Source: an uncultured Dehalococcoidaceae bacterium | GTDB taxonomy: Bacteria > Chloroflexota > Dehalococcoidia > Dehalococcoidales > RBG-16-60-22 | DNA length: 64,000 bases | Assembly (NCBI GenBank): GCA_964588605.1 | Contig: CAZPQB010000004.1 | Span: 1,341 to 65,340, forward strand | Direction: 5' to 3' | Part shown: positions 1 through 64,000 of the stretch, one piece after another | Numbering within the stretch: the first letter of the stretch is position 1 | Layout: the number at the start of each line of letters is the position of its first letter | The notes under the pieces: model-generated | Told to the model about the DNA's origin: nothing | Seen by the model: only the letters and a program-made list of their open reading frames with translations | Databases searched by the model: none | Program-made: the position numbers and the translations under genes

Positions 1-437
1 AGGCTGAGACCGGCCATGATGAGCCCATTACCCGCAAAGATATAATCAAGCTTATCGGGCTCCGTTTTGCCGAGGAAATGGAGGCGAAGAGCCTGGCTAT
101 CTATAACTACGCCCGCGAATACGCACTGAGTCACGGTATCATCCTCGCCGATACCAAGTTCGAGTTTGGCGTGGATGAAAAACGTCTGGTAATTATCGAC
201 GAGCTTCTAACCCCTGACTCCTCACGCTTCTGGGACGCCGAAAAATATAAGGTCGGGCGTTCTCAACCCAGTTTCGATAAACAGCCGGTACGCGACTGGC
301 TGGTACAGAGCGGCTGGAACAAGGAGCCTCCCGCCCCCATGCTACCCCCGGACATCATCGAGGCGACTTCAAAGAGATACATGCAGGCCTACGAGATGAT
401 AACAGGCCGTAAGCTGGCTACTCTTGATACCGACTAG
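1..437 (+). CDS. purC: SAICAR synthase, C-terminal part (5' end outside window)
   Basis: Frame 3 is open from the window edge to TAG 435-437. The motifs [10 protein letters not shown] and [10 protein letters not shown] are typical of PurC. Confidence 0.85.
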
Positions 438-1210
438 CCCTCCAGAAGACCCTTGGTGCTGGGCAGTTCGCCAGCCATCCGCTCATCAACCCTGGTAGCT
501 GCGTCCAGGGCCCTCCCCAGTGCTTTAAAGAGCGCCTCTGCTTTGTGGTGGTCGTTGCTCCCGTAAAGAATCCGGGCATGCAGGTTCAATCGGGCTTCGC
601 TGGCGAATGACTCAAGGAAGTGGCGGACAAGGTCGGAGGGAAAGCCAAACATATCATTATCGGCAAAGGGTAAATCCAGCACTGCATATCCCCGCCCACC
701 GATATCGATGGCGACCGTCACCAGCACTTCATCCATAGGCACGGCCACATCCGCCATGCGCACGATGCCGCGCTTCTCCTCCAGGGCTTTGCCAAAGGCT
801 CTGCCCAGACAGATAGCCACGTCTTCCACAAGGTGATGCGGGTCGTCGCCGGTAGCCGTCAACTTTATGTCAAATAATCCGTGCCTTGCCAGTTGCGACA
901 GCAGGTGGTTGAACATGCTGATGCCGGTATTTATCTCGTACCGGCCGCTGCCGTCGATATTCAATTCCAGGCTTATGTTCGTTTCCCTGGTCTCCCGCCT
1001 GATAACAGATGACCTTTTGTTATCGGCCTCTAATGAAAGCAGTTTCATGGCTCCCTTGAGAAATGTACCACCAACAGCTATCTTCCCGGTACGCGTCCGC
1101 TGATAAAGCGGCCGACTGCACCCGATTTTTTCGGCCATCTGCTGGTCAGAGTACCCCCGTCTATTCTGAATCTGCACTACTTTATTTAATACTTCGTTGA
1201 CCGATACCAT
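434..1210 (-). CDS. hisB: Imidazoleglycerol-phosphate dehydratase with a 54-aa N-terminal XRE-like HTH extension
   Basis: The C-terminal ~200 aa are canonical IGPD ([45 protein letters not shown]). The N-terminus ([27 protein letters not shown]) looks like an HTH. A GGGGGA RBS lies 6-7 nt before ATG 1210. The canonical-length alternative start is ATG 1048. Confidence 0.85.
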
Positions 1211-1263
1211 TTAAAGTCCCCCGTGTTACGTTACTATACAATAAACTGGCTTACTTGTTAATT

Positions 1264-1291
1264 ATTATAACAGATATTAGCTATTTGTCAA
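1264..1291 (-). promoter_or_regulatory. Sigma70-type promoter for hisB (TTGACA-16 nt-TATAAT on the minus strand)
   Basis: Plus-strand tgtcaa at 1286-1291 and attata at 1264-1269 reverse-complement to perfect -35 and -10 hexamers with a 16-nt spacer. The element lies in the 140-nt AT-rich hisC-hisB gap. Confidence 0.55.
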
Positions 1292-1350
1292 GGGCTTATT
1301 ATAAATAAGCAGTAATTTTTCACAGACGGGTCACGCCGTTGATACAATAG

Positions 1351-2445
1351 CTAATCGTCGATTTCGCGGAGAGCCTTCAACAGGGCATCGGTATGTTCCG
1401 GCTTGCCCGCAGTAATGCGGATGCTGTTGCGCAGCAGCGGGTTATCGAAGTAACGAACCAGGATTCCTTTTTGCTGCAGTTTCTGGTGGAGTTCAGCGGC
1501 GTTGCCTTTCAGCACATTGCAGAAGATAAAATTGGCCTGCGAGGGGTATGGTTTTAACCATTCTATCTTCTCCAGCTTGGCAAACAGCCTTTCCCTCTCC
1601 GCAATGATTGCCCTGACCTTTCCCTGCAAATAGTCCAGGTCTGCGAGCGATTCTCTTACAGCAATCTCAGCCGCCACACTTACGTTATGCGGAATTTTGA
1701 TAGCCATCAGCTTACCGACAATCCAGGGATGGAACACACCATAGCCTATGCGCAGTCCCGCCAGCCCCGCCCACTTGCTGAAGGAACGCAAGACCATGAG
1801 ATTGCTGTGCTGGCTTACATCAGGCACCGCTGTTTCTCCCGAAAATTCATAATAAGCCTCATCAACCACGACGGGCAAGCCGGTATCAACAATCTCCAGA
1901 ATATCCTGCCGGGGGATGACATTGCCGGTGGGATTGTTGGGCGTAGCCAGAAATATCAACCTGGTCTTCCTACTGATAATGTTCTTTACAGTTTTAACAT
2001 CGACGGCGAACTGTTCATCCCTGTTTACGTTAACCAGCGTACCGCCGCATATCTCCGTGCTGAAACGGTAGATATCAAAGGTCGGTACGCAGTTAACAAC
2101 CTCGTCACCCGGGCCGACAAACAGTCGAACGATAAGGTCGATGAGCGTGTTACTGCCATGTCCCGCCACAATACGGTCAGCGGCAACACCGGCATATCCC
2201 GCCAATAGCTTACGCAGTTCCTGCTGACCATCGTCAGGGTAGATATGAAAGTGAGGATTATCCGCCAGCGCCTGAAGAACCCGGGGGGAACAGCCATAGG
2301 GGTTCTCATTCGCATTCATCTTGATAATACTCTCGACCGGCACATCGACCCTACCCGCCAGGACATCAGGAGATGTGCTGGCACTGTAGCCGGTAAACCC
2401 GGCTAAATGTCCCCTAATGAATTTTTCCATTCCTTCAGAATCCAT
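1351..2445 (-). CDS. hisC: Histidinol-phosphate aminotransferase
   Basis: 364 aa. Class-II aminotransferase pattern with NANENPYG, NPNNPTG and the PLP-lysine motif SFSKWAGLAGLRIGY. Sits in a his gene context. Confidence 0.9.
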   Translation of the reverse strand: MDSEGMEKFIRGHLAGFTGYSASTSPDVLAGRVDVPVESIIKMNANENPYGCSPRVLQALADNPHFHIYPDDGQQELRKLLAGYAGVAADRIVAGHGSNTLIDLIVRLFVGPGDEVVNCVPTFDIYRFSTEICGGTLVNVNRDEQFAVDVKTVKNIISRKTRLIFLATPNNPTGNVIPRQDILEIVDTGLPVVVDEAYYEFSGETAVPDVSQHSNLMVLRSFSKWAGLAGLRIGYGVFHPWIVGKLMAIKIPHNVSVAAEIAVRESLADLDYLQGKVRAIIAERERLFAKLEKIEWLKPYPSQANFIFCNVLKGNAAELHQKLQQKGILVRYFDNPLLRNSIRITAGKPEHTDALLKALREIDD

Positions 2446-2454
2446 TATTGACCC

Positions 2455-3735
2455 CTAACCTTTATCACTGAGCCGCTTCTCTATGGCGCGGGCATGGGCA
2501 TCGAGTCCCTCAGCCCTGGCTATAATCTGGGTCGCCTCGCCGAGCTGCCCTATATCCCTTTTATCCATGTTCACCAGGCTGATAAGCTTTACAAAATCCG
2601 TAATATTCAGTCCCGAGCCGAACCTCGCCGTCCCTTCCGTAGGCAACACATGACTGGGACCAGCCACGTAGTCGACGAGTGCCTCGATGGAATTCTCCCC
2701 GACGAAGAGGCAGCCGGCATTCTCCACCTTTTTCACATAGTCAGCCGCATCCTTGACGACGAGGCACAGGTGTTCCGGAGCATAAAGATTGGATAACTCA
2801 ATAGCTTCATCGATATTGGCTACGACAACAATAAGGCCATGACTCTCCAGTGATTCAGCGGTAATGGTCTTACGCGAAAGGCTATCAAGCTGCCGCTCTA
2901 TTTCGCTGTTGACCTTATCCGCCATCAGCTTGGAGGTCGTTATCAGCATCGCCGCAGCCCCCGAACCATGCTCAGCCTGGGCGAGGAGGTCGGCGGCGCA
3001 GTATTCCGGACTGGCGGTATCATCGGCAATGATAATCACCTCGCTCGGCCCGTAGAGTCCGTCGATGCCCACCACTCCATATACCACCTTCTTAGCCAGG
3101 GAGACGAAGATATTGCCCGGCCCGCAGACCTTGTCCACTCTGGGAACCGATTCGGTGCCGAAAGCCAGGGCGGCAACAGCCTGGGCGCCCCCTATGGAAA
3201 AAATGCGGTCGACCCCGGCAATCCTGGCAGCCGCCAGTGTTACTGGCGAAACCTCACCCGGCTTCCCCGGCGGGGTTACCAGAATGACCTCTTTGACCCC
3301 GGCAACCTTGGCAGGAATGGCCGTCATCAGCAGCGATGATGGCAATGGCGCCGTAAAGCCAGGAACATGCAGGCCGACTTTATTCAGCGGGCGCAGCAGC
3401 CAGCCCAAGTTTTTGCTGGTGCTTTCGCGGAAAAGACTGCCTTTTTGTTCCTCGTGATAGTCAGTTATCCGTTCTGCAGCGAGTTTCAGGGCAGAAATAA
3501 GGCCGGTATCCACCTCCTGATAGGCACGTTCTATCGACTCCTTTTTCACTTCTAATGAGGTCAGCTTAACGCCATCGAATCTCTCGGTATACTCGAAGAG
3601 GGCGGCATCGCCCCTATCACGCACATCATTAACGATTTGCCTGACCACCCGCTCTTTTTCATCATTACCGGCCTCCTTAGACGCCTGCCGGGACAAGGCC
3701 AGTTTGGCTGATTGAAAGTCCTCGATGATTCTCAT
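2455..3735 (-). CDS. hisD: Histidinol dehydrogenase
   Basis: 426 aa. Contains IGGAQAVAALAFGTES, DLLAQAEHG and PEHL motifs. Directly abuts the hisG stop. Confidence 0.92.
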   Translation of the reverse strand: MRIIEDFQSAKLALSRQASKEAGNDEKERVVRQIVNDVRDRGDAALFEYTERFDGVKLTSLEVKKESIERAYQEVDTGLISALKLAAERITDYHEEQKGSLFRESTSKNLGWLLRPLNKVGLHVPGFTAPLPSSLLMTAIPAKVAGVKEVILVTPPGKPGEVSPVTLAAARIAGVDRIFSIGGAQAVAALAFGTESVPRVDKVCGPGNIFVSLAKKVVYGVVGIDGLYGPSEVIIIADDTASPEYCAADLLAQAEHGSGAAAMLITTSKLMADKVNSEIERQLDSLSRKTITAESLESHGLIVVVANIDEAIELSNLYAPEHLCLVVKDAADYVKKVENAGCLFVGENSIEALVDYVAGPSHVLPTEGTARFGSGLNITDFVKLISLVNMDKRDIGQLGEATQIIARAEGLDAHARAIEKRLSDKG

Positions 3736-5139
3736 TCAAGCACCTTTTACAGCTCTTTTTAGCTTCTGAATAATATATCTCATTCGCTTATCCTTCAAAG
3801 AATTTACACTACCCGTACCGCCGATGAGGCAGGCCGTCGACTCAAAAAGGTTGTCGATAATTTTTAGATTGTGCCGGGCAATAGTCCGCCCGGTCTCGGT
3901 ATTCTCTATCAGCAGGTCGGCATCTTCCGGCAGGAAGGCCTCGGTAGCCCCCCAGGTAGGAATCACCCGGTAATGCCCGAGGTGGTTGTCCCGGGCATAA
4001 CTGTCGGCGATATTCACGTACTCTGAGGCTACCCGCAACGGTTCTCCGCTTTCTGCCATACGCTGACGTAAATCACTGGTATCATCAACGGCCAGTTCCC
4101 GGCTCACTACCGCCACCAGCCTTACCCTGCCGAATCCAAGGTCAAGCAGCTCTTTCACCGGACTCGATGGGAACTGGTTAAGGTGCTCGGAAAGCCAGTC
4201 CCGGCCGGTAACCGCTAGGTCAAAATACCCGTTGGCTACCTGCAAGGGCATATCCTGCGGCCTGATAACTTTAACCGACACCCCCTCAATATCTATCTTC
4301 GGACGGCGATTGCCAGTATCCGACGGATAATCATCAATCTCAATACCGGCCTTATTAAGCAAATCAATGGTCGGCTGCTGCTGATGGCCATCGGGCAAAG
4401 CCAGCCTGACCATATTCCTGTCTGCCTCTCTGGTAACACGGCCACTTGATATCCGGGGCCTGATTATGCTCTCCTTAGAGCGCCCTTTTTCTCCATTCTT
4501 CGGCAGCAAATTACTGATTGATGACACCACGTCACCAAGGTTTTTCGATTCCCAGCTACGCCGGTTGGCAATGAGAAAGGCGCTAAAATCAAGCACCCTG
4601 CTTACTGGTGCTATATTATTATTTTCCAGATCCGCTCCGGTTTTGGTAGACAGCAGCGCCATATCCGCATTCTCAGGCGGGTAGACCTCGGCGGCTCCCC
4701 ACAGCGGGAAAATACTGAATCGCCTCAATCTGTTTCTCAGCGCGAAGGACTCAGCTAGGTTCGGGTACTCGCTGGCAATACGCACCAGAGACCTGCCCTG
4801 CAAGAGTTCCGCCAGGGGCGAAGCCGCCGCCATATAAAGCACACCGTCACCGTATAACAGGTCCTTCACCTTAACCAGGTCGCTGCTCGGGTATTTAGTC
4901 AGCAGTTCTTCAATCCAATCAAGGCAGCAAATACCGAGGTCATAGTTACCCATAGCTATCTGTACCGGAATATCCTTCTCATGGAAAACCCTTATCAGGA
5001 GGGCAGGGAATCTTTCTGACCTCGGACGGTAAAAACCCATATTCGAGTGATATTCGTCGAGAGCCCAGTCCGCTTTCTGAAGCAGCGCCGCCGTCTTCCT
5101 GAGCAGGCGCCCTTTAGGCAGGGCTAGCTTTATCGCCAC
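3736..5139 (-). CDS. hisG: ATP phosphoribosyltransferase, tandem fusion of two short-form HisG modules
   Basis: 467 aa. Residues 1-215 and 243-467 each look like a complete short HisG (LALPKGRL / LALPDGHQ; IASEYPNLAESFA / VASEYVNIADSYA). The PRPP loop DADLLIENTETGRTI is intact only in module 2. Confidence 0.8.
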   Translation of the reverse strand: MAIKLALPKGRLLRKTAALLQKADWALDEYHSNMGFYRPRSERFPALLIRVFHEKDIPVQIAMGNYDLGICCLDWIEELLTKYPSSDLVKVKDLLYGDGVLYMAAASPLAELLQGRSLVRIASEYPNLAESFALRNRLRRFSIFPLWGAAEVYPPENADMALLSTKTGADLENNNIAPVSRVLDFSAFLIANRRSWESKNLGDVVSSISNLLPKNGEKGRSKESIIRPRISSGRVTREADRNMVRLALPDGHQQQPTIDLLNKAGIEIDDYPSDTGNRRPKIDIEGVSVKVIRPQDMPLQVANGYFDLAVTGRDWLSEHLNQFPSSPVKELLDLGFGRVRLVAVVSRELAVDDTSDLRQRMAESGEPLRVASEYVNIADSYARDNHLGHYRVIPTWGATEAFLPEDADLLIENTETGRTIARHNLKIIDNLFESTACLIGGTGSVNSLKDKRMRYIIQKLKRAVKGA

Positions 5140-6382
5140 CTTTCCCCTCCAGCAACTTCAAGACTTCGCCGATTGTCGGAACATCGAACCGCCTGGAGCT
5201 AACGATGTCCCATAAGTTAAAAATCGGGGCTTCAGTCTTTACCTCAATTATCCACCGGAAACCTTCAGCCTCCTGCTCACCAAGGTCAAACGTGACAACA
5301 TAACCGGCTTCACGCAGGCTGGCGGCGGTTTTGAACGCCTCTTTTACGACTTTGTTATCCACGGTCTCCACCCGAACTATAATGCCCGGCGATACCGGAG
5401 GAGCAGTCGCCTCCGGTTTTAATATTTTCATAAGCCGGTCTATGTACAGGGCAAATCCGGAGGCAGGCACGTCGCCACCACCCATCGAAGGTATCAGGGC
5501 ATCATACCTGCCGCCTCCGCCTATTTTCTCTCCATTAACAATGAACTGAAATATCACGCCGGTATAATATTCAAAACCGGCCCCGGAAGCTATATCTATC
5601 TGATAGCTACATCCCAGCGCATCAAGAAGGGCGACTATCTCCAGGAAATTATCCAGATGCGGACTGACCTCGGGCATACTCCGTGCAAGAATAGCCTTCT
5701 GGTTCGTCAGAAAACCCGATGACTGCCCCTTCAAGCTCAAAAGGGGCAACAGGGTACTTTCAAAGTCCGGGTTATCCCGGCCGATCCTGGCCAGTGTTCC
5801 CACATCACCGTCCATAATCTGGTCGAACAGACGGTGCTGCTCCTCAGGGTTCAGCCCGAGCTTTTCCAGCAGGGCTTTCATCAGACCGGCGTGTGACAGT
5901 CGCAGTTCCACGTCCTTCAGTCCCAGTTTCTTCAGGACTTCCAGAGACAGCTCAATCAACTCGGCATCGGCTATCGCTGAGCCCACACCGATAAGCTCGG
6001 CCCCGCACTGCCACCTCTCCCTGTTTTTTTCACCTGCCTCCTCAAAAATAAAAAGATTAGCGGCGTAAAAAAGCCTGGCCAATCCCTTCCCTTCCAGGTT
6101 CTCGGCGTACAGTCGCGCTACCGGGATAGTGCCGTCGGGGCGCAACACGACCCTCTCCCCACTCCATCCATCCCAGTCAAGGAAGGAATATACCTTGCCC
6201 AACCTCCCCGGGGTAAGCGTCCCCGCCGAGGTAAAAAGGTGCAGATATTCAATGGTCGGCGTCCTGACCTCCTGATATCCCCACCGGGAACAGCAGTCAC
6301 GGCATATCCCTTCTATCAGCCGGAGCGCCGCCATCTCGCCGGGGAGCAGGTCCCTCATTCCTTTACATTTCTGGACCTTCAT
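5114..6382 (-). CDS. hisZ: ATP phosphoribosyltransferase regulatory subunit (HisRS paralogue)
   Basis: 422 aa with a class-II HisRS fold (KGMRDLLP, GGGGRYDAL). HisRS motif 2 (FRYERPQ.GR.REF.Q) is degraded to FIFEEAGEKNRERWQ. Overlaps the hisG start by 26 nt. AAGGA RBS. Confidence 0.68.
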   Translation of the reverse strand: MKVQKCKGMRDLLPGEMAALRLIEGICRDCCSRWGYQEVRTPTIEYLHLFTSAGTLTPGRLGKVYSFLDWDGWSGERVVLRPDGTIPVARLYAENLEGKGLARLFYAANLFIFEEAGEKNRERWQCGAELIGVGSAIADAELIELSLEVLKKLGLKDVELRLSHAGLMKALLEKLGLNPEEQHRLFDQIMDGDVGTLARIGRDNPDFESTLLPLLSLKGQSSGFLTNQKAILARSMPEVSPHLDNFLEIVALLDALGCSYQIDIASGAGFEYYTGVIFQFIVNGEKIGGGGRYDALIPSMGGGDVPASGFALYIDRLMKILKPEATAPPVSPGIIVRVETVDNKVVKEAFKTAASLREAGYVVTFDLGEQEAEGFRWIIEVKTEAPIFNLWDIVSSRRFDVPTIGEVLKLLEGKGGDKASPA

Positions 6383-6421
6383 TTTTCATCCTTATATATT
6401 CTCGTACGTGGATACTATAAT

Positions 6422-6450
6422 AATTTACACTAATTTAGTCAGCTATTCAA
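6422..6450 (-). promoter_or_regulatory. Candidate his operon promoter (TTGAAT-17 nt-TAAATT on the minus strand)
   Basis: Plus-strand attcaa at 6445-6450 and aattta at 6422-6427, about 40 nt upstream of the hisZ ATG at 6382. Confidence 0.4.
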
Positions 6451-6663
6451 TTTTGAATAAAAAGCGTTATTCGCTCACTTTTCCAATAATACCCCCTGTG
6501 GGTTTAAATCCACCCCCCTATTTTTGAGTGGTGGTGGGGATATTATGGGACAGGAAGCGGATGACTCGAGGGAGGGCGGGTGGGAAAAAGGTGACAAGGC
6601 GAGAGGGTGGGGCTGAGAAAAAATAACCCGCTGCCCTCTTTCAGGCTGCGGCCGACTTTTTAA

Positions 6664-6692
6664 TTGCATCGAAACTGTTATACAATTATAAT
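6664..6692 (+). promoter_or_regulatory. Sigma70-type promoter for nfeD (TTGCAT-17 nt-TATAAT)
   Basis: TTGCAT at 6664-6669, a 17-nt spacer, then TATAAT at 6687-6692. Lies 25 nt upstream of ATG 6718. Confidence 0.55.
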
Positions 6693-6717
6693 AGTAAGAA
6701 TCTGGCAGGTAAAATAC

Positions 6718-8034
6718 ATGATAAAAATCAGGCGAATACTGCTGGCAGTGATAATCCTGCTGCTGGCTATATCCATAGGTTCAAGCGTTCAGTCGCAGAC
6801 TCCCAATATCCACGTACTGACAATCAAGGGCACCATCAACCCGGTTCTTGTCAATTACGTGGAACGCGGCATCGAGGAAGCCGAGGATAGCGGCGCCGAA
6901 GCCCTTATCATTCAAATGGATACGCCTGGCGGTCTGGATACGGCCATGCGTGATATCATTCAGCTTATCGTTAACTCCCGGGTACCGGTGGTAGTTTACG
7001 TGGCTCCATCAGGAGCCCGGGCCGCCTCGGCCGGTGTCTTTATTACCATAGCCGGACATGTGGCTGTGATGGCCCCCAACACAGCCATCGGCGCGGCGCA
7101 CCCGGTGGCAATCGGGAGTGATGGCGAAGCCCAGATGTCCGAAGCTATGGAAGAAAAGATAATTAACGACGCGGCAGCTTACATTAGAAGCATCGCCGAG
7201 GCCCACGGACGTAACATGGAATGGGCGGAAAGGGCAGTCAGAGAGAGCGTTTCGGCCACCGAGCGTGAAGCCCTGGAATTGAACGTTATCGATATGATTG
7301 CGCCGGACCTTGACACACTCGTCATACAGCTGGACGGCAGGCAGGTCACCATGATCAATGACCAGCAGGTAACCCTGCATACCCAAGGGGCGATAATTAA
7401 CGACGTCCCTATGAAGACGATCGAGAAGTTCCTGTACGCCATTGCCGACCCGAATATCGCTTACCTGTTACTGAGCGTGGCTACCCTCGGTATCATGGTT
7501 GAGATATTTAATCCCGGGCTTATTTTCCCCGGAGTGGTCGGGGGCATCAGCCTGTTATTGGCGTTCTACGCGCTGGGAATGCTGCCGGTGAATTATGCCG
7601 GCATCCTGTTAATCGTCCTAGCTATCGGGCTTTTTATCGGCGAAGTGATAACAACCACTTTCGGCGTCTTCACAGCCGGAGGCGTGGTAGCACTTGTTAT
7701 TGGTTCTCTAATTCTATTCCAGGGCGGAGGACCCATATTCCGTATAGACCCCTGGCTTATTGCTACCGTAACCATTATTATTACCGGTACTCTCGCCTTT
7801 GTGATTCACCGCGCTGTAAGCGCCCACCGCAGACAGGCCAAAACCGGTTGGGAAGAACTGATAGGCAAGACAGCCGTTGTCAAAGTCGCGCTGAACCCCG
7901 AGGGCACCGTGTTCTTAAAGGGCGAGCGCTGGACAGCCACCTCTGAAGGAGAAGAAATTAAGCCCGGGGATGAGGTCATTATCAACAAGGTCGACGGCTT
8001 AATGCTGTATGTCACTAAAAAGAAGCAAGATTAA
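6718..8034 (+). CDS. Membrane-bound ClpP-class serine protease, NfeD family (long form: protease + TM segments + C-terminal OB domain)
   Basis: Has a signal/TM segment (MIKIRRILLAVIILLLAI), a ClpP/SppA-like core (IQMDTPGGL, ARAASAGVFI), several TM helices and a C-terminal GERWTATSEGEEIKPGDEV OB motif. The start was moved from 6664 to ATG 6718 because 6664-6692 is the promoter. Confidence 0.85.
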   Translation: MIKIRRILLAVIILLLAISIGSSVQSQTPNIHVLTIKGTINPVLVNYVERGIEEAEDSGAEALIIQMDTPGGLDTAMRDIIQLIVNSRVPVVVYVAPSGARAASAGVFITIAGHVAVMAPNTAIGAAHPVAIGSDGEAQMSEAMEEKIINDAAAYIRSIAEAHGRNMEWAERAVRESVSATEREALELNVIDMIAPDLDTLVIQLDGRQVTMINDQQVTLHTQGAIINDVPMKTIEKFLYAIADPNIAYLLLSVATLGIMVEIFNPGLIFPGVVGGISLLLAFYALGMLPVNYAGILLIVLAIGLFIGEVITTTFGVFTAGGVVALVIGSLILFQGGGPIFRIDPWLIATVTIIITGTLAFVIHRAVSAHRRQAKTGWEELIGKTAVVKVALNPEGTVFLKGERWTATSEGEEIKPGDEVIINKVDGLMLYVTKKKQD

Positions 8035-8068
8035 AAGTAAATAAGTTTACACGATAAAGGAGGACTCT

Positions 8069-8365
8069 TTGCTTACTATGCCTGTTTGGTTGCTAGTCGT
8101 GGTAGTACTTGTTATCATTGTCTTACTGGTTTTTGTTGTTCTCTGGTCAGTCCGGGCTCACCAGAAAAAGGTATCGGCCGGGAAGGAAGAACTGGTGGGG
8201 AGAACGGCCGTTGTTGAAATAGCCCTGGAGCCGAAAGGAGTGGTACTTGTGGAGGGTGAACGCTGGACAGCTACATCTGAAACAGGCCAGATAGAGCCTG
8301 AAGAGGAGGTGATTATAACCAAGGTTGAAGGCTTGAAACTAACAGTAGTCAAGAAAAAAGAATAA
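8069..8365 (+). CDS. Short NfeD-like protein (one TM + OB domain), paralogue of the C-terminus of the preceding gene
   Basis: 98 aa. ELVGRTAVVEIALEPKGVVLVEGERWTATSETGQIEPEEEVIITKVEGL aligns almost residue for residue with the last 70 aa of the 6718..8034 product. AAGGAGGA RBS. TTG 8069 or ATG 8078 start. Confidence 0.7.
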   Translation: MLTMPVWLLVVVVLVIIVLLVFVVLWSVRAHQKKVSAGKEELVGRTAVVEIALEPKGVVLVEGERWTATSETGQIEPEEEVIITKVEGLKLTVVKKKE

Positions 8366-8379
8366 AGGAGGCTGAATAA

Positions 8380-9147
8380 ATGATACCAGCAATTATCGTA
8401 ATAGTCGTTGTAGTGCTCATACTCATTCCTATGACAGTAAAAATCGTTACCGAGTATGAGCGGGGGGTTATCTTCAGGCTGGGCCGCCTGGTCGGCGCCA
8501 AGGGACCGGGCCTTTTCCTCATCATCCCCTTCATAGACCGCATGGTGAAGGTAGACCTGCGCGTGGTAACGATGGATGTCCCCTCACAGGAGGTCATCAC
8601 CAAGGACAACGTGACCGTCCGGGTCAATGCCGTGGTCTATTTCCGGGTTGTCGACCCCGAGGCTTCGGTAGTCAAAGTGCTTGACCACATCAGGGCAACT
8701 TCGCAGATATCCCAGACAACACTCAGAAACGTACTGGGACAGTCCGAGCTTGATGAACTGCTGACCCAGAGAGAGAAGCTCAACCAGATGCTGCAGAAGA
8801 TAATCGACGAACACACCGACCCGTGGGGAGTCAAAGTCAGCACGGTGGAGATTAAGGAGGTCGAGCTGGCCGAAGAAATGAAGAGGTCGATGGCAGCTCA
8901 GGCTGAGGCGGAGAGGGAAAGGCGCGCTAAAATCATCCATGCCGAGGGAGAGCTCCAGGCTTCAGAGAAGCTGGCTCAAGCGGCTGCCGTTATCGGCAGG
9001 GAGCCTTCGGCGATACAGCTTCGCTTCCTGTCAACGCTGACCGAAATCGCCAGTGAGAAAAACAGCACCATTCTCTTCCCGATACCGATAGAGTTCCTCA
9101 AGGCTTTCGGCACCAGCCGTGAGGATAGAGAGAAATTAAGTAAATAA
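8380..9147 (+). CDS. SPFH/band-7 (stomatin-like) protein
   Basis: 255 aa. N-terminal TM helix, then [28 protein letters not shown] and a coiled-coil [11 protein letters not shown] region. The NfeD-stomatin operon arrangement is classic. Confidence 0.9.
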
Positions 9148-9169
9148 GTCAATCAATCTAAGTTAAAAC

Positions 9170-9206
9170 GGGAGGGGGCGTTGCCCCCTCCCAAGCTGTT
9201 TTTTTA
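9170..9206 (+). terminator. Rho-independent terminator after the stomatin gene
   Basis: GGGAGGGGGC (9170-9179), GTT loop, GCCCCCTCCC (9183-9192), then a T7 run at 9199-9205. Confidence 0.8.
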
Positions 9207-9233
9207 CAAAATTTTTTAGTCCAGCAGGTAATG

Positions 9234-10013
9234 TTATTCCTCACGCAGATTGACATCCCCAGCGACAATCTTGGTCAGCTCGCCGTCGTCACGGCGCAGC
9301 CACAAGGCACCGCCTTCATCGACCGAGGAGGCAATACCTTCAATAACCCTGCCACCCATTACCACGGTTACCTTTTTACCCAGCGTCGCCAGTTTATCCC
9401 GCCACGCTTTATAGATATATTCGCTATCCGGTAGAGTCAGATACAGTCGTTCCATTTCAACCAGAAGCTGCCTGACCACATCCGCCAGCACGACTTCTCT
9501 GTTAAGTTCATCTTTGAGACTGGTAGCTGCTACCGAAGCTGCGTCAAGGCCGGAGGGCATTATATTCACATTGATGCCGATACCGATGATAGCGCAGGCG
9601 GTAACACCCTTAAGCTCGTTTTCTATCAGGATGCCGCATACCTTTTTTCCGCCAATAAGGACGTCATTGGGCCACTTAATTAGAGCTTTGAGTCCGGTAA
9701 CCGCTTCAATACTATAGATTACAGCCAGGGAGGCTACCATAATCAGGTAGGGCAGGAAAGAGACATGGGGGTAAAGGATAATGGACAGGGCAATATTCCC
9801 CGGGGGCGATAGCCAGTGACGTTTCAGGCGTCCTCTGGCCGTAGTTTGCTCACCGGCGATGATTACCGTACCTTCGGCAACTCCACGCCGAGCCTCCCGA
9901 CGGGCGATATCCATAGTGGAAATTACCCTCGGATAATAGATAGCCTTTTGCCCGATGAAGCGGGTCTTCAACTCTGCGGTTAACGAAGGCAATGATAACT
10001 CTTCAGCCGTCAT
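9234..10013 (-). CDS. birA: Biotin-[acetyl-CoA-carboxylase] ligase (class I, no N-terminal HTH)
   Basis: 259 aa. Biotin-binding signature ARGRLKRHWLSPPGN, KWPNDVL, and a C-terminal SH3-like tail. Confidence 0.85.
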   Translation of the reverse strand: MTAEELSLPSLTAELKTRFIGQKAIYYPRVISTMDIARREARRGVAEGTVIIAGEQTTARGRLKRHWLSPPGNIALSIILYPHVSFLPYLIMVASLAVIYSIEAVTGLKALIKWPNDVLIGGKKVCGILIENELKGVTACAIIGIGINVNIMPSGLDAASVAATSLKDELNREVVLADVVRQLLVEMERLYLTLPDSEYIYKAWRDKLATLGKKVTVVMGGRVIEGIASSVDEGGALWLRRDDGELTKIVAGDVNLREE

Positions 10014-10056
10014 ATATGGACTATTTTAACATGTTAACGGGGGCTATTGAAGTAAA

Positions 10057-10080
10057 GGCGGGGAGAGTGAACTCCCCGCC
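10057..10080 (-). terminator. Hairpin terminator downstream of the AraC-family gene
   Basis: GGCGGGGAG (10057-10065) pairs with CTCCCCGCC (10072-10080). T-rich tracts flank it on both strands (TTTACTT on the minus strand). Confidence 0.55.
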
Positions 10081-10107
10081 TCTTTTCCACCTGAAAAAGC
10101 CGGTAAT

Positions 10108-10977
10108 TTACTTATTCTTGACGACAGGTATCCATATCTGGCACTGCATCTCATTACCCTGTTTTTCAGGAAAATAGATTTCAAGCTCCGGCTTGGCGTC
10201 ATGCTCGTAGCCGGTAGAAGGGAACCACTCGCTGAAGATGCGCTTGGTGACGTCCTGAAGGTTCGCCAGGGTGCAATCGAATACTGCCCAGGTCGCCGCC
10301 GGGATTTCCATCCTTTCAAATGGATCCGCCGAGCCGTTTTCAGAGAGTTCCACCCCGATACCGTAAGAAAAATCCACCGGCTTGTCGTCAGCGAAGCAGA
10401 TGCCGAGCATACCACTTCCGGTCACGGCACCGGCCTTGTTGCCAGTGAGGGACATCATCTTGGAACACTCCGGGGATTTTACAAATTCATCCCACCATTT
10501 GGGAATCTGTACAAAGTTCTGTCCATTAGCCGTGGTGAACTGCCTCGTGGTTACAGCTATGGGGAAAGCCGGTTTCTCGATAATCCGATAGTCCATGTCG
10601 TTACCTCCTTTCAAAGCGATATGAAAAGAGATGCGCGGGAAGGCCGTTAGGGTAACCCCCGGCTCGCGCGCCGCCGTCGGAGTTATGCCGTGCACATTCC
10701 TGAAGGCTCGGGTGAATGAGTCTGGCGATTCGTAGCCGTACTTCATGGCGATATCGATTACCTTATTGTTACCGGAGGTTAGTTCCCTGGCAGCCAGGGT
10801 GAGCCTTCTCCGCCTGGCGTATTCCGCCGGCGTGACGCCGTTCACGGCAAAGAAGATCCGCTGGAAATGAAACGTAGAACAACATGCCCTTTTAGCCGCT
10901 TCATTGAAGTCTATCTCACCCTCCAGGTTCTCCTCAATATAGTCTATCGCCGTGTTCATTCTTTCCGACCATTCCAT
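10108..10977 (-). CDS. AraC-family transcriptional regulator with C-terminal GyrI-like effector-binding domain
   Basis: 289 aa. N-terminal HTH_18 pattern (FHFQRIFFAVNGVTPAEYARRRRL...ESPDSFTRAFR) plus a GyrI/SOUL-like C-terminal half. Confidence 0.85.
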   Translation of the reverse strand: MEWSERMNTAIDYIEENLEGEIDFNEAAKRACCSTFHFQRIFFAVNGVTPAEYARRRRLTLAARELTSGNNKVIDIAMKYGYESPDSFTRAFRNVHGITPTAAREPGVTLTAFPRISFHIALKGGNDMDYRIIEKPAFPIAVTTRQFTTANGQNFVQIPKWWDEFVKSPECSKMMSLTGNKAGAVTGSGMLGICFADDKPVDFSYGIGVELSENGSADPFERMEIPAATWAVFDCTLANLQDVTKRIFSEWFPSTGYEHDAKPELEIYFPEKQGNEMQCQIWIPVVKNK

Positions 10978-11196
10978 ACTTCCGCGTCTCCTTCAATAAC
11001 ACTATAACAGTGCTAGATGCTATTGTCCCGACTTTCCCTGCGTACTAATGCAGGGTGGATACTGGAGGGGCATCAATTAAGCCAGAAACATACCACAGGA
11101 CTTCTGGCAGATTGTATTAACCGATAATTGATAATACCACAAGGAGCATGGTAATAAAATGGAATGATGGAATATACGGCGGGCTGAAGAGAAAGG

Positions 11197-11934
11197 TTAG
11201 ACTCTTACTTTAACAAAGGGAAGGATTTGGATACCGACGCCGGGTTTTATTTCAAACCTGATATCTCCCTGTGCCAGGCGGTCGGCTCCGGCCAGCTTGG
11301 TGACATCCAGAATTTTAATCTGCCGCGTATCTACCTGGCCGGGGTCAAGCATAGCATCGTGAGACCTGAGTTTCAGGTAGTAATCACTCATGGCATGGGC
11401 ACGATGGAGCAAATTCCCTTCATATACATGCCTGTCCACAACCAGTACAATTGACCTGTCCTGCTCACACAGTTCCTTGCATGTCTGTAAGAAGTCTACT
11501 TTGGCCACGGGCTCGACACGGGTAATGAGCGGTGTTACGGAGTCCACCATGATAAGCTTAAACCGCCTGGGAAGTGTAGCCATACTGTTCAAAAGCTTTT
11601 GAAGGCACTCTTTGCTGTTGGTAACATAGTCGCCCGAATAAAGGGGTAAAATACGAAACCGGTCGGTCATAAAGTCCTTTTTTACCGCCAGCGATATGGA
11701 ATCCATCTGGTCAACCAGCTCTAAATCAGTGTATTTCTTCGTATAATAGGCTACCGAAGTTTCTTTAGAATTGAGGATACCATAGGTAATGTACTGGCAT
11801 AAGACACTCTTGCCGGTCTTAGCTTCACCTTCAATTAATATCAGGGAGCCTTCACGGATTCCCCCACCCAGAGCCTCGGCTATTTCCCTGACACCGGTGG
11901 TGATAGAGTCCATTGTGGTTGTCATGCCTAACAT
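11197..11934 (-). CDS. Single-domain RecA-superfamily ATPase, KaiC/ArlH(FlaH)-like
   Basis: 245 aa. ALGGGIREGSLILIEGEAKTGKSVL contains Walker A and FKLIMVDSVT is Walker B. The length and layout resemble archaeal ArlH/FlaH or single-domain KaiC proteins. Confidence 0.65.
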   Translation of the reverse strand: MLGMTTTMDSITTGVREIAEALGGGIREGSLILIEGEAKTGKSVLCQYITYGILNSKETSVAYYTKKYTDLELVDQMDSISLAVKKDFMTDRFRILPLYSGDYVTNSKECLQKLLNSMATLPRRFKLIMVDSVTPLITRVEPVAKVDFLQTCKELCEQDRSIVLVVDRHVYEGNLLHRAHAMSDYYLKLRSHDAMLDPGQVDTRQIKILDVTKLAGADRLAQGDIRFEIKPGVGIQILPFVKVRV

Positions 11935-12058
11935 GGTAATAATACTCCCAATCTATCGCCCAAGTTTAACCCTAGGGATATAAAGACGGCATAAAAAGTG
12001 CAGGAAAAGGCATAAACATTTCGTAAATGATTTTCAGAAGTTATTGAAATAATAATAA

Positions 12059-12088
12059 TTGACAATGTGATTGTATTTCATTTAAAAT
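12059..12088 (+). promoter_or_regulatory. Candidate promoter for the second NfeD/SPFH pair (TTGACA-18 nt-TAAAAT)
   Basis: TTGACA at 12059-12064 and TAAAAT at 12083-12088. An AAGGAG RBS lies before GTG 12137. Confidence 0.45.
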
Positions 12089-12136
12089 TACGAACACTTA
12101 GCCAGCATATAATCACATGGGAAGGAGATAACGATT

Positions 12137-12613
12137 GTGAACGGTGCTGTAGAAGTAGCCTTCTTCGATTCCTGGGCGTGGCTGATATTCGTCGCCATTG
12201 GTCTGGTAATGGTTCTAATGGAACTCATCATTGGCATAGATACCGGACTCGACCTGGTGTTCATCGGCACCGCCTTCATCATCGGCGGTCTGGTAACAAT
12301 GGCATTGCGTTCCTGGGTCTGGACCGCCGTTGCTACCGTGATAATCTGCATCATCTATTTAATAGCCGGCCGCAGATACGTGCATAGAAAGATGGCTGTA
12401 GCGCAAGAAAAAACAAACATAGATGCTATTATCGGTAAGACAGGCGTGGTCCAGCAGGACATCAGCCGAACTAGCGGCGGAATGGTCAAGATAGGCATGG
12501 AGCAATGGAAGGCAAGGGCAGAGGAGGACATTAAGGAAGGCGAGGAGATAGTCGTTACAAGCATTAGCGGCGTGACGCTAAACGTGAAAAGGATAGAAGG
12601 AGGTAGTCAATAA
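12137..12613 (+). CDS. NfeD-family protein, short form (TM helices + OB domain)
   Basis: 158 aa. Three hydrophobic helices followed by IIGKTGVV...W.A....I.EGEEIVV, the NfeD C-terminal motif. GTG start with an AAGGAG RBS. The stop lies 1 nt before the next gene. Confidence 0.75.
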
Positions 12614-12614
12614 A

Positions 12615-13505
12615 ATGAATGTCGGAGTTATAATTGTTATTGTCATCGTTGTTCTAATCTTCATTGTGGCACTCGCCAAATCGATTACAGTCATTCACCA
12701 GGCCCAGAAAGGCATCGTAGAAAGATTTGGCAGATATAAAGAGACTCTCGAACCCGGCCTGCGCATTATCGTACCGTTTGTCGACTCCGTGGTGTCCAGA
12801 ATAGACATGAGGGAAACGGTTCTCGATGTCGAGCCGCAGCCGGTCATCACCAATGATAATGTCACGGTAACGGTGGATGCGGTCGTCTACTACTATGTCA
12901 CGGATGCCAAAGCGGTCAGGTATGAGGTGGCCAACTTCTACGTGGCCGTCAGCAAGCTAGCCCAGACCAATCTCAGGAACGTAATCGGTGAGATGAGCCT
13001 TGACGAGACCCTGACATCGAGGGAACGCATTAATGCCGCCCTGAGGCTAACGCTTGACGAGGCTACCGACAAATGGGGGGTGAAGGTAACCCGGGTGGAA
13101 GTAAAAGAGATTGAGCCGCCCCACGACATCACCGATGCCATGAGCAAGCAGATGAAGGCGGAGAGGGAAAAGAGGGCCACCATTCTGGAAGCGGAAGCCT
13201 ACCGGCAGAAACAAATCCTGGAGGCTGAAGGCGATAAGCAGAACGCCATACTGGTGGCCGAAGGAGCAAGGCAGGCCGCTATATTAAGGGCGGAAGGCGA
13301 AGCCAAGGCAATCGAAAACGTATCTACGGCTGCCGATAAATATTTCGTGGGGAATGCGCAGCTGCTGAAGCAGCTTGAGGTTACGCAGGCTTCTCTGCAG
13401 GACAATTCCAAGCTCGTTGTGTCCGACCAGTCCAAATTGATTAATGTCCTGGGACTCGGGGAGGCGCTTTCGCAGGCAAAACCGCCGGAGAAAAGGGCTG
13501 ATTAG
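12615..13505 (+). CDS. SPFH/band-7 protein (stomatin/prohibitin-like) with long coiled-coil tail
   Basis: 296 aa. N-terminal TM helix, [25 protein letters not shown], and a repeated AEG...A tail. Confidence 0.9.
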
Positions 13506-13591
13506 TCAGTTTTATTCATACATCTTGACAAATACAGCCGACAATAGTAATCTTAGTCCAATTACGACTCGATACATACAGGAGGTCAGGA

Positions 13592-14212
13592 ATGGAGATG
13601 GAAAATAGAGCCTATCCGGTTACGCTCAGGGGCGAGCTCACCATCCCGCCAAGCCGGGGGTGGTGGCTGCTCAAGTGGCTGCTTGGTATCCCGCATTATA
13701 TTATACTCTTCTTCCTGTGGATAGCCTTTATAGTGGTATGGATTATCGCCTTCTTTGCCATATTATTCACTGCGAAATATCCGAGGAGTCTGTTCGATTT
13801 CAACAACGGGGTAATACGCTGGACGTGGCGGGTGGGTTTCTATAGCTACCACGCGCTGGGCACTGATAAATACCCTCCCTTCAGCCTCGACGCCGACCCC
13901 AACTACCCGGCCGACCTGGACATACCTTACACTGAAAAAATGTCACGCGGTCTGGTGCTGGTGAAGTGGTGGCTACTGGCTATTCCACACTACATTATTG
14001 TTGCCGCCTTCCAGGGAGGCTGGGGGCGTAGCAATGTTGGTCTGGTGACGATTCTGGCTATTTTTGGTGCAGTGGCGTTGCTATTCACCGGCAAATATCC
14101 CGATGATATCTTCAAGCTGGTTATCGGCTTTAACCGGTGGGCATACCGCGTGGCGGCTTATGTGACGTTGATGACGGATGAATACCCGCCCTTCCGCCTG
14201 TGGGATGACTAG
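13592..14212 (+). CDS. Membrane protein with two DUF4389-like repeats
   Basis: 206 aa. Two internal copies of a unit ending in a tryptophan-rich helix and (F/L)(T/F)(A/G)KYP...YPPF(S/R)L. The family assignment is from memory of the DUF4389 pattern. Confidence 0.55.
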   Translation: MEMENRAYPVTLRGELTIPPSRGWWLLKWLLGIPHYIILFFLWIAFIVVWIIAFFAILFTAKYPRSLFDFNNGVIRWTWRVGFYSYHALGTDKYPPFSLDADPNYPADLDIPYTEKMSRGLVLVKWWLLAIPHYIIVAAFQGGWGRSNVGLVTILAIFGAVALLFTGKYPDDIFKLVIGFNRWAYRVAAYVTLMTDEYPPFRLWDD

Positions 14213-15018
14213 GGCATAATCTGGCACTTTGGACAGAAGTAGGTGCCGCGGTTACGCACCACGATGCGCTTGATGGGGGTGCCGCAGGTGGGACAGTTCT
14301 TGCCGGTGCCGTGAGCGACCCTGAACTCGAAGTGGGCAGTGCCCGGATTGCCATCAGGGCGAAAGTAGCTTCGTACACTGGCTCCCTTATTGCCGATAGC
14401 CGACGATAACACCCGCCTGATAGCGCGGTGAAGTCGGTTAATCTCATCATTTGAGAGGCTTTCTGTCGGTCTTAAAGGGTGTATTCTCGCCTCGAAGAGG
14501 GCTTCATCGGCATACATGTTGCCGATGCCGGCAATCACCGACTGGTCCAGCAACACCGGCTTTATCGGCGCCGTTCGATTTCGCAGTCGCTGTGCCAGAA
14601 CTTGAGGCGTAAAGCTATCCTCCAGAGGCTCCGGGCCCAATTTGTCAGCTACAGCACGCTCGTCTCCAGCCAGCCACATCACCCCAAACTTGCGCGAGTC
14701 CGAGAAATGGAGTTCCGTACCATCATCAAGATGGAATATGGCCCTGGTAAATCTATCATCAGCCGGGTCTATCAGCAGCGAGCCGGTCATCTTCATGTGC
14801 ATTACCAGTATCTCGCCGCTGCTAAGGTGAAAGAAAAGGTACTTGCCGCGCCGGTTCAAGCCGGTTATTCTCTGTCCGACGACACGAGAATAAAATCCCT
14901 CAACAGAGGGCTGGCGGACTATCCCTTCCCAGAGCAAGGTAACGCTGGTGATTTCATGCCCGAGGATATAGGGTAGCAGTTCATTCTTAATGGTCTCGAC
15001 TTCGGGTAATTCAGGCAC
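14209..15018 (-). CDS. mutM: Formamidopyrimidine-DNA glycosylase
   Basis: 269 aa. N-terminal MPELPEVETI, an H2TH region, and a C-terminal zinc finger (CPTCGTPI...YFCPKCQ). Confidence 0.92.
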   Translation of the reverse strand: MPELPEVETIKNELLPYILGHEITSVTLLWEGIVRQPSVEGFYSRVVGQRITGLNRRGKYLFFHLSSGEILVMHMKMTGSLLIDPADDRFTRAIFHLDDGTELHFSDSRKFGVMWLAGDERAVADKLGPEPLEDSFTPQVLAQRLRNRTAPIKPVLLDQSVIAGIGNMYADEALFEARIHPLRPTESLSNDEINRLHRAIRRVLSSAIGNKGASVRSYFRPDGNPGTAHFEFRVAHGTGKNCPTCGTPIKRIVVRNRGTYFCPKCQIMP

Positions 15019-15021
15019 TGC

Positions 15022-17760
15022 CTACTTCATCTCTCCCCAGTTTTTACCTTCTTTGGTATCCACCTTGAGCGGGATAGCCAGTTCTACCGCTGCGGACATT
15101 ACGTCGGGAACGAGTTTACGCATGGTCGCCATTTCATCTTCAATCACCTCGAAGACAAGCTCATCATGCACCTGGAGCAGCATCTTACTCTTCAGTCGCC
15201 GCTTCTCCATCTCACGATACATATTTATCATCGCCACTTTGATAATATCCGCAGAAGTCCCCTGTACCGGCATATTGATAGCCATGCGTTCGGCAGCCTC
15301 CCTGACCTGGCGATTCGACGAGTTGATATCCGGGATAAAGCGCCTCCTGCCCAGCAATGTCTGCACATAACCATTCCGCCTCGCCTGTTCCCTGGTAGCA
15401 TCAAAATACTTCCTGACGCCGGGATATTTCTCAAAGTAAGCGGCGATAAACTGAGACGCTTCCTCGCGGGACAGCTCGGTGGCCTGCTCCAGTCCATAGT
15501 CGCTCATACCGTAGATAACACCGAAATTGACCGTCTTGGCGAACCGCCGCATATCGGGCGTTATCTGAGAAGGCTCGATACCATAAATCTGAGCAGCCGT
15601 GGCCGCATGGATATCCTCATCATTTCTGAAGGCACGCAGCAGTCCTTCATCCTGAGACAGGTGCGCCAGAGCCCGGAGGTCTATCTGCGAATAGTCCCCG
15701 GCGAGGAGGTAAGAGTTATCTGGAGCGACAAAAGCCTGCCTCACCTGCCCCCCCAGCTCTCCGCGAACGGGGATATTCTGCATATTGGGGTCGCTTGAGG
15801 AAAGCCGTCCGGTAGCCGTCCGGGTCTGGTTAAAGCTGGTATGAATCCGCCCGGTTTTCGGGTTTACCAGACCGGGTAAGGCGTCAATATAAGTCGACTT
15901 TATTTTAGTCAACTGGCGGTATTCCAAAATGTCGCCGGCGATGGCGAAATCCTTGCGGAATTCCTCCAGAACCGACGCCTCGGTTGAATATTTACTCTTG
16001 CCCCTACGCGTTGTCGGCAGATGCAGTTCATCGTAGAGGACACGGCCAAGCTGCTGGGGTGAGTTGATATTGAATTCATGACCGGCCTGGCTGTATATCC
16101 GCTCTTCCAGTCCGGCTACCTGCTCGCCGAGATGCTGTGACATATCGCCCAGCATCCCCGTGTCCAGGGCGACACCGTTCATCTCCATATCCAAGAGCAC
16201 CGGAACCAGCGGCATCTCGACTTCATTGAATAACTTCAACAGACCCTGCACGCCAAGCTCTTTCTGGAACAACCCCACCAGCCTCAACGTCATGTCGGCA
16301 TCGGCAGAGGCGTAGTCAGCCGACTGTTTTATGTCAACCTGAGACATCGAGAGCTGCTTGGCGCCTTTGCCGATAAGGGCACTGATAGGCGTCATCTCAA
16401 TAGCCAGCTTGCTGAAGGCCAGGGCTTTCAGGCCGAGGGACTTCTCCCCCAGAAGGTAGGCGGCAATCATGGTATCACAGGTCAGGTTATTTACAGCAAC
16501 ACCGTACTGCGCCAGCACCATCATATCGTACTTGCCGTTGTGAGCCAGCTTGGCTGTCTTACTATCCTCGAAAACGGGCTTGAGCCGGTTAATGACCTGT
16601 TCCAATGGCAACTGCGTCACCTCGTCCAGGATGACATGGCCAACCGGAATGTAATAAGCCGTGCCCGGCTCGACGGACAGGGATATGCCCACCAGCTTCG
16701 CCAGCATGGGGTTCAGGCCGGTGGTCTCGGTATCAAAGGCGAACGAACCGGCGGACGTCAGCTTACCGGCCAGTTCGTCGAGGGCTTCGGTGGTAGCTAC
16801 GATATGGTAGTCTCCCCGTGCCTGCTCAGCGGTGACTTCCACCGAAGCCGACTCCGCTTCCGTACCCGGCAATTTGGGCAGCAGACTGTAGAACTCAAGC
16901 TCGCGGAGGAAGTCGGCCACCTGCTTGCGGTCGAACTGGCTGACCCGGCAATCATCCATGTTCAGCTTGACCGGCGTTTGGGTGACGATGGTAGCCAGCT
17001 CCTTGCTCCGGTGAGCCAGGGCCTCGTTCTGCTTGAATATCTCCTGGAGGCGGGGCGGGGTAACATCGTCTAAATGAGCGTAGATTTCTTCCAGCGTGCC
17101 GAACCGCTGAATCAGCTTGACGGCGGTCTTCTCGCCGATGCCGGGGATACCGGGGATGTTGTCCGAGGCATCACCCACCATAGCCTTGAGGTCGGTGATG
17201 TGCTCCGGACTGACGCCATATTTCTCGCTTACCGCGGCCTCGTCGAAAAGCGTGGTATCGCTGAAGGTCTTACCGGCTTTAGGATAGAGCACCTTGACGC
17301 CGGGGGAGACAAGCTGCATGGTGTCGGCGTCGCCGGTGACGATAATGGTGTCAATGCCCTGCTGGCTTGCCTGCCGACTCAGCGTTCCCAGGACATCATC
17401 GGCTTCATAGTCATCAATCTCAAAGAGGGGGATACAGAAGGCTTCCACGAGCTGCTTGACGCGGTCTATCTGACTGACCAGCTCATCAGGGGTGGGCGGG
17501 CGCTGCGCTTTATACTGGTCAAACATCTTGTGGCGGAAGGTGGGGCCTTTCTTATCAAAGGCGATGGCGTAATGGGTGGGCTTGAGCTCGCTGAGCACCT
17601 TGAGGAGCATGAGGGCAAAGCCATAAACGGCACTGACGACCTCGCCGGTCCTGGATACAGTCAGCGGCGTCGCCTGCCGGTACCTGGTGGCGCCGAAGGC
17701 ATGGTAGGCGCGATGCACGATAGCATTGCCGTCAAAGAGGACTAAAAGAGGCTTATCCAT
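15022..17760 (-). CDS. polA: DNA polymerase I (5'-3' exonuclease, 3'-5' exonuclease and polymerase domains)
   Basis: 912 aa. Contains FAFDTETTGL (exonuclease I), DYSQIDLRALAH (motif A), RRFAKTVNFGVIYG (motif B) and QVHDELVFE (motif C). Confidence 0.97.
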   Translation of the reverse strand: MDKPLLVLFDGNAIVHRAYHAFGATRYRQATPLTVSRTGEVVSAVYGFALMLLKVLSELKPTHYAIAFDKKGPTFRHKMFDQYKAQRPPTPDELVSQIDRVKQLVEAFCIPLFEIDDYEADDVLGTLSRQASQQGIDTIIVTGDADTMQLVSPGVKVLYPKAGKTFSDTTLFDEAAVSEKYGVSPEHITDLKAMVGDASDNIPGIPGIGEKTAVKLIQRFGTLEEIYAHLDDVTPPRLQEIFKQNEALAHRSKELATIVTQTPVKLNMDDCRVSQFDRKQVADFLRELEFYSLLPKLPGTEAESASVEVTAEQARGDYHIVATTEALDELAGKLTSAGSFAFDTETTGLNPMLAKLVGISLSVEPGTAYYIPVGHVILDEVTQLPLEQVINRLKPVFEDSKTAKLAHNGKYDMMVLAQYGVAVNNLTCDTMIAAYLLGEKSLGLKALAFSKLAIEMTPISALIGKGAKQLSMSQVDIKQSADYASADADMTLRLVGLFQKELGVQGLLKLFNEVEMPLVPVLLDMEMNGVALDTGMLGDMSQHLGEQVAGLEERIYSQAGHEFNINSPQQLGRVLYDELHLPTTRRGKSKYSTEASVLEEFRKDFAIAGDILEYRQLTKIKSTYIDALPGLVNPKTGRIHTSFNQTRTATGRLSSSDPNMQNIPVRGELGGQVRQAFVAPDNSYLLAGDYSQIDLRALAHLSQDEGLLRAFRNDEDIHAATAAQIYGIEPSQITPDMRRFAKTVNFGVIYGMSDYGLEQATELSREEASQFIAAYFEKYPGVRKYFDATREQARRNGYVQTLLGRRRFIPDINSSNRQVREAAERMAINMPVQGTSADIIKVAMINMYREMEKRRLKSKMLLQVHDELVFEVIEDEMATMRKLVPDVMSAAVELAIPLKVDTKEGKNWGEMK

Positions 17761-17997
17761 AACCCAATTATAGCAGAGGGGGGAGGGGGACTGAAAATCC
17801 GGTAGTGTATCATTTTAACTGGGGGTAACAAAACAAAAATGCATATATTAGTCCAGATGTAATTACTAATTCCTACTACAAATTGACCCACTACCCAAGT
17901 GTTTGGGATTTTCTTAGTTTACCAACGATATGACAAAATATGATATACTTAAAGAGAACGCCTGTTCTATAATATGAGGAAATAGATGGTAACACAC

Positions 17998-18025
17998 TTG
18001 ACTTTTTATGCACGAGTGTTAAAAT
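17998..18025 (+). promoter_or_regulatory. Promoter of the two-gene AT-rich islet (TTGACT-16 nt-TAAAAT with TGn extension)
   Basis: TTGACT at 17998-18003, TGT then TAAAAT at 18017-18025, and an AAGGGAG RBS before ATG 18055. Confidence 0.5.
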
Positions 18026-18054
18026 TTACATAAATAGTAAATAAGGGAGCAAGG

Positions 18055-18576
18055 ATGGCTGGTATCACTTTTCAGTTTGACCGAAGAAAAGCTATTGAAG
18101 CAATATTATATCTCGCAAAGAGAGTATCTGATTCGGATATTTACGGTATTTGTAAACTGCTATATTTGGTTGATAAGACTTGTCTTGAAAAATATGGGCG
18201 ATTTATATTCGGCGAAACATACTGTGCGATGAAGGAAGGCTCTACACCATCAAATGCGTATGATTTACTCAAAGAGGCTTCTCAAATACCCATAAATGAG
18301 CTACAAGTTGAAGGGAACCAAGTTATTGCTAAGCGTGATGCCGATTTAGAGTATTTAAGTGAATCAGATATTGAGTGTTTAGACCAAATTATAAATGTGT
18401 GGGGTAAAGTACCTAACTGGTCTAGAAGAGATGCTGCACATGATGATGCTTGGAAGAAAGCTTGGGGTAAGAGAGGGGGAAAGGGAAGTGTCAAAATACC
18501 AGTTGAAAGCATTGCGGAACTATTTGATGACTCGGAAGATTTAATCAATTTCTTATCTAACGCGGATACAGGGTAG
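18055..18576 (+). CDS. Panacea/DUF4065 (SocA/GepA-like) domain protein, candidate antitoxin
   Basis: 173 aa. AILYLAKR...ICKLLYLVDKTCLEKYGRFIFGETYCAMKEGSTPSNAYDLL fits the remembered Panacea-domain pattern (KLLY...G.p....Y.A...GP.P..Y). Confidence 0.6.
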   Translation: MAGITFQFDRRKAIEAILYLAKRVSDSDIYGICKLLYLVDKTCLEKYGRFIFGETYCAMKEGSTPSNAYDLLKEASQIPINELQVEGNQVIAKRDADLEYLSESDIECLDQIINVWGKVPNWSRRDAAHDDAWKKAWGKRGGKGSVKIPVESIAELFDDSEDLINFLSNADTG

Positions 18577-18581
18577 ATGCC

Positions 18582-18953
18582 ATGCCTGATATATGGCGTG
18601 TCTACCGTGTTAAGAATTGTCGTTATACTCATCCTCCCAAAGATAAATTGGTCATCATTGTATGTAGAGATACCGAGTGTATGGGCTTTCTAGTAAACTC
18701 TAAAATCCACCCATTTATTTTAAAAAGACCCTACCTATTTGCGTGTCAAGTTAAACTAAGTAATTCAGATTACGGCTTTTTATTTCGTGACTCATACTTG
18801 GATTGTGGCCGAATATACCCTTTTAAAGACGCTGAATTGGTTGTTGGTGTGGAACTCATTAATGATAAAACAAAGGCAGATATTAAAACGGCTGTAGCTA
18901 ACTCTAAGACAATCGAGAAAAAGTATAGAGACTTGATTCTTAGTAATCGTTGA
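18582..18953 (+). CDS. Hypothetical small protein, candidate toxin with a MazF/PemK-like sequence pattern
   Basis: 123 aa, starting 5 nt after the Panacea gene. PKDKLVIIVC / GFLVNSK / SYLDCGRIYPFKDAEL resembles the MazF layout (K.RP.vvv..., ...p.Ts, s.v....i.tid..rl). Similarity is weak and was judged by eye only. Confidence 0.4.
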   Translation: MPDIWRVYRVKNCRYTHPPKDKLVIIVCRDTECMGFLVNSKIHPFILKRPYLFACQVKLSNSDYGFLFRDSYLDCGRIYPFKDAELVVGVELINDKTKADIKTAVANSKTIEKKYRDLILSNR

Positions 18954-19216
18954 TTTAGACCACCTGGCTAAAGTGGCCCTCCAAGCAACCTCAGACCGTC
19001 TTTCCATTAATAAGGGGGAGGGATTTCTTGCGGGATAAGCCGCCGATGCTACGAGGGCGGCCTACCTACGCTAAAGCTACGGCGGGCAGGCAGGGTGGGA
19101 AAAGATATTAAAGAGGGGGGCGTGGTGGGGAGAGAAGCAACGAGGCGGGGTAGGGAGTAAAGATAATACAGGAGGGTGGGATAAGGGGAGGATAACGCCA
19201 CCCCCCTATCTGAATT

Positions 19217-19954
19217 CTAAGCCGTAGTTAACTGGAGACATACCCCTATCATATAACTGCACCTGTCCGAGGCAAGGAAAGCCACCACCGGCGCCACGTC
19301 GTCAGGCGTGCAAAGCCTCTTAAGCTGCGACCTCTGCCTCTCCCCCTCCAGAAACTCCTCAGGTGCCCGATAAACAAGCCCCGTCCTGCCGAGTCCGGGG
19401 CCGACGGCATTAACAATAACTCCTGCGGAGGCAACTTCCCTCGCTAATGCCTGGGTGAACATGACCACCCCCGCCTTGGCGGCGCCATATATGGATATAG
19501 TAGGTACGCCCTGTCCTCCGGAGGTATTGATAATCCGGCCGTACTTACGCGATATCATGTGGGGAAGTACCGCCCGGGCGACCCTCATCTGGCCGAGCAG
19601 GTTAACGCCGATATCATAGTCCCAATCCTCTTCCGTCATCTCAATGAACGGCCTTAACTGACTGCTGGAGCCGGCGTTATTTACCAGGATGTCTATCTTG
19701 CCGAACTTCTCCAGAGCCTTCTTGACCATATCGTCAACCTCAGACTTGCTGGTCACATCCACTTTCACCGCCAGGGCTTCACGTCCCAGAGACTCGACAT
19801 CCACCGCCGTTTTCCTGGCTCCATCAAGGTCAATATCGGCAGCGACGATATGACACCCCTCCTCCGCCAGCAGTACAGCTATCCCTCTGCCATAGCCTAT
19901 CTGGCTTCCGGCTCCGGTTACCAGTGCCACCTTATCTTTTAAAAGCAGGTCCAT
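19217..19954 (-). CDS. Short-chain dehydrogenase/reductase (FabG-like)
   Basis: 245 aa. TGAGSQIGYG cofactor motif, NNAG, and the catalytic YGAAK. Confidence 0.85.
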   Translation of the reverse strand: MDLLLKDKVALVTGAGSQIGYGRGIAVLLAEEGCHIVAADIDLDGARKTAVDVESLGREALAVKVDVTSKSEVDDMVKKALEKFGKIDILVNNAGSSSQLRPFIEMTEEDWDYDIGVNLLGQMRVARAVLPHMISRKYGRIINTSGGQGVPTISIYGAAKAGVVMFTQALAREVASAGVIVNAVGPGLGRTGLVYRAPEEFLEGERQRSQLKRLCTPDDVAPVVAFLASDRCSYMIGVCLQLTTA

Positions 19955-20174
19955 TTTTCCTCCTTTTGTTTATTTTTTACCCGCATATCCCCTAATTTGT
20001 TACCAAGTGGGAGAAGAGTTCCTGGCCAGCTTTAGTTTTATCATGTGCCAGAACTTCTAATCTCCATCCTCTTTAACATAGTCTACCATATACACTCTCC
20101 ATATCCACAGGGGGCCGGCGCAACCCGGCGAAAACCAGATGCTCTGGGCCGTTTTACCGTGTAGATTACAGCCG

Positions 20175-21605
20175 TTAATTGACCTGCTTTTCCTTACCCC
20201 GGACGTACCAGGGCAATTCCACGATTACTTTCGTACCCCCACCCGGCTTCGACTGTATTTCCAGACTGCCATTCAGGAGCCCGGCGCGCTCATACATACC
20301 CATAAGGCCCAGCCTGCCCTTACTTACCATATCCTCTATCCTTCCCGGCACATCAAATCCTCGCCCATTATCGGTCACGGTCATGGTGATACCATCGTCC
20401 CCACCCTCAACCTTAATCATAGCCTCCGAGGCACCAGCATGTCTCCTGATGTTGTTCAACGCTTCCTGAGCAATTCTGAACAGCACAATCTGCATCTCAG
20501 CCGGTAAGTCACGGTTGATACCCGTAACCTCAACCCGCGTCTGAATATTCTGTTCACTCTCCAAGTCTTCAGCTATCCATTCGAGAGCCGCCATCAGACC
20601 AAGGTCATCAATAACACGGGGCCTTAAACCCTGGGCGCAACGCCGTAACGCTTCCAGCGCCTCAACCGCCTGGCCACGCAGGTCCTCGAGACCGTTTTTC
20701 AGCGCTGATGCCCTGAGCCGCTGTCCCGAAGTCAGGTTATCAAGTTTTTGAATAAGAATGAGCATAAACGGAGAGACATCATCATGCAGGTCTCGAGCAA
20801 TACGCTTTCGCTCCTCCTCCTGCGCTCTGGTAATCTGCTGGATGTAGGAACGCACGTTCTCTTCCATCTGCTTCTCCCGGGTAACATCACGGGCGACGTG
20901 CTCAAAACCGCTTATCCTGCCACCAGCCATTACCGCATTAGTGGACATCTTCACCGTCCGTACCGTGCCGTCTTTAATATAAAACTGCTGCTCGTAGGGC
21001 TGTTCAAATCCTTCACCCCTGATAAGCTTGTCCCGTACTTCCCTGGCCAGAGTCAGAGAATCATCACTTAAAAATTTGGCAAGCTGCACGCCTTTCAGCT
21101 CTTCCCTACTGAATCCGGTCATTCTTTCGAATGCCTTGTTGCCGTCCACAAACAGGCCGTTCACATCCTGTACCCATATGGCATCGCTGGCATTCTCGAA
21201 CAGGTACTCATACTTCTGTTCCGTTACGCTCAATCCCCGTTCAGCCGCCTCCAACCTCAGAATCATTTGCCTGTACAGCTCATTCTCTTTTCTTTTACCC
21301 CCGAACCACAGGTTCACCAGAAGCCCCAGCACAACAACGACGCCGCACTCAAACATGGCTTCATATTTGTACTCGGATATCACAAAAACACGGGGCAACA
21401 TGATAGCCAGCGCCACGACCAGACTGACGATGCCCGCCCTTACCCCGAAAACCATGCCGGTATAAGTAACCGGTATCAGGAGAAGAATCCGCTCTATAGC
21501 ATGGCGGGTCAGGCCCAGAAACGAAAAAACAGATGGGGAGTCTATGAGCAATATCTGCTGCGGGTAATGCAGGACTATGCCAACGATAAATAGCCCCAGT
21601 ACCAC
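20175..21605 (-). CDS. Sensor histidine kinase (4-TM N-terminal module, PAS, HisKA_3, HATPase_c)
   Basis: 476 aa. H-box IARDLHDDVSPFML (NarX/DegS type), N-box EALNNIRRH, G-boxes DNGRGFD and GLMGMYERA. A PAS domain spans roughly residues 125-235. Confidence 0.87.
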   Translation of the reverse strand: MVLGLFIVGIVLHYPQQILLIDSPSVFSFLGLTRHAIERILLLIPVTYTGMVFGVRAGIVSLVVALAIMLPRVFVISEYKYEAMFECGVVVVLGLLVNLWFGGKRKENELYRQMILRLEAAERGLSVTEQKYEYLFENASDAIWVQDVNGLFVDGNKAFERMTGFSREELKGVQLAKFLSDDSLTLAREVRDKLIRGEGFEQPYEQQFYIKDGTVRTVKMSTNAVMAGGRISGFEHVARDVTREKQMEENVRSYIQQITRAQEEERKRIARDLHDDVSPFMLILIQKLDNLTSGQRLRASALKNGLEDLRGQAVEALEALRRCAQGLRPRVIDDLGLMAALEWIAEDLESEQNIQTRVEVTGINRDLPAEMQIVLFRIAQEALNNIRRHAGASEAMIKVEGGDDGITMTVTDNGRGFDVPGRIEDMVSKGRLGLMGMYERAGLLNGSLEIQSKPGGGTKVIVELPWYVRGKEKQVN

Positions 21606-21703
21606 CCATAAATGAGGATTGGAGATGGTTACGTATACCCGTTTAAATACGCGTAGGTAAATGATTAAAACTCCATATCCATAGCAGCCGACATAGGCAA
21701 CGG

Positions 21704-22366
21704 CTACTGAATATCATCCAGGCTGATATATCCCTGCTTCAGTCCTTTGATGATGGCATCGGTACGGCTGCTGCAGCCCATTTTATTGAAGATATTACTC
21801 AGGTGTGCTTTAACGGTACGCAGACTAACCGAGAGCTTTTCGGACAGCTCTTTGTTGCTCATACCACGAGATGCCAGCCTTAATATCTCAATCTCACGCA
21901 GAGTAAGCTTGCTGCCGCTTTCAATTTCACCCCGTGCCGACTGTAAAGCGACCGAACGCTGGACCAGCTTACGTGTTACCTCCGGATCCAGTACAGATTC
22001 GCCGGAACGTACGGCACGGATGGCTCTAACGACTTCTTTCCCCGGGGCATTTTTCAGCAAGTAGCCACAGGCGCCGGCTTCCAGAAGACCAATAATATAC
22101 CGGATATCACTGTATGCCGTCAGTATTAATAGAGCCGTCGACGGGCTTGACTGCTTGATAAGCTTGGTGGCCTCCACTCCATTAAGCTTGGGCATCACGA
22201 TATCCATTATGACAATATCCGGCTTCAACTCACCCGCCAGCCTGACCGCTTCTTCGCCATCAGCCGCCTCACCAACCAGCTCAAAATCCTTCTCCTGCTC
22301 AAGTAGATTACGCATACCCGCCCTTAACATATCATGGTCGTCAGCAATCAGAATCCTAGTCTTCAT
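21704..22366 (-). CDS. NarL/LuxR-family response regulator
   Basis: 220 aa. REC domain (ILIADDH, IVIMDIVMP, LILTAY, YLLKN) plus a LuxR HTH (LTLREIEILRLASRGMSNKELSEKLSVSLRTVKAHLSNIFNKMG). Confidence 0.92.
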   Translation of the reverse strand: MKTRILIADDHDMLRAGMRNLLEQEKDFELVGEAADGEEAVRLAGELKPDIVIMDIVMPKLNGVEATKLIKQSSPSTALLILTAYSDIRYIIGLLEAGACGYLLKNAPGKEVVRAIRAVRSGESVLDPEVTRKLVQRSVALQSARGEIESGSKLTLREIEILRLASRGMSNKELSEKLSVSLRTVKAHLSNIFNKMGCSSRTDAIIKGLKQGYISLDDIQ

Positions 22367-22634
22367 TACGGTTATACCACCTTAATTATAGCGAAAATAT
22401 AATTCAATACAATTCTAGAACGTCAGGTAGAAAAACTCAAATCTATTACTATGCTCCCGAGGACTAGTACTTTGGGGCATACCGAACTATAACTTCTCGG
22501 CAATGAAAATAGGTCGTGAGGTCGGTTTGCGAACGCAGTGTAAATGTTAACCTGATAATAGGAACAGGTAGAAAGTGTTTTTAGTAGTCTTGTAGAGAAT
22601 ATTAAACAGCCAATATCTTGCTCACGAGGAAAGA

Positions 22635-22865
22635 GTGGAAAAGAGGAAAACAATACTTGCCGCCCTGACCAATGCCACCGGAGACAAACAGATGTCAGCC
22701 CAGGATATAAATAATAACACGGATATTACTGATGACTACTATACATTAACCAGCGAAGAGATAGCGGCGCTGGTTAAGGGCGATATCAAGAAAATAGAGG
22801 ACTGGGCACGCAAGCTGGACAGACACCACGCAATATTGCTTCTACACTTGCTAATCCAGAAATAA
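22635..22865 (+). CDS. Small protein carrying a truncated copy of the LT.EE..AL..GD..KIE.W..KLD helical module (start uncertain: GTG 22635 or ATG 22692)
   Basis: TLTSEEIAALVKGDIKKIEDWARKLDRHHAILLLHLLIQK aligns with the C-termini of the 33910..34248 product and of FdhA. A GGAGA RBS lies 7 nt before ATG 22692. Confidence 0.5.
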   Translation: MEKRKTILAALTNATGDKQMSAQDINNNTDITDDYYTLTSEEIAALVKGDIKKIEDWARKLDRHHAILLLHLLIQK

Positions 22866-22943
22866 CGGCAATGGAGAAATCGAGGTAACCATTGCCATAT
22901 AAAGGCAATTGAACGATGAAAGTGAAGAAAGGAGTTAAACAGA

Positions 22944-25346
22944 ATGGCAAGTGACAAGAAAATACTGATAGTTGATGACGAAAGCGTCATACGAGAGTCC
23001 ACCAGGGCCTGGTTAACGGACTGTGGATATCAGGTAAAAACCGCCGAAGACGGCGAACAGGCACTTAAAATGCTTAATGAAGATACCTATGGAGTCATTG
23101 TTCTGGATGTCCGCATGCCGGGTAAAGATGGTATATCCGTGCTGCAGGAGGCCAAGCAAGACCATCCCGACCTCAAATACATAATTATCAGTGGCTATCC
23201 GGCGGTGGATACGATGACCAAGGGGATAAGGCTGGGAGCCCTGGGGTTTCTGGTGAAACCATTCGACCCCGAGGAGCTGGAGAAGCTGGTCCGGCGGGCA
23301 TTGAACGGAGAACAGGTGGTATCAGAGAAAAAGACGGCTGATACCACGCGGACTGATGATGAGCTTCTTGCCCAGATTTCCGGCAAAGAAATCGCCTCCA
23401 TGATGGCGGAGAGTCGGGTCTTCAATCCTCCACAGAAATTTGCCGAAGCGGCGGCACTCAAGAGCCTTGAAGAATACAAAGCGCTCTACAACTGGTCTAT
23501 AAAAGACCCCGAGGGCTTCTGGAGCCAAGTCGCCGACCAACTGGACTGGTACAAGAAGTGGGACGAATTTGTGGAATATGACTTCACGACAACACCGGAG
23601 ATACGTTACTTCAAAGGCGGCAAGATAAACGTCAGCTACAACTGCCTGGACCGACATCTCAACACCTGGCGCAAGAATAAAGCCGCCATCATCTGGCAGG
23701 GAGAACCGGACGATGATACCGAGATATATACCTACCAGCAGCTTCATCACGAAGTATGCAAGTTTGCTAATGTGCTCAAGAAGATGGGCGTAAAGAAGGG
23801 CGACCCTGTTTCCATATACCTGCCGATGATTCCGGAGCTGGCTATAGCGATGCTTGCCTGCGTCCGCATCGGGGCTGTACACAGCGTGGTCTTCGGCGGT
23901 TTCAGCGCCGAAGCGCTACGTGACCGCATCCTGGACTGTAAATCGACGATACTCATTACTGCCGATGGCTACTACCGCAGCGGCCGGCACATCCAGAGCA
24001 AAGGTAATGTCGACGCCGCACTTACCGAATGTCCCCTGGTAAAAGACGTTATTGTAGTTAAAAGGCTGGGTATAGACATACCGATGCAGGAAGGCAGGGA
24101 CCACTGGTGGCATGAGGAGATAAATGCCGGGGACATCACGGCCGACTGCGAACCGGAGGAGATGGATGCCGATGCCCCCCTGTTCATCCTGTATACCAGC
24201 GGCAGCACCGGCAAGCCAAAGGGCGTTCTGCACACTCAGGCCGGTTATCTCCTCCATTGCTACCAGAGTATGAAATGGATATTCGATATTAAAGATGAAG
24301 ATACCTACTGGTGCACCGCCGATGTGGGCTGGGTTACCGGACACAGCTATATAGTCTATGGCCCTCTGGCCATCGGCGCTGCCAGTCTCATGTTCGAGAG
24401 CGTGCCAACCTACCCTGAGCCGGACAGGTTCTGGCAGATCGTGGAAAAATTCGGCGTAAACGTGTTCTATACAGCCCCCACCGTTATCAGGGCCCTGATG
24501 AGAGAAGGCGAGGATTGGCCCAACAAGCACGACCTCTCCAGCCTCAGACTTCTGGGCAGTGTTGGGGAGCCGATAAATCCCGAAGCCTGGATGTGGTTCC
24601 ACCGCGTCATCGGTAGGGAGAAATGCCCTATCGTAGATACGTGGTGGCAGACAGAGACCGGCGGCATTCTGATTACGCCGCTGCCCGGAGCTATTCCCAC
24701 CAAGCCTGGCTCGGCTACACTACCTTTCCCAGGCGTTGAGCCGGCAATATTAAAGGAAGATGGAACCGAAGCTGGCGTTAACGAAGGCGGCTGGCTCTGC
24801 ATTAAAAAGCCCTGGCCCGGAATAATGCGTACTATCTACGGTGACCCGCAAAGGTTCAAGGAAACGTATTTCAGCAAGTTCCCCGGTTACTACTGTACCG
24901 GAGACGGCGCCCGACGCGATGAGGACGGTTACTACTGGCTCATGGGACGAATTGACGACGTGATTAATGTCTCCGGACACCGCATCGGCACGGCCGAAGT
25001 GGAAAGCAGTCTGGTCTCACACGAAAAGGTAGCCGAGGCCGCCGTCGTCGGTATGCCACATCAGCTTAAAGGACAGGGCATCTACGCTTACGTTACCCTG
25101 AATGCGGGGGTGGAACCAGGGGAGGAACTGGAGAAAGAGCTGAAAACTCATGTCCGCAAGCAAATCGGTCCCATCGCCACACCGGATAAAATCCAGTTTG
25201 CCGATGGCTTACCCAAAACCAGGAGTGGAAAGATTATGCGCCGTATCCTGGTCAAGATTGCTGCCGGCAACAGCGGTGACTTTGGAGACACTTCCACCCT
25301 GGCCGACCCCTCAGTAGTTGATAACCTGATAAAGGGCAGGGTGTAG
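22944..25346 (+). CDS. acs: Response-regulator receiver domain fused to AMP-forming acetyl-CoA synthetase
   Basis: 800-aa single ORF. Residues 1-120 form a complete REC domain (DD11-12, D55 in VLDVRMPG, S83, K105 in LVKPF). Residues ~155-800 are Acs ([33 protein letters not shown]). AAGGAG RBS. Confidence 0.9.
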
Positions 25347-25422
25347 AAAAGAATAAAAGCCAGGTGGCTGGGGATAAAAGCCACTCCAGCCACCGGCAAC
25401 TACCTTTGTAAAGGAGCTTTCT

Positions 25423-25998
25423 GTGGCACAGGTCTTAGTGAAGGATGAATCAACATGGGCTAACCCGGCGGCTCTGGGACTGGCCGGTTTTGGACTTAAC
25501 ACCGTACTGCTGCAAATACATAATATCGGCTGGATTGAAAGCACCCTGCCGATTATCTACGGGTTCTTCTGGGGAGGCATCGCCCAGATAATCGCCGGCC
25601 TGATCGATGCCCGCCGGGGGGATACCTCCGGCCTTACCGCGTTTACCTCTTACGGACTGTTCTGGCTGGGGCTGAGCTTCAGTTTCCTCCTGCAATGGCT
25701 CGGACTGGTCACTCTGGATGGCCCCGGAATAGCCTGGCTATTCGTATGCTGGGGGATATTTACCGGCTACATGACAATCGGCACTCTTAAGATATCAGCC
25801 GTTCATATCTTTGTATTCGCCACGCTAACGGTACTCTTCTTCCTGCTGGCCGCCCACTTCTTCGGCGCTCTGCCGGCCATCGTACCCGGGGTAGAAGGGA
25901 TCTTATGCGGTGCGGCGGCGGCCTACGGCTCGGCGGCTGTAGTCGTTAACTCCAAGTACGGACGTGAAGTGCTCCCGATGGGGACGCTATCCAAATAG
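25423..25998 (+). CDS. satP: Acetate channel/transporter of the GPR1/FUN34/YaaH (AceTr) family
   Basis: 191 aa, six hydrophobic helices. N-terminal NPAALGLAGFGL matches the family NPAPLGL signature. GTG start after an AAGGAG RBS. Confidence 0.8.
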   Translation: MAQVLVKDESTWANPAALGLAGFGLNTVLLQIHNIGWIESTLPIIYGFFWGGIAQIIAGLIDARRGDTSGLTAFTSYGLFWLGLSFSFLLQWLGLVTLDGPGIAWLFVCWGIFTGYMTIGTLKISAVHIFVFATLTVLFFLLAAHFFGALPAIVPGVEGILCGAAAAYGSAAVVVNSKYGREVLPMGTLSK

Positions 25999-26024
25999 AG
26001 AATACATAGAGGAACCGCCGAATA

Positions 26025-27263
26025 TCAGGCCGACATTTGAGATGAATCCGTCTGAGCGCTTTCCTTAGCTACCGGCAGATAAACAGAGAACGTGCTCCCC
26101 TTACCCATCTCGCTCTCCACATCAATCCTGCCGCCATGCCGCTCAATAATCCCATGGGATACGGCCAGGCCCAGGCCAACTCCCTTCACCTCTTCTTTAG
26201 TTGTGAAAAAGGGAGTAAAAAGCCTGTCCATATTCTCAGGAGATATGCCGCAGCCATCATCCTGAAAGCTTATCTTCAACCAGCCATCCTCATGCGAGCT
26301 ATTAATTGTCAGCCTGCCACCTTCATTCATCGACTGTACCGCGTTTACCACCAGATTAACAAATACCTGCAAAATCTGGTTGAAATCAGCCACAACCAAC
26401 GGCAACGATGGCTCATCCTCCCTGATTATTTCAATACTTTTCATCTTAGCCTGGTGTCCAACCAGAGACATCACCTTGTCGATAGCTCTGCTTACCGTTA
26501 CCGGCCTCAGCAACGGCGGCGACTGCCGTGCGAAATCAAGGAGGCCACGAATTATCTCGGAGCAGTAGTTGACGGCCGACTCTATCTCCGACAGATTTGC
26601 CAGCGCTTCATCTTTGTTAAAAGAGTCACTACCCAGCCTCTTGGCCAGCAATTTGGTATAGACCAGGACGCCTCCCAGCGGATTGTTGAGCTCATGGGCT
26701 ACTGACGCCGATAGCTGACCCAGGGCACTGAGCTTGGCTGACTGTATAAGCTGCTGCTGAGTGTTCTTCAGGCGTTCTATGTAGCTATTCAACTCCTCAT
26801 TAAGGGATAGTATCTCGTCATAGGTACCTGCCTGATGTTCATAATAGTTTAGTAATGTAGCCCAAAGGCTGCTGACGAGGAAGGCAAAAAGGGCAAAGAT
26901 AAGGGACCTTGTAAGTGAAATCAAATCATAGGCGAAAAGAAAGGCATGAGGCAACCATATACACAGAAAAATCAGTCCGCTGATTACCACCCCGCGCAGA
27001 CGATAGACAATAGCGGCATATATCAACGGATAGAAGAAAAGAATAACATAGATATCATGGAAATCCGAAAGAACGCCGTAATAGATATACGTAAAGACGG
27101 CAAAAAGGCCGGCGATTATCCAGATATGGGGACTGCGAACGCTGGTCGCTTTAGCACGCAGCAGCCAGGAACTGGCTTTTAGTCTGGAGTCCCGATTCCT
27201 GTGGACGTTACCTCTACCCGAATTTCCAGATTTGCTTCCGCCATTCATCATCTGGGTTGACAT
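26025..27263 (-). CDS. Membrane sensor histidine kinase (4-TM module, HisKA, HATPase_c) with no adjacent cognate DNA-binding regulator
   Basis: 412 aa. H-box SVAHELNNPLGG, N-box LVVNAVQS, G-boxes DDGCGI and GVGLGLAVSHGI. Lies 38 nt downstream of fdhA on the same strand. Confidence 0.87.
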   Translation of the reverse strand: MSTQMMNGGSKSGNSGRGNVHRNRDSRLKASSWLLRAKATSVRSPHIWIIAGLFAVFTYIYYGVLSDFHDIYVILFFYPLIYAAIVYRLRGVVISGLIFLCIWLPHAFLFAYDLISLTRSLIFALFAFLVSSLWATLLNYYEHQAGTYDEILSLNEELNSYIERLKNTQQQLIQSAKLSALGQLSASVAHELNNPLGGVLVYTKLLAKRLGSDSFNKDEALANLSEIESAVNYCSEIIRGLLDFARQSPPLLRPVTVSRAIDKVMSLVGHQAKMKSIEIIREDEPSLPLVVADFNQILQVFVNLVVNAVQSMNEGGRLTINSSHEDGWLKISFQDDGCGISPENMDRLFTPFFTTKEEVKGVGLGLAVSHGIIERHGGRIDVESEMGKGSTFSVYLPVAKESAQTDSSQMSA

Positions 27264-27301
27264 TAATCTAAACGCATTCTACCACTCATTCCAGTTACTG
27301 G

Positions 27302-30265
27302 CTACCATTTTTCCTGGGCCAGTCTGGCAACAAGCCACTTCTTCAGGCGTTCATCCAGTTTGCCAACCCATGACTCGATTTTCCGCAAATCGCCGCTGGC
27401 AATGGCCACTTTCTCTTCAGCCGTTAAGTCATATTCTTTCAACGCCTCAGCGGGGTTCTCGGCAAGACGCGTAAAAAAGGCGTTGTCCTGAGTAGCCCTG
27501 TCCAGTACCGCCAGTACCGCCTTGACGGCAGAGACCTTGAACTCCGGAATTTTGGCTACCGGGTCCAGCGCTGCATTGGTCAGCATGTTGGCCGGCGACT
27601 CACGCCAGTGGAAAGCCATGAAGGCAAGCCCGGGGGAGGTCTCATCGGTAATGCGGGCCGGGGTTTCTATCTTGCCCCTCTCCGAAGCTATGGACACGAG
27701 GTCGCCATCTACGATACCCAGTTTCAACGCATCATCAGGGTGGATATCAACGGAACCGTTGGGATAGAGGTCCTGTAACACTCTGGTCCTCCGGCTCATG
27801 CTGCCCGTATGCCAGTGCTCCAGCACCCGCCCGGTGGTAAGAATTAGTGGATAGTCGGCAGAAACAGATTCCGCCGGAGGCTTGTATTCAACGGCATGGA
27901 ACTTACCCAGACCGCGGGTGAACTTGCCTACATGAAGAGTCGGCGTGCCGGGGTGGGTCCGGTCATAGCAGGGCCACTGCAGTCCGTAATCCTCCAGCCG
28001 GTCGAAGTGCATACCGCCGTAAATAGGGGTAAGCGCCGTCATTTCCTCGTTTATCTCCTCGGCGTTCTGGTAATTAAACGGATAACCCATCTTATCAGCC
28101 AGCATAGAAATAATCTGCCAGTCGGGTTTGGCTTCACCGGGGGAGTCGATAGCTTTCCTTATTCTCTGCACCCGCCTCTCGGTGCTGGTGAAAGTGCCCT
28201 CCTTTTCGGCGAAGGTAGCCGCCGGCAGAATAACATCGGCGAGAACAGCCGTCTCGGTAGGGAATATGTCCTGGACCACCAGGAATTCCAGCGTCTGTAT
28301 AGCCCGCTTGGTATGAAGCGCATAGGGTTCGCTCATTATGGGATTTTCGCCGACCACGAACAAGGCCTTTATCTGGCCTTGAGAGGCCGCATCTATCATT
28401 TCGGTAACGGGCAGCCCCGGTTTATCCTTGATAGTGCAGTCCCAGGCTGTCTCGAATTTCTGCCTGGCCTCCGGATTGGCTACCTGCTGATAGCCAGGGA
28501 AGACATTGGGCAGTGCCCCCATATCACACGCTCCCTGAACGTTGTTCTGACCCCTGAGCGGGCTGAAGCCGGTGCCCTCCCGGCCGATATTACCCGTCAA
28601 CATCAGCAGGTTGGCAAGACTTTTAACGTTGTCCGTACCCGTGGTGTGCTGGGTTATACCCATGCCGTAGAGAACAGCCGCCTTCTCGGCACCGGCGAAG
28701 AGGCGCGCGGCTCTTACAATACTGGCTTCAGAAACGCCAGTTATCTCATGTACCATCTTAGGGGTGTACTGCTTGACGGTCTCCGCCAGCTCCTCAAAAC
28801 CTTCGGTACGTTCCTCAATAAATTTCTGGTCATGCAGTCCCTCTTGGAGAATCACATTCATCATAGCGTTAATCAGGGCAACGTCCGTTCCCGGTTTGTG
28901 GCGCAGATGAACAGTAGACAGTTTGGCTAACTGGATGGCGCGGGGGTCAGCTACTATCATCTTGGCATTCCCTGATTTTACGCGCTGGCGTATTATCCGT
29001 CCGATGATGGGATGACACTCAGTGGTATTGGAGCCAATGATAAACAGGACATCAGCCTTGGCAAAATCGGCAATGGAGTTGCTCATGGCACCATCACCGA
29101 AGGCAGCAGCCGCAGCGACTACTGTCGAGGCATGGCAGAGCCGGGCGCAGTGGTCAATGTTATTGGTGCCCAATACAGCCCGGGCGAATTTCTGCACCAG
29201 GTAGTTTTCCTCGTTGGTAAACTTGGCCGAGCTCAGTACACCAAGGCTATCCGGACCGTGTTCCGTTTTGATTCTGGAGAGATTGTCCGCCACCAGTTCA
29301 AGGGCTTCATCCCAGCTGGCTTCGCGGAAGATATCTTTGAAATTGCCATTCACCTCGACATCCTTGCTCCAGCCTTCTTTCCTTATCAGCGGCCGGGTAA
29401 GCCTGTCGGGGTGATTAACGAAGTCAAAGCCAAACCTCCCCTTGACACAGAGGCCGCCCCTGTTGACGGGACTCTCGGTGTCGCCACGCACGCTGACTAT
29501 CTCATTTCCGCGAATCCCCAGATATATGGAGCAGCCTACGCCACAGTAAGGACAGGTTGTCTTAACCTCACGGGTCGGCTGGCGGGTGCTTTTAGCTACA
29601 AGGGCTCCGGTAGGACACCGTGCCAGACATTCGCCGCAGGACTCACATATGGATTTAAGAATGGGTTTATCGCCGAAGGTGCTGACTCTGGCCGAGTTGC
29701 CCCTGAAGGCAAGGTCAATAGCCCCGACACCGGCAATTTCGTGGCAGGCACGGACACACTTGCCGCAGAGAATACACTTATTAAGCTCACGGGTAAAGGC
29801 GGGATGGCTGTCATCAACAGGAATCAGCTCCTGGCTTTTCCGCATCCTGTCAAAATGCTCCTGTTCAATACCCAGGTACCGTGCTATCGTCTGTATGTCG
29901 CACTGCTGGTTTTTGGCGCAGGTGAGGCAATCACCGTGGTGGTTAGCCATGATAAGCTCCATGGTAATGCGCCGGGACTGAGTCACCATGGTCGACTCGG
30001 TATGCACCACCATGCCATCGGTGGCGGGCGTGGTACATGAGGTGGGCAGACCACGCATTCCCTCAACCTCAACGACACAGAGGCAGCAAGCCCCGTAGGG
30101 CTTGAGGTCAGGGTCATGGCAGAGGGTAGGGATATAAATGCCGGCACTCTGTGCTGCCTCCAGTATGGTAGCGCCTTTGGGCACCTCTATCTTCCTACCG
30201 TCAATAGTCAAGGTTACAGTACCCAGCTTTTGTTCTTCCCTGGTGGTTGTAATTATCGTAGCCAT
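27302..30265 (-). CDS. fdhA: Formate dehydrogenase catalytic subunit (NuoG-like Fe-S N-terminus + Mo/W-bisPGD domain, Cys type) with a ~75-aa C-terminal helical module
   Basis: 987 aa. N-terminal 2Fe-2S (CHDPDLKPYGACCLCVVEV), HHGDCLTCAKNQQC, two 4Fe-4S motifs, a MopB core and the active site HCARLCHAST (Cys, no in-frame TGA). The C-terminus ...LKEYDLTAEEKVAIASGDLRKIESWVGKLDERLKKWLVARLAQEKW is an extra module. Confidence 0.9.
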   Translation of the reverse strand: MATIITTTREEQKLGTVTLTIDGRKIEVPKGATILEAAQSAGIYIPTLCHDPDLKPYGACCLCVVEVEGMRGLPTSCTTPATDGMVVHTESTMVTQSRRITMELIMANHHGDCLTCAKNQQCDIQTIARYLGIEQEHFDRMRKSQELIPVDDSHPAFTRELNKCILCGKCVRACHEIAGVGAIDLAFRGNSARVSTFGDKPILKSICESCGECLARCPTGALVAKSTRQPTREVKTTCPYCGVGCSIYLGIRGNEIVSVRGDTESPVNRGGLCVKGRFGFDFVNHPDRLTRPLIRKEGWSKDVEVNGNFKDIFREASWDEALELVADNLSRIKTEHGPDSLGVLSSAKFTNEENYLVQKFARAVLGTNNIDHCARLCHASTVVAAAAAFGDGAMSNSIADFAKADVLFIIGSNTTECHPIIGRIIRQRVKSGNAKMIVADPRAIQLAKLSTVHLRHKPGTDVALINAMMNVILQEGLHDQKFIEERTEGFEELAETVKQYTPKMVHEITGVSEASIVRAARLFAGAEKAAVLYGMGITQHTTGTDNVKSLANLLMLTGNIGREGTGFSPLRGQNNVQGACDMGALPNVFPGYQQVANPEARQKFETAWDCTIKDKPGLPVTEMIDAASQGQIKALFVVGENPIMSEPYALHTKRAIQTLEFLVVQDIFPTETAVLADVILPAATFAEKEGTFTSTERRVQRIRKAIDSPGEAKPDWQIISMLADKMGYPFNYQNAEEINEEMTALTPIYGGMHFDRLEDYGLQWPCYDRTHPGTPTLHVGKFTRGLGKFHAVEYKPPAESVSADYPLILTTGRVLEHWHTGSMSRRTRVLQDLYPNGSVDIHPDDALKLGIVDGDLVSIASERGKIETPARITDETSPGLAFMAFHWRESPANMLTNAALDPVAKIPEFKVSAVKAVLAVLDRATQDNAFFTRLAENPAEALKEYDLTAEEKVAIASGDLRKIESWVGKLDERLKKWLVARLAQEKW

Positions 30266-30324
30266 GTTATCCTCCGTCGGAAAGGTAATATCCAGTAAAA
30301 TTCATCGTCACGTTTAATTTCTTT

Positions 30325-33300
30325 TTAGTCTTCCTCAAGGTCACACCTCAGGCAACGCCCCGCCTCCTCGGTCGCCGCTTCTACCGTGTAGCCAAGCTCG
30401 ACGACATTAAAGTCCTTAAGTCGCCGGTCAACAGCCAGCACCGGCATTTCGGGTCGCCTTCTTTCTTCATCTTCTTCCACTGCCGAAGATGCCGTTATAT
30501 CTTCAGGGGGAGCCAATTTTTCGTCAATCAGGCCCTGGCCACCGAGGTATTTATCTATAGAAATAGCGGCCTGCCGTCCGGCGGCAATCGCCTCGATTAC
30601 CGAAGCCGGCCCACTGACGACATCCCCACCCGCAAATACGCCTTCTACGTCAGTGGCGAGTGTATAGGGGTCAGCATCTATGGTGCTCCGTCCATTGGTT
30701 TTTATCCCCATCTGGTCAGGAATCTCGGGCCTCTGACCGACAGCCGCCACGATAACGTCAAACTCTTCTTCAAATTCGCTGCCAGGGATAGGCTCCGGCC
30801 GTCGGCGGCCACTATCATCAATATCCCCCAGCTTCATCCGGACACAATTCATCTTTAGATGCCCATTCTCTCGCCATATTTTGCTGGGGTTGGCAAGGAA
30901 CTCAATGCCGATACCTTCCTCCAGTGCTTCCTTTATCTCCTCATCAGCGGCCGGCATCTCGTTCCGGGTGCGCCGGTAGTAAATGGTCACCTTTCTGGCG
31001 CCGAGCCGCAGGGCCGTCCGGGAGGCATCAATCGCGGCATTGCCTCCACCGACAACCGCTACCCTCTTACCAAGCTTCACTTGCTTGCCCAGACTGACAT
31101 CACGGAGCAGCGAGACGCAGTCCATTACCCCCGGTGTATCCTCTCCGTCAACACGCATGGGTGTGCCGGCATGGGCACCGAGGGCGAGAAATACAGCGTC
31201 GTACCCCTGCTCACGGAGCGACGCCACGGAATCCATCCTGATATTTGTCTTTATCTCCACGCCGACCTGCCTGATGGCATCTATCTCAGCATCAAGTAGA
31301 TCCCCGGGCAAACGGTATCTGGGGATGCCGACCCTCATCATGCCGCCTGCCTCCGGGAGGGCTTCAAACACGGTAATGGCATGACCGCCGAGTTTGGCTA
31401 GGTAATAGGCCGCCGTCAGACCGGCCGGACCTGACCCCACGACAGCTACCCGCTTTCCGGAGGGTGACGCTATGACAGGTTCGACCGCACTCTTGCCGCC
31501 ATAGTCAGCGGCAAAGCGTTTTAACGCCCTGATGGCAATGGACTCATCCAGCTGACCCCGGCGGCACTTGGATTCACAGGGGTGGATACATACATACCCG
31601 CAGACAGACGGGAAGGGGATTTTTTCTTTGATGACAGCCAGGGCTTCATCATAATTTCCTTCGGCAATCAGGCGGATATAGCGCGGCACGTCAACGCCAG
31701 CCGGGCAGGTATGACTGCAGGGTGCCCTGACCAGCCCCTTACATTCGGCTGCGGGGCAGTGCAGTTTAATAATATGAGATTCGTATTCATCACGGAAGTA
31801 GCGGATGGTAGAGAGCACGGGGTTGGGCGCTGTCTGGCCCAGCCCGCAGCGCGACCCGTTTTTAACCGCTTCGCTCAACTCAATCAGCAGGTCGATATCA
31901 TCAGGCCGCCCTCTGCCATGGGTAATGTCCTCCAAAATGTCCAGCATCTGTTTGGTGCCCCAGCGGCACTGGATGCACTTACCGCAGGACTCAAACTGCG
32001 TAAAGGCAAGGAAAAATCTGGCCATATCCACCATGCAGGTATCCTCGTCCATCACCACCATACCACCCGACCCCATGATAGAACCGGCGCTGGCCAGAGA
32101 TTCATAATCAACCGGGGAATTGAGAAAGCTGGCTGGCAAACACCCCCCGGAAGGACCACCGGTCTGTACCGCCTTAAAGCGCTTACCGTTGGGAATACCC
32201 CCGCCGATATCGAAAATTATCTCGCTCAGGGTGGTACCCATGGGCACTTCAACGAGGCCGCTATTGGCTATTTTACCAGTAAGGGCGAATACGGCCGTGC
32301 CTTTGCTTTTTTCTGTGCCGATAGCTGCGTACCAGTCTGCCCCTTCATTGATAATTACGGGAACGGTCGCCAGGGTCTTTACATTATTGATATTGGTAGG
32401 TTTTCCCCATAGTCCTGACTGCGCCGGGAAGGGCGGACGGGGACGAGGCATGCCCCGACTGCCTTCGATTGAAGCCATCAGGGCTGTCTCCTCACCACAG
32501 ACGAAGGCACCGGCACCTTCCTTAACATGTAATCTGAAATTGAAACCGGAGCCCAGGATATTCTCACCCAGAAAGCCACGTTCCTCAGCCTGCTGTATGG
32601 CGATGCGCAGGCGCTTGATAGCCAGAGGATACTCCGCCCGGCAGTATATATAGCCTTCACTGGCGCCAATGGCAAAAGCCGCGATAATCATTCCCTCGAT
32701 GACAGTATTCGGGTCACCTTCCATGGTGCTCCGGTCCATAAACGCCCCCGGGTCACCCTCGTCGGCGTTACATATCATATACTTTTCTTTGCCCGGTTCA
32801 CGGCGGCATAGTTCCCACTTTTGCGCTGTGGAGAAACCTGCCCCACCACGTCCCCGCAACCCGGAACGCCTTATCTCATCTATGACTTGCTCCGGCGACA
32901 TCTCGCCGAGCACTTTCTTTAATGCCTCATAGCCGCCGGCGGCTATGTAATCTTCTATCCTCTCTGGATTGATATGCCCGCAATTACGCAGGATGACGCG
33001 CTTCTGCTTCTGGTAGAATTTGATATCCTTGTACTTCGCTATGGTCTCATCAGTGACAGGGTCGCGATAGAAGAGACGCTCTACCGGTTGGCCATTCATC
33101 AGATGCGATTGAACAATCTCGACCGCATCTTCTACCTTGACATGCGTATAGAAAGTGCCCTCAGGTTCAACCACCACAATAGGGCCCTGCTGGCAGAACC
33201 CGTGGCAACCGGTGAAATCAACCTTAACATTATTCATTCCGGCCTTCTTTACCTCATCTTCAATTTCCAGCCGAATCTGCTCTGACCTTGACGAGGTACA

Positions 33301-33369
33301 GCCGGTGCCCTGACAGATTAAAACAGTGTATTGCCCTTCAGGGATTGACTTATCATTTCCCTTCTTCAT
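30325..33369 (-). CDS. Fusion flavoprotein: thioredoxin-like 2Fe-2S + NuoF/HydB-like (FMN, NADH) + GltD/NfnB-like (2x4Fe-4S, FAD, NAD(P)H) domains
   Basis: About 1014 aa. N-terminal LICQGTGCTS...CHGFCQQGP, a NuoF core (GRGGAGFSTAQKW, ICNADEGDPGAF, ESCGKCIQCR), then GltD-like CPAGVDVPRYIRL, VAVVGSGPAGLTAAYYL and AGGDVVSGPASVIEAIAAGRQAA. The start was set at ATG 33369 (GAGGGGAG RBS); GTG 33384 is the alternative. Confidence 0.85.
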   Translation of the reverse strand: MKKGNDKSIPEGQYTVLICQGTGCTSSRSEQIRLEIEDEVKKAGMNNVKVDFTGCHGFCQQGPIVVVEPEGTFYTHVKVEDAVEIVQSHLMNGQPVERLFYRDPVTDETIAKYKDIKFYQKQKRVILRNCGHINPERIEDYIAAGGYEALKKVLGEMSPEQVIDEIRRSGLRGRGGAGFSTAQKWELCRREPGKEKYMICNADEGDPGAFMDRSTMEGDPNTVIEGMIIAAFAIGASEGYIYCRAEYPLAIKRLRIAIQQAEERGFLGENILGSGFNFRLHVKEGAGAFVCGEETALMASIEGSRGMPRPRPPFPAQSGLWGKPTNINNVKTLATVPVIINEGADWYAAIGTEKSKGTAVFALTGKIANSGLVEVPMGTTLSEIIFDIGGGIPNGKRFKAVQTGGPSGGCLPASFLNSPVDYESLASAGSIMGSGGMVVMDEDTCMVDMARFFLAFTQFESCGKCIQCRWGTKQMLDILEDITHGRGRPDDIDLLIELSEAVKNGSRCGLGQTAPNPVLSTIRYFRDEYESHIIKLHCPAAECKGLVRAPCSHTCPAGVDVPRYIRLIAEGNYDEALAVIKEKIPFPSVCGYVCIHPCESKCRRGQLDESIAIRALKRFAADYGGKSAVEPVIASPSGKRVAVVGSGPAGLTAAYYLAKLGGHAITVFEALPEAGGMMRVGIPRYRLPGDLLDAEIDAIRQVGVEIKTNIRMDSVASLREQGYDAVFLALGAHAGTPMRVDGEDTPGVMDCVSLLRDVSLGKQVKLGKRVAVVGGGNAAIDASRTALRLGARKVTIYYRRTRNEMPAADEEIKEALEEGIGIEFLANPSKIWRENGHLKMNCVRMKLGDIDDSGRRRPEPIPGSEFEEEFDVIVAAVGQRPEIPDQMGIKTNGRSTIDADPYTLATDVEGVFAGGDVVSGPASVIEAIAAGRQAAISIDKYLGGQGLIDEKLAPPEDITASSAVEEDEERRRPEMPVLAVDRRLKDFNVVELGYTVEAATEEAGRCLRCDLEED

Positions 33370-33889
33370 TCTTGCTCCCCTCACTTCTTGTGCTGAAAAT
33401 TCCAGCTACCTTCTTGGTTGTCATCTCGCCATGAGTTTCCTTGTTTAACGTCATGGTGGGTGCCAGAGCGCAGGCACCAATGCAGGCTACAGTCTCCAGG
33501 GCATATTCAAGGTCCGGCGTACTCTCGCCGGGCTTTATACCCAGCTGTCTCTCCACCTCTTTAAGGATACGCGCGCCTCCTCGTACGTGACAGGCCGTTC
33601 CCCGGCAAACCCTGACAATATTCCGTCCCGTGGGAATAAGCTTGAACTGAGCATAAAAAGTAGCCACCCCGTAGACCGTGCACTCCGGTACATTAACGAA
33701 CTGCGCTATCCGGCTCATGGCCTCCTCAGGCAAATAGCCAAAAACCTGCTGGGTTTCCTGTAATATCGGTATCAGCTCGGCTTTTTCACCCGTATATGAT
33801 GCCAGAATTTCATTTAATCGGGTTTCAACAGCTACTTCATCTTTTAGAGCAACCTTACGTGTATCCTGTATTACCTCGGCTGTACCCAT
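33353..33889 (-). CDS. NuoE/HydC-like thioredoxin-fold 2Fe-2S subunit
   Basis: About 178 aa. Contains ELIPILQETQQVFGYLP, VCRGTACHVRG and CIGACALAP. The start was placed at ATG 33889; the ORF-track start 33940 would overlap the upstream gene. Confidence 0.85.
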   Translation of the reverse strand: MGTAEVIQDTRKVALKDEVAVETRLNEILASYTGEKAELIPILQETQQVFGYLPEEAMSRIAQFVNVPECTVYGVATFYAQFKLIPTGRNIVRVCRGTACHVRGGARILKEVERQLGIKPGESTPDLEYALETVACIGACALAPTMTLNKETHGEMTTKKVAGIFSTRSEGSKNEEGK

Positions 33890-33909
33890 TTCAGACCTCA
33901 CTTTATTAT

Positions 33910-34248
33910 TTACCACTTTTCCTGCTGGAGGCGGCACCATATCCAGGTGCTAAGCCGCTTATCCAGTTTACCGACCCATGATTCTATCCGGCGTAAATCA
34001 CCTGATGCCAGGGCAGCCCTCTCCTCTGACGTCAGGTTATATTCTTTAAGTACTCTGGCCGGGTCTTCCGCCAGCCGGGCCAGAAACTTATGGTCATCGG
34101 CAGCCCTAGCCAGCACTTCAAGGATTGCTTCCTTGCCACAGGGGGCCTTTTCCTTTCTCAGGCTGATTACGCGGGATGACAGGTCTTTTTCCAGTTCATC
34201 AAGCACGGTGGAGATACTGATGAAATTATCGTCCTCTTCCCTCTCCAT
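33910..34248 (-). CDS. Small acidic protein consisting largely of the helical module also found at the FdhA C-terminus; first gene of the fdh operon
   Basis: 112 aa. VLARAADDHKFLARLAEDPARVLKEYNLTSEERAALASGDLRRIESWVGKLDKRLSTWIWCRLQQEKW closely matches the FdhA tail VLDRATQDNAFFTRLAENPAEALKEYDLTAEEKVAIASGDLRKIESWVGKLDERLKKWLVARLAQEKW. Confidence 0.65.
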   Translation of the reverse strand: MEREEDDNFISISTVLDELEKDLSSRVISLRKEKAPCGKEAILEVLARAADDHKFLARLAEDPARVLKEYNLTSEERAALASGDLRRIESWVGKLDKRLSTWIWCRLQQEKW

Positions 34249-34436
34249 ATGGCACCTCCCTTAGTTTCCTCTAGTTTTATGTTAACACCGAGATTACGGC
34301 CTTTCATCTGTCATCTGACCTAATCCCATTTGTCATCCTGGCCTATTTCTTAACTAGGCCATGTGTGCACATTGCCGGGCTACGATTACACGGCACAGTC
34401 CCCGTCTAGACGCCATTCTAAACGAGTCTGTTGACT

Positions 34437-34465
34437 TTGAACTCTTGCTTATCACGGACTATAAT
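34437..34465 (+). promoter_or_regulatory. Sigma70-type promoter for the second NarL-type two-component operon (TTGAAC-17 nt-TATAAT)
   Basis: TTGAAC at 34437-34442, a 17-nt spacer, TATAAT at 34460-34465. Lies 38 nt upstream of ATG 34504. Confidence 0.6.
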
Positions 34466-34503
34466 GGTACGAGGAGATGCCATTGAGGCAGAAAAGGAAC
34501 AAT

Positions 34504-35166
34504 ATGGGCAAGATAAATGTTATTATCGCTGATGACCATGTGCTTTTCCGAGAGGGAACACGCAACCTGATTGAAAAAGAGAAGGATATGGAGGTTATTG
34601 GTGAGGCCAGCGACGGCGAAGAGGCGGCTGAGCTCGTCCGTAAAAAATCTCCCCACGTGGTTTTAATGGATATTGCCATGCCCAAGGTCAACGGTATCGA
34701 GGCAACGCGAAAGATTAAAGCCAGCCAACCTTCTACAGCCGTGTTGATTCTAACGGCTTATGATAACGACCAGTATATTATGGCACTGCTGGAGGCAGGG
34801 GCGGCTGGATATCTGTTAAAGAATGTCAGCGGCAAGGACTTAATCAACGCTATCCGCGCCGTGCATGCCGGTGAGGCGGTACTCCATCCGACCATCGCCC
34901 AGAAGGTCTTTAGCCGCTTCGGCGCCGGTCAGGAAGCCAGGGAGCCAGTACAGGTAGCCGAACTCAGCGAACGTGAAACGGAGATATTAAGGTTAGCCGC
35001 CCAAGGCATGAGCAATCAGGATATCGCCGGTAAGCTCTTTGTAAGCCGACGCACCGTGCAGGCACATCTGGCCAATATCTTCCGCAAGATGGATGTAGGC
35101 TCTAGAACCGAGGCAGTTTTGCAGGCACTGAGAAAAGGCTGGTTAGGTCTGGACGACCTGGCGTAG
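34504..35166 (+). CDS. NarL/LuxR-family response regulator (paralogue of 21704..22366)
   Basis: About 220 aa from ATG 34504 (the ORF track starts at 34477). Contains VIIADDH, VVLMDIAMP, LILTAY, YLLKN and LSERETEILRLAAQGMSNQDIAGKLFVSRRTVQAHLANIFRKM. Confidence 0.9.
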   Translation: MGKINVIIADDHVLFREGTRNLIEKEKDMEVIGEASDGEEAAELVRKKSPHVVLMDIAMPKVNGIEATRKIKASQPSTAVLILTAYDNDQYIMALLEAGAAGYLLKNVSGKDLINAIRAVHAGEAVLHPTIAQKVFSRFGAGQEAREPVQVAELSERETEILRLAAQGMSNQDIAGKLFVSRRTVQAHLANIFRKMDVGSRTEAVLQALRKGWLGLDDLA

Positions 35167-35190
35167 TGCCTGACAAAGAGGATAATATCT

Positions 35191-37149
35191 GTGAAGAGTA
35201 TATACAGGGTTCCGCATTTCTGGATTATCCTGGCTATTATGGTCTTCGGGGCCCTTACCTACTATGCTGACCGGATACCCCTACTCCAGACAATAGTACC
35301 TCAGGTACATATTCAATTCGCCCGCTATTCAACATTCCGTATTCTCTCCATCATCCCGGTGGCTTATGCTGCCTTTGTCTTCAGACTGACGGGCGGGGTG
35401 ATCACAGCCATTTTCATCAGTCTGGCACTCCTACCTCGGGCCGTTCTCTTCTCTGACCAGGTGTCAGAGTCAGTAACCGAGACGATAGCATTCTTTTTCA
35501 TCGGACTGCTCGTAAGCTGGCTTATTCATCGGCAACAACAAGCGGTTCATCAACTGGAGAATGCCCAGCAGAAGCTTCAGGCAGATGTTCAGATTATTAA
35601 AAATGATGAGAAGCGTCTTGCCGCTCTTAACCAGATAGCAAGCACCGTCTCTGAATCGCTTGAGCTGAGCTATGTCCTGAGCAACGCTATCGACAATGTC
35701 GTTGATGTCATGCAGGTTGATGTCGCCTGGATATTTCTGCTCGATGAAGAAACCAGTGAGCTTTCCCTGGCAGCTCACCGTGGCTCATCCGAAGAGCTTG
35801 CCCGGGGAGTGGACAGGCTTAAGCTGGGAGAAGGTTTCAACGGCAGTGTCGCCCAGTCCGGGCAACCCCTTTTTGTGGAGGATGCTTCCCAGGACCCCAG
35901 ACTCACAAGGGAGGTCGTCAGTAAGTTTAAACTGCACTCCACGCTGATTGTTCCTCTCAGTTCTAAAAGAAAGGTTAATGGCACCATCTGTATATCAATG
36001 TACAGCTACCGCCAGTTTCAGCCGGAGGAGGTGGAACTGCTTATCGCCATCGGTAATCAGATTGGCGTTGCCGTTGAAAACGCGCACCTTTATCAGCAGC
36101 AGCAGGTTACCGCTCAGCAACTGCGGATATCGGAGGAACGCTACCGAGGCCTGTTTGAAAATTCCAGTGATGCCATTTTCATCTGCTCCACAGCCGCCAG
36201 GATTATCTCGGTTAACAGGGCCTGTGAGGAGCTTACCGGCTTTACACAGAAAGAACTGACATCCACGTCCATCTATGAACTCTTTTCCGGCGTGAGCCAG
36301 GAGAAGGTCAAACACCTTTTTTCGGAAAAAATGGAGCAGGTAACGGTCGGCGGGGTTGTGGAGGTCGGTCTGACCAGAAAGGATGGAACAGAGGCATTTA
36401 TTGAGCTCAGGATTGGCCCTCTACTGAGAAGGAACGAAGTAATCGGTCTGCAGGTTATTGCCCAGGACGTAACCGAGGAAAAACAACTGCGGCAGAATAT
36501 GGAGTATTACATCAAACAGGTGACAAGAGCCCAGGAGGACGAACGATTACGCATCTCTCGTGAACTCCATGACGACACCGCTCAAATTCTGGCTACTCTT
36601 TCGCGCGGCCTGGACTCGCTTGTCGCGGAAGAGAAGGAACTGGCCAAGCCGATAATAGAACGGCTGGAGAAACTGCATGAGATGTCTGACTCGGCTCTCG
36701 AAGGCGTACGCCGCTTCAGCCAGGACTTGAGACCATCAATACTGGACGACCTTGGTTTGATACCCGCGCTCGAGTGGCTCATTACCGACCTTGAGAAGAG
36801 CTACCAGATTACCACGAAGGTCAATATAACCGGTAAAAAACGGCGGCTTGCGCCGGAAGGAGAATTGACCGTCTTTCGCATCGCCCAGGAAGTATTAAGT
36901 AATATCAGGCGACATTCACAGGCTTCAGCGGTTGAGATGAATCTGGATTATGGAGTTGACGCTTTGACTTTAATCATTAACGACAACGGTATAGGGTTTA
37001 AAATGCCCGAAAGGACAAGCGATCTAGCCCTGTCCGGGAAGATAGGCATCATCGGGATGCGCGAAAGAGCACGCCTTATTGGAGGGACCTTGATTGTACA
37101 ATCAGAACCGGGCATGGGCACCACGGTAACTCTGAGGATTCCCAGTTAA
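35191..37149 (+). CDS. Sensor histidine kinase (4-TM module, GAF, PAS, HisKA_3, HATPase_c)
   Basis: 652 aa, GTG start. A GAF-like region spans ~150-300 and a PAS domain ~310-430. H-box ISRELHDDTAQIL, N-box EVLSNIRRH, G-boxes DNGIGF and GIIGMRERA. Confidence 0.88.
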   Translation: MKSIYRVPHFWIILAIMVFGALTYYADRIPLLQTIVPQVHIQFARYSTFRILSIIPVAYAAFVFRLTGGVITAIFISLALLPRAVLFSDQVSESVTETIAFFFIGLLVSWLIHRQQQAVHQLENAQQKLQADVQIIKNDEKRLAALNQIASTVSESLELSYVLSNAIDNVVDVMQVDVAWIFLLDEETSELSLAAHRGSSEELARGVDRLKLGEGFNGSVAQSGQPLFVEDASQDPRLTREVVSKFKLHSTLIVPLSSKRKVNGTICISMYSYRQFQPEEVELLIAIGNQIGVAVENAHLYQQQQVTAQQLRISEERYRGLFENSSDAIFICSTAARIISVNRACEELTGFTQKELTSTSIYELFSGVSQEKVKHLFSEKMEQVTVGGVVEVGLTRKDGTEAFIELRIGPLLRRNEVIGLQVIAQDVTEEKQLRQNMEYYIKQVTRAQEDERLRISRELHDDTAQILATLSRGLDSLVAEEKELAKPIIERLEKLHEMSDSALEGVRRFSQDLRPSILDDLGLIPALEWLITDLEKSYQITTKVNITGKKRRLAPEGELTVFRIAQEVLSNIRRHSQASAVEMNLDYGVDALTLIINDNGIGFKMPERTSDLALSGKIGIIGMRERARLIGGTLIVQSEPGMGTTVTLRIPS

Positions 37150-37258
37150 TGCGAGGAGCATGGTCTTTATTCACTGTCCAGTTACTTAACAATCATCGAT
37201 TCATTATAGCAGACCATGCCGTATAAGTGGAGATTTTAAGAATTCCAATATATGGCCA

Positions 37259-40200
37259 TTATTTACGGTTACTTTTAAAAGCCTTCATAGCAGATACAAA
37301 CGCGATACCGCCAAATATCAATCCAACTAATACGAATAGCCACCAGAGTTCTCCGACAAAACTCACTTCCCGCTTAATAGTACCTATTGACTTTCCAGTT
37401 ACGCCAGCCGTCCCCCCTGCCCCTTGCAGAGACACTTCTTGATATACCATATTATTGTCCTCATTACTCTCTACAACTGCCTCTCCAGGGTCAAGAACCG
37501 CTCGTAGTTCAAAGGAACCTACTTCAGCAATCCAATCGAATGCTTTAGTTACTATACCACCCGTATTTATTTCCTCCAGATCAGCGCTGCCCACCAGTGA
37601 ATCGTTAATATATAAAGCCACACTGCTATTTCTGGCTTCTCCTTTACCCTTATTTCTTATGTTAATAGTAAAGGTCACCGTTTCCCCAACCGCTGCCTTG
37701 GTTGGCGTCCATGTAATATCCCTGATAACGAGGTCAGGATAAAGAGTTGAAAAGTCCAGCGTCTTCTCATTATTAGCCTCGTTGATTTCTGCAACCTGGC
37801 CATCAGAGTCAGCTACTATTCTGGCAGCGTGTGCTCCCGTCCTAACATTGAGCGTGAAGGTCCTGGTGACGGTATTGCCCGCAGGTATCTGCGGTAACTC
37901 ACAGTTACCTGCGGAAGAGTCGTCAATATATAAAGTCAGCACGGAGATACCGGCTGTATTACTGCCCTGGTTCTCTATGGTAATTACAAAGTCTACGTCG
38001 TTACTCATCAACGGATTTTCCATTGACCATACGGCATCTTTAACTACCAAGTCAGAAGTAAGAGTTGAGAACTCTGTCAGCTTTTCATTGTTAGTCTCAT
38101 CAACCTCGGTAACCTGGTTATCAGGGTCAACAAACAGTTCGATAATGTTTGCACCTGCCTCAGCGACCCATTTAAAAGTTGTGGTGGCTCCAATACCCGC
38201 CTCTATAGCCGGCGCTTTATCGCTACCTATAATAGAACCATCGACAGAACAAGTAACCTGTGAACTGTCAGCTTTACCGCTACCCTGGTTCCTGATTATG
38301 ACAGTAAAGGTCACGGTATCTCCAACGGCAGCGTCCGCTGGCGACCAGGTAATGTCCTGTACGATAAGGTCAGGAGCAGGTATATTTAACGTTCTTATGT
38401 TATTATTTTCGTCAATTTCGTCAATCTGATTGTTGGCATCAGCCGTTATCCTGATGCAATGATTACCATCCAGAGCTGTCCAGGGGAATTTATACGTCAC
38501 CGTTGCACCGGCATCAATGGACGCAACATCCTGGTAACCGGCGACTGAATCATCAATATAGCAAGTTACCCGGAAGGTGTGAGCCTTTTGACTGCCTTGA
38601 TTCTTTATGATGATATTAAAATCCACTTTATCCCCGGCTGGAAAATCCGCCGGAGACCACGTAATGGTCTCAATAATCAGGTCGGGCATTGCCGGGACCA
38701 TGGTTACTGTACTCTCATTGTTTTCCTCATCGCTCTCAATAACCTTTCGATTATAGTCAGCAACCGCTCTGACAACATGTGTGCTGCCCTGGACTACCCA
38801 TGTAAAGGTGGCATTAGCTGTAGCATCAGGTTCTATTTGGTTGATAAAAGCGTAAGTCATTAAGTCATCATCAATGTAGCAGGCCACGTAGAAGTCCTGG
38901 GCTTCTCCGCTGCCCTGATTCCTGATAATGGCTGTAAAGGTCGCCATATCCCCGATAATTGCATCCGTCGGCGACCATGTAATTTCCTGCACGACAAGGT
39001 CAGGAGGAGCGATAGAAATGTCCCTGGTAAATGTATTATTATTTTCATTGCTCTCAGCTAATTTAGAATCGTAATCAGCCACCACTCTGACCTCATGTGG
39101 GTTTGACTGGGCAGCCCAAACAAAGCTTGCTGTTTCCTGACTGCCGGCAGCTATCTCCTGCACATCAAGATATTCCACGTGAGAAATACCGATATGGCAC
39201 TCGATACGAGACTCCCCGGCTTTGCCACTGCCCTGGTTCTTGACAGTTATGGTAAAGGTTACGTTATCGCCAACAGCTACATCCGTCGGCGACCAGGTAA
39301 CATCCTTAATAATGAGGTCAGGAAGAGCTGCTGAGAATATGACTGTCTTCTCGTTATTGGTTTCATCACTCTCGGTTACATGTTTATAAACGTCAACAAC
39401 TGCTTTAATGCTGCTGGGATTTGCCACAGCCGCCCGGCTGAAGGTCATATTAACCGAGTCACCGGCCTCCATTGAGCTGAGTGAGTCTGAAGCTATTAGA
39501 TATTCATTAATATAGAAGGCAACGGTGCAGGGATCGGCCCGGCCACTGCCCTGATTATTGATAGTAACGTTAAAGGACACGGTATCCTGCATGGATGGGC
39601 TTTCAGGAGACCAGACAATATCCTCAACAATCAGGTCGGGAGCAAGGGTTGAGAATGTTACAGTCCGCTCGTTATTAGATTCGTTACTTTCCGTCACGCT
39701 ACCATCCACGTCAGCAATGGCCGTAATATCATGCTGGCCTACCGCAGCGGCCCATGAATAGGTCCTGGTTATGGTAGCACCTACTTCAATAATCGGAATA
39801 TCCTGGTAACCTCTGGAATTTCCATCAATAAAGAAATTAATGCGGGAAAAACCAGCTTTACTGCTGCCCTGGTTCTTTATCACAACGCTGAAGGTTACAC
39901 TATCGCCTCTTGACGGAGTCTCCGGTGACCATGATATCGACTGGATGACCAAATCAGGCGCCAGGGGGGACAAGGTAAAAGTCTTCGTATTATTAGTCTC
40001 GTCTGACTCGGCAACCTGTTCATTAGAATCAGCTATTGCTTTGATGACATGCGAGCCCCCCTGCGCCTCCCAAGTTAAAGTTTTTGTTACGGAGACACCT
40101 GCATTTAAAGAGCTAATAGAATCTGATTGAATGTAGTTATCGTCGATATAATAAGCTACACGTGAGGCACCAGCCTCTTCAGTCCCCTGGTTTTTTATCG

Positions 40201-40408
40201 TAAAAGTAAATTTTACTGAATCCCCTATAGCGGGATTTTCCGGTGACAAAGTAATGTCCTTGATAATCAGGTCAGGCCCCGGGCCTGACGCTTTTATGAC
40301 GTAGTGCGGGCCCGTAGTGGCAGTCCCGATGATAAATGCCAGCGATAATGCTGTGGCTATGATAAAAATCCTTTTAATAATTCCCAAAGTGGTAAAATGA
40401 CCCTTCAT
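37259..40408 (-). CDS. Large cell-surface protein: signal peptide, nine tandem CARDB-like domains, C-terminal TM anchor
   Basis: 1049 aa. Nine ~107-aa repeats each begin (P/S)DL(I/V)(I/V).(D/E/S)(I/V).W(S/T)P...GD.V.F...I.NQGS..A and end ESDE.NN. The C-terminus is LWWLFVLVGLIFGGIAFVSAMKAFKSNRK. Confidence 0.85.
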   Translation of the reverse strand: MKGHFTTLGIIKRIFIIATALSLAFIIGTATTGPHYVIKASGPGPDLIIKDITLSPENPAIGDSVKFTFTIKNQGTEEAGASRVAYYIDDNYIQSDSISSLNAGVSVTKTLTWEAQGGSHVIKAIADSNEQVAESDETNNTKTFTLSPLAPDLVIQSISWSPETPSRGDSVTFSVVIKNQGSSKAGFSRINFFIDGNSRGYQDIPIIEVGATITRTYSWAAAVGQHDITAIADVDGSVTESNESNNERTVTFSTLAPDLIVEDIVWSPESPSMQDTVSFNVTINNQGSGRADPCTVAFYINEYLIASDSLSSMEAGDSVNMTFSRAAVANPSSIKAVVDVYKHVTESDETNNEKTVIFSAALPDLIIKDVTWSPTDVAVGDNVTFTITVKNQGSGKAGESRIECHIGISHVEYLDVQEIAAGSQETASFVWAAQSNPHEVRVVADYDSKLAESNENNNTFTRDISIAPPDLVVQEITWSPTDAIIGDMATFTAIIRNQGSGEAQDFYVACYIDDDLMTYAFINQIEPDATANATFTWVVQGSTHVVRAVADYNRKVIESDEENNESTVTMVPAMPDLIIETITWSPADFPAGDKVDFNIIIKNQGSQKAHTFRVTCYIDDSVAGYQDVASIDAGATVTYKFPWTALDGNHCIRITADANNQIDEIDENNNIRTLNIPAPDLIVQDITWSPADAAVGDTVTFTVIIRNQGSGKADSSQVTCSVDGSIIGSDKAPAIEAGIGATTTFKWVAEAGANIIELFVDPDNQVTEVDETNNEKLTEFSTLTSDLVVKDAVWSMENPLMSNDVDFVITIENQGSNTAGISVLTLYIDDSSAGNCELPQIPAGNTVTRTFTLNVRTGAHAARIVADSDGQVAEINEANNEKTLDFSTLYPDLVIRDITWTPTKAAVGETVTFTINIRNKGKGEARNSSVALYINDSLVGSADLEEINTGGIVTKAFDWIAEVGSFELRAVLDPGEAVVESNEDNNMVYQEVSLQGAGGTAGVTGKSIGTIKREVSFVGELWWLFVLVGLIFGGIAFVSAMKAFKSNRK
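37430..40282 (-). repeat. Nine tandem ~321-nt coding repeats (CARDB-like domains)
   Basis: Periodic PDL(I/V)(I/V)..I.WSP starts in the translated product. The repeats are diverged at the nucleotide level, and the boundaries are approximate. Confidence 0.75.
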
Positions 40409-40750
40409 ATCAGTATGTACATAGACACTTTGGCAACAGTGAATCTATAAATTCGTCTATCCACCGTTTCCACGTCTATGCCCTACCGGCCCGGATTACC
40501 CGGGGTCCTGGTATTATCCTCCCAAATATATAAAAATACCTCTGTCCTGCCTAGATGGCAGTATAGATATAGGTTCCACCGCTTCTTAAGATAATACTAC
40601 TTATATAAATTTTAACCGCACATAGAGATGTAACCAATAGTCAATTAGTAAGCAACTAACGGATGAATTAGTACTACATTCAGGTAAATAATCGTACTCT
40701 ATACTACACGGATAAGCGAATTATTAACATGGGTGCTAACCCCCAAATAA

Positions 40751-40772
40751 AACTAGGGTTATCTCCCTAGTT
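40751..40772. terminator. Perfect 8-bp inverted repeat flanked by T-runs on both strands (bidirectional terminator-like hairpin) in the CARDB/HTH intergenic region
   Basis: AACTAGGG (40751-40758), 6-nt loop, CCCTAGTT (40765-40772). Followed by GTTTTAT on the plus strand and TTTTATTT on the minus strand. Confidence 0.4.
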
Positions 40773-40878
40773 GTTTTATCGCGAAACCCTTAACATCTTA
40801 AACGAATTGAAACTATGTTACGTTATATCAAGATGTAGCAAATTATGTTGCGCTGTTAGCCTTTGAGGGGGTATTACC

Positions 40879-41094
40879 ATGCCAGTGACAATTAACGATA
40901 AAACCTATTACAGGACCTCGGAGGTATGCCGGATGGCGCGTATTAGCCGGAGCACTTTGCTACGCTGGTTAAAGGAGGATTACCTGGATATACAGAATTT
41001 CCGTGATAGAAGGAGCTGGCGACTTTTTACAGAAGATGATGTAAATACGTTAATCTCAGAAGTCAACCGAATTTTCAAAGGTCAAAATAAATAA
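40879..41094 (+). CDS. Small MerR/excisionase-type HTH DNA-binding protein
   Basis: 71 aa. YYRTSEVCRMARISRSTLLRWLKEDYL....R...W.LFTEDDV matches the HTH_17/excisionase-family pattern. GAGGGGG RBS. Confidence 0.7.
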   Translation: MPVTINDKTYYRTSEVCRMARISRSTLLRWLKEDYLDIQNFRDRRSWRLFTEDDVNTLISEVNRIFKGQNK

Positions 41095-41136
41095 TGAGAT
41101 TAATAACTATAAAATATTTTATTGAGAGTGTGCCCT

Positions 41137-42636
41137 ATGACGACAAGTTTCGCAAATGGGGAAAAAAGCAACAAAGACAACAATAAAAACGATATGACAG
41201 CTCCGGTGCAGTCTGAATCTCAACGGGAAACCTACGAATGCGACCCGCTCCCAACTGATGCACAAACATCGCTCCTTGCAGCCCAGGAAAACGCCATATC
41301 CGCCAAAGAGGCCGCCATGGAGGCAATCAATCGGGTCTATAAAGAAAGCGAAACATCGGCTCAGACACTGGCTAAAGCTATTAATGAGGCCATGCAGTAT
41401 ACCGTAAGGGAAAGAGAGGAATCCCATGATACATGCAGTGTGGAACCCTCTGTAGAAGATAATAAGGATAACCCGGAGCTTGGTACACTAAAAGACCAAA
41501 CCAAACCAGGACTGATTCATAAATTTATTAGTAGCGGACATCATTCTCTAAATAACTTATTCAGCAATAAAGCAATGGACCTTGATTCGGGGAAAAAGGA
41601 AGAATCCCGCCATCCAGTTGAGGAGCCGAGTGGCCTGCTCCGCCAACTAATAGAGAATCTAACTGAGGGAAAGGCCCAGAGTAAAAGTGGAGAAACGATA
41701 GAAGAAGCCAATACCTCCAGAATAGAGACACAAAAAGCATTTGATGAAGCTCAGATAATTAGAAAGGCTGCTGAGGAAGCTATTAGCCTAGCTCGCGAGG
41801 AGACAATTAAGGCAAAAGAAGAAGCTGAAATGGCTAGAAGAACAGTTGAGATAGCCGTTAGCAAAGCCAAGCAGGAAGCCATAAGCAAAGTGGCGGACGA
41901 TATTATTAAAGCCAAGGAAGAGGTACGGGCGGCAAAAGAGGCTGCTAATATTGCCATCCGACAGGCCAGAGATGATTCTAACAGGAGTAAAGAAGAAGTT
42001 GAGGCCGCTAACAATCATACTCAGGTAGCTATTACTTTAGCCCAGGAAAAGGTAAAGGCAGCCGCAGAAGAAATAGAGTCAATAAAACGGCAATCGCAGC
42101 TTGCTGCCAGGCAGGCTCAGGATGAGGTCTTAAGGCTAAGAGACGAGATTGAAACTATTAAAAAGACGGCGAATGAAGCTATCACCAGAGCCGATGAAGA
42201 AAGCAGACAGGCGAAAGAGGAAGCCGAAGCCAGCATGTTAAGGGCAAACGAGGCTATGGCACTAGCCCAGCAGCATATTATCAGTATGACTAAAGCCGAA
42301 ATCGCCAGGACAAGACAGGAAATTGAGGCGGCCAGTAAAAATCCCGGCGGGGTATTTAACAGGATACCAGGAGCAGTGACAGAAGGCGACAACCATCCGG
42401 TAAAATCGGATAACGTAGCTCTAGGCCATGTTGCTGCCGTATTATACGAGATGCGCGCCCCGTTGCACTCCATATGCGGCTTCGCCAGATTAATGCTTGA
42501 AGGTGACATATCAGATAATACGACCATGAAGGAATTCCTCTCTATCATATTCCAGCAGAGTGAAAGCCTTTGCCGCCAACTGGATGACCTATCCGGTATA
42601 TTAAATCATATTACGCCCCGTTTTACGCAAATATAA
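41137..42636 (+). CDS. Long coiled-coil protein ending in a HisKA/DHp-like domain that lacks the phosphoacceptor His and has no ATPase domain
   Basis: About 499 aa from ATG 41137 (the ORF track begins at TTG 41122). The central ~250 aa are A/E/K-rich heptad repeats (AKEEAE...). The C-terminus AAVLYEMRAPLHSICGFARLMLEG matches the H-box consensus s-H-E-l-R-t-P-L, but Tyr (TAC 42445-42447) replaces His. Confidence 0.7.
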   Translation: MTTSFANGEKSNKDNNKNDMTAPVQSESQRETYECDPLPTDAQTSLLAAQENAISAKEAAMEAINRVYKESETSAQTLAKAINEAMQYTVREREESHDTCSVEPSVEDNKDNPELGTLKDQTKPGLIHKFISSGHHSLNNLFSNKAMDLDSGKKEESRHPVEEPSGLLRQLIENLTEGKAQSKSGETIEEANTSRIETQKAFDEAQIIRKAAEEAISLAREETIKAKEEAEMARRTVEIAVSKAKQEAISKVADDIIKAKEEVRAAKEAANIAIRQARDDSNRSKEEVEAANNHTQVAITLAQEKVKAAAEEIESIKRQSQLAARQAQDEVLRLRDEIETIKKTANEAITRADEESRQAKEEAEASMLRANEAMALAQQHIISMTKAEIARTRQEIEAASKNPGGVFNRIPGAVTEGDNHPVKSDNVALGHVAAVLYEMRAPLHSICGFARLMLEGDISDNTTMKEFLSIIFQQSESLCRQLDDLSGILNHITPRFTQI

Positions 42637-43063
42637 AACCAGTCCCGTTATGTTATCCGATCATTAAAACCAACCACGACGTAGCGGGAAAGACCTATCA
42701 AAGGGAAGTCAAGCAGCTCCAATAGCTACACCACATTACCTGGATAAGAGTGCTTTGCCAAGCCATATGTTCTTTTATGTTCATCATTCGCTTCATCTGG
42801 CTATACCCGTAACATTTCTATGATATTGTTTAGAAATTTCCACTATATGGTATTGCAATCTACGCAACATTGTGCTAAATTAACCAATAAATAAGTGCTT
42901 GAATGTCTAAGCTAAAGTGGCTATTGCCGCGATACTTTGTTTGGACGCTGATTAAATCAGAACTGAAATGAGAGGTTCAGTAGCACAGGAGAGAGGGGGT
43001 GATACATGAGATAGCATGTCCATATCATTTAATTGCTCCGAAATCTCACGAAGGAGGATTCAT

Positions 43064-44401
43064 TTGAAAAAGACACTATTAGCACTATTGATCGGCATTT
43101 GCCTGATTTCAATATTAGTCGCTCCATTGCTGATGGGGGCCTGCGGAGAGGAAAAACCGTCACCATCACCAACACCATCACCATCACCAACACCGAAACC
43201 ATCACCAACACCACCAGCTAAGGATAGCATCGTTATTGGCGCTGCCAGGCCTCTCTCCGGCGCCAACGCTCCCATCGGCAACGCAGCATTAGGGCCACTC
43301 ATGCAGTTATGGCAGCAGAAGGTCAATGCCGAGGGCGGTATCTATGTGGAGGAGTACGGCAAGAAATTACCCATAGAGTACATTATTTATGATGATGCCA
43401 CTGACGTGGGCACCATGGTAAGGCTGACAGAAAAGTTGATACTGGAGGATAAGGTTGACATCCTGTTCTCCGCCTGCGGCACGTCTTTCATTTCCGCCCA
43501 GGCCCCTATCGCCAATAAATACGGAATGGTACTACTCACCGCCGAGGGCGGCGCTACCATCATGAGGGACGCTCTTTACGGTCTACCCTACGTTTTTGTC
43601 TCCCTATCTTTTTCCGACTGGTACGAGCTGCCGGTTTTCGCTGAAATGTGCGCTGCCAAGGGCGCCAAGACAGCGTATGTAATCAGCATTGCCGACCTCC
43701 ATGGCGTGGAGTATAGCGGCGTGGCGGCTATTGAATTCCCTAAGGTTGGAATTGATATAATCGCCAGCAAATCCGTTCCCATAACCTATACGGATTTCTC
43801 GCTACTGGTTAAGGAAGCCAAGGCGGCTAACCCCGATGTCTTTTGCATCTTTGCTTATCCCCCTATAAGCATACCAGCTACCGCCGAGGCTATGGCAATT
43901 GGCTTTAATCCCCCAGCCATGATAGTCGGCCCCGGAGGTAATTTCGGCTATTACAGCTTATCGTTCGGCGGTGATCCAGCGGTGGTAGAAGGGATATCCT
44001 GTTTCGCCGTTGCCAACCCCAAAACTTCTCCCGAACATGCAAGACATTTTAGTGAGCTGGAGGCTCTCGTCGGCTTTGCGAACCTGGATTTCTGGGGAAC
44101 CCCGCTCTACGAACCTGGTATATGTGACGTCTGGCAGCAGGCCATTGAGGCGACCGGAACCCTTGACCAGGACGTAATAAGGGATTACATAGCCACGCAC
44201 CACTTCCAGACCCCTCTTATTGACGATCTCTACTACGAGATGTTCGGTGATGGCGGCGGGCTTATGGCCAAGGAATGCCATGCCGGTGAAATCGGTCAGT
44301 GGCAGAATGGTATGGTAGAAATCGTGGGTGGCGGCGACTGGCCTGCCACGGTGATTACTTCAGACTTCATGTATCCCAAGCCACCGTGGCCAGCACCATA
44401 G
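43064..44401 (+). CDS. ABC transporter substrate-binding lipoprotein (LivJ/Peripla_BP_6-like) with a Pro/Ser/Thr linker
   Basis: AGGAGG RBS 6 nt before TTG 43064 (the ORF track begins at 43016). Lipobox LLMGAC, then the linker PSPSPTPSPSPTPKPSPTPP, then a type-I periplasmic binding fold (IVIGAARPLSG...). Confidence 0.85.
   Translation: MKKTLLALLIGICLISILVAPLLMGACGEEKPSPSPTPSPSPTPKPSPTPPAKDSIVIGAARPLSGANAPIGNAALGPLMQLWQQKVNAEGGIYVEEYGKKLPIEYIIYDDATDVGTMVRLTEKLILEDKVDILFSACGTSFISAQAPIANKYGMVLLTAEGGATIMRDALYGLPYVFVSLSFSDWYELPVFAEMCAAKGAKTAYVISIADLHGVEYSGVAAIEFPKVGIDIIASKSVPITYTDFSLLVKEAKAANPDVFCIFAYPPISIPATAEAMAIGFNPPAMIVGPGGNFGYYSLSFGGDPAVVEGISCFAVANPKTSPEHARHFSELEALVGFANLDFWGTPLYEPGICDVWQQAIEATGTLDQDVIRDYIATHHFQTPLIDDLYYEMFGDGGGLMAKECHAGEIGQWQNGMVEIVGGGDWPATVITSDFMYPKPPWPAP
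43157..43210 (+). repeat. Three imperfect 18-nt tandem repeats encoding (PSPSPT)(PSPSPT)(PKPSPT)
   Basis: ccgtcaccatcaccaaca / ccatcaccatcaccaaca / ccgaaaccatcaccaaca at 43157-43174, 43175-43192 and 43193-43210. Confidence 0.8.
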
Positions 44402-44579
44402 GAAAATAGTAAACATATAATTGTAGAAAGAATATTACCATATCCAATAAAACACTGTGCAGGCTGTCTAGAGGGTGGATAAAAACACCTGTTAGAGGCA
44501 CCTTGGTTTACGAGCGGACTCATTCTGCTCCTCATAGGCAGCCTGCAATTTTGATTGCTAAAGCTAGAAGTATCGCATT

Positions 44580-45458
44580 ATGCCTGAAAGCATTGTCACA
44601 ATCCTGGATGTAGCTATTGGCGGTTTATTACTGGGCGGTATCTATGCCCTTATTGCCATGGGCATGAACCTCCAGTACGGTGTTGCCCGGGTGCTGAATT
44701 TCTCTCACGGCGAATTCATTATGGTCGCGGCTTTCGGCACCTTTACCCTTTACACCGTGGTGGGCATCAACCCGCTTCTTTGTCTTGTCATTATTGGTCC
44801 CGTTGTATTCTTAATTGGTGTTCTGCTCCATCGGACTCTATTTCACCAACTTAGCCTCAGGGCGCCTAACGTTGATGCCTATGCGGCCACTTCTATATTG
44901 GCTTCTTTTGGGCTGCTCTTCATCATCCAAAATATAGCTTTACTGGGATGGGGCGCCGACTACAGAGCGTACAGTTATTTAAACTTCGGAGTAAACATAG
45001 GTGGCGCGGTATTTAGTGCCAACAAGCTGGTAATCCTCGGTTTTGCGGTAGGCATAGGTGTGGGTTTCTACACGTTCCTGGCCCGTACCCACATTGGAAA
45101 GGGTATCCGGGCAGCTGCTCAAGACCCGACAACTGCCAGCCTCATGGGCGTAAACATCAACTACGTGCTGGCATTATGTTTCGGCTTCGGTGCGGCCATG
45201 GCCGGTCTGGCGGGTGTACTCTACAGTATGCGCATTCCCCTAAATCCGGCCATGGGTATGCAATATACATTCATCGCCATCATCGTTATCGTCTTAGGCG
45301 GGTTGGGCAGTATCCCGGGCAGTTTCATCGGGGGATTCATGTTGGGTATTATAGGCGAAATAGTAAGCTATTTTGACCCGAGCTTATCACTGGCTGCCTA
45401 TTATCTTATCTTCATGCTCCTGCTCCTGGTGAGACCGAAAGGTATTTTTGGGAAGTAA
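44580..45458 (+). CDS. livH: Branched-chain amino acid ABC transporter permease
   Basis: 292 aa, multi-TM. Family motifs NFSHGEF and GKGIRAAAQDP. Confidence 0.85.
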   Translation: MPESIVTILDVAIGGLLLGGIYALIAMGMNLQYGVARVLNFSHGEFIMVAAFGTFTLYTVVGINPLLCLVIIGPVVFLIGVLLHRTLFHQLSLRAPNVDAYAATSILASFGLLFIIQNIALLGWGADYRAYSYLNFGVNIGGAVFSANKLVILGFAVGIGVGFYTFLARTHIGKGIRAAAQDPTTASLMGVNINYVLALCFGFGAAMAGLAGVLYSMRIPLNPAMGMQYTFIAIIVIVLGGLGSIPGSFIGGFMLGIIGEIVSYFDPSLSLAAYYLIFMLLLLVRPKGIFGK

Positions 45459-45462
45459 ATAT

Positions 45463-46428
45463 ATGGATACTGCTAGATTTACCTCTAAAGGATTTTTAGT
45501 ACCGGGGATAATTAATCTCGTCATATTAATCGGGCTGGCTACTTTACCCCTTTATGGCTCGCTTTATAATGTCGTTTTAATAACCTCCATCATGATGTAT
45601 GCCATCCTTACGGTGAGTTGGGTTATGTTTTCCGGTTCTTCCGGTTACCTTTCGCTGGCGACAGCTACCTTCTTCGGGGTCGGTATCTATGTTTCAGCCT
45701 TATTGCTGCCGAACACAGGGGCGGTACTACCCCTGCTGGTGGTAGTCCTTATTGCCGGTCTTGGAAGCAGCATAGTTGCCCTTGGTGTTGGCGCTCTGAC
45801 CCTGAGGCTGAGAGGTATATATTTTGCTGTCTTCACTTTTGGGCTCGTCATACTCGTCCTGGAGCTTCTCAACTGGTGGGAGCATTCTGTAACCGGTACA
45901 CGTGGCCGATTCGTCATGCTGGTGGATAATGACGTTATTTTTTACATCATGCTGGTTATCTTTATCTTGTCAATGCTCACCACCTACCTTATCCGACGCT
46001 CCAAGTTTGGTTTGGCCCTGCAGAGTATTGGCGAGAATGAGGAGGCCGCGGAACACATCGGCGTTAATGTAACCATGGTGAAGGTCATCACCTTCGCCAT
46101 CAGCGCTTTCTTTATGGGGGCAACTGGGGCAATCTGGGCTACGAAATTAACATATATTGACCCATATGTCGCCTTTAATGTGCTCTATTCTTTCCTGCCA
46201 GTCCTGATGGCTATCTTCGGCGGTATGGGCCAAATTTACGGTCCAGTAATAGGCGCCGTTATTTTTGCTTACCTGCAAGAAACGTTTCAAACCGAGTTCC
46301 CCTATTATTACATGCTTTCTTTTGGTGTCATATTAATAGTAGCTATCTTGTATCTGCCCGGTGGACTTGTAGGACTGATACAAAAAGCGTGGAGACGGAG
46401 GCCAGGAGGACGACATGCCGATACTTGA
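45463..46428 (+). CDS. livM: Branched-chain amino acid ABC transporter permease
   Basis: About 321 aa from ATG 45463 (the ORF track begins at TTG 45448). Multi-TM, with the LivM-type SKFGLALQSIGENEEAAEHIGVN. Confidence 0.82.
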   Translation: MDTARFTSKGFLVPGIINLVILIGLATLPLYGSLYNVVLITSIMMYAILTVSWVMFSGSSGYLSLATATFFGVGIYVSALLLPNTGAVLPLLVVVLIAGLGSSIVALGVGALTLRLRGIYFAVFTFGLVILVLELLNWWEHSVTGTRGRFVMLVDNDVIFYIMLVIFILSMLTTYLIRRSKFGLALQSIGENEEAAEHIGVNVTMVKVITFAISAFFMGATGAIWATKLTYIDPYVAFNVLYSFLPVLMAIFGGMGQIYGPVIGAVIFAYLQETFQTEFPYYYMLSFGVILIVAILYLPGGLVGLIQKAWRRRPGGRHADT

Positions 46429-47146
46429 AGGTGAAGGGGTAACCAAGTACTTTGGCGGGTTGGCCGCCGTATCAAATGTTGATTTTTACGTTAACGAGGG
46501 CGAAATTATAGGTCTGATTGGTCCCAATGGGGCCGGTAAGACAACGCTGTTTAATCTGATATCGGCAGCCCTTGTTCCAAAACCCGGGATAATAAAATTT
46601 AAAGGTAAGAATATTACCGGCATGAAGTCGTATAAGATATGCAGGATGGGATTGGCCAGGACCTTTCAATCGGTTAAAGTTTTCGCCAATATATCAGTCT
46701 TTGATAACGTACGGTTAGGCTCGTATTTCGGGAAATCACCCGGCCTTTCATCAGCGGATGCTGCCAGGGAAGCCGGGGAGGCATTGGAGTTTGTGGGGTT
46801 ATCAGCCATGAGCGCGACTCCAGCTAGAGACCTGACGTTGGCCAATCAGAAGCGACTTGAAGTAGCCAGGGCGCTAGCCACTGGCCCGGAGCTACTAATG
46901 CTTGACGAAATGATGGCGGGGCTAAATGCCACGGAAATAGCCCAGGCTATGGAATTAGTTACCATGATTCGAGATAAGGGAATTACGATAGTCATGATTG
47001 AGCATGTTATGAAGGCCATCATGAACGTATGTGAACGAATTATAGTGCTCCATCACGGTGAGAAGATAGCGGAAGGAACGCCCCAGGAAATCGCCACCAG
47101 CCCAAAGGTTATTGAAGTATACTTAGGAGAAAAGACCGATGCTTGA
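46415..47146 (+). CDS. livG: Branched-chain amino acid ABC transporter ATP-binding protein
   Basis: 243 aa. Walker A GPNGAGKTT, a degenerate signature motif, Walker B LLMLDE. Overlaps its neighbours (operon coupling). Confidence 0.9.
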   Translation: MPILEGEGVTKYFGGLAAVSNVDFYVNEGEIIGLIGPNGAGKTTLFNLISAALVPKPGIIKFKGKNITGMKSYKICRMGLARTFQSVKVFANISVFDNVRLGSYFGKSPGLSSADAAREAGEALEFVGLSAMSATPARDLTLANQKRLEVARALATGPELLMLDEMMAGLNATEIAQAMELVTMIRDKGITIVMIEHVMKAIMNVCERIIVLHHGEKIAEGTPQEIATSPKVIEVYLGEKTDA

Positions 47147-47843
47147 AGTCAATAACATATGTACTCATTATGGCAAGATCCAGGCATTATGGGATGTTTG
47201 TTTCAATGTCAATGAGGCGGAGATATTCGCCCTGGTGGGTGCCAATGGAGCTGGTAAGTCGACACTGCTAAACACTATATCCGGTTTAGTACATCCCACC
47301 TCGGGCAGCATTACATTCCTCGGACAGAGGATAGATGGTTTGTCACCTCACGTGATAGTAGAACTTGGTATTTCTCATATACCCGAGGGCAGAAAACTCT
47401 TTACCGATATGTCAGTTCGCGAAAACCTGGAGATGGGTGCCTATCCTAAGCGTGCCTGGAAACAGAAGGATAAAACAATCGAGCGGGTGTACAAAACATT
47501 CCCCATATTAAAAGAGAGAGAGGGACAACTGGCAAGAACATTAAGCGGTGGTGAGCAACAAATGTTAGCCATGGGGCGGGGATTGATGTCCCGACCTAAA
47601 ATTTGCATCATCGATGAGCCGTCAAATGGTCTGGCACCAAGATTGGTACTGGAAGTATTTCAGATAATAAAATCGCTTCGCGAGCAGGGAATCACCATAT
47701 TGCTGATTGAGCAAAACGTCAAACAAACCCTGGAGATAGCTGATCGAGCATGTGTCATGGAAAACGGCCGATTAGCTCTTGAGGGCACCTGCGATGAGCT
47801 CCTCCAGAGCGACCATATAAGGAAGGCATATTTAGGGCTGTAG
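47139..47843 (+). CDS. livF: Branched-chain amino acid ABC transporter ATP-binding protein
   Basis: 234 aa. Walker A GANGAGKST, signature LSGGEQQ, Walker B ICIIDEPS. Confidence 0.9.
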   Translation: MLEVNNICTHYGKIQALWDVCFNVNEAEIFALVGANGAGKSTLLNTISGLVHPTSGSITFLGQRIDGLSPHVIVELGISHIPEGRKLFTDMSVRENLEMGAYPKRAWKQKDKTIERVYKTFPILKEREGQLARTLSGGEQQMLAMGRGLMSRPKICIIDEPSNGLAPRLVLEVFQIIKSLREQGITILLIEQNVKQTLEIADRACVMENGRLALEGTCDELLQSDHIRKAYLGL

Positions 47844-48065
47844 TTTACGTGTCTGGACTGCAATATACCTGAATCTGCTTATTTCACGGGCTGGAATAAA
47901 AATATAACGTGACTTCTATATGCTGACACCCCTTATAGAGAAGTGGTGAAATCAGAGGGTTTTTATAAAGTTTTTATCAACCTCATAATATAATCCTACC
48001 TATTACTGCTGAATTATTGATACAATACTGGCTATTGTCTAAAAAATGTATTAGAGGAGTAAGAA

Positions 48066-49880
48066 ATGGCCGGAGGATATATGGGCAAACTCCTGTTCGT
48101 GAATCTTTCCACAGGGGAGATGAAGGTTGAGGCACCTGACGAGAATCTTTACAGAGATTTCATAGGGGGTTACGGCGTCGGGGCAAAGATTCTATACAGC
48201 CGGCAGAAGGGGGGGGTGGACGCACTGGGGCCGGAGAATATGCTTGGCCTGCTTACCGGCCCGCTTACCGGAACACCGGCCACTTTTGGCTGCCGATACG
48301 CGGCCGTAGCCAAATCGCCACTTTCTGGCGGCTGGGGTGACGCCAATTCCGGCGGCCATTTTGGGCCCCATCTCAAGTTTGCCGGCTACGATGGCGTATT
48401 CTTTACCGGTATTTCGGAAAAGCCGGTTTACCTCCTCATTGATAACGGCAGGGCCGAATTAAGAGATGCCGCCTACCTCTGGGGAAAAGGCACTTATGAA
48501 ACTGAAGACACGCTGGAGGCGGAACACGGTCCAACGTCAAAAGTCGTCAGCATCGGTCCGGCTGGAGAAAAGGTCGCCCTTGTTGCCTGTATTATGAGCA
48601 ACAAGGGAGATGCCGCCGGACGGTCGGGCTTAGGGGCGGTGATGGGCTCTAAAAAGCTCAAGGCTGTAGTAGCCAAAGGAGAGATGAAGGTGCCCGTTGC
48701 CGACATCGAGGCGGCCAACAACCTCAGAAAAGAGCATATTGCCGAGGGAAAGATGTTCCTTGAGCACTTCCACATACTGGGTACAGGGGGACATGGCGAC
48801 ATCTCAGCCCATAGCGGTGATACGCCGGTCAAGAACTGGGGTGGTATCGGCGTCATCGAGATACCCGATGCCTCCGGTCTCAACAAGGATAAGATAACTG
48901 CGAACCTTGATAAAAGAAAGGGCTGCTGGCACTGTCCCGCCGCCTGCAAGGCCACCTTGAAAGCGGGAATCGAATACCCGTACCCGGCTGGTGCTCATAG
49001 ACTGGAATACGAGACCATAGGTGCTTTCGGGGCAAACTGCTGTAACACCAATGCAGAGTCGATAGCCATGGCCAACCACCTCTGCAACGACTATGGTCTG
49101 GATACTATCTCAGGTGGCTCAATTATCGCCTTTGCCATGGAACTGTATGAGCATGGCATTATTACCAAGGCGGATACCGACGGGATTGAGCTCACCTGGG
49201 GCAACCACAAAGCACTCGTTGCCACGACCGAGAAGATGGTGAAAAGAGAAGGCCTTGGCGATATCCTTGCCGACGGGGTACAGGTAGCCGCCGCTAAGAT
49301 CGGTAAAGGCGCCGAAGAATTCGCCGTCCATATCGGAGGACAGGAACTGGGTATGCACGACCCCAAGGGCAGTTTCTTCGGTGAAAGGATGACTATGGCC
49401 ATGTACCATATGGACGCTACCCCCGGCCGCCACACCACCGGTTTCGGACCCAGCCAGTTCATGCAGTATGTCAGCAGCGCCGCCGGACTCTGCATGCATG
49501 GCGGCATGGCTGGCAACCCCCCAAAATACATAGCAGGATTCCTGAAAGCTATAACCGGCTGGGACCGTTCCATGAAAGAGCTGCTTAAAAACGGCGAAAG
49601 GATTGCCATCATGAGGCATTGTTTTTCCCTTCGTGAAGGCGACAACCCGCTGAAACGCTTCGTACACCCCAGAATACCCGGCCGACCGCCTCAGACGGAC
49701 GGGCCACTTGCCGGCGTAACGAGAGATATAGAGGCGCAGGCATACTGGAACCTTGGTGCCCTCGATTGGGACCGGTTCTCCACCAAGCCCAGTAAAGACA
49801 GACTGCTGGCACTAGGACTGGATGACTTAGCTGAGGAGCTGTGGCCACCACAGGAAGCCCCCCGGTTTGGGCCAGGATAG
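48066..49880 (+). CDS. aor: Aldehyde:ferredoxin oxidoreductase family (tungstopterin) enzyme
   Basis: 604 aa. N-terminal GKLLFVNLSTGE...GGYGVGAKILY, and the Fe-S/pterin ligand region KGCWHCPAACK. AOR_N plus AOR catalytic layout. Confidence 0.9.
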   Translation: MAGGYMGKLLFVNLSTGEMKVEAPDENLYRDFIGGYGVGAKILYSRQKGGVDALGPENMLGLLTGPLTGTPATFGCRYAAVAKSPLSGGWGDANSGGHFGPHLKFAGYDGVFFTGISEKPVYLLIDNGRAELRDAAYLWGKGTYETEDTLEAEHGPTSKVVSIGPAGEKVALVACIMSNKGDAAGRSGLGAVMGSKKLKAVVAKGEMKVPVADIEAANNLRKEHIAEGKMFLEHFHILGTGGHGDISAHSGDTPVKNWGGIGVIEIPDASGLNKDKITANLDKRKGCWHCPAACKATLKAGIEYPYPAGAHRLEYETIGAFGANCCNTNAESIAMANHLCNDYGLDTISGGSIIAFAMELYEHGIITKADTDGIELTWGNHKALVATTEKMVKREGLGDILADGVQVAAAKIGKGAEEFAVHIGGQELGMHDPKGSFFGERMTMAMYHMDATPGRHTTGFGPSQFMQYVSSAAGLCMHGGMAGNPPKYIAGFLKAITGWDRSMKELLKNGERIAIMRHCFSLREGDNPLKRFVHPRIPGRPPQTDGPLAGVTRDIEAQAYWNLGALDWDRFSTKPSKDRLLALGLDDLAEELWPPQEAPRFGPG

Positions 49881-49932
49881 TATCACGCCGGGAAATAACT
49901 TGGTTTTACGACCTCCTTACTCCGATAATGAC

Positions 49933-49958
49933 AAACCCCGCCATAAAGGAAGGGGTTT
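49933..49958. terminator. Bidirectional hairpin terminator between convergent aor and the C_GCAxxG gene
   Basis: AAACCCC (49933-49939) pairs with GGGGTTT (49952-49958) across a 12-nt loop. The A/T extensions give U-tracts on both strands. Confidence 0.55.
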
Positions 49959-50019
49959 CGTTATTCCGGTGATAATAACTACCCCCTGAGTGGGAATGGG
50001 ACTGTGAATACCCGCGATT

Positions 50020-50649
50020 TTACTTCATGGTATCTATAATAAACCCGGCGGCAAGCCTGGCACCGATACCTGGAACCATACTGCATTTCTCAAAACCTTT
50101 CTCTTTAGCAAAGGTCATCATAGCCTCAGCGCCATCCCCGGGATTCAGCCTATACCCGATTATTACCTTTTCTATTATGTCAGCGCAATACTTATTACCT
50201 AATTCGGCTTCGAATGCGGCTATAAAATTCTGGACAGTCGCCATGGCCACTTCCATCGTTTGAGGACCGGGTCGGTCAGTGCGGCCAAAATAGAGTCCGA
50301 AGTTAATCAGGCTACCGGTTATGCCCCCACACATATTACCGGTGCCACCAATCCCGGGAAATAGAGCCAGTGCTTGAATAACCTCCATACTGCCCTGCCC
50401 GAGTTCTTCCATCAGGGCCATGGCTGTACCCTGGGCACAGTTCTTAAAAAAGAAGTTATATTCCTCAGCCCGCCGTTGAACGCGGTCGAGGATTTTCTCC
50501 CTGTTGGATAATATCTCTTTCGCGTCGAGTTTTTTCCTGGGAATACCTTGTTCAGAGAATTTCTTAACTCTGGCCTCAATCGCCGCTAGGTCCCATTCTC
50601 TACGTGACATTTCGTCTACTTTTTTCTTTAGAGCTGCATAATCCGCCAT
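50020..50649 (-). CDS. C_GCAxxG_C_C family protein (putative redox-active)
   Basis: 209 aa. NCAQGTAMAL, GNMCGGITGS, YCADI and EKC give the characteristic Cys spacing of the family. Confidence 0.72.
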   Translation of the reverse strand: MADYAALKKKVDEMSRREWDLAAIEARVKKFSEQGIPRKKLDAKEILSNREKILDRVQRRAEEYNFFFKNCAQGTAMALMEELGQGSMEVIQALALFPGIGGTGNMCGGITGSLINFGLYFGRTDRPGPQTMEVAMATVQNFIAAFEAELGNKYCADIIEKVIIGYRLNPGDGAEAMMTFAKEKGFEKCSMVPGIGARLAAGFIIDTMK

Positions 50650-51094
50650 TAATCCAGTGCCTCCTTATTTAACTACTGTACAGTATATGAATATATCATG
50701 ATTGGGCTTAGCTGTAAACAGTTGAAGGCGAGATGTTTTTGCATTTAACGACATATTCGGCCAACGTTAGCAGGTGGGTGATTATGATATACCGCGTCTA
50801 GAGTCGGCGGCTTAATTCAGAAAATACCTAGGTTAAAACCGTATATACCTCATATTAATACGCATTTATGCCTAATTTTCACAATTGCGACTAGGTATAA
50901 AGTGTAAGTTAGAGGCAAGTAGTTTAGTAGTTAATAGCATAAGAAACAGGCATTAATACGGAAGATAAATAGACAAAGTAATGTTAGTCTGAGAGCGGAG
51001 GTAAGAGAAGATGATAGAAGGAAGTCTCTTCAGCATCGTTCCAAAATCCAACTCTTATCTCTATAATATCTTCGCTTGAAAGGGGGTGTGTGCG

Positions 51095-51265
51095 ATGGAA
51101 TGGCAGTTTATAGTTGCGTTGGTAGTAGCCATACCAATCATCCTGTTCCCGGCAGCGTTTATCTGGTACCTGAACATTGGTGGCATCTACGCTGCCATTA
51201 AGGAATCGAGGGCGAGGCGAGTTATCCGCGAGAAAGGTGTCAAGGCAACAGCCAAAGCCAAATAG
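51095..51265 (+). CDS. 56-aa single-pass membrane peptide (MEWQ family, copy 1); below the ORF-track size cutoff
   Basis: ATG 51095 preceded by a GAAAGGGGG RBS. Hand translation gives MEWQFIVALVVAIPIILFPAAFIWYLNIGGIYAAIKESRARRVIREKGVKATAKAK, ending at TAG 51263-51265. Paralogous to the next gene and to the N-terminus of 55073..56749. Confidence 0.55.
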   Translation: MEWQFIVALVVAIPIILFPAAFIWYLNIGGIYAAIKESRARRVIREKGVKATAKAK

Positions 51266-51320
51266 CCATGACACCAGAAGAGATAAACAGAAATACTTGG
51301 AAAGGGGGGAATAAAACAAA

Positions 51321-51512
51321 ATGGAATGGCAGGTAATACTAGCCCTGGTAATCGCGATACCCGTAATCCTTTTTGTCCCGTTACTGGTCTGGGTAGCGGT
51401 GGTCAGCGGTGTGTACCAGGTTGCTCGTGACAGGCTACGGCGGCGCGTTACCATCACACGAAGGAAAGCGGTAACACCAGTCGAAGAAACAGTAGCTCAC
51501 GAGGTTACTTAA
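51321..51512 (+). CDS. 63-aa single-pass membrane peptide (MEWQ family, copy 2)
   Basis: MEWQVILALVIAIPVILFVPLLVWVAVVSGVYQVARDRLRRRV... GAAAGGGGGGA RBS, followed immediately by a strong terminator. Confidence 0.6.
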   Translation: MEWQVILALVIAIPVILFVPLLVWVAVVSGVYQVARDRLRRRVTITRRKAVTPVEETVAHEVT

Positions 51513-51542
51513 AAGGGAGTAGAAATACTCCCTTTTTCATTT
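51513..51542 (+). terminator. Rho-independent terminator/attenuator between the peptide genes and hdrC
   Basis: AAGGGAGTA (51513-51521), GAAA tetraloop, TACTCCCTT (51526-51534), then TTTCATTT. Confidence 0.75.
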
Positions 51543-51615
51543 GAGTAAGGAGATTTATTCGTTTATAAACCCAAATTGAGTCATTAATAGCACATATATC
51601 GAGAGGGGGAGCTTT

Positions 51616-52185
51616 ATGGTAGTAGAGACAAAGGCTAAGACTTTTGTAGATGAAATCTGTGCTATCCCCGGCGGTGAAGGTATTCGACTCTGCATCCAGT
51701 GTGGTACCTGCACCGCTTCTTGTCCTAATGCCGAAAAAATGGACCATACACCCTCAGAGCTCATAGCTATGGCGCGGGCCGGCATGCGTAAGGAAGTTTT
51801 ATCCAGCAATGCCATGTGGTATTGCCTGTCCTGCTACCTGTGTACGGTGCGCTGCCCAAGAGGGATAAAGCAGACAGACCTGATGCATGCCCTGGAGTAC
51901 CTGGCAGAACGCGCCGGGCTGAGCTGTGCCGGTAGTTTCACGCCCACTATGTACCGAAGCTTCAACCACTTTGCCTGCAGCTTGGGAAGTCTCCCTGAAT
52001 TCGGATTCATGACCTGGTTCTATATATTGAGTAATCCACTGCGTGCCTGGCGGATGATTCCGATAGCGCTGAGTCTGTTCAGGCATGGCCGCCTGTCTAT
52101 AAGGGCGAGAAGGCTGACACCGAAAGGAACCAACCAGCTAAGAGCTATTCTTGATGAAGCCGAATCTCTGGGAGGTGTCAGTTGA
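51616..52185 (+). CDS. hdrC: Heterodisulfide reductase subunit C-like (2x4Fe-4S)
   Basis: 189 aa. CIQCGTCTASCP and CLSCYLCTVRCP motifs. GAGAGGGGGA RBS. Its stop overlaps the hdrB start by 4 nt. Confidence 0.85.
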   Translation: MVVETKAKTFVDEICAIPGGEGIRLCIQCGTCTASCPNAEKMDHTPSELIAMARAGMRKEVLSSNAMWYCLSCYLCTVRCPRGIKQTDLMHALEYLAERAGLSCAGSFTPTMYRSFNHFACSLGSLPEFGFMTWFYILSNPLRAWRMIPIALSLFRHGRLSIRARRLTPKGTNQLRAILDEAESLGGVS

Positions 52186-53054
52186 AATACTATACATATT
52201 TTCCAGGCTGTTCCGCCTCTGAGGGAGGCGCCAAGGCGTATAACCTATCAGCCCAAGCTGTAAGTAAAGTCCTGGATACCGACCTCGTTGAGCTCGAAGA
52301 CTGGAACTGCTGCGGCTCGACGCCATCCATCTCAGTCGATGAACTTGGTGCCCATTGTATGGCGGCACGTAACCTTGCCCTTGCCGAAAAGAGGGGACTG
52401 GATATGGTAACGCCATGTAGCGCCTGCTACGTTGTTTTAAACCATACCAACGCCTATCTTAAGGGATACCCCCAGTTCAAAGCCAAAGTAGACAAAGCTC
52501 TGGCGGCCGGTGGCTTGGAGTACCACGGCACGGTAAAAGTCCGGCACCTCCTTGATGTTATCACCACCGATATTGGCTACGATGCCATCACGTCCAGGGT
52601 GAAAAAACCACTAAGTGAACTGAAAGTGGCCCCCTATTATGGCTGCCAGGTCATCCGCCCCAAATTTGGTTTTGACCATCCCGAGGCCCCCCAATCCCTG
52701 GATAAACTGGTAGGCAGTCTGGGGGCAGAGCCCATTTACTTCCCGCTCAAGGCCCGCTGCTGCGGGGGTTCACTGATTATTTCCGAAGAAGATGTAGCAT
52801 TAGACCTGATTCAGAAAATTTTCGATTCTGCCTCAAGCAACGGGGCTCAGTGCATTATTACAGTCTGTCCACTATGCCAGACAAATCTCGACGCCTATCA
52901 GAGCCGAGTCAACAAGAAGTTTAAAACCCATTTCAACCTCCCGGTCCTCTTCTTCACCCAGCTTATGGGTATTGCTTTTGGACTTGGCGAAAATGAACTC
53001 GGTTTGAAGAATAGTATCGTACCGGTAGAAAAGGCCTTGTCAAAATATATCTAA
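52182..53054 (+). CDS. hdrB: Heterodisulfide reductase subunit B-like (two CCG domains)
   Basis: 290 aa, TTG start. CCG motifs WNCCGST...PCSACY and ARCCGGS...VCPLCQ. Confidence 0.88.
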
Positions 53055-53064
53055 GGAGCGAAAA

Positions 53065-55026
53065 ATGGAGCCAAAAATTGGTGTCTATGTTTGCCACTGC
53101 GGAGCCAATATCGCCGGCACGGTTGACGTGGTACAGGTCACCGAATACGCTAAAACCCTACCATCAGTGGTGGTGACGCGTGATTATAAATTCATGTGCT
53201 CAGACCCGGGGCAGGACTTAATCAAGAACGATATTAAGGAAATGGGACTGAACCGCGTCGTGGTGGCCTCATGTTCACCCCGACTACACGAGCCTACGTT
53301 CAGGCGTACCATAGCCAGCGCCGGTTTGAATCCTTATCTCTTTGAAATGGCCAATATCCGTGAGCAATGCGCCTGGGTACATCAGGACAGTGAGAAGGCT
53401 ACTCAGAAGGCAAAAGCACTCGTCACTGCTGCCGTAAGACGCGTCTTCTGCCACGAACCACTGGAGACGAAGGAAGTCGCCGTTAATCCATGTACGCTGG
53501 TGGTAGGTGCCGGCATTGCCGGGATACAGGCAACCCTGGAGATAGCAGATTCCGGCCAGAAAGTCTATCTGGTAGAGCGGGAGCCATCAATCGGCGGCAA
53601 TATGGCCCGGCTGGACAAGACCTTCCCCACCTTAGACTGCTCGGCCTGAATACTCACCCCGAAGATGGCCTCGGTGAGGTCACACGAAAACATCGAGCTG
53701 ATGACATACAGTGAGGTGGTGGATGTATCAGGATACGTGGGCAATTTCAAGGTAAAAATAAAAAAGAAGCCGCGCTACGTGGATGAAAATAAATGCACCG
53801 GGTGCGGCACGTGCCAAGAGAAGTGCCCCATGAAAGCGGATAATGAATTTGACTGCGGGCTTGGTACCAGAAAGGCAATCTATACGCCTTTCCCCCAGGC
53901 AGTGCCCAACGTACCGGTTATCGATACAGAGCATTGTACCTATTTCCTTAAAGGCAAGTGCCGTGCCTGCGAGATGTTCTGCGAGGCAAAGGCGATTGAC
54001 TTCGAGCAAAAGGAAAAAACGGTTGAAGTGGATGTGGGCAATATTATTATTGCCAGCGGTTTTGATTCTTTCGACCCCACCGTAATACCCCAGTTCGGCT
54101 ACGGCCAATACGATAACGTTCTTACCGGCATACAGTTTGAGAGAATGAGCAATGCCTCCGGCCCCACAGACGGCCATCTGGTACTCAAGGACGGCTCACC
54201 GCCACGCAGTGTAGCTATCCTGCACTGTATCGGCAGCCGTGATGAGAATTACCATAAATATTGCTCGAGGGTCTGCTGCATGTACTCGCTGAAATTCTCT
54301 CATCTATTGAAAGAGAAGCTGCCCGAGGCGACTGTATACCAGCTATACATCGATATGCGCTGCGCCGGCTCAGGCTACGAAGAGTTCTACGAGCGGATTC
54401 AGGAGGAGGGGGTAAACTTCGTCCGGGGGAAGGCGGGGGAGATTACCAACATCGCCGAAAGCCCTGAAGAAGAGGGCAAGCTGATAGTCATTGTCGAGGA
54501 TACGCTGGTACGCCGCAAACGGCGGCTCCCCGTGGATATGGTAATCCTGAGCTGCGCTTTAGAGCCCCGTGCCGACATTGAGGATGTCGCCAGGCTCTTC
54601 TCACTGAGTCGCAAGGCAGACGGGTTCTTCCTGGAGAAGCACCCGAAGCTTGACCCCGTCGCCACGACGACAGACGGAATTTTCGTCGCCGGCTGCTGTC
54701 AGAGTCCCAAAGACATCCCGGATACGGTAGCTCAGGCATCGGCGGCCGCCGCCAGGGTCCTTGCCATGATAAGTAAGGGCAGCGTGGAAATCGAATCCAC
54801 CATCGCCGTTGTGGATGAGGAGCACTGCGCCGGCTGCAAAATATGTATCGACCTCTGTGCTTATAAGGCTATTACCTTTGATGAAGAGAAAAAGGTCGCC
54901 AGCATTAATGAGGCGCTCTGCAAGGGCTGCGGCACCTGCGTGGCCGCCTGCCCCAGCGGTGCCATCAAGGGTAGACACTTTACCACCGAGCAAATTATAT
55001 CTGAAATCGAGGGGGTGTTAGCATGA
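53065..55026 (+). CDS. hdrA: Heterodisulfide reductase subunit A, selenocysteine-containing (in-frame TGA at 53647-53649)
   Basis: ORF-track pieces 53065..53649 and 53665..55026 share a frame and are separated only by a TGA plus 5 codons. The joined product reads [17 protein letters not shown], and I recall the conserved HdrA motif here as KTFPTNDCSMCIL. Downstream HdrA hallmarks are [11 protein letters not shown] and C-terminal 2x4Fe-4S. A hairpin follows the TGA. Confidence 0.85.
53653..53678 (+). promoter_or_regulatory. SECIS-like hairpin 3 nt downstream of the hdrA UGA
   Basis: CUCACC (53653-53658) pairs with GGUGAG (53673-53678). The upper stem is G-C, A-U, G-C with a CC bulge. The apical AUGG-containing loop lies about 16-20 nt after the UGA. 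Confidence 0.5.
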
Positions 55027-55072
55027 AAAAACATACAAATTTAAGCACAACTGTGCAGAAGGAGGTGTACTA

Positions 55073-56749
55073 ATGCAGTGGGAAGTTGGATTAGCACTAG
55101 GCATAGCCATACCCGTAATCCTTATTCCCGTGGCCTTTGTTCTTTACCTTACTATTTTCGGTCTCCACGCCAATACCAGGGAAGCGCGGGAAAGGAGAGC
55201 AGCAGCTCGCCGGTTGGTGCGTGAGGCGATGCAGATTATCAGGAATAAGCAGGCTGTAGACCGTTCGATACTTGAAGCTTTAGAGGCTGCCGAAGAAGGG
55301 CAGGCTGTCTCTAGAGAGGCGGAAGTTGAAGCAGCATCGCCAATGCGGATAACGCCGATGCCTGTACCCACAACGGAGAAAGCTGAGTTAGTCATCGTGG
55401 GGGGTAGCGCTGCCGGAATTCAGGCAGCGATTACAGCCAAAAGGCTTAACAACAATGTAGGGAAGATAACGGTTATTCGAAAAGAGTCAAAGGTATTGGT
55501 GCCCTGCGGCATTCCTTACATTTTCGGTACTCTGGGCTCGGCGGAGAAGAATCTGATACCTGATAGCGCCATAGGGGATGCCGAGTTAGTAATCGACGAG
55601 GTAACCTCAATCGACAGGATATCGCAGAGGGTTATCACAGCCGGGGGCAGGATCATCGGCTACGATAAGCTCATATTGGCAACCGGTTCTCAACCTGTAG
55701 TACCTCCAATACCAGGTAGAGAGTTGGACAATGTATATACCGTTAAAAAGGATGTGGAGTACCTGCAGGCATTGGACAAATCACTAGCCGAAGCAAAAGA
55801 TGTAGTGGTCATAGGAGGCGGGTTTATCGGGGTAGAATTTGCCGATGAATTACGCAAGCGGGGCTTGAATGTGACCATCGTCGAATTATTGCCGCATTGT
55901 CTCTCCTTAAATTGTGATGAACCGTTCTGCATACGGGTGGAGGAAGAGTTGGCGAAGGCTAACATAAAAGTATTATGTGGAAATGGTGTTAATCAGATTC
56001 TCGGCAATGGTAAGGTCAGTCATGTAGAGTTGTCCAGCGGAGAGCAACTAAAGGCAGACCTGGTCATGATGGCCATCGGCTCGGCACCTAATACTAGATT
56101 GGCGCAAGAGGCAGGCCTTGAGATTGGTGCTACCAAGGGCATTAAAGTAGACCAATATATGAGGACCAGTGACCCCAACATTTTTGCTATAGGGGATTGC
56201 GCCGAGAAATACTCCTTCTTTACCGCCAAGCCGGTCCCGTTACGTTTGGCCTCAATTGCCACAAATGAGGCCAGGATAGCTACGTCCAATCTCTTCAGGC
56301 CCTGCGTGGAGAACAAGGGTGTTATAGGAGTGTTTAGCACCAGAGTTGGAGACGTTGCCGTAGGCGCGGCCGGGCTGACAGAGAAGGCAGCCAGAGAGGC
56401 AGGGTTTGACGTGCTCATCGGTAAGGCGAGTGCTCCAGACAAGCATCCAGGCAGTATGCCCGGTGCCCAGCCGACGCAGGTCAACCTGATATCTGACCGA
56501 AGCAGCGGAAGGATACTGGGAGGCGAAGCATATGGTGGGGTGTCAGTTGGAGAGCTGACAAATGCTCTAGCTGTTCTGGTGGGGAACAAGGCAACGGCTG
56601 AGGATATTCGTTTTTCCCAGATAGGGACACATCCAGCGCTTACTGGTTCTCCCATAGTATATCACATAGTAAATGCAGCCGAGCAAGCAATGGTAGCTTA
56701 CCATGAATCTGTGGCTAAGGAACGTCTAGCTGATAAAACACTCGTCTAA
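55073..56749 (+). CDS. Membrane-anchored FAD-dependent pyridine nucleotide-disulfide oxidoreductase (CoA-disulfide reductase/NADH oxidase-like)
   Basis: 558 aa. Residues 1-33 (MQWEVGLALGIAIPVILIPVAFVLYLTIFGLH) are paralogous to the two MEWQ peptides. An Arg-rich helical linker follows, then LVIVGGSAAGIQAA (FAD), the redox Cys in VLVPCGIPY, VVVIGGGFIGVEFA (NAD(P)H) and a dimerisation domain. Confidence 0.85.
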   Translation: MQWEVGLALGIAIPVILIPVAFVLYLTIFGLHANTREARERRAAARRLVREAMQIIRNKQAVDRSILEALEAAEEGQAVSREAEVEAASPMRITPMPVPTTEKAELVIVGGSAAGIQAAITAKRLNNNVGKITVIRKESKVLVPCGIPYIFGTLGSAEKNLIPDSAIGDAELVIDEVTSIDRISQRVITAGGRIIGYDKLILATGSQPVVPPIPGRELDNVYTVKKDVEYLQALDKSLAEAKDVVVIGGGFIGVEFADELRKRGLNVTIVELLPHCLSLNCDEPFCIRVEEELAKANIKVLCGNGVNQILGNGKVSHVELSSGEQLKADLVMMAIGSAPNTRLAQEAGLEIGATKGIKVDQYMRTSDPNIFAIGDCAEKYSFFTAKPVPLRLASIATNEARIATSNLFRPCVENKGVIGVFSTRVGDVAVGAAGLTEKAAREAGFDVLIGKASAPDKHPGSMPGAQPTQVNLISDRSSGRILGGEAYGGVSVGELTNALAVLVGNKATAEDIRFSQIGTHPALTGSPIVYHIVNAAEQAMVAYHESVAKERLADKTLV

Positions 56750-56823
56750 GGGCAAACGACAAAAACTGTTGATTTATATCATCACTGCAGATTAAATTTT
56801 AGCCGAAATTCAGGGGGTGTAGC

Positions 56824-57246
56824 GTGAGCTTCGAACCAAAGATTGTAGGTATCCTGTGCAACTGGTGCTCATATGCCGGCGCTGACCTTGCCGGCACTTC
56901 GCGGAAGAAGTACGAGCCCAATATCAGAGTGGTACGGGTCATGTGCTCCGGAAGGGTAGACCCTACCTTCATACTGAAAGCATTTGAAAAGGGTGCTGAC
57001 GGCGTCCTGGTCTGCGGCTGACATCTCGGTGAATGTCATTACCTGGATGGTAATAAGAAGACAGCCCGCCGGATACCCTTACTGAAGAAAATGCTCTCTC
57101 AGCTCGGGATTGAAGACGAGCGGGTACGTTTGGAATGGGTCTCGGCATCAGAGGGAGACCGCTTTGCTGCCATCGTTAACGAGATGACGGAACAAATAAG
57201 GCAACTGGGACCTTTCAGTCGTAATGGAGGTAGTGAGAATGGCTAA
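56824..57246 (+). CDS. mvhD: MvhD/FlpD-like 2Fe-2S electron-transfer subunit, selenocysteine-containing (in-frame TGA at 57019-57021)
   Basis: The ORF-track piece 56824..57021 stops at a TGA, and the same frame continues to TAA 57244-57246. The joined 140-aa product reads [21 protein letters not shown]...[12 protein letters not shown], and I recall the MvhD motif here as GADGV.V.GCH.GDCHY. GTG start with an AGGGGG RBS. Confidence 0.8.
57022..57049 (+). promoter_or_regulatory. SECIS-like hairpin immediately downstream of the mvhD UGA
   Basis: 57022-57032 pairs with 57039-57049 (10 pairs including 2 G-U, and one C/U mismatch). The 6-nt loop is AUGUCA. Confidence 0.5.
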
Positions 57247-58201
57247 ACCAAAACTGGCTCTATACTGGGCGGCTTCCTGCGGCGGCTGTGATGTGGCTGT
57301 GCTTGACACCAATGAAAAGATACTGGATATCGCCAACCTGGTCGACATAGTGTTCTGGCCAATCGCCGTAGACTTTAAATACCATCACGTTAAAGCTATG
57401 GAGGACAAGAGCATTGATTTATGCCTCTTCAATGGAGCCGTCAGGAGCACCGAGCAGGAAGAGATTGCCAGACTGCTGCGTGATAAGTCCAAGGTAATGG
57501 TGGCCTTTGGCGCCTGCGCCTGCTTCGGCGGTATACCGGCACTGGCCAATTTCACCAGCCGTGACGAAATATTCCAGCGGGCTTACATAGAAGCACCCTC
57601 TAATGATAATAACGATGGCACTGTACCGCTTACTCAGACCAGGGTACCTGAAGGTGAACTGGAACTGCCCGAACTATTTGACACAGTGCTGACATTGGCG
57701 CAGGTAGTTGATGTGGAATACTTCGTCCCGGGCTGCCCGCCGCCGGTTGACCTTATCCTTAAGCTTGTCAATCTCTTCGCTCAGGGAGAATTACCTCCGG
57801 TGGGGTCGGTGATTGCCTCCGATAAGACGCTTTGTGACGAGTGTGAGCGTAAAAAAGAAGAGAAGAAGATAACCAGGCTTTACCGTCCCCACGAAATTAT
57901 ACCTGACCCTGAGAAATGCCTGCTAGAACAGGGTATAATCTGTTGCGGACCGGCAACACGGGGCGGGTGTGGTCTCCGGTGCATTAACGCCAATATGCCC
58001 TGCCGCGGCTGCTTCGGCCCGCCGCCGGGGGTAGCTGACCAGGGCGCCAAGCTGGTAAGCGCCATCGCGTCTATCTATCAGGGTGAGAGCGAGGAGGAAA
58101 TTAAGAAACTGGTCAACGAAGTGGTTGACCCGGCGGGTACTTTCTATAGATTCGGGCTGGCCGATTCGATGTTGAAGCGAAAACGTCTCCAGAAGAAGTA
58201 A
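57239..58201 (+). CDS. mvhG: [NiFe] hydrogenase small subunit, MvhG-like (group 3)
   Basis: About 320 aa from ATG 57239 (GGAGGTAGTGAG RBS; ATGGCTAA overlaps the mvhD stop). Proximal cluster motif WAASCGGCDVA, then FGACACFGG and C-terminal CCGP...GCGLRC...CRGC clusters. Confidence 0.85.
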   Translation: MAKPKLALYWAASCGGCDVAVLDTNEKILDIANLVDIVFWPIAVDFKYHHVKAMEDKSIDLCLFNGAVRSTEQEEIARLLRDKSKVMVAFGACACFGGIPALANFTSRDEIFQRAYIEAPSNDNNDGTVPLTQTRVPEGELELPELFDTVLTLAQVVDVEYFVPGCPPPVDLILKLVNLFAQGELPPVGSVIASDKTLCDECERKKEEKKITRLYRPHEIIPDPEKCLLEQGIICCGPATRGGCGLRCINANMPCRGCFGPPPGVADQGAKLVSAIASIYQGESEEEIKKLVNEVVDPAGTFYRFGLADSMLKRKRLQKK

Positions 58202-58205
58202 GGTA

Positions 58206-59687
58206 GTGACTAAAATGGAAAAAATCAGTATCGACCCCATAACCAGGCTTGAGGGACACGGCAAGATAGAAATCTTTCTCAATGATGATGGTGACGTGGC
58301 TAATGCTTATCTCCAGATACCGGAGCTTCGCGGATTCGAAAAATTCTGCGAAGGAAGGCCGGTTGAGGAGATGCCCCGGATAACGCCGCGTATCTGTGGC
58401 GTTTGCCCCGGTGCCCACCACATGGCATCCACCAAGGCAACTGATGCCGTCTACCACGTAGACCCACCGCCAGTCGCCAAGAAGCTGAGGGAGCTATTCT
58501 ACTGTGCCCACATGATTCACTCCCATGTTGCTCACTTTTATGCCCTGGCGGCCCCGGACTTTGTCCTGGGACCCACCAGCGATCCCGCCGAGAGGAATAT
58601 CCTAGGTCTGGTAGCCAAGGTTGGCCTTGACATCGGCAGCGAGGTTATAAAGCATCGAGCCTATGCCCAGGATATTCAGGCGGTCATCGGGGGCAAGGCG
58701 ACCCACCCTGTCTGCGGTCTGCCGGGTGGCATGAGCAAGCCAATCACCGAGGAGGAGCGAAAAGACTTCGAGGAGAAAGCCAAATCACTTATAGAGTTTG
58801 GTAAATTAGGCATGAAGTTGTTCGACGACCTGGTGCTGGCTAACAAGGAATACCTGGAGCTGATAACCGGCGATATCTATACCATGAACAGCTACTACAT
58901 GGGTATGGTTGACAGCAATAACAAGGTGAACTTCTACGAGGGTGACCTCCGCGTGGTTGACCCCGATGGCAAGGAGACCGCCAGATTCAAAGCGGCTGAC
59001 TATCTGGACTACATAGCCGAGCACACCGAGCCCTGGTCTTACCTAAAGTTCCCCTTCCTGAAAAAGGTTGGCTGGAAAGGTCTTGTTGACGGCAAAGACA
59101 GCGGCGTTTATCGTGTGAATTCTCTCGCCAGGCTGAATGTGGCTGACGGCGTGGCAACACCTCTGGCTCAGGCTGAGTACGAAAGGATGTATGAGACCCT
59201 GGGCGGCAAGCCGGTGCATGCCACACTTGCCTTCCACTGGGCCAGGCTAATCGAGATATTGTACGCCGCCGAGCGTCTCCTGGAGCTCTGCCAGGATAGC
59301 GAGATAACCAATCCCGACGTCAGGACCATCCCAACGGCCACTCCCGACGAGGGAGTAGGTGTTGTTGAGGCTCCTCGCGGCGTTCTGATTCACCACTATC
59401 AGACCGATGATAAGGGCATTATCGAGAAAGTGAACCTGATTGTGGCCACGGTAATGAATAACCCGGCAATGAATATGTCGGTCAAGAGGGCGGCCCAGGG
59501 TTTGATTAAGAAGGGTCAGGTGGCATCGGAAGGACTGCTGAATATGGTTGAGATGGCATTTCGCGCTTATGACCCGTGCATGGCCTGCGCCACTCATACA
59601 CTGCCCGGACAGATGCCGCTGGAGGTAGTTATCCACGATAGCAAGGGAGATGTAATTGACAGGCTCAGTCAGCACCTGCCCTCCTAA
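58206..59687 (+). CDS. mvhA: [NiFe] hydrogenase large subunit, MvhA-like (Cys type)
   Basis: 493 aa. RLEGHG, the N-terminal Ni ligand motif RICGVCPGAHH, the C-terminal DPCMACATH, and a cleavable extension. Confidence 0.9.
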   Translation: MTKMEKISIDPITRLEGHGKIEIFLNDDGDVANAYLQIPELRGFEKFCEGRPVEEMPRITPRICGVCPGAHHMASTKATDAVYHVDPPPVAKKLRELFYCAHMIHSHVAHFYALAAPDFVLGPTSDPAERNILGLVAKVGLDIGSEVIKHRAYAQDIQAVIGGKATHPVCGLPGGMSKPITEEERKDFEEKAKSLIEFGKLGMKLFDDLVLANKEYLELITGDIYTMNSYYMGMVDSNNKVNFYEGDLRVVDPDGKETARFKAADYLDYIAEHTEPWSYLKFPFLKKVGWKGLVDGKDSGVYRVNSLARLNVADGVATPLAQAEYERMYETLGGKPVHATLAFHWARLIEILYAAERLLELCQDSEITNPDVRTIPTATPDEGVGVVEAPRGVLIHHYQTDDKGIIEKVNLIVATVMNNPAMNMSVKRAAQGLIKKGQVASEGLLNMVEMAFRAYDPCMACATHTLPGQMPLEVVIHDSKGDVIDRLSQHLPS

Positions 59688-59730
59688 CAATCTAAGGTGA
59701 GAGTTACATATACATAAAGAGGATTAGGAA

Positions 59731-60189
59731 ATGAAGACACTGGTTCTGGGACTAGGCAACCCTATTCTCACCGACGATGGTGCAGGTGTCCGGGTTGCCA
59801 ATGAACTGGAACGCAGACTCGACCATGAGGCGACAGTTATGGAGACAAGCCTGGCTGGTCTTGACATACTGGACCTACTGGCTGACTATGACAGGGCTAT
59901 TATCATTGACGCTATTCAGACCGTCGGGGGCAGGCCAGGCCAGATTTACCGGCTTGACCCGGAGGTATTTGATGCCACCCGGCACGCCGCCTCGGTCCAC
60001 GATGTTAATTTCGGTACGGCTCTTAAGCTCGGTAAAAAGCTCGGCTTGGCTTTGCCATCCCGGATTGATATATTCGCTATTGAGGCGGCGGATACAAGCC
60101 GATTCAGTGAAGAATGTACCCCTGAAGTGACAGAGGCGATACTCCTTTGCGTTGAAATGATTGTTGATGAACTGAGAGCCACAGAGTAA
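59731..60189 (+). CDS. Hydrogenase maturation endopeptidase (HycI/HoxW/FrhD family)
   Basis: 152 aa. LVLGLGNPILTDDGAGVRV and IIIDA motifs. Confidence 0.85.
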   Translation: MKTLVLGLGNPILTDDGAGVRVANELERRLDHEATVMETSLAGLDILDLLADYDRAIIIDAIQTVGGRPGQIYRLDPEVFDATRHAASVHDVNFGTALKLGKKLGLALPSRIDIFAIEAADTSRFSEECTPEVTEAILLCVEMIVDELRATE

Positions 60190-60217
60190 AATATATCTAA
60201 ACCACCAGTGAGAAACC

Positions 60218-60946
60218 ATGAATAAAATTACTTTCAAGCCTTTCATCATGCCCCTGCTCCTTGTGTTATGCACCCTGTTTTACTATTTTGGAGAACTGGT
60301 AGACTGGGCGGCGTGGGATACGCTGCGGGCTAATTTCTTTTACGGTGTGCACGATATACACCGCCTCCTCTTTCTGGCGCCAATAATATACGCCGGCTAT
60401 ACCGCCAAGGTTAAAGGAGCGATTATCATCACGCTTGTGAGCTTCATTATCTTCCTGCCCCGCGCCTTTTTCATATCCCCTTTTCCTGACCCTTTACTCA
60501 GGATGATAATTTTTACTGTATTCGCCGGTGTTATTGGCTGCCTCGTTGGCATCATACGAAATCAGGCAGAAAAATCCCGGCAACTGGAGACAGTGATAGC
60601 CGCCGAAAGAGACAAGCTGTTCAGAATCGTAGATGGTATGGCCGACGGCGTCATTATCACCGGCCCCGATTACAGGATACGATTTATGAACTCCAATATA
60701 GTGAAGGATTTTGGCGAGGGTACCGGTTTGACCTGCCACGAACACCTGAAAAAGATTGATACTCCATGCGAGAAGGACTGTAAAATACCGGAAGTCATAA
60801 ACAATGGAGAGATTAGGAACTGGGAATGCCGGTTTCCAGACGGTAGAACCTATGAGATAGTGGCAGCTCCATACGTCGATTCCGACGGTACGGTATGTCA
60901 GATTTCTATATTCAGGAACATCACCAACTACCGTAAAAAAGTCTAG
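60218..60946 (+). CDS. Stand-alone membrane sensor: 4-TM module shared with the three kinases + Cys-containing PAS-like domain, no output domain
   Basis: 242 aa. IHRLLFLAPIIYAGYTAKVKGAIIITLVSFIIFLPRAFFIS matches the kinase N-termini. The PAS-like region is LFRIVDGMADGVIITGPDYRIRFMN...TCHEHL...PCEKDC...WECRF. Confidence 0.65.
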   Translation: MNKITFKPFIMPLLLVLCTLFYYFGELVDWAAWDTLRANFFYGVHDIHRLLFLAPIIYAGYTAKVKGAIIITLVSFIIFLPRAFFISPFPDPLLRMIIFTVFAGVIGCLVGIIRNQAEKSRQLETVIAAERDKLFRIVDGMADGVIITGPDYRIRFMNSNIVKDFGEGTGLTCHEHLKKIDTPCEKDCKIPEVINNGEIRNWECRFPDGRTYEIVAAPYVDSDGTVCQISIFRNITNYRKKV

Positions 60947-61044
60947 CTAGAAATCATCGGCTAATCTGGCTATAATCCATACCAAAACTATTCGGGCTTT
61001 TTGATGTATAATGCAGCGGGAAGAACCCTAACCGGAGCGAAGAC

Positions 61045-61287
61045 ATGGACCCCGAATGGATTTTGAGGATCATCCTTTTCGGTATCGTTCACTGGATTCT
61101 GGCCGGAATTTTAATCCATGATGTGGCCTACCGGAAGAGGGTGTTCGGGGGGCATAAGCCTCCATGGGTGATAGCTATACTGATAATTCCTTGTTTCGGC
61201 TCAATACTGTACCTGCTATTCCATCCTCAAATCCTGAATCCGGGTCATCGACCAGATGAGCATCCCGGTAATAAGAATGAGAAATGA
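61045..61287 (+). CDS. Small membrane protein with PLD-nuclease N-terminal (PLDc_N) like domain
   Basis: 80 aa, two TM helices. W(V/I)IAILIIP.FGSILYLLF matches the remembered PLDc_N pattern. Confidence 0.55.
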   Translation: MDPEWILRIILFGIVHWILAGILIHDVAYRKRVFGGHKPPWVIAILIIPCFGSILYLLFHPQILNPGHRPDEHPGNKNEK

Positions 61288-61406
61288 GATGGTCGTTACT
61301 CTCTCCATGGGGATGGCTTTGGTTACATTTGAAGACGTGCCTTACAAGTCTATCACTGGTATAAAAAGTATTATGTAAAGCTCTGCGCCGTACCATATAA
61401 TTCTGA

Positions 61407-61748
61407 CTAGATGCTGTTAAACCACTTCTCTTTGAACGTTTCCATATATTCGTCATAAGGATAGGTACGGGCCACATCATCCTTCCTGAAGCTATACTTG
61501 TAGCCAGCACAGTAGTCCAGAAGTAGCTTATATGCCCAGTTCAATCTTTTCATAGTTTCGCTTTCGGCCTGGTCTTTGTCGACAACCTTATCAGGATGAT
61601 GCCGTTTCGCCATATGCCGGTAGGCACTCTTTATCTCCTTGAGAGTAGCTGCCTCGCCAAGTCCCAGTAGCTTTCTTGCCTCTTCTATCTCGCTGAATTT
61701 CGCCATGTTCCCTGTCCTCGACCAGAGTAATACCTCAACATACCTCAC
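61407..61748 (-). CDS. J-domain (DnaJ-like) protein
   Basis: 113 aa. LKEIKSAYRHMAKRHHPDK contains the HPD tripeptide. There is no Zn-finger or C-terminal DnaJ domain. Confidence 0.75.
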   Translation of the reverse strand: MRYVEVLLWSRTGNMAKFSEIEEARKLLGLGEAATLKEIKSAYRHMAKRHHPDKVVDKDQAESETMKRLNWAYKLLLDYCAGYKYSFRKDDVARTYPYDEYMETFKEKWFNSI

Positions 61749-61758
61749 CAGCTATGCT

Positions 61759-63084
61759 TTAACCGAGTTTGTCAATTAGACGGTGCAAGGGGACAGCTAT
61801 CTGGTCTTCCTGTACATGAGGCGAGTAGCTGCTGTCAATCTGAACCAGCTTTGCCAGCGGCATTTTACAGGCAATAGCTACTGCCAGCTTGTCTACCGTA
61901 CCGGTTACTATCTCCTCGGAGATTATCTGGGCCCCGATCAGGGTCCCGGTCTTGTCGTCGGCAACAAGTTTGTAACGGGCAGGTTTACCGTTAAACCTGT
62001 CCCGAAGACGAGGTGTATCAACGGTAACCGAAACGGCGTTTAAACCCTTTTCCCCGGCTTCTCTTTCGGTAAAGCCTACGGCCCCTATCTGGTGGCCGAA
62101 TATCTTGGTTACGAAAGGCATCACCGTGCCTTCGTAAGTGAGCCGATTGCCCTGAGCTACATTTCTGCCGGCGATAAACCCGGTCCGAATAGCGTTACTG
62201 GCAAGTTGGTGGCGTCTCTTGGAGCCGGTAACCATGTCCCAGTTCTCCATACAATCACCAATGGCATAGATATCAGGGTTACTGGTTTGCAGATATTTGT
62301 TTACCACTATCGCCCCCGTCTCGCCTACATCCAGCCCCGCTTTACGAGCCAGACCTGCATTGGGCACGGCTCCGGTTCCAAAGATGATGAAATCCACAGT
62401 TAGTTCGCGGTCAGAGAGAATAACCTGCTTTTTACCTCCAGTGCCGGCTACGCTTTTAACATCGGCCGGCATAATCACTTCCACTCCGTTCTCCGCCAGA
62501 ACGCTTTCCACCTTTTCTGCCATATCCTGGTCCAGGTTTGCCCGCAATATAGCCCGTCTGACCAGAAGGTAGACCTTGCTATATCCCCTGGATTTTAGAG
62601 CCGCGGCAATTTCCAGGCTGATGAAGCCACCGCCAATAATAGCTGCCTCGGTATACTGAGGAATGATACTCGTCAGAGCCATGCCATCCGCCACATCGGT
62701 GCTCAGAGTATATTCATTCTTTCCATCCAATCCTGGAAAGGAAGGAATGACAGGCGTGGAACCAAGAGCCAGAATGAGCTTATCATATCCATATTTTTTA
62801 CCATTGGCGACCAGATATTTGTCCTGCCTGATAATGTCGGAAACCTCGGTATTCAAATGCATCTCTATATTTCGTTTCTCCCAGAACGACATACTACGAA
62901 AGCCGCGAGCCAACTCATCCCAGCTGGCGATATCCCCACTGATGACCAAGGGCATCTCGCACGGTGGAACGCCGAGTTCCACCCTTCGACTGAAAGTATC
63001 GATTTGCGCCTCGCTACCCATGCGGCTAATCTGGTTAGCTGCCGTAGCACCGGCATCCCCGGAACCGATGATGCAAATTTTCAA
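61759..63084 (-). CDS. FAD-dependent pyridine nucleotide-disulfide oxidoreductase (CoADR/Nox-like)
   Basis: 441 aa. ICIIGSGDAGATAA (FAD), the redox Cys in GVPPCEMPL, AAIIGGGFISLEIA (NAD(P)H), YAIGDC and a dimerisation domain. Confidence 0.85.
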   Translation of the reverse strand: MKICIIGSGDAGATAANQISRMGSEAQIDTFSRRVELGVPPCEMPLVISGDIASWDELARGFRSMSFWEKRNIEMHLNTEVSDIIRQDKYLVANGKKYGYDKLILALGSTPVIPSFPGLDGKNEYTLSTDVADGMALTSIIPQYTEAAIIGGGFISLEIAAALKSRGYSKVYLLVRRAILRANLDQDMAEKVESVLAENGVEVIMPADVKSVAGTGGKKQVILSDRELTVDFIIFGTGAVPNAGLARKAGLDVGETGAIVVNKYLQTSNPDIYAIGDCMENWDMVTGSKRRHQLASNAIRTGFIAGRNVAQGNRLTYEGTVMPFVTKIFGHQIGAVGFTEREAGEKGLNAVSVTVDTPRLRDRFNGKPARYKLVADDKTGTLIGAQIISEEIVTGTVDKLAVAIACKMPLAKLVQIDSSYSPHVQEDQIAVPLHRLIDKLG

Positions 63085-63141
63085 TTGCTTTTCCCCCTTC
63101 TGCTATTTCTCTCACTTTTAATTAACAAAAACAGGGCTGTC

Positions 63142-63501
63142 CTAGTTTTTACTCGTTTCTTTATCTCTTGCTTTCAATTTTTCAACTCTAACCAGGATGT
63201 CATCCACCCTTCTGGATAGCGTCTGAACCTGCTGTCCCAGGGCTTTTACGGACACACTAACCCCCATCTCCCGGGATGAAGCGGAATCCAGTCCATAGTG
63301 ATACACCGGCACCTGCGCTCCTACAACTTTACTTATTGCATAACCCGACCAGGAGTCCTGCATACAGCCGAAAGGCGAAGCTCTTTCTTCGGCTACCGCC
63401 TTGGCGAACTGGCCACAATTCTGGAATCCGCAGAGCCCGCAGTCCATCTTGGGCAACGCTTCATAAATTCTCTTTATCTTTTCCCTATTGCCATCTGCCA
63501 T
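63142..63501 (-). CDS. Small Fe-S protein with an RnfB-N-terminal-type (PF04060-like) 4Fe-4S motif and a coiled-coil tail
   Basis: 119 aa. LPKMDCGLCGFQNCGQFAKAVAEERASPFGC matches the remembered LP..nCG.CG...C..fA......C pattern. Confidence 0.62.
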   Translation of the reverse strand: MADGNREKIKRIYEALPKMDCGLCGFQNCGQFAKAVAEERASPFGCMQDSWSGYAISKVVGAQVPVYHYGLDSASSREMGVSVSVKALGQQVQTLSRRVDDILVRVEKLKARDKETSKN

Positions 63502-63575
63502 CGTTCCTGCCTCTTTTTCCTATCGCATGCTTTCAGCACTTTTTATAATATTATGGATTGGAGAAGCACCGGCAA

Positions 63576-64000
63576 TCAGCCCAGCTTATCCGCTAACTCC
63601 CTTACCCCGTACGCTAGCGGGTCTATTCCCACGGCGGGCGAATAAGGGGACTCAAGCCGGGCTAACCTCGGCAACGGCACTTTCTCGGCTATAGCCAGGG
63701 CCAACTCGTTAATCAGACCCCTTATCATCTCCTCCGAAACGATTTGTGCTCCAACCAGGGCGCCGGACCGGCGTTCAGCGATGAGCTTGTAGTGAACGTG
63801 CTTACCGCCATAATGCGGGCGTGTGGTAGGATGACTAACCTTGACGGAGACAACATCCAATCCATTTTCCCGGGCAATCCTCTCGGTAAAACCTGCGGCA
63901 CCTATTTGATAGCCAAAGATTTCAATGGTGAAGGTCATGAGCGTCCCCTCATAGGTCAAAGTATTTCCTGAAACCGAATTTTCACCGGCCACACTGCCGG
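63576..64000 (-). CDS. FAD-dependent pyridine nucleotide-disulfide oxidoreductase, C-terminal part (5' end outside window); paralogue of 61759..63084
   Basis: LTYEGTLMTFTIEIFGYQIGAAGFTE...YKLIAERRSGALVGAQIVSEE aligns colinearly with LTYEGTVMPFVTKIFGHQIGAVGFTE...YKLVADDKTGTLIGAQIISEE. The frame is open to the window edge. Confidence 0.8.
   Translation of the reverse strand, partial: GSVAGENSVSGNTLTYEGTLMTFTIEIFGYQIGAAGFTERIARENGLDVVSVKVSHPTTRPHYGGKHVHYKLIAERRSGALVGAQIVSEEMIRGLINELALAIAEKVPLPRLARLESPYSPAVGIDPLAYGVRELADKLG

Follow-up and report, generated by a model that had tools for sequence, protein, structure and literature searches.

A receiver domain fused to AMP-forming acetyl-CoA synthetase in uncultured Dehalococcoidales, a predicted response regulator with a metabolic enzyme as its output

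Overview of the locus

The window analyzed here is the whole 64,000-nucleotide stretch of a contig from an uncultured Dehalococcoidaceae bacterium, and it carries a gene encoding an 800-residue protein (REC-Acs) in which a complete receiver (REC) domain is followed, in the same frame, by a full-length AMP-forming acetyl-CoA synthetase (Acs) (Table 1). The first-pass annotation, made from the sequence alone, had read this single ORF as a genuine response regulator with Acs as its output, and every computational test that was run backs that reading. REC-Acs probably serves as response regulator in a dedicated two-component system, with the membrane-embedded histidine kinase HK412 as its partner, that acts on enzyme activity and not on transcription. 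The sequences show the architecture, the conserved phospho-acceptor residues, purifying selection on the receiver and a kinase that co-occurs and co-varies with it; we infer that HK412 donates the phosphoryl group, that catalysis is affected and what kind of signal is sensed. Judged from the architecture of the protein, phosphorylation would gate Acs activity.

Table 1. Features of the REC-Acs locus, in positions of the window
Feature	Coordinates	Strand	Evidence and remarks
HK476, PAS-HisKA_3 histidine kinase	20175..21605	-	Domain matches; canonical partner type for NarL-type RR220
RR220, NarL/GerE-type response regulator, divergent from acs	21704..22366	-	Response_reg and GerE
ORF76, small conserved ORF directly 5' of acs	22635..22865	+	40-56% identity, before fused and unfused acs
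REC-Acs fusion gene, 800 aa	22944..25346	+	Uninterrupted ORF; Pfam and NCBIfam domains
REC domain, aa 1-122	22944..23309	+	PF00072; D55 codon 23106-23108 = GAT
Variable flexible tether, aa 123-138	23310..23357	+	Low identity, low pLDDT
Lineage-specific conserved Acs N-terminal motif, aa 139-160, including Met153/154	23358..23423	+	Also in unfused Dehalococcoidales Acs
AMP-forming Acs body, aa 161-800	23424..25343	+	TIGR02188; catalytic/acetylation-site Lys763 codon 25230-25232
AceTr/SatP-family acetate channel or transporter	25423..25998	+	PF01184; NF038013 164.5 bits, cutoff 50
HK412, membrane-embedded HisKA/HATPase_c histidine kinase, candidate cognate of REC-Acs	26025..27263	-	Pfam, NCBIfam

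Reality of the fusion and its translation start

A Shine-Dalgarno sequence, GAAAGGAG, is located at positions 22927-22934, 9 nt 5' of the ATG at 22944. Downstream of the receiver, Pfam identified ACAS_N (residues 178-234), AMP-binding (239-631) and AMP-binding_C (685-763) domains, and the AF2 model of the whole protein has a pLDDT of 78.6 and a pTM of 0.73. The same fusion is found in at least 85 clusters (90% identity, ~800 aa) across JGI, ENA, NCBI and Logan assemblies and in approximately 27 species-representative MAGs, the carriers all being Dehalococcoidales or Chloroflexota. This recurrence excludes an artefact and makes the read mapping proposed in the first-pass annotation unnecessary; the possibility of an assembly, frameshift or merge error was rejected on the presence of the same 800-aa frame in four data sources and of a ribosome binding site at the start of the receiver. 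The further suggestion that Met153/154 might serve as an alternative start, giving an isoform that lacks the receiver, is not supported. No Shine-Dalgarno sequence is present 5' of the methionine pair, which lies inside the conserved 'SMM' of an internal motif, and unfused homologs begin 20-28 residues earlier. Around acs, no Rfam matches were obtained at E values up to 0.1, and the counts of promoter-like and terminator-like elements equal those of shuffled controls.

The receiver domain

The N-terminal ~120 residues match receiver models as anticipated, with Response_reg covering residues 7-116 (101.9 bits, cutoff 30.2; E 2.9e-29) over profile positions 1-110 of 111. The best NCBIfam matches of the domain are the NtrX, NtrC and AtoC receivers, and its nearest solved structures are likewise NtrC-family receivers. 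Only this part of the protein matches the NtrC and AtoC family models (92-98 bits against cutoffs of 558-714), and REC-Acs does not have the sigma-54 activator architecture of REC, AAA+ and Fis-type HTH domains that characterizes NtrC and AtoC. Since the remainder of the protein is Acs, it shares a receiver subtype with NtrC and AtoC but is no member of either family.

The full catalytic set is present in the query, composed of D11, D12, D55, S83, F102 (the aromatic switch), K105 and P106. Of the 85 homologs compared, 81 retain D12, 80 retain D55 and 82 retain K105, while T/S83 and P106 are found in all 85, as is F or Y at the aromatic switch position 102. Position 11 is occupied by D in 76 homologs and by E in six, and five of the 85 members are without D55 and/or the acidic pair. 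The AF2 model features the (beta-alpha)5 pattern, with strands at residues 6-10, 30-34, 51-55, 78-83 and 101-104 alternating with helices at 14-26, 37-46, 63-73, 88-96 and 109-121, and pLDDT values of these elements range from 74 to 93. Median dN/dS is approximately 0.12 for the receiver and 0.065 for Acs, against 0.65 in the tether, values that are rough because dS is near saturation; by this sequence comparison the receiver is under purifying selection. A nested lineage has apparently lost the receiver entirely. As Acs works without the receiver in these unfused descendants, the domain would be a modulator and no obligatory part of the enzyme.

The tether and the acetyl-CoA synthetase body

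The receiver and Acs are both predicted with confidence by AF2, and pLDDT falls below 50 between them, at residues 123-155. A linker of ~35 aa had been described for this region. A variable tether does exist, but it is composed of 18 aa (residues 121-138), and about half of the supposed linker belongs to Acs, as a conserved N-terminal motif present in unfused relatives as well. The tether exhibits 17% mean identity and a length of 10-21 aa across the fusion family. The motif following it reads '..ILGQIS..I.SMM.E.RVF' and has a dN/dS of approximately 0.10, with I150, S152, E156, R158 and F160 invariant or nearly so in the family.

The first-pass annotation also placed a full-length Acs after the receiver, which is borne out by a score of 1015.7 bits to the acetate--CoA ligase model TIGR02188 (cutoff 725) and of 1059 bits to NF001208 (cutoff 657). 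The competing models fell below their cutoffs, PrpE scoring 603 (cutoff 955) and acetoacetate ligase 377 (cutoff 639). The Acs body is 56% identical to residues 13-643 of the Salmonella enterica enzyme, the alignment beginning at residue 166 and ending at residue 797 with an offset of 153-154 residues. Throughout the family the motif at residues 417-427, WWQTETGG at 567-574 and K763 do not vary. T465, V540 and W568 are invariant as well and match, by this offset, T311, V386 and W414 of the S. enterica enzyme, known from the literature as small acyl-pocket residues; K609 of that enzyme is the catalytic lysine. With its catalytic motifs and K763 invariant, the output of the fusion is predicted to be an active enzyme. 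All residues cited from the initial reading of the sequence were recovered (D11, D12, D55, S83, K105-P106 and the Acs motifs above), including the context of the acetylation-site lysine, PKTRSGK at 757-763.

Neighboring genes

In most Dehalococcoidales loci, whether fused or unfused, acs is followed by the acetate channel gene (satP), so the operon link pointed out in the first-pass annotation is correct and conserved. ORF76 is probably in the same transcription unit as acs. Its domain recurs elsewhere, in an FdhA-like C-terminal tail, in REC-REC proteins and in small leader ORFs. RR220 resembles MadR and MctR, though below their cutoffs, and adjoins acs in fused and unfused loci; it is likely a transcriptional layer of control. 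HK476 is conserved in many fused and some unfused loci. The HK476/RR220 pair, which is present with or without the receiver fusion, would probably control transcription of ORF76-acs-satP. At another locus, L198, a REC-Fe-S/FAD/NAD oxidoreductase is encoded beside NiFe hydrogenase genes.

The candidate histidine kinase HK412

Among named systems HK412 is closest to AtoS and ZraS, with NCBIfam scores below the family cutoffs. It has a hydrophobic block at residues 47-140, about four transmembrane helices and an NtrB/AtoS-type HisKA core, and it is without a sizeable extracytoplasmic or PAS domain. Its orthologs keep the H-box, N-box and G1 residues without variation. An ortholog (47-73% identity) is encoded near 28 of the 29 fusions with an intact receiver, near none of the three fusions that have lost D55 (L085-L087) and near none of the 15 unfused Dehalococcoidales loci that otherwise share the synteny of RR220, ORF76 and SatP, all of these being counts that are not phylogenetically independent. 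The position of the gene is variable. In the window and in L199 it follows acs-satP in convergent orientation, whereas in L005 and L010-L012 it is convergent and comes immediately after acs; in L006-L009 and others it is found upstream of HK476/RR220. Within 8 kb of the L002 and L003 fusions, both of which have an intact receiver, no kinase was found. In L121, an unfused acs is followed by a kinase that resembles HK412 at 40% identity, including its membrane domain.

The possibility that HK412 belongs to an FDH-like operon was also considered and rejected. L199 has no FDH operon in the vicinity of its kinase, which follows acs-satP, and HK412 is missing from unfused loci whose fdhA-like synteny is the same.

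Co-variation of the two proteins was analyzed by the mirror-tree approach. The correlation between REC and the HK412 DHp domain is 0.88, with a partial correlation given Acs of 0.74 and a reverse partial of -0.14, and REC correlates at 0.91 with the HK412 DHp domain against 0.75 with that of HK476; these correlations are possibly inflated, as REC and the HK412 DHp domain evolve at similar rates. The classes of the two proteins match, HK412 being an AtoS/ZraS-type HisKA kinase and the receiver being of the NtrC/AtoC type. Class match and co-variation are supportive, though not decisive, of a pairing between HK412 and REC-Acs.

Proposed mechanism and alternative explanations

In the proposed mechanism, HK412 would autophosphorylate on a membrane-associated signal and hand the phosphoryl group on to Asp55 in the N-terminal, NtrC-type receiver of REC-Acs. 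Because the tether is short, variable and disordered and forms no rigid helix, phosphorylation would most likely shift an intramolecular or inter-subunit contact between the receiver and Acs in the manner of CheB, an analogy on which this tethered-domain mechanism is built. The change of contact may free or block the catalytic cycle of Acs, for example the rotation of its C-terminal domain. The outcome would be a fast gating of the conversion of acetate to acetyl-CoA, alongside the co-encoded SatP channel. As for the direction of the switch, we lean only slightly toward activation by phosphorylation.

A wider role for HK412 can be imagined, though it is doubtful. In slow-growing Dehalococcoidales the kinase would stand at the center of a post-translational 'metabolic regulon', phosphorylating enzyme-fused receivers that include REC-Acs for carbon assimilation and the REC-oxidoreductase of L198 for electron-donor metabolism. 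Under such an arrangement, the location of HK412 beside FDH-like or hydrogenase operons could serve to match acetate activation to H2/formate or to membrane energization with no transcriptional step, and the small ORF76-like domain could be a docking module of the network.

An unlikely alternative is that phosphorylation sets the assembly or location of the enzyme and not catalysis directly, the phosphorylated receiver dimerizing or docking to HK412 or SatP so that Acs is recruited to the channel (metabolic channelling) or its oligomeric state is changed. NtrC-family receivers such as those of NtrC1 and DctD act by dimer rearrangement, and, as described above, the nearest structures of this receiver belong to that family. 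The linkage of acs and satP in most loci, the integral membrane nature of HK412 and a flexible tether that lets the receiver reach partners are also consistent with recruitment. However, the L005 and L010-L012 loci encode the fusion and HK412 without an adjacent satP, and the interaction itself is purely hypothetical. This explanation also overlaps with direct gating, as oligomerization could itself alter activity.

The receiver could instead be a phosphate sink or branch point, with the output of HK412 lying elsewhere, in RR220 or a stand-alone receiver, and with Acs reporting acetate flux to the pathway without being under its control. The receiver on Acs would compete for phosphoryl groups, possibly in a manner set by the ligands bound to Acs. 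HK412 and RR220 are encoded without HK476 in four fused loci (L001, L016, L033 and L041), so that HK412 could serve RR220 there, and in L021 and L198 extra stand-alone receivers of the same subfamily are found beside REC-acs, which is typical of branched pathways. Such a role is nevertheless improbable. HisKA kinases of the NtrB type are not usually paired with NarL-type receivers, for which the HisKA_3 kinase HK476 is the canonical partner in the case of RR220, and unfused loci retain RR220 without HK412. A sink would also have no need for covalent attachment to one enzyme in more than 85 lineages.

Acetyl phosphate supports the autophosphorylation of many receivers, and the domain might be charged mainly by this metabolite in place of a kinase. 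Its role would then be to sense the Pta-AckA overflow intermediate and prevent a futile cycle of acetate excretion and re-uptake by Acs. Acetyl phosphate is already an input to Acs control via AcuA (PMC11255334), and the L002/L003 lineage, with no kinase nearby, keeps D55. This explanation, which we consider very unlikely, does not account for HK412 co-occurring so tightly, and co-varying, with the intact receiver, and neither pta nor ackA was seen in the window, where annotation covered most genes. Finally, a vestigial or purely structural receiver, or a gene-calling or assembly artefact, is largely refuted and most improbable: although five members lack D55 and/or the acidic pair and the receiver appears dispensable in the nested lineage without it, the domain has a low dN/dS of 0.12, its catalytic residues are kept in ~94% of members, HK412 co-occurs with the fusion, and the same frame recurs in independent assemblies with a ribosome binding site at the receiver start and none before the Acs part.

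Distribution and previous descriptions

When residues 1-240 were searched exhaustively with phmmer against 1.84 billion representatives, no independent fusion from another phylum appeared among the best 150 matches (scores of at least ~133 bits), where the Acs part was found only in fragments from the same family and multi-REC proteins dominate. Two apparent exceptions were discarded. In L061 (Magnetobacteriaceae) a fusion-like tblastn span proved to hold two genes, an ordinary acs and, 0.5 kb upstream of it, one for a REC-GAF protein, and in L056 (an archaeon) the receiver match, 29% identical, is ~650 nt downstream of acs and is not an N-terminal fusion. On the question of rarity, the architecture is restricted to one lineage as far as found, but it is common within that lineage. 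The class of receivers joined to metabolic enzymes is itself already recorded in censuses, and Galperin et al. (2018; PMC5847659) describe several REC fusions to 'standard metabolic enzymes' with a narrow phyletic spread that place metabolic activity under environmental control. REC-Acs fits this description. No paper on the REC-Acs architecture was found in the literature, and the census tables of Galperin from 2006 and 2010 might list the combination. Public annotations of these proteins read just 'acetate--CoA ligase', a label that leaves the signalling domain invisible to those who rely on it.

Significance and comparison with known systems

Acs is among the best-studied cases of post-translational metabolic control, which is exerted through lysine acetylation. 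If REC-Acs operates as proposed, it would be a second, mechanistically distinct post-translational route that gates acetate activation, and a clean two-component case in which the output is central metabolic flux in place of gene expression or a second messenger. The uncultured Dehalococcoidales that carry it come from anoxic sediments and aquifers; by analogy with cultivated Dehalococcoides, acetate may be among their main carbon sources, and the switch could in that event bear on the coupling of carbon uptake to energy supply.

The acetylation systems (Pat/CobB in Salmonella, AcuA/AcuC in Bacillus and the cAMP-dependent PatA in mycobacteria) share with REC-Acs the target enzyme and the logic of rapid gating of acetate activation. 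They rely on a separate modifying enzyme that acts on the C-terminal domain, whereas REC-Acs carries its signalling domain within the enzyme, at the N-terminal end, and would receive its input through phosphorylation of an Asp. As the target lysine is invariant (K763, corresponding to K609 in S. enterica), acetylation control could coexist with the receiver. The annotated parts of the window showed neither an acetyltransferase gene nor one for a sirtuin.

Response regulators with enzymatic output, such as the REC-GGDEF proteins PleD and WspR, the REC-HD-GYP protein RpfG and REC-PP2C proteins, are of the same general kind as REC-Acs. The characterized examples differ from it in that they produce or break down second messengers or have signalling proteins as their targets. 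The closest mechanistic analogy is the tethered-domain enzyme CheB, which is active without its receiver. CheB and REC-Acs both have an N-terminal receiver, a flexible linker and a self-sufficient enzyme domain. The output of CheB is a signalling enzyme and its partner is CheA, whereas the output of REC-Acs is a 640-aa two-domain ligase of the ANL superfamily that belongs to central carbon metabolism, its candidate partner is a membrane HisKA kinase, and its receiver is of the NtrC type.

A two-component system dedicated to acetate use is known in Vibrio and Pseudomonas, where it is formed by CrbS and CrbR (PMC5436829). Both CrbS/CrbR and AtoS/AtoC, the latter responding to short-chain fatty acids in E. 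coli, likewise place the use of acetate or short-chain acids under two-component control, but at the level of transcription. HK412 and the receiver are nearest to AtoS and AtoC among named systems, at scores below the family cutoffs. Unlike the DNA-binding regulators CrbR and AtoC, the receiver of REC-Acs is without a DNA-binding or AAA+ domain and is fused to an enzyme.

The REC-Acs protein

REC-Acs joins a receiver domain (REC) to an AMP-forming acetyl-CoA synthetase (Acs), and a Shine-Dalgarno sequence, GAAAGGAG, lies 9 nt 5' of its ATG. The first-pass annotation had described an uninterrupted 800-aa reading frame with a REC-like N-terminus and an acetate channel gene behind it; the ORF and the Pfam and NCBIfam matches bear this out, and all of the catalytic and motif residues that it named are present. 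The protein exceeds the cutoff of the acetate--CoA ligase equivalog TIGR02188 (1015.7 bits, cutoff 725) and scores under those of the NCBIfam propionate and acetoacetate ligase models. Residues 166-797 align end to end with residues 13-643 of S. enterica Acs (826 bits, 56% identity). A structure search with REC-Acs returned no solved structure that includes the receiver. The 76-nt acs-satP gap contains a perfect 9-bp inverted repeat (GGTGGCTGG-14 nt-CCAGCCACC) with no T-run behind it, which was not picked up by the terminator scan and could form an mRNA-stabilising or attenuating hairpin.

Features of the acs neighbourhood and segments of REC-Acs (identities are means, to the query; dN/dS values are medians and are rough because dS is 1.1-1.6, near saturation, though the contrast between segments is clear)
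Feature	Position	Strand	Description
REC-Acs	22944-25346	+	Single ORF, 800 aa
Response_reg	residues 7-116		Pfam, 101.9 bits (cutoff 30.2)
ACAS_N	residues 178-234		Pfam
AMP-binding	residues 239-631		Pfam
AMP-binding_C	residues 685-763		Pfam
REC segment	residues 1-120		Identity 59%, dN/dS 0.12
Variable tether	residues 121-138		10-21 aa long, identity 17%, dN/dS 0.65
Acs N-terminal motif	residues 139-160		Conserved ..ILGQIS..I.SMM.E.RVF, identity 59%, dN/dS 0.10
Acs body	residues 161-800		Identity 82%, dN/dS 0.065
Inverted repeat	25363-25394		In acs-satP gap
satP	25423-25998	+	AceTr/SatP acetate transporter, next gene after acs; NF038013 164.5 bits (cutoff 50)
HK412	26025-27263	-	HisKA + HATPase_c, nearest AtoS and ZraS
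RR220	21704-22366	-	NarL-type response regulator
HK476	20175-21605	-	PAS-HisKA_3 kinase
~70-aa domain, setting 1	22635-22865	+	Small ORF (ORF76) 5' of acs, fused and unfused loci
~70-aa domain, setting 2	33910-34248	-	112-aa ORF preceding NuoE-like/FDH-like operon
~70-aa domain, setting 3	within 27302-30265	-	C-terminal tail of 987-aa FdhA-like protein and orthologs
~70-aa domain, setting 4	L120 7782-8777		C-terminus of REC-REC protein adjoining HK412-like kinase, deltaproteobacterial MAG
FDH-like operon	27302-33940	-	NuoE-like 2Fe-2S protein (195 aa); NuoF-like + GltD-like (Pyr_redox_2/Fer4_20) fusion (1019 aa); FdhA-like molybdopterin subunit (987 aa, NuoG-like N-terminus)
Antitoxin-like gene pair	18055-18953	+	SocA/Panacea domain (173 aa), 5 nt gap, 123-aa ORF
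Regulator-kinase genes	34477-37149	+	NarL-type regulator, GAF-PAS-HisKA_3 kinase
CARDB-repeat protein	37259-40408	-	1049 aa
HisKA-like ORF	41122-42636	+	504 aa

The four segments were defined by aligning 85 fused with 35 unfused relatives. The motif at residues 139-160 is also found in unfused Dehalococcoidales Acs, whose starts align to query positions 125-133. An AF2 model built with the family alignment (mean pLDDT 78.6, pTM 0.73) shows a confident (beta-alpha)5 REC and a confident Acs body, while residues 123-155 fall below a pLDDT of 50. Based on this stretch and the variability of residues 121-138, the connection is predicted to be a disordered, flexible tether, in contrast to the rigid helix of other signalling proteins. 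The REC-less isoform once suggested to start at Met153/154 is without support, since these residues lie inside the conserved 'SMM' motif and have no Shine-Dalgarno sequence.

Over the 85 fused homologs, T/S83, F/Y102 and P106 are invariant, K105 is kept in 82, D12 in 81 and D55 in 80, and position 11 is D in 76 and E in 6. Judged by sequence, the Acs appears catalytically complete and its receiver retains intact phospho-acceptor chemistry. D55 is lost in five members (P0063, P0069, P0103, P0110, P0120), in which the acidic pair is usually gone too. The nearest models to the REC are the NtrX, NtrC and AtoC receivers (98, 94 and 92 bits), and the nearest solved structures are NtrC-family receivers. 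REC-Acs belongs to the REC superfamily and the Acs equivalog family, and is placed outside the NtrC activator family as it lacks the AAA+ and HTH domains. The nearest non-Acs relatives of the fused REC among the best 150 phmmer matches are REC-REC proteins; that of L120 has RECs 51-54% identical to the fused REC and adjoins a kinase with an HK412-like core.

Distribution and evolution of the fusion

Of the best 120 hits among 5.8 billion protein clusters searched, at least 85 are the same fusion, with lengths of 790-807 aa, the same four Pfam domains and 65-97% identity to the query, and are named only 'acetate--CoA ligase' or 'acetyl-CoA synthetase'. The remaining 35 are unfused Acs of 648-690 aa (mostly ~671; 77-82% identical). 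An artefact is rejected, as the family recurs across JGI, ENA, NCBI and Logan assemblies, and the fusion is almost certainly a real, conserved protein family. The full fusion occurs in about 27 MAGs among one-genome-per-species contigs, labelled Dehalococcoidales, 'Dehalococcoidaceae', Dehalococcoidia or Chloroflexi, and none was found outside the Dehalococcoidales/Chloroflexi lineage in the cluster, species-contig and phmmer searches. An exhaustive phmmer search, querying 1.84 billion representatives with residues 1-240, recovers an Acs part only in same-family fragments among the best 150, a list that is no proof of absence because multi-REC proteins dominate it. A Magnetobacteriaceae locus (L061) was rejected as a fusion; its REC-GAF gene is separate and upstream of an ordinary acs.

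Fused clades are basal in a rooted neighbour-joining tree of the Acs part (12 outgroups, 30 bootstraps). Most unfused Acs group in a single nested cluster, the sister of the query's fused clade, and this cluster includes the degenerate-REC member P0069. Fitch parsimony gives 4-6 changes of state over the bootstraps. This pattern favours a single early fusion, after which the REC decayed and then disappeared in one sublineage together with the kinase; short branches make the reading tentative.

A candidate cognate kinase

A kinase of matching class co-occurs and co-varies with the receiver and is gone from loci that have lost the acceptor Asp or the REC altogether. In HK412, a membrane HisKA kinase, residues 47-140 make up a hydrophobic block with roughly four helices, and no PAS or periplasmic domain was found by domain search or hydrophobicity; its orthologs show no variation in the H-box, N-box and G1 residues. 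When the neighbour genes were mapped onto all fetched loci, an HK412-type kinase (47-73% identity) was found near 28 of 29 intact-REC fusions, at none of three D55-lost loci (L085, L086, L087) and at none of 15 unfused Dehalococcoidales loci. The sole exception, L002/L003, has an intact D55 and no kinase within 8 kb. The kinase lies convergently behind acs-satP in the window and again in L199, whose wider surroundings are unrelated; it is convergent directly behind acs in L005 and L010-L012, and 5' of HK476/RR220 and 3' of an fdhA-like gene in L006-L009, L014, L015, L019 and others. Among the unfused loci without it, L032 retains the fdhA-like, RR220, ORF76, acs and satP frame, and L027, L036 and L042 retain HK476.

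In a mirror-tree analysis, pairwise distances over 23 loci correlate between REC and the HK412 phosphotransfer/dimerisation domain (DHp) at r = 0.88, with a partial correlation of 0.74 controlling for Acs and -0.14 for the reverse control. At the 13 two-kinase loci, REC correlates at 0.91 with the HK412 DHp versus 0.75 with that of HK476. Though phylogenetically non-independent, these sequence comparisons support an HK412-REC pairing.

Related arrangements occur in other loci. In an unclassified high-GC MAG (L121, 8019-10975), an unfused acs (654 aa) is immediately followed by a kinase gene, inside which the contig stops; from residue 33 on, membrane sensor block included, the kinase is 40% identical to HK412. 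HK412-type sensors may therefore be tied to acetate metabolism in organisms outside the fusion lineage too. L021 (5222-10949) encodes membrane HK405 and soluble PAS-HK379 with almost identical C-terminal halves, then REC-Acs (802 aa) and a 166-aa stand-alone REC 50% identical to the fused one. A second REC-enzyme fusion of the lineage (L198, 9696-12023; 775 aa) joins REC to Fer4_22, FAD_binding_6, NAD_binding_1 and DHODB_Fe-S_bind directly 5' of the genes for the small and large subunits of a NiFe hydrogenase. Its neighbours (9302-9682, 14095-15276) are a same-subfamily stand-alone REC and one HK412 ortholog (59% identity), which suggests that a single kinase serves several enzyme-borne receivers.

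Other neighbourhood genes

RR220 and HK476 adjoin acs both with and without a fused REC, and most plausibly form a transcriptional layer of their own. HK476 and HK412 show weak similarity in their membrane N-termini (27% identity, pairwise E 4e-5), so the two kinases may have a sensor module, perhaps also a signal, in common. The formate-dehydrogenase-like operon is NAD(P)-linked; HK412 starts 38 nt past the stop codon of its fdhA-like gene and, in this genome, may belong to the same transcript. A ~70-aa domain without a Pfam match (LT.EE..A...GD.KKIE.W.GKLD....W...RL.QEKW) recurs in four settings; ORF76 and the FdhA tail are 36% identical (E 1e-11), and its sole family match is a weak NHLP-clan one (20 bits, cutoff 40). 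Two-component genes are dense in the window, including a further NarL-type regulator with its kinase and an ORF with a HisKA-like stretch at the C-terminus only and no ATPase domain. The SocA/Panacea gene and the following ORF, which has no family match, are probably a toxin-antitoxin pair, and the 1049-aa protein with nine CARDB repeats and DUF11 and Big_3_5 matches is probably cell-surface.

Proposed mechanism and comparison with known systems

On balance, REC-Acs is probably a phosphorylation-controlled Acs served by HK412; the kinase evidence strengthens the first-pass reading of a response-regulator Acs, whose isoform idea is not supported. HK412 would respond to a membrane-associated signal and phosphorylate D55, which may alter Acs activity through a CheB-like tethered-domain contact or REC-mediated dimerisation. 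The viable REC-less descendants are compatible with the REC as an auto-inhibitor or a dispensable activator. Rival readings include a phosphate sink or flux-reporting branch, and control over where Acs is located or assembled, at SatP or the membrane. Charging of the REC by acetyl phosphate would suit L002/L003 and sits less easily with the kinase co-occurrence elsewhere. A vestigial receiver would suit the D55-lost members and is hard to square with the purifying selection on the REC.

Response regulators with enzymatic output, such as CheB, PleD and RpfG, are a known kind, and the tethered-domain contact of CheB is one model proposed here. REC domains on 'standard metabolic enzymes' have been noted in several instances of narrow phyletic distribution (Galperin and co-workers, PMC5847659). 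Acs itself is known to be controlled by lysine acetylation (e.g. PMC11255334) and, at the level of transcription, by two-component systems, CrbS/R among them (PMC5436829); unlike REC-Acs, the Chloroflexota AcsA structure in PMC11255334 has no receiver. No description of REC-Acs was found in the literature searched, which did not take in the 2006 and 2010 censuses; by its architecture it falls within the known class of enzyme-output response regulators.

Follow-up and report, generated by a model that had tools for sequence, protein, structure and literature searches.

A Dehalococcoidia hdrCBA–mvhDGA operon headed by tandem membrane peptides and carrying an apparently optional, peptide-anchored flavoprotein

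Introduction

In hydrogenotrophic methanogens, the soluble MvhADG–HdrABC complex reduces a heterodisulfide with H2 by flavin-based electron bifurcation; its selenocysteine (Sec) form is Vhu/HdrAu. Small single-pass membrane proteins such as CydX and TatA accompany respiratory enzymes and transport machines. Clusters of the type hdrA–mvhD(–mvhGA) occur in sulfate reducers, for example Desulfobacterium autotrophicum HRM2 (PMC2702500).

The window (the whole 64,000-nucleotide stretch analyzed, from an uncultured Dehalococcoidaceae bacterium) contains a related locus (Table 1). As in the methanogens, all six subunit types and a maturation protease are present, HdrB contains two CCG domains, the Sec of HdrA and of MvhD falls at the positions known for the Sec-containing forms and, in relatives, mvhD comes directly after hdrA. 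Unlike in the methanogens, the host is a bacterium (Dehalococcoidia) and the scores fall under the archaeal equivalog cut-offs (HdrC 81.6 bits with TIGR03290, under the model cut-off; HdrB 212 bits with TIGR03288, cut-off 345); CoM-S-S-CoB cannot be assumed as the substrate. The operon also has a head of membrane peptides, a four-transmembrane (4TM) PAS protein at the tail and a flavoprotein between hdrA and mvhD. The D. autotrophicum loci are likewise bacterial, with Sec in HdrA and MvhD and with mvhD after hdrA, but they are reported without peptide arrays, a 4TM-PAS gene or a CoADR-type flavoprotein (PMC2702500). The original prediction knew of no earlier description of this arrangement, and we did not find it described in the literature searched either.

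TABLE 1. Features of the locus (window coordinates; protein regions in residues)
Feature	Position	Strand	Description and evidence
pep1	51095..51265	+	56-aa single-pass membrane peptide, type A, motif WYLNIGGIY; ORF, family profile and alignment
pep2	51321..51512	+	63-aa single-pass membrane peptide, type B, SGVYQV then Arg-rich tail; ORF, family profile
Terminator-like hairpin	51513..51537	+	AAGGGAGUA-GAAA-UACUCCCUU then U tract; between pep2 and hdrC
hdrC	51616..52185	+	Two [4Fe-4S] motifs; Fer4_8, Fer4_17
hdrB	52182..53054	+	Two CCG domains; PF02754 x2
hdrA	53065..55026	+	Selenoprotein, UGA 53647-53649; read-through translation; NF040770 889 bits
Left junction copy	54982..55026	+	Duplicated hdrA-3′/mvhD-start junction; alignment
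Flavoprotein gene (558 aa)	55073..56749	+	Pyr_redox_2, Pyr_redox, Pyr_redox_dim domains; VLVPCGIPY motif; Pfam and NCBIfam
Flavoprotein regions			TM helix 1-30; linker helix to ~81; disordered acidic spacer 82-103; catalytic 104-558
Right junction copy	56778..56826	+	Decayed hdrA 3′-end copy just before mvhD; alignment; GGGGG ribosome-binding site kept
mvhD	56824..57246	+	Selenoprotein, UGA 57019-57021 (VLVCG-U-HLGECHY); FlpD 5.9e-57
mvhG	57224..58201	+	[NiFe] hydrogenase small subunit; Oxidored_q6; VhuG 220 bits
mvhA	58206..59687	+	[NiFe] hydrogenase large subunit; NiFeSe_Hases; VhuA 450 bits
Maturation endopeptidase	59731..60189	+	Hydrogenase maturation, HycI/HybD type; PF01750, TIGR00072
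4TM + PAS protein	60218..60946	+	Membrane protein; PAS_9, PAS_4 matches weak

Results and Discussion

The hdr–mvh operon

Every gene listed in the original prediction was recovered from ORFs and domain matches with the same identity and at the coordinates given there. The genes all lie on the + strand with short or overlapping junctions: hdrC and hdrB overlap by 4 nt, mvhD and mvhG by 23 nt, and the remaining gaps are 4–74 nt. Both peptides start with MEWQ, and the ATG of pep1 at 51095 agrees with this family N-terminus. The translation of mvhA contains the motifs RICGVCPGAHH and DPCMACATH. The locus is a Dehalococcoidia-type hdrCBA–mvhDGA–hycI operon; its hydrogenase is a group-3c-like [NiFe] enzyme and its HdrABC is soluble. 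By analogy with methanogen MvhADG–HdrABC, H2 would be oxidized and its electrons split between ferredoxin and a disulfide or sulfur compound at HdrB.

Across related loci, hdrA has TGA at the Sec site in 16 cases, against seven with TGT; for mvhD the counts are 13 with TGA and six with a Cys codon. Because TGA interchanges with Cys codons at both sites, HdrA and MvhD are selenoproteins. Between the window and the related contig L001, dN/dS is 0.06–0.24 across pep1 (0.24), pep2 (0.08), the flavoprotein (0.125), hdrB, mvhG and the PAS protein, so that all of these genes are constrained.

The hairpin of the terminator proposed after pep2 is borne out by folding: the segment 51505–51550 reaches −17.8 kcal/mol (z = −4.9), with the stem-loop at 51513–51534 and the U tract up to 51537. 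A simple pattern scanner gave no entry for this hairpin. Candidates of the hairpin-plus-T-tract kind occur in 13 of 23 spacers between peptide genes and hdrC (about nine of them strong).

A conserved cassette and its membrane peptides

Gene maps of 79 genome loci (built on ORFs from our own caller and on a BLAST panel) give pep(1–5)–hdrCBA–mvhDGA–hycI–4TM/PAS as the conserved unit in Dehalococcoidia. At its head are one to five tandem genes for single-pass membrane peptides of ~60 aa, often followed by a terminator-like hairpin. At its tail is the 4TM protein, which is without output domain. The Cys residues C173, C184, C188 and C227 of its four-Cys PAS domain are invariant, as is an HDxHR motif within the membrane part. 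The family of this protein comprises 660 clusters, and all source organism names given are Dehalococcoidia/Chloroflexota; the AF2 model of the protein is poor (pLDDT 61.6). The gene lies downstream of 27 arrays, within 350 nt in 12. A divergent GAF-PAS-HisKA_3 kinase and a LuxR-type regulator are found upstream in about half of the cassettes, with the regulator directly upstream in 35 of the 71 arrays that have sufficient flank. The regulator gene is kept in L001 and lost from the window.

The more interesting part of the locus is this large, undescribed family of tiny peptides, the source of the flavoprotein anchor and the head of many redox operons in Dehalococcoidia. The family has 3750 matches (90% clustering) or 518 clusters (50% identity) and, in the data searched, is found almost only in Dehalococcoidia/Chloroflexota. 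The type B peptide is always the final member of an array. The first five residues have a net charge of −0.65 and the 25 that follow the TM helix one of +4.1, a pattern that predicts an N-out, C-in topology. In architecture only, the peptides recall CydX and TatA: they have about 40–70 aa, with one N-out TM helix that leads through a Gly hinge into a basic, amphipathic stretch, and they occur in redox-enzyme operons. Unlike CydX and TatA, they form tandem arrays of paralogues and, in the data searched, are nearly confined to one lineage. No Pfam or NCBIfam model matches the family, and a sequence relationship to CydX/TatA-type proteins was not detected in this way.

The original prediction spoke of dedicated TM peptides and a sensor, but neither these peptides nor the 4TM-PAS protein is dedicated to the flavoprotein or to Hdr. 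Among 95 peptide arrays, 24 precede hdrC, 14 directly precede the 4TM-PAS gene and 16 precede operons of Mo-pterin/FeS/NrfD type; some of the peptide-headed operons encode products with an NrfD membrane anchor of their own. Proteins that join the peptide anchor to a GltD-like Fe-S N-terminus or to two-CW domains also exist.

The anchored flavoprotein

The N-terminus of the flavoprotein (MQWEVGLALGIAIPVILIPVAFVLYL...) is 38–39% identical to pep1 and pep2 and matches the peptide profile with E = 3.7e-25, in agreement with the earlier proposal of a membrane anchor common to the three proteins. AF2 gives a single long helix (residues 2–81) followed by the disordered spacer, and the linker is conserved in all anchored forms.

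The catalytic part was compared with the single-Cys enzymes CoADR, CoA-persulfide reductase (8a56), Npsr (3nt6), the persulfide reductase/NoxA-3 of A. fulgidus (6pfz), the CoA persulfide/polysulfide reductase of P. horikoshii (4fx9), Nox and Npx. The sequence matches in the PDB are CoA-persulfide reductase, NoxA-3, CoADR and Npsr; the redox Cys of the flavoprotein (Cys145, encoded at 55505–55507) aligns with theirs, and Foldseek returns the same set (E = 1e-37 to 1e-33). The flavoprotein shares with these enzymes the FAD and NAD Rossmann motifs, the dimerization domain and a redox Cys in an xxxCG(L/I)PY loop; all catalytic hallmarks are kept. It differs from them in its low identity (20–32%), in VLVPC instead of SFANC, in having no rhodanese domain and in an H-C-x4-C-x4-C motif (residues 275–286), near-invariant throughout the flavoprotein family and absent from the solved relatives; the anchored subclade further adds the N-terminal TM helix and linker. 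With the curated CoADR model, the score is 245 bits, far under the cut-off of 579. The Rossmann strand ending in Glu271 suggests NADH as the cofactor. Free-standing enzymes of a very large family are about 60% identical to the flavoprotein, and soluble homologs are found in gene clusters with CoA-binding, NifU and Fe-S proteins.

The flavoprotein is, then, a soluble single-Cys enzyme of the CoADR/Nox/persulfide-reductase type that has gained, at its N-terminus, one peptide copy and a conserved linker helix. Its catalytic domain is predicted to face the cytoplasm.

The flavoprotein as an insert between hdrA and mvhD

In canonical loci, the stop of hdrA overlaps the start of mvhD: the hdrA 3′ end reads ...GGGGGTATTAGCATGAGC and the ATG of mvhD overlaps the TGA stop. 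In the window, copies of this junction flank the flavoprotein gene on both sides, the right one decayed (Table 1); in L108, the decayed copy of the hdrA 3′ end is longer. Anchored flavoproteins, 62–69% identical to that of the window, lie within peptide arrays in L007, L010, L104, L105 and L107. The gene is normally inside a peptide array and, in the clade of the window, has moved into the hdrA/mvhD overlap, leaving the duplicated junction.

The order hdrA–flavoprotein–mvhD is present in five related contigs (flavoprotein identity 71–100%), recurring in L001 (96%), L108 (91%), L109 (82%) and L110 (71%). The original prediction, which asked whether this synteny recurs, is upheld to that extent; by its own criterion of absence from orthologous loci, it is largely refuted for the flavoprotein as a constant part of hdr–mvh loci. 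Of 12 further loci that have hdrA and mvhG on the same strand, 10 contain only mvhD between the two (379–478 nt, vs. 2.2 kb in the window and L001). L020 is insert-free despite identities to the window of 91% for HdrA and 92% for MvhG, as is L074 (89% and 90%). In a rough NJ tree of HdrA (225 residues), loci that carry the insert are intermixed with loci that lack it. On these comparisons, the flavoprotein appears to be an optional accessory of the Hdr–Mvh operon rather than a core subunit.

Possible roles of the flavoprotein

The best explanation, which we hold with moderate confidence, is an Hdr–Mvh operon in a lineage-specific cassette, with an optional peptide-anchored flavoprotein linked to it by co-expression. 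The anchor would keep the catalytic domain at the membrane, on the cytoplasmic side, where the enzyme probably associates with the free peptides and would reduce, with NADH, a (CoA-)disulfide, a persulfide or polysulfide, or possibly O2. The connection with Hdr and Mvh would be co-expression, and perhaps a common thiol or sulfur substrate, rather than direct electron wiring.

The original prediction went further and joined the flavoprotein, the peptides, HdrABC and MvhADG in a membrane-tethered supercomplex coupling H2 oxidation, thiol/disulfide or sulfur chemistry and NAD(P)H; HdrB could, for example, reduce a disulfide while the flavoprotein re-oxidizes the thiol with NAD+ or feeds the pool from NADH. 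This we consider unlikely. The genes are co-directional, closely spaced and probably co-transcribed, about a quarter of the peptide arrays (24 of 95) head hdr operons, and S-S or S-SH chemistry is common to HdrB and the flavoprotein class. The flavoprotein shares an operon with hdrCBA in three layouts (the window clade, L007 and L104), the last two adjoining hdrCBA operons with other electron-input modules; with an order kept down to 71% identity, the tie to Hdr could be tighter than that of an optional accessory. Against the supercomplex stand the absence of the flavoprotein from most other loci, even closely related ones, its patchy distribution in the HdrA tree and the insertion scar, which points to a late addition. 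In L107 an anchored flavoprotein accompanies a Mo-pterin operon, and in L010 one stands alone. The solved relatives carry FAD and Cys only, with no Fe-S center to join the cluster chain of Hdr and Mvh; if the H-C-x4-C-x4-C motif holds an Fe-S cluster, the flavoprotein could be wired directly to HdrA or MvhD. Electron flow from thiol to NAD+ is uphill for most known thiols, a further point against it.

More doubtful still is a signaling cassette, in which the peptides would act, together with the 4TM/four-Cys PAS protein, as membrane helpers to the cytoplasmic GAF-PAS-HisKA_3 kinase and to the LuxR-type regulator and would control the enclosed redox operon, and the anchored flavoprotein and two-CW fusions would be redox-sensing inputs (NADH/thiol state) instead of metabolic enzymes. 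The frequent neighborhood of the regulator and of the 4TM-PAS gene, the invariant Cys of a PAS protein without output, the two-CW domains (typical of sensor proteins) and the hairpin that parts peptides from enzymes fit this. But half of the arrays are without an adjacent kinase or regulator, the window itself has lost the regulator gene, up to five paralogous peptides per array would be unusual for kinase modulators, and the flavoprotein retains its catalytic hallmarks and its closeness to free-standing enzymes. A role in oxidant defense, with a membrane-held NADH oxidase/peroxidase scavenging O2 ahead of the neighboring O2-sensitive Fe-S, [NiFe] and Sec enzymes, is improbable: the best matches in sequence and fold include Nox and Npx, one data source labels relatives "NADH oxidase (H2O2-forming)" and stress-protection genes are typically optional, as the flavoprotein is, but the top matches are persulfide and CoA-disulfide reductases and no oxidases, the soluble homologs keep the company of Fe-S and CoA-binding proteins, and no sequence feature sets the flavoprotein apart as an oxidase.

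Two further CoADR-like genes, presented in the original prediction as paralogs, do exist on the minus strand (61759–63084 and from 63576 onward). Their products share just 30% and 28% identity with the anchored enzyme and thus belong to a different subfamily.

Genes of the operon

Every gene named in the original prediction is present in the window (ORF list and domain scans), those of the operon all on the same strand.

Genes of the Hdr-Mvh operon in the window
Feature	Position	Strand	Basis
Two short MEWQ peptides (pep1, pep2)	51095-51265 and 51321-51512	+	ORFs
hdrC, hdrB, hdrA		+	ORFs, domain scans
558-aa Pyr_redox_2 flavoprotein, hydrophobic N-terminal segment	55073-56749	+	ORF, domain scan
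mvhD, mvhG, mvhA, then HycI-type protease		+	ORFs, domain scans
242-aa protein, four predicted membrane helices, weak PAS match (4TM-PAS)	60218-60946	+	ORF, domain scan

HdrB matches PF02754 (CCG, non-cubane [4Fe-4S]) over two stretches, and HdrC matches Fer4_8 and Fer4_17, i.e., two ferredoxin-type cluster motifs. HdrA, with its FAD-binding fold and Fe-S domains, is recognized by NF040770 (889 bits, residues 4-651). MvhD contains the FlpD domain (5.9e-57), and the translation of MvhA has RICGVCPGAHH and DPCMACATH, which correspond to the RxCGxC and DPCxxC motifs; the matches to NiFeSe_Hases, Oxidored_q6, and HycI give the large subunit, the small subunit, and the endopeptidase. The equivalog cut-offs for HdrA/B/C and VhuA/G/D are not reached (HdrB 212 vs. 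345, VhuA 450 vs. 800, VhuG about 221 vs. 450, VhuD 139 vs. 215), these models being archaeal and the host bacterial. Of the genome records, the closest is L001, the MAG of an uncultured Dehalococcoidaceae bacterium, with proteins 90-97% and DNA about 88% identical. Between pep2 and hdrC, folding gives a hairpin followed by a U tract (-17.8 kcal/mol, z = -4.9); Rfam has no match in the window from 48 to 64 kb, and no riboswitch or known leader was found there.

One in-frame TGA occurs in each of hdrA and mvhD of the window, in HdrA at the DCSxC/U site. Across related loci, the hdrA codon is TGA (n = 16) or TGT (n = 7), and the mvhD codon is TGA (n = 13) or a Cys codon (n = 6). From this interchange, HdrA and MvhD of the window are read as selenoproteins. 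The call rests on the codons because folding downstream of both UGA codons gives no clear SECIS hairpin (z about -1.3). ARAGORN finds no tRNA in the window and, hence, no tRNA-Sec. Selenoprotein members of both families are already known (PMC2702500).

An insertion between hdrA and mvhD

In MvhADG-HdrABC, mvhD would directly follow hdrA or be fused with it, whereas in the window the 1.7-kb flavoprotein gene lies between them. We collected 79 genome loci with the peptide family and mapped their genes: the recurring operon is pep-pep-hdrC-hdrB-hdrA-mvhD-mvhG-mvhA-hycI-(4TM-PAS), where pep is a peptide gene. Among 12 other distinct loci with hdrA and mvhG on the same strand, the gap between these genes is 379-478 nt in 10, with space for mvhD alone. 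Two insert-free loci, L020 and L074, have HdrA 91% and 89% and MvhG 92% and 90% identical to those of the window. The gap is 2.2 kb in L001, as in the window, and 4.1 kb in L087, where it holds an Fdh-like gene.

In loci without the insert, the stop of hdrA and the start of mvhD overlap (GCATGAGC), and the two genes are adjacent in 10 related loci. The window has this junction twice, with one copy at the genuine end of hdrA and a second, decayed copy of about 50 nt immediately 5′ of mvhD, where it provides the ribosome-binding site of that gene. The duplicated junction around the flavoprotein gene is an insertion scar. Three metagenome contigs (L108, L109, and L110) have flavoproteins 91%, 82%, and 71% identical, each with hdrA before and mvhD after; such diverged contigs rule out a one-off insertion in a single genome. 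The expected recurrence of hdrA-flavoprotein-mvhD is seen in L001 and in these contigs, but not in 10 of the 12 other hdrA-mvhG loci.

Insert-bearing and insert-free loci are intermixed in a rough HdrA tree. This patchy distribution could reflect repeated loss via the flanking repeats. Lateral spread through recombination could explain both the patchiness and a second observation, the low divergence of the flavoprotein gene at synonymous sites. In the comparison of the window with L001, this divergence is 0.15 for the flavoprotein gene and 0.12 for pep1, against 0.40 for hdrB and 0.28 for mvhG, which hints at recent recombinational exchange of the first two. The flavoprotein gene is under purifying selection (dN/dS 0.125, window vs. 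L001). It is dispensable for the operon, clade-restricted, and optional: its striking position is a clade-specific insertion and should not be taken as a sign that the bifurcating complex has gained a core subunit.

The arrangement had been thought undescribed and, within the incomplete coverage of our literature search, no prior account of a flavoprotein between hdrA and mvhD was found, nor any of the peptides, nor any of hdr-mvh clusters that include a CoADR-type gene. Hdr-Mvh operons and the single-Cys flavoprotein class are already known; the peptide/PAS cassette, the peptide-anchored flavoprotein, and the hdrA/mvhD insertion, for which we found no earlier description, seem new.

Class of the flavoprotein

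The flavoprotein has two Rossmann folds, for FAD and NAD(P)H, and a dimerization domain (Pyr_redox_2, 4.2e-64; Pyr_redox; Pyr_redox_dim). Among solved proteins, the nearest are CoA-persulfide reductase (8a56), the persulfide reductase/NoxA-3 of A. fulgidus (6pfz), CoADR, CoADR-RHD, and Npsr, followed by Nox and Npx; Foldseek gives TM-scores on the target of 0.6-0.73 with CoAPR, CoADR, and Npx. Sequence and fold searches agree in aligning the redox Cys with that of solved single-Cys flavoprotein disulfide reductases (the loop lvPCGIPY with fANCGLPY of 8a56, the Cys42/43 position). Across 120 family members, Cys145 never varies. By sequence and modeled fold, the protein belongs to the single-Cys flavoprotein disulfide reductases; it is not called a CoADR proper because its scores are far under the curated cut-offs (245 vs. 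579 bits for TIGR03385, 218 vs. 458 bits for NF007123).

In the AF2 model, a single long helix (residues 2-81) is followed by a disordered acidic spacer and then by the catalytic fold. Directly after the NADH-binding strand, in a region of low AF2 confidence, there is an H-C-x4-C-x4-C motif (residues 275-286, window 55895-55930) that is near-invariant in 120 anchored and soluble members, whereas the solved structures of CoADR, Nox, and persulfide reductases are without it. The motif may form a Zn or an Fe-S site, and its nature bears on electron exchange with Fe-S partners. A PDB scan with the motif returned TAZ2 zinc fingers only, at chance level (E = 0.014), a weak hint of Zn.

Origin of the anchored form

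Soluble proteins of about 444 aa, a very large family in Chloroflexi and Deltaproteobacteria, share 60-66% identity with the catalytic part; some of them carry a receiver domain. One of the soluble homologs is clustered with MinD/Fer4, CoA-binding, NifX-like, and NifU proteins. In L098-L100, the conserved cluster consists of DUF5320, two MinD/Fer4, the soluble homolog, Zn-ribbon, CoA-binding, NifX-like, NifU_N, and ferredoxin.

Among several thousand matches, 13 clusters besides the window protein have a query coverage above 80%, and 12 of them contain a TM segment like that of the peptides, lost in P0013. The anchored forms have a common conserved linker, RRLVREA.QIIRNKQ...ILEA.EAAE, and those 62-69% identical to the window protein are found inside peptide arrays at operon heads.

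Gene order around anchored flavoproteins (flavo) in related loci
Locus	Gene order
L007	pep-flavo-pep-pep-pep-hdrCBA-nuoEF-...-mvhD
L104	pep-flavo-(151 aa)-hdrCBA-GltD-like-mvhD
L107	pep-flavo-pep x4-Mo-pterin
L105	pep-pep-pep-flavo
L010	pep-pep-flavo with two anchors, adjoining membrane-bound [NiFe] hydrogenase

In the simplest history, a peptide gene of an array would have joined with the gene of the soluble enzyme, the product would have persisted in arrays, and a copy of it would then have entered the hdrA/mvhD junction in the clade of the window. TauE (sulfite-exporter family) adjoins the anchored flavoprotein in L007 and L105, and rhodanese in L010; these neighbors are a weak hint of sulfur chemistry.

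Of the further CoADR-like paralogs noted downstream, both are present, on the minus strand, but with 28-30% identity they are not duplicates of the anchored enzyme, and an origin as its copies is ruled out. The minus strand at 61407-64000 encodes a DnaJ-domain protein, a 441-aa flavoprotein paralog, a PF04060 "putative Fe-S cluster" protein, and the second paralog; the two paralogs share 52% identity, and each shares about 30% with the anchored enzyme.

A family of membrane peptides

The part of the locus most worth following up is the peptide family. A profile built from 12 peptides and anchors matches 3750 proteins in a 90%-clustered database (E <= 1) and, in an exhaustive search, 518 clusters at 50% identity. 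The listed proteins, where named by their source, are "hypothetical"; the source organisms, where given, are Dehalococcoidia or Chloroflexota, with one locus labeled Deltaproteobacteria. No model of Pfam or NCBIfam matches the peptides. The consensus is MEWxVILALVLAIPVILFPVAFVWYLNIGGIYxAIREARxRR. With a mean net charge of -0.65 over residues 1-5 and of +4.1 over the 25 residues past the helix, the positive-inside rule predicts the N-terminus outside and the tail, or the fused domain, in the cytoplasm.

Arrays of two genes are the commonest (51/95). The type B peptide (SG.YQV, then an Arg-rich tail) is the last in every array having one (17 arrays, never first), and this fixed place suggests a fixed heteromeric pairing. 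The next gene after the array (n = 95) is hdrC in 24, 4TM-PAS in 14, and of Mo-pterin/FeS/NrfD type in 16; most other arrays have no gene of the search panel downstream. Other fusions exist: in P0416, the anchor is joined to a GltD-like Fe-S N-terminus through a flavoprotein-type linker and, in P0411 and P0400, to two-CW Cys-rich domains (weak matches, under cut-off). Since the peptides head many gene types and occur in other fusions, they serve neither the flavoprotein nor Hdr exclusively, contrary to the original prediction.

Leader or attenuator peptides and RiPP precursors are ruled out by the conserved TM helices under purifying selection and by the protein fusions; the lack of modification enzymes nearby also counters the RiPP-precursor or leader reading. 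Of 23 pep-hdrC spacers, 13 contain a candidate hairpin plus T tract after the final peptide, a strong one in about nine. The spacer from the last peptide to hdrC reaches 480-700 nt in L007, L069, L072, L082, and L087; that of L007 (12372-12983) holds a small Zn-ribbon-like ORF and has no match in Rfam.

Hdr-Mvh-type complexes are widespread in nonmethanogenic anaerobes, and subsurface sediments abound in Dehalococcoidia, most of which are uncultured. The unannotated peptides, the four-Cys PAS protein, and a kinase-regulator pair form a conserved set common to hdr-mvh, Mo-pterin/NrfD, and related operons of Dehalococcoidia, and this set is a concrete handle on the membrane organization or regulation of redox enzymes. 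The peptide-anchored flavoprotein would be a natural experiment, indicating that a peptide can anchor a cytoplasmic enzyme.

The 4TM-PAS protein and regulators

The 4TM-PAS family comprises 660 clusters, from Dehalococcoidia or Chloroflexota wherever a source organism is stated; the members listed share 68-93% identity with the protein of the window. Four Cys are invariant in the PAS part (C173, C184, C188, and C227, C-x10-C-x3-C-x38-C), as is HDxHR in the second membrane helix; there is no output domain. The window protein matches PAS_9 and PAS_4 weakly (21.2 bits, cut-off 27; 18.7, cut-off 23.1), and its AF2 model has a PAS-like β-sheet with a pLDDT of only 61.6, too poor for a fold search. 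This protein may sense redox state through a metal or an Fe-S cluster.

A divergent LuxR-type regulator lies upstream in 35 of the 71 arrays with enough flank, usually with a GAF-PAS-HisKA_3 kinase. At about 50783-50811, the window is without some 765 bp present in L001 (2975-3739), which encode a LuxR-type response regulator between a C_GCAxxG_C_C gene and pep1.

Possible mechanism

Hdr-Mvh would oxidize H2 and bifurcate electrons to ferredoxin and to a disulfide or sulfur acceptor. The flavoprotein would sit at the membrane on its cytoplasmic side, probably amid free peptides, and could use NADH to reduce a (CoA-)disulfide, a persulfide, or a polysulfide. The two would be tied by co-expression and possibly by a common thiol/sulfur pool.

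The flavoprotein has its anchor in common with the free peptides. Most related operons do without its gene, and an integrated supercomplex of flavoprotein, peptides, HdrABC, and MvhADG is unlikely. Somewhat more doubtful is that the Dehalococcoidia peptides are a new modular class of membrane anchor or scaffold making Hdr-Mvh a quinone-independent membrane-associated bifurcating supercomplex, with the four-Cys PAS protein as redox sensor. Free copies would then oligomerize in the membrane, fused copies (the CoADR-like flavoprotein, the GltD-like Fe-S flavoprotein, the two-CW sensor domains) would plug into the scaffold, and the basic cytoplasmic tails would draw Hdr-Mvh and other complexes that are otherwise soluble to the membrane beside NrfD-type modules. 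To a signaling cassette around a redox operon, with the recurrent regulators and kinases on one side and a PAS protein without output domain on the other, we give the same low credence. A role of the flavoprotein as O2 scavenger is very improbable, Nox ranking behind the persulfide reductases and CoADR among its solved relatives. Co-expression of Hdr-Mvh with an optional anchored disulfide or persulfide reductase is the reading we retain.

Further genes of the window

On the minus strand, 27302-37149 encodes NuoE, a 1019-aa fusion (NuoF::GltD), and a 987-aa Mo-pterin protein resembling formate dehydrogenase. These genes adjoin a regulator and a kinase, a pair of the GAF-PAS-HisKA_3 type also seen with peptide arrays in other loci. 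The segment 22944-25998 carries the gene of an 800-aa acetyl-CoA synthetase, which has a receiver domain at its N-terminus, and after it a gene for a channel of the SatP/YaaH family.
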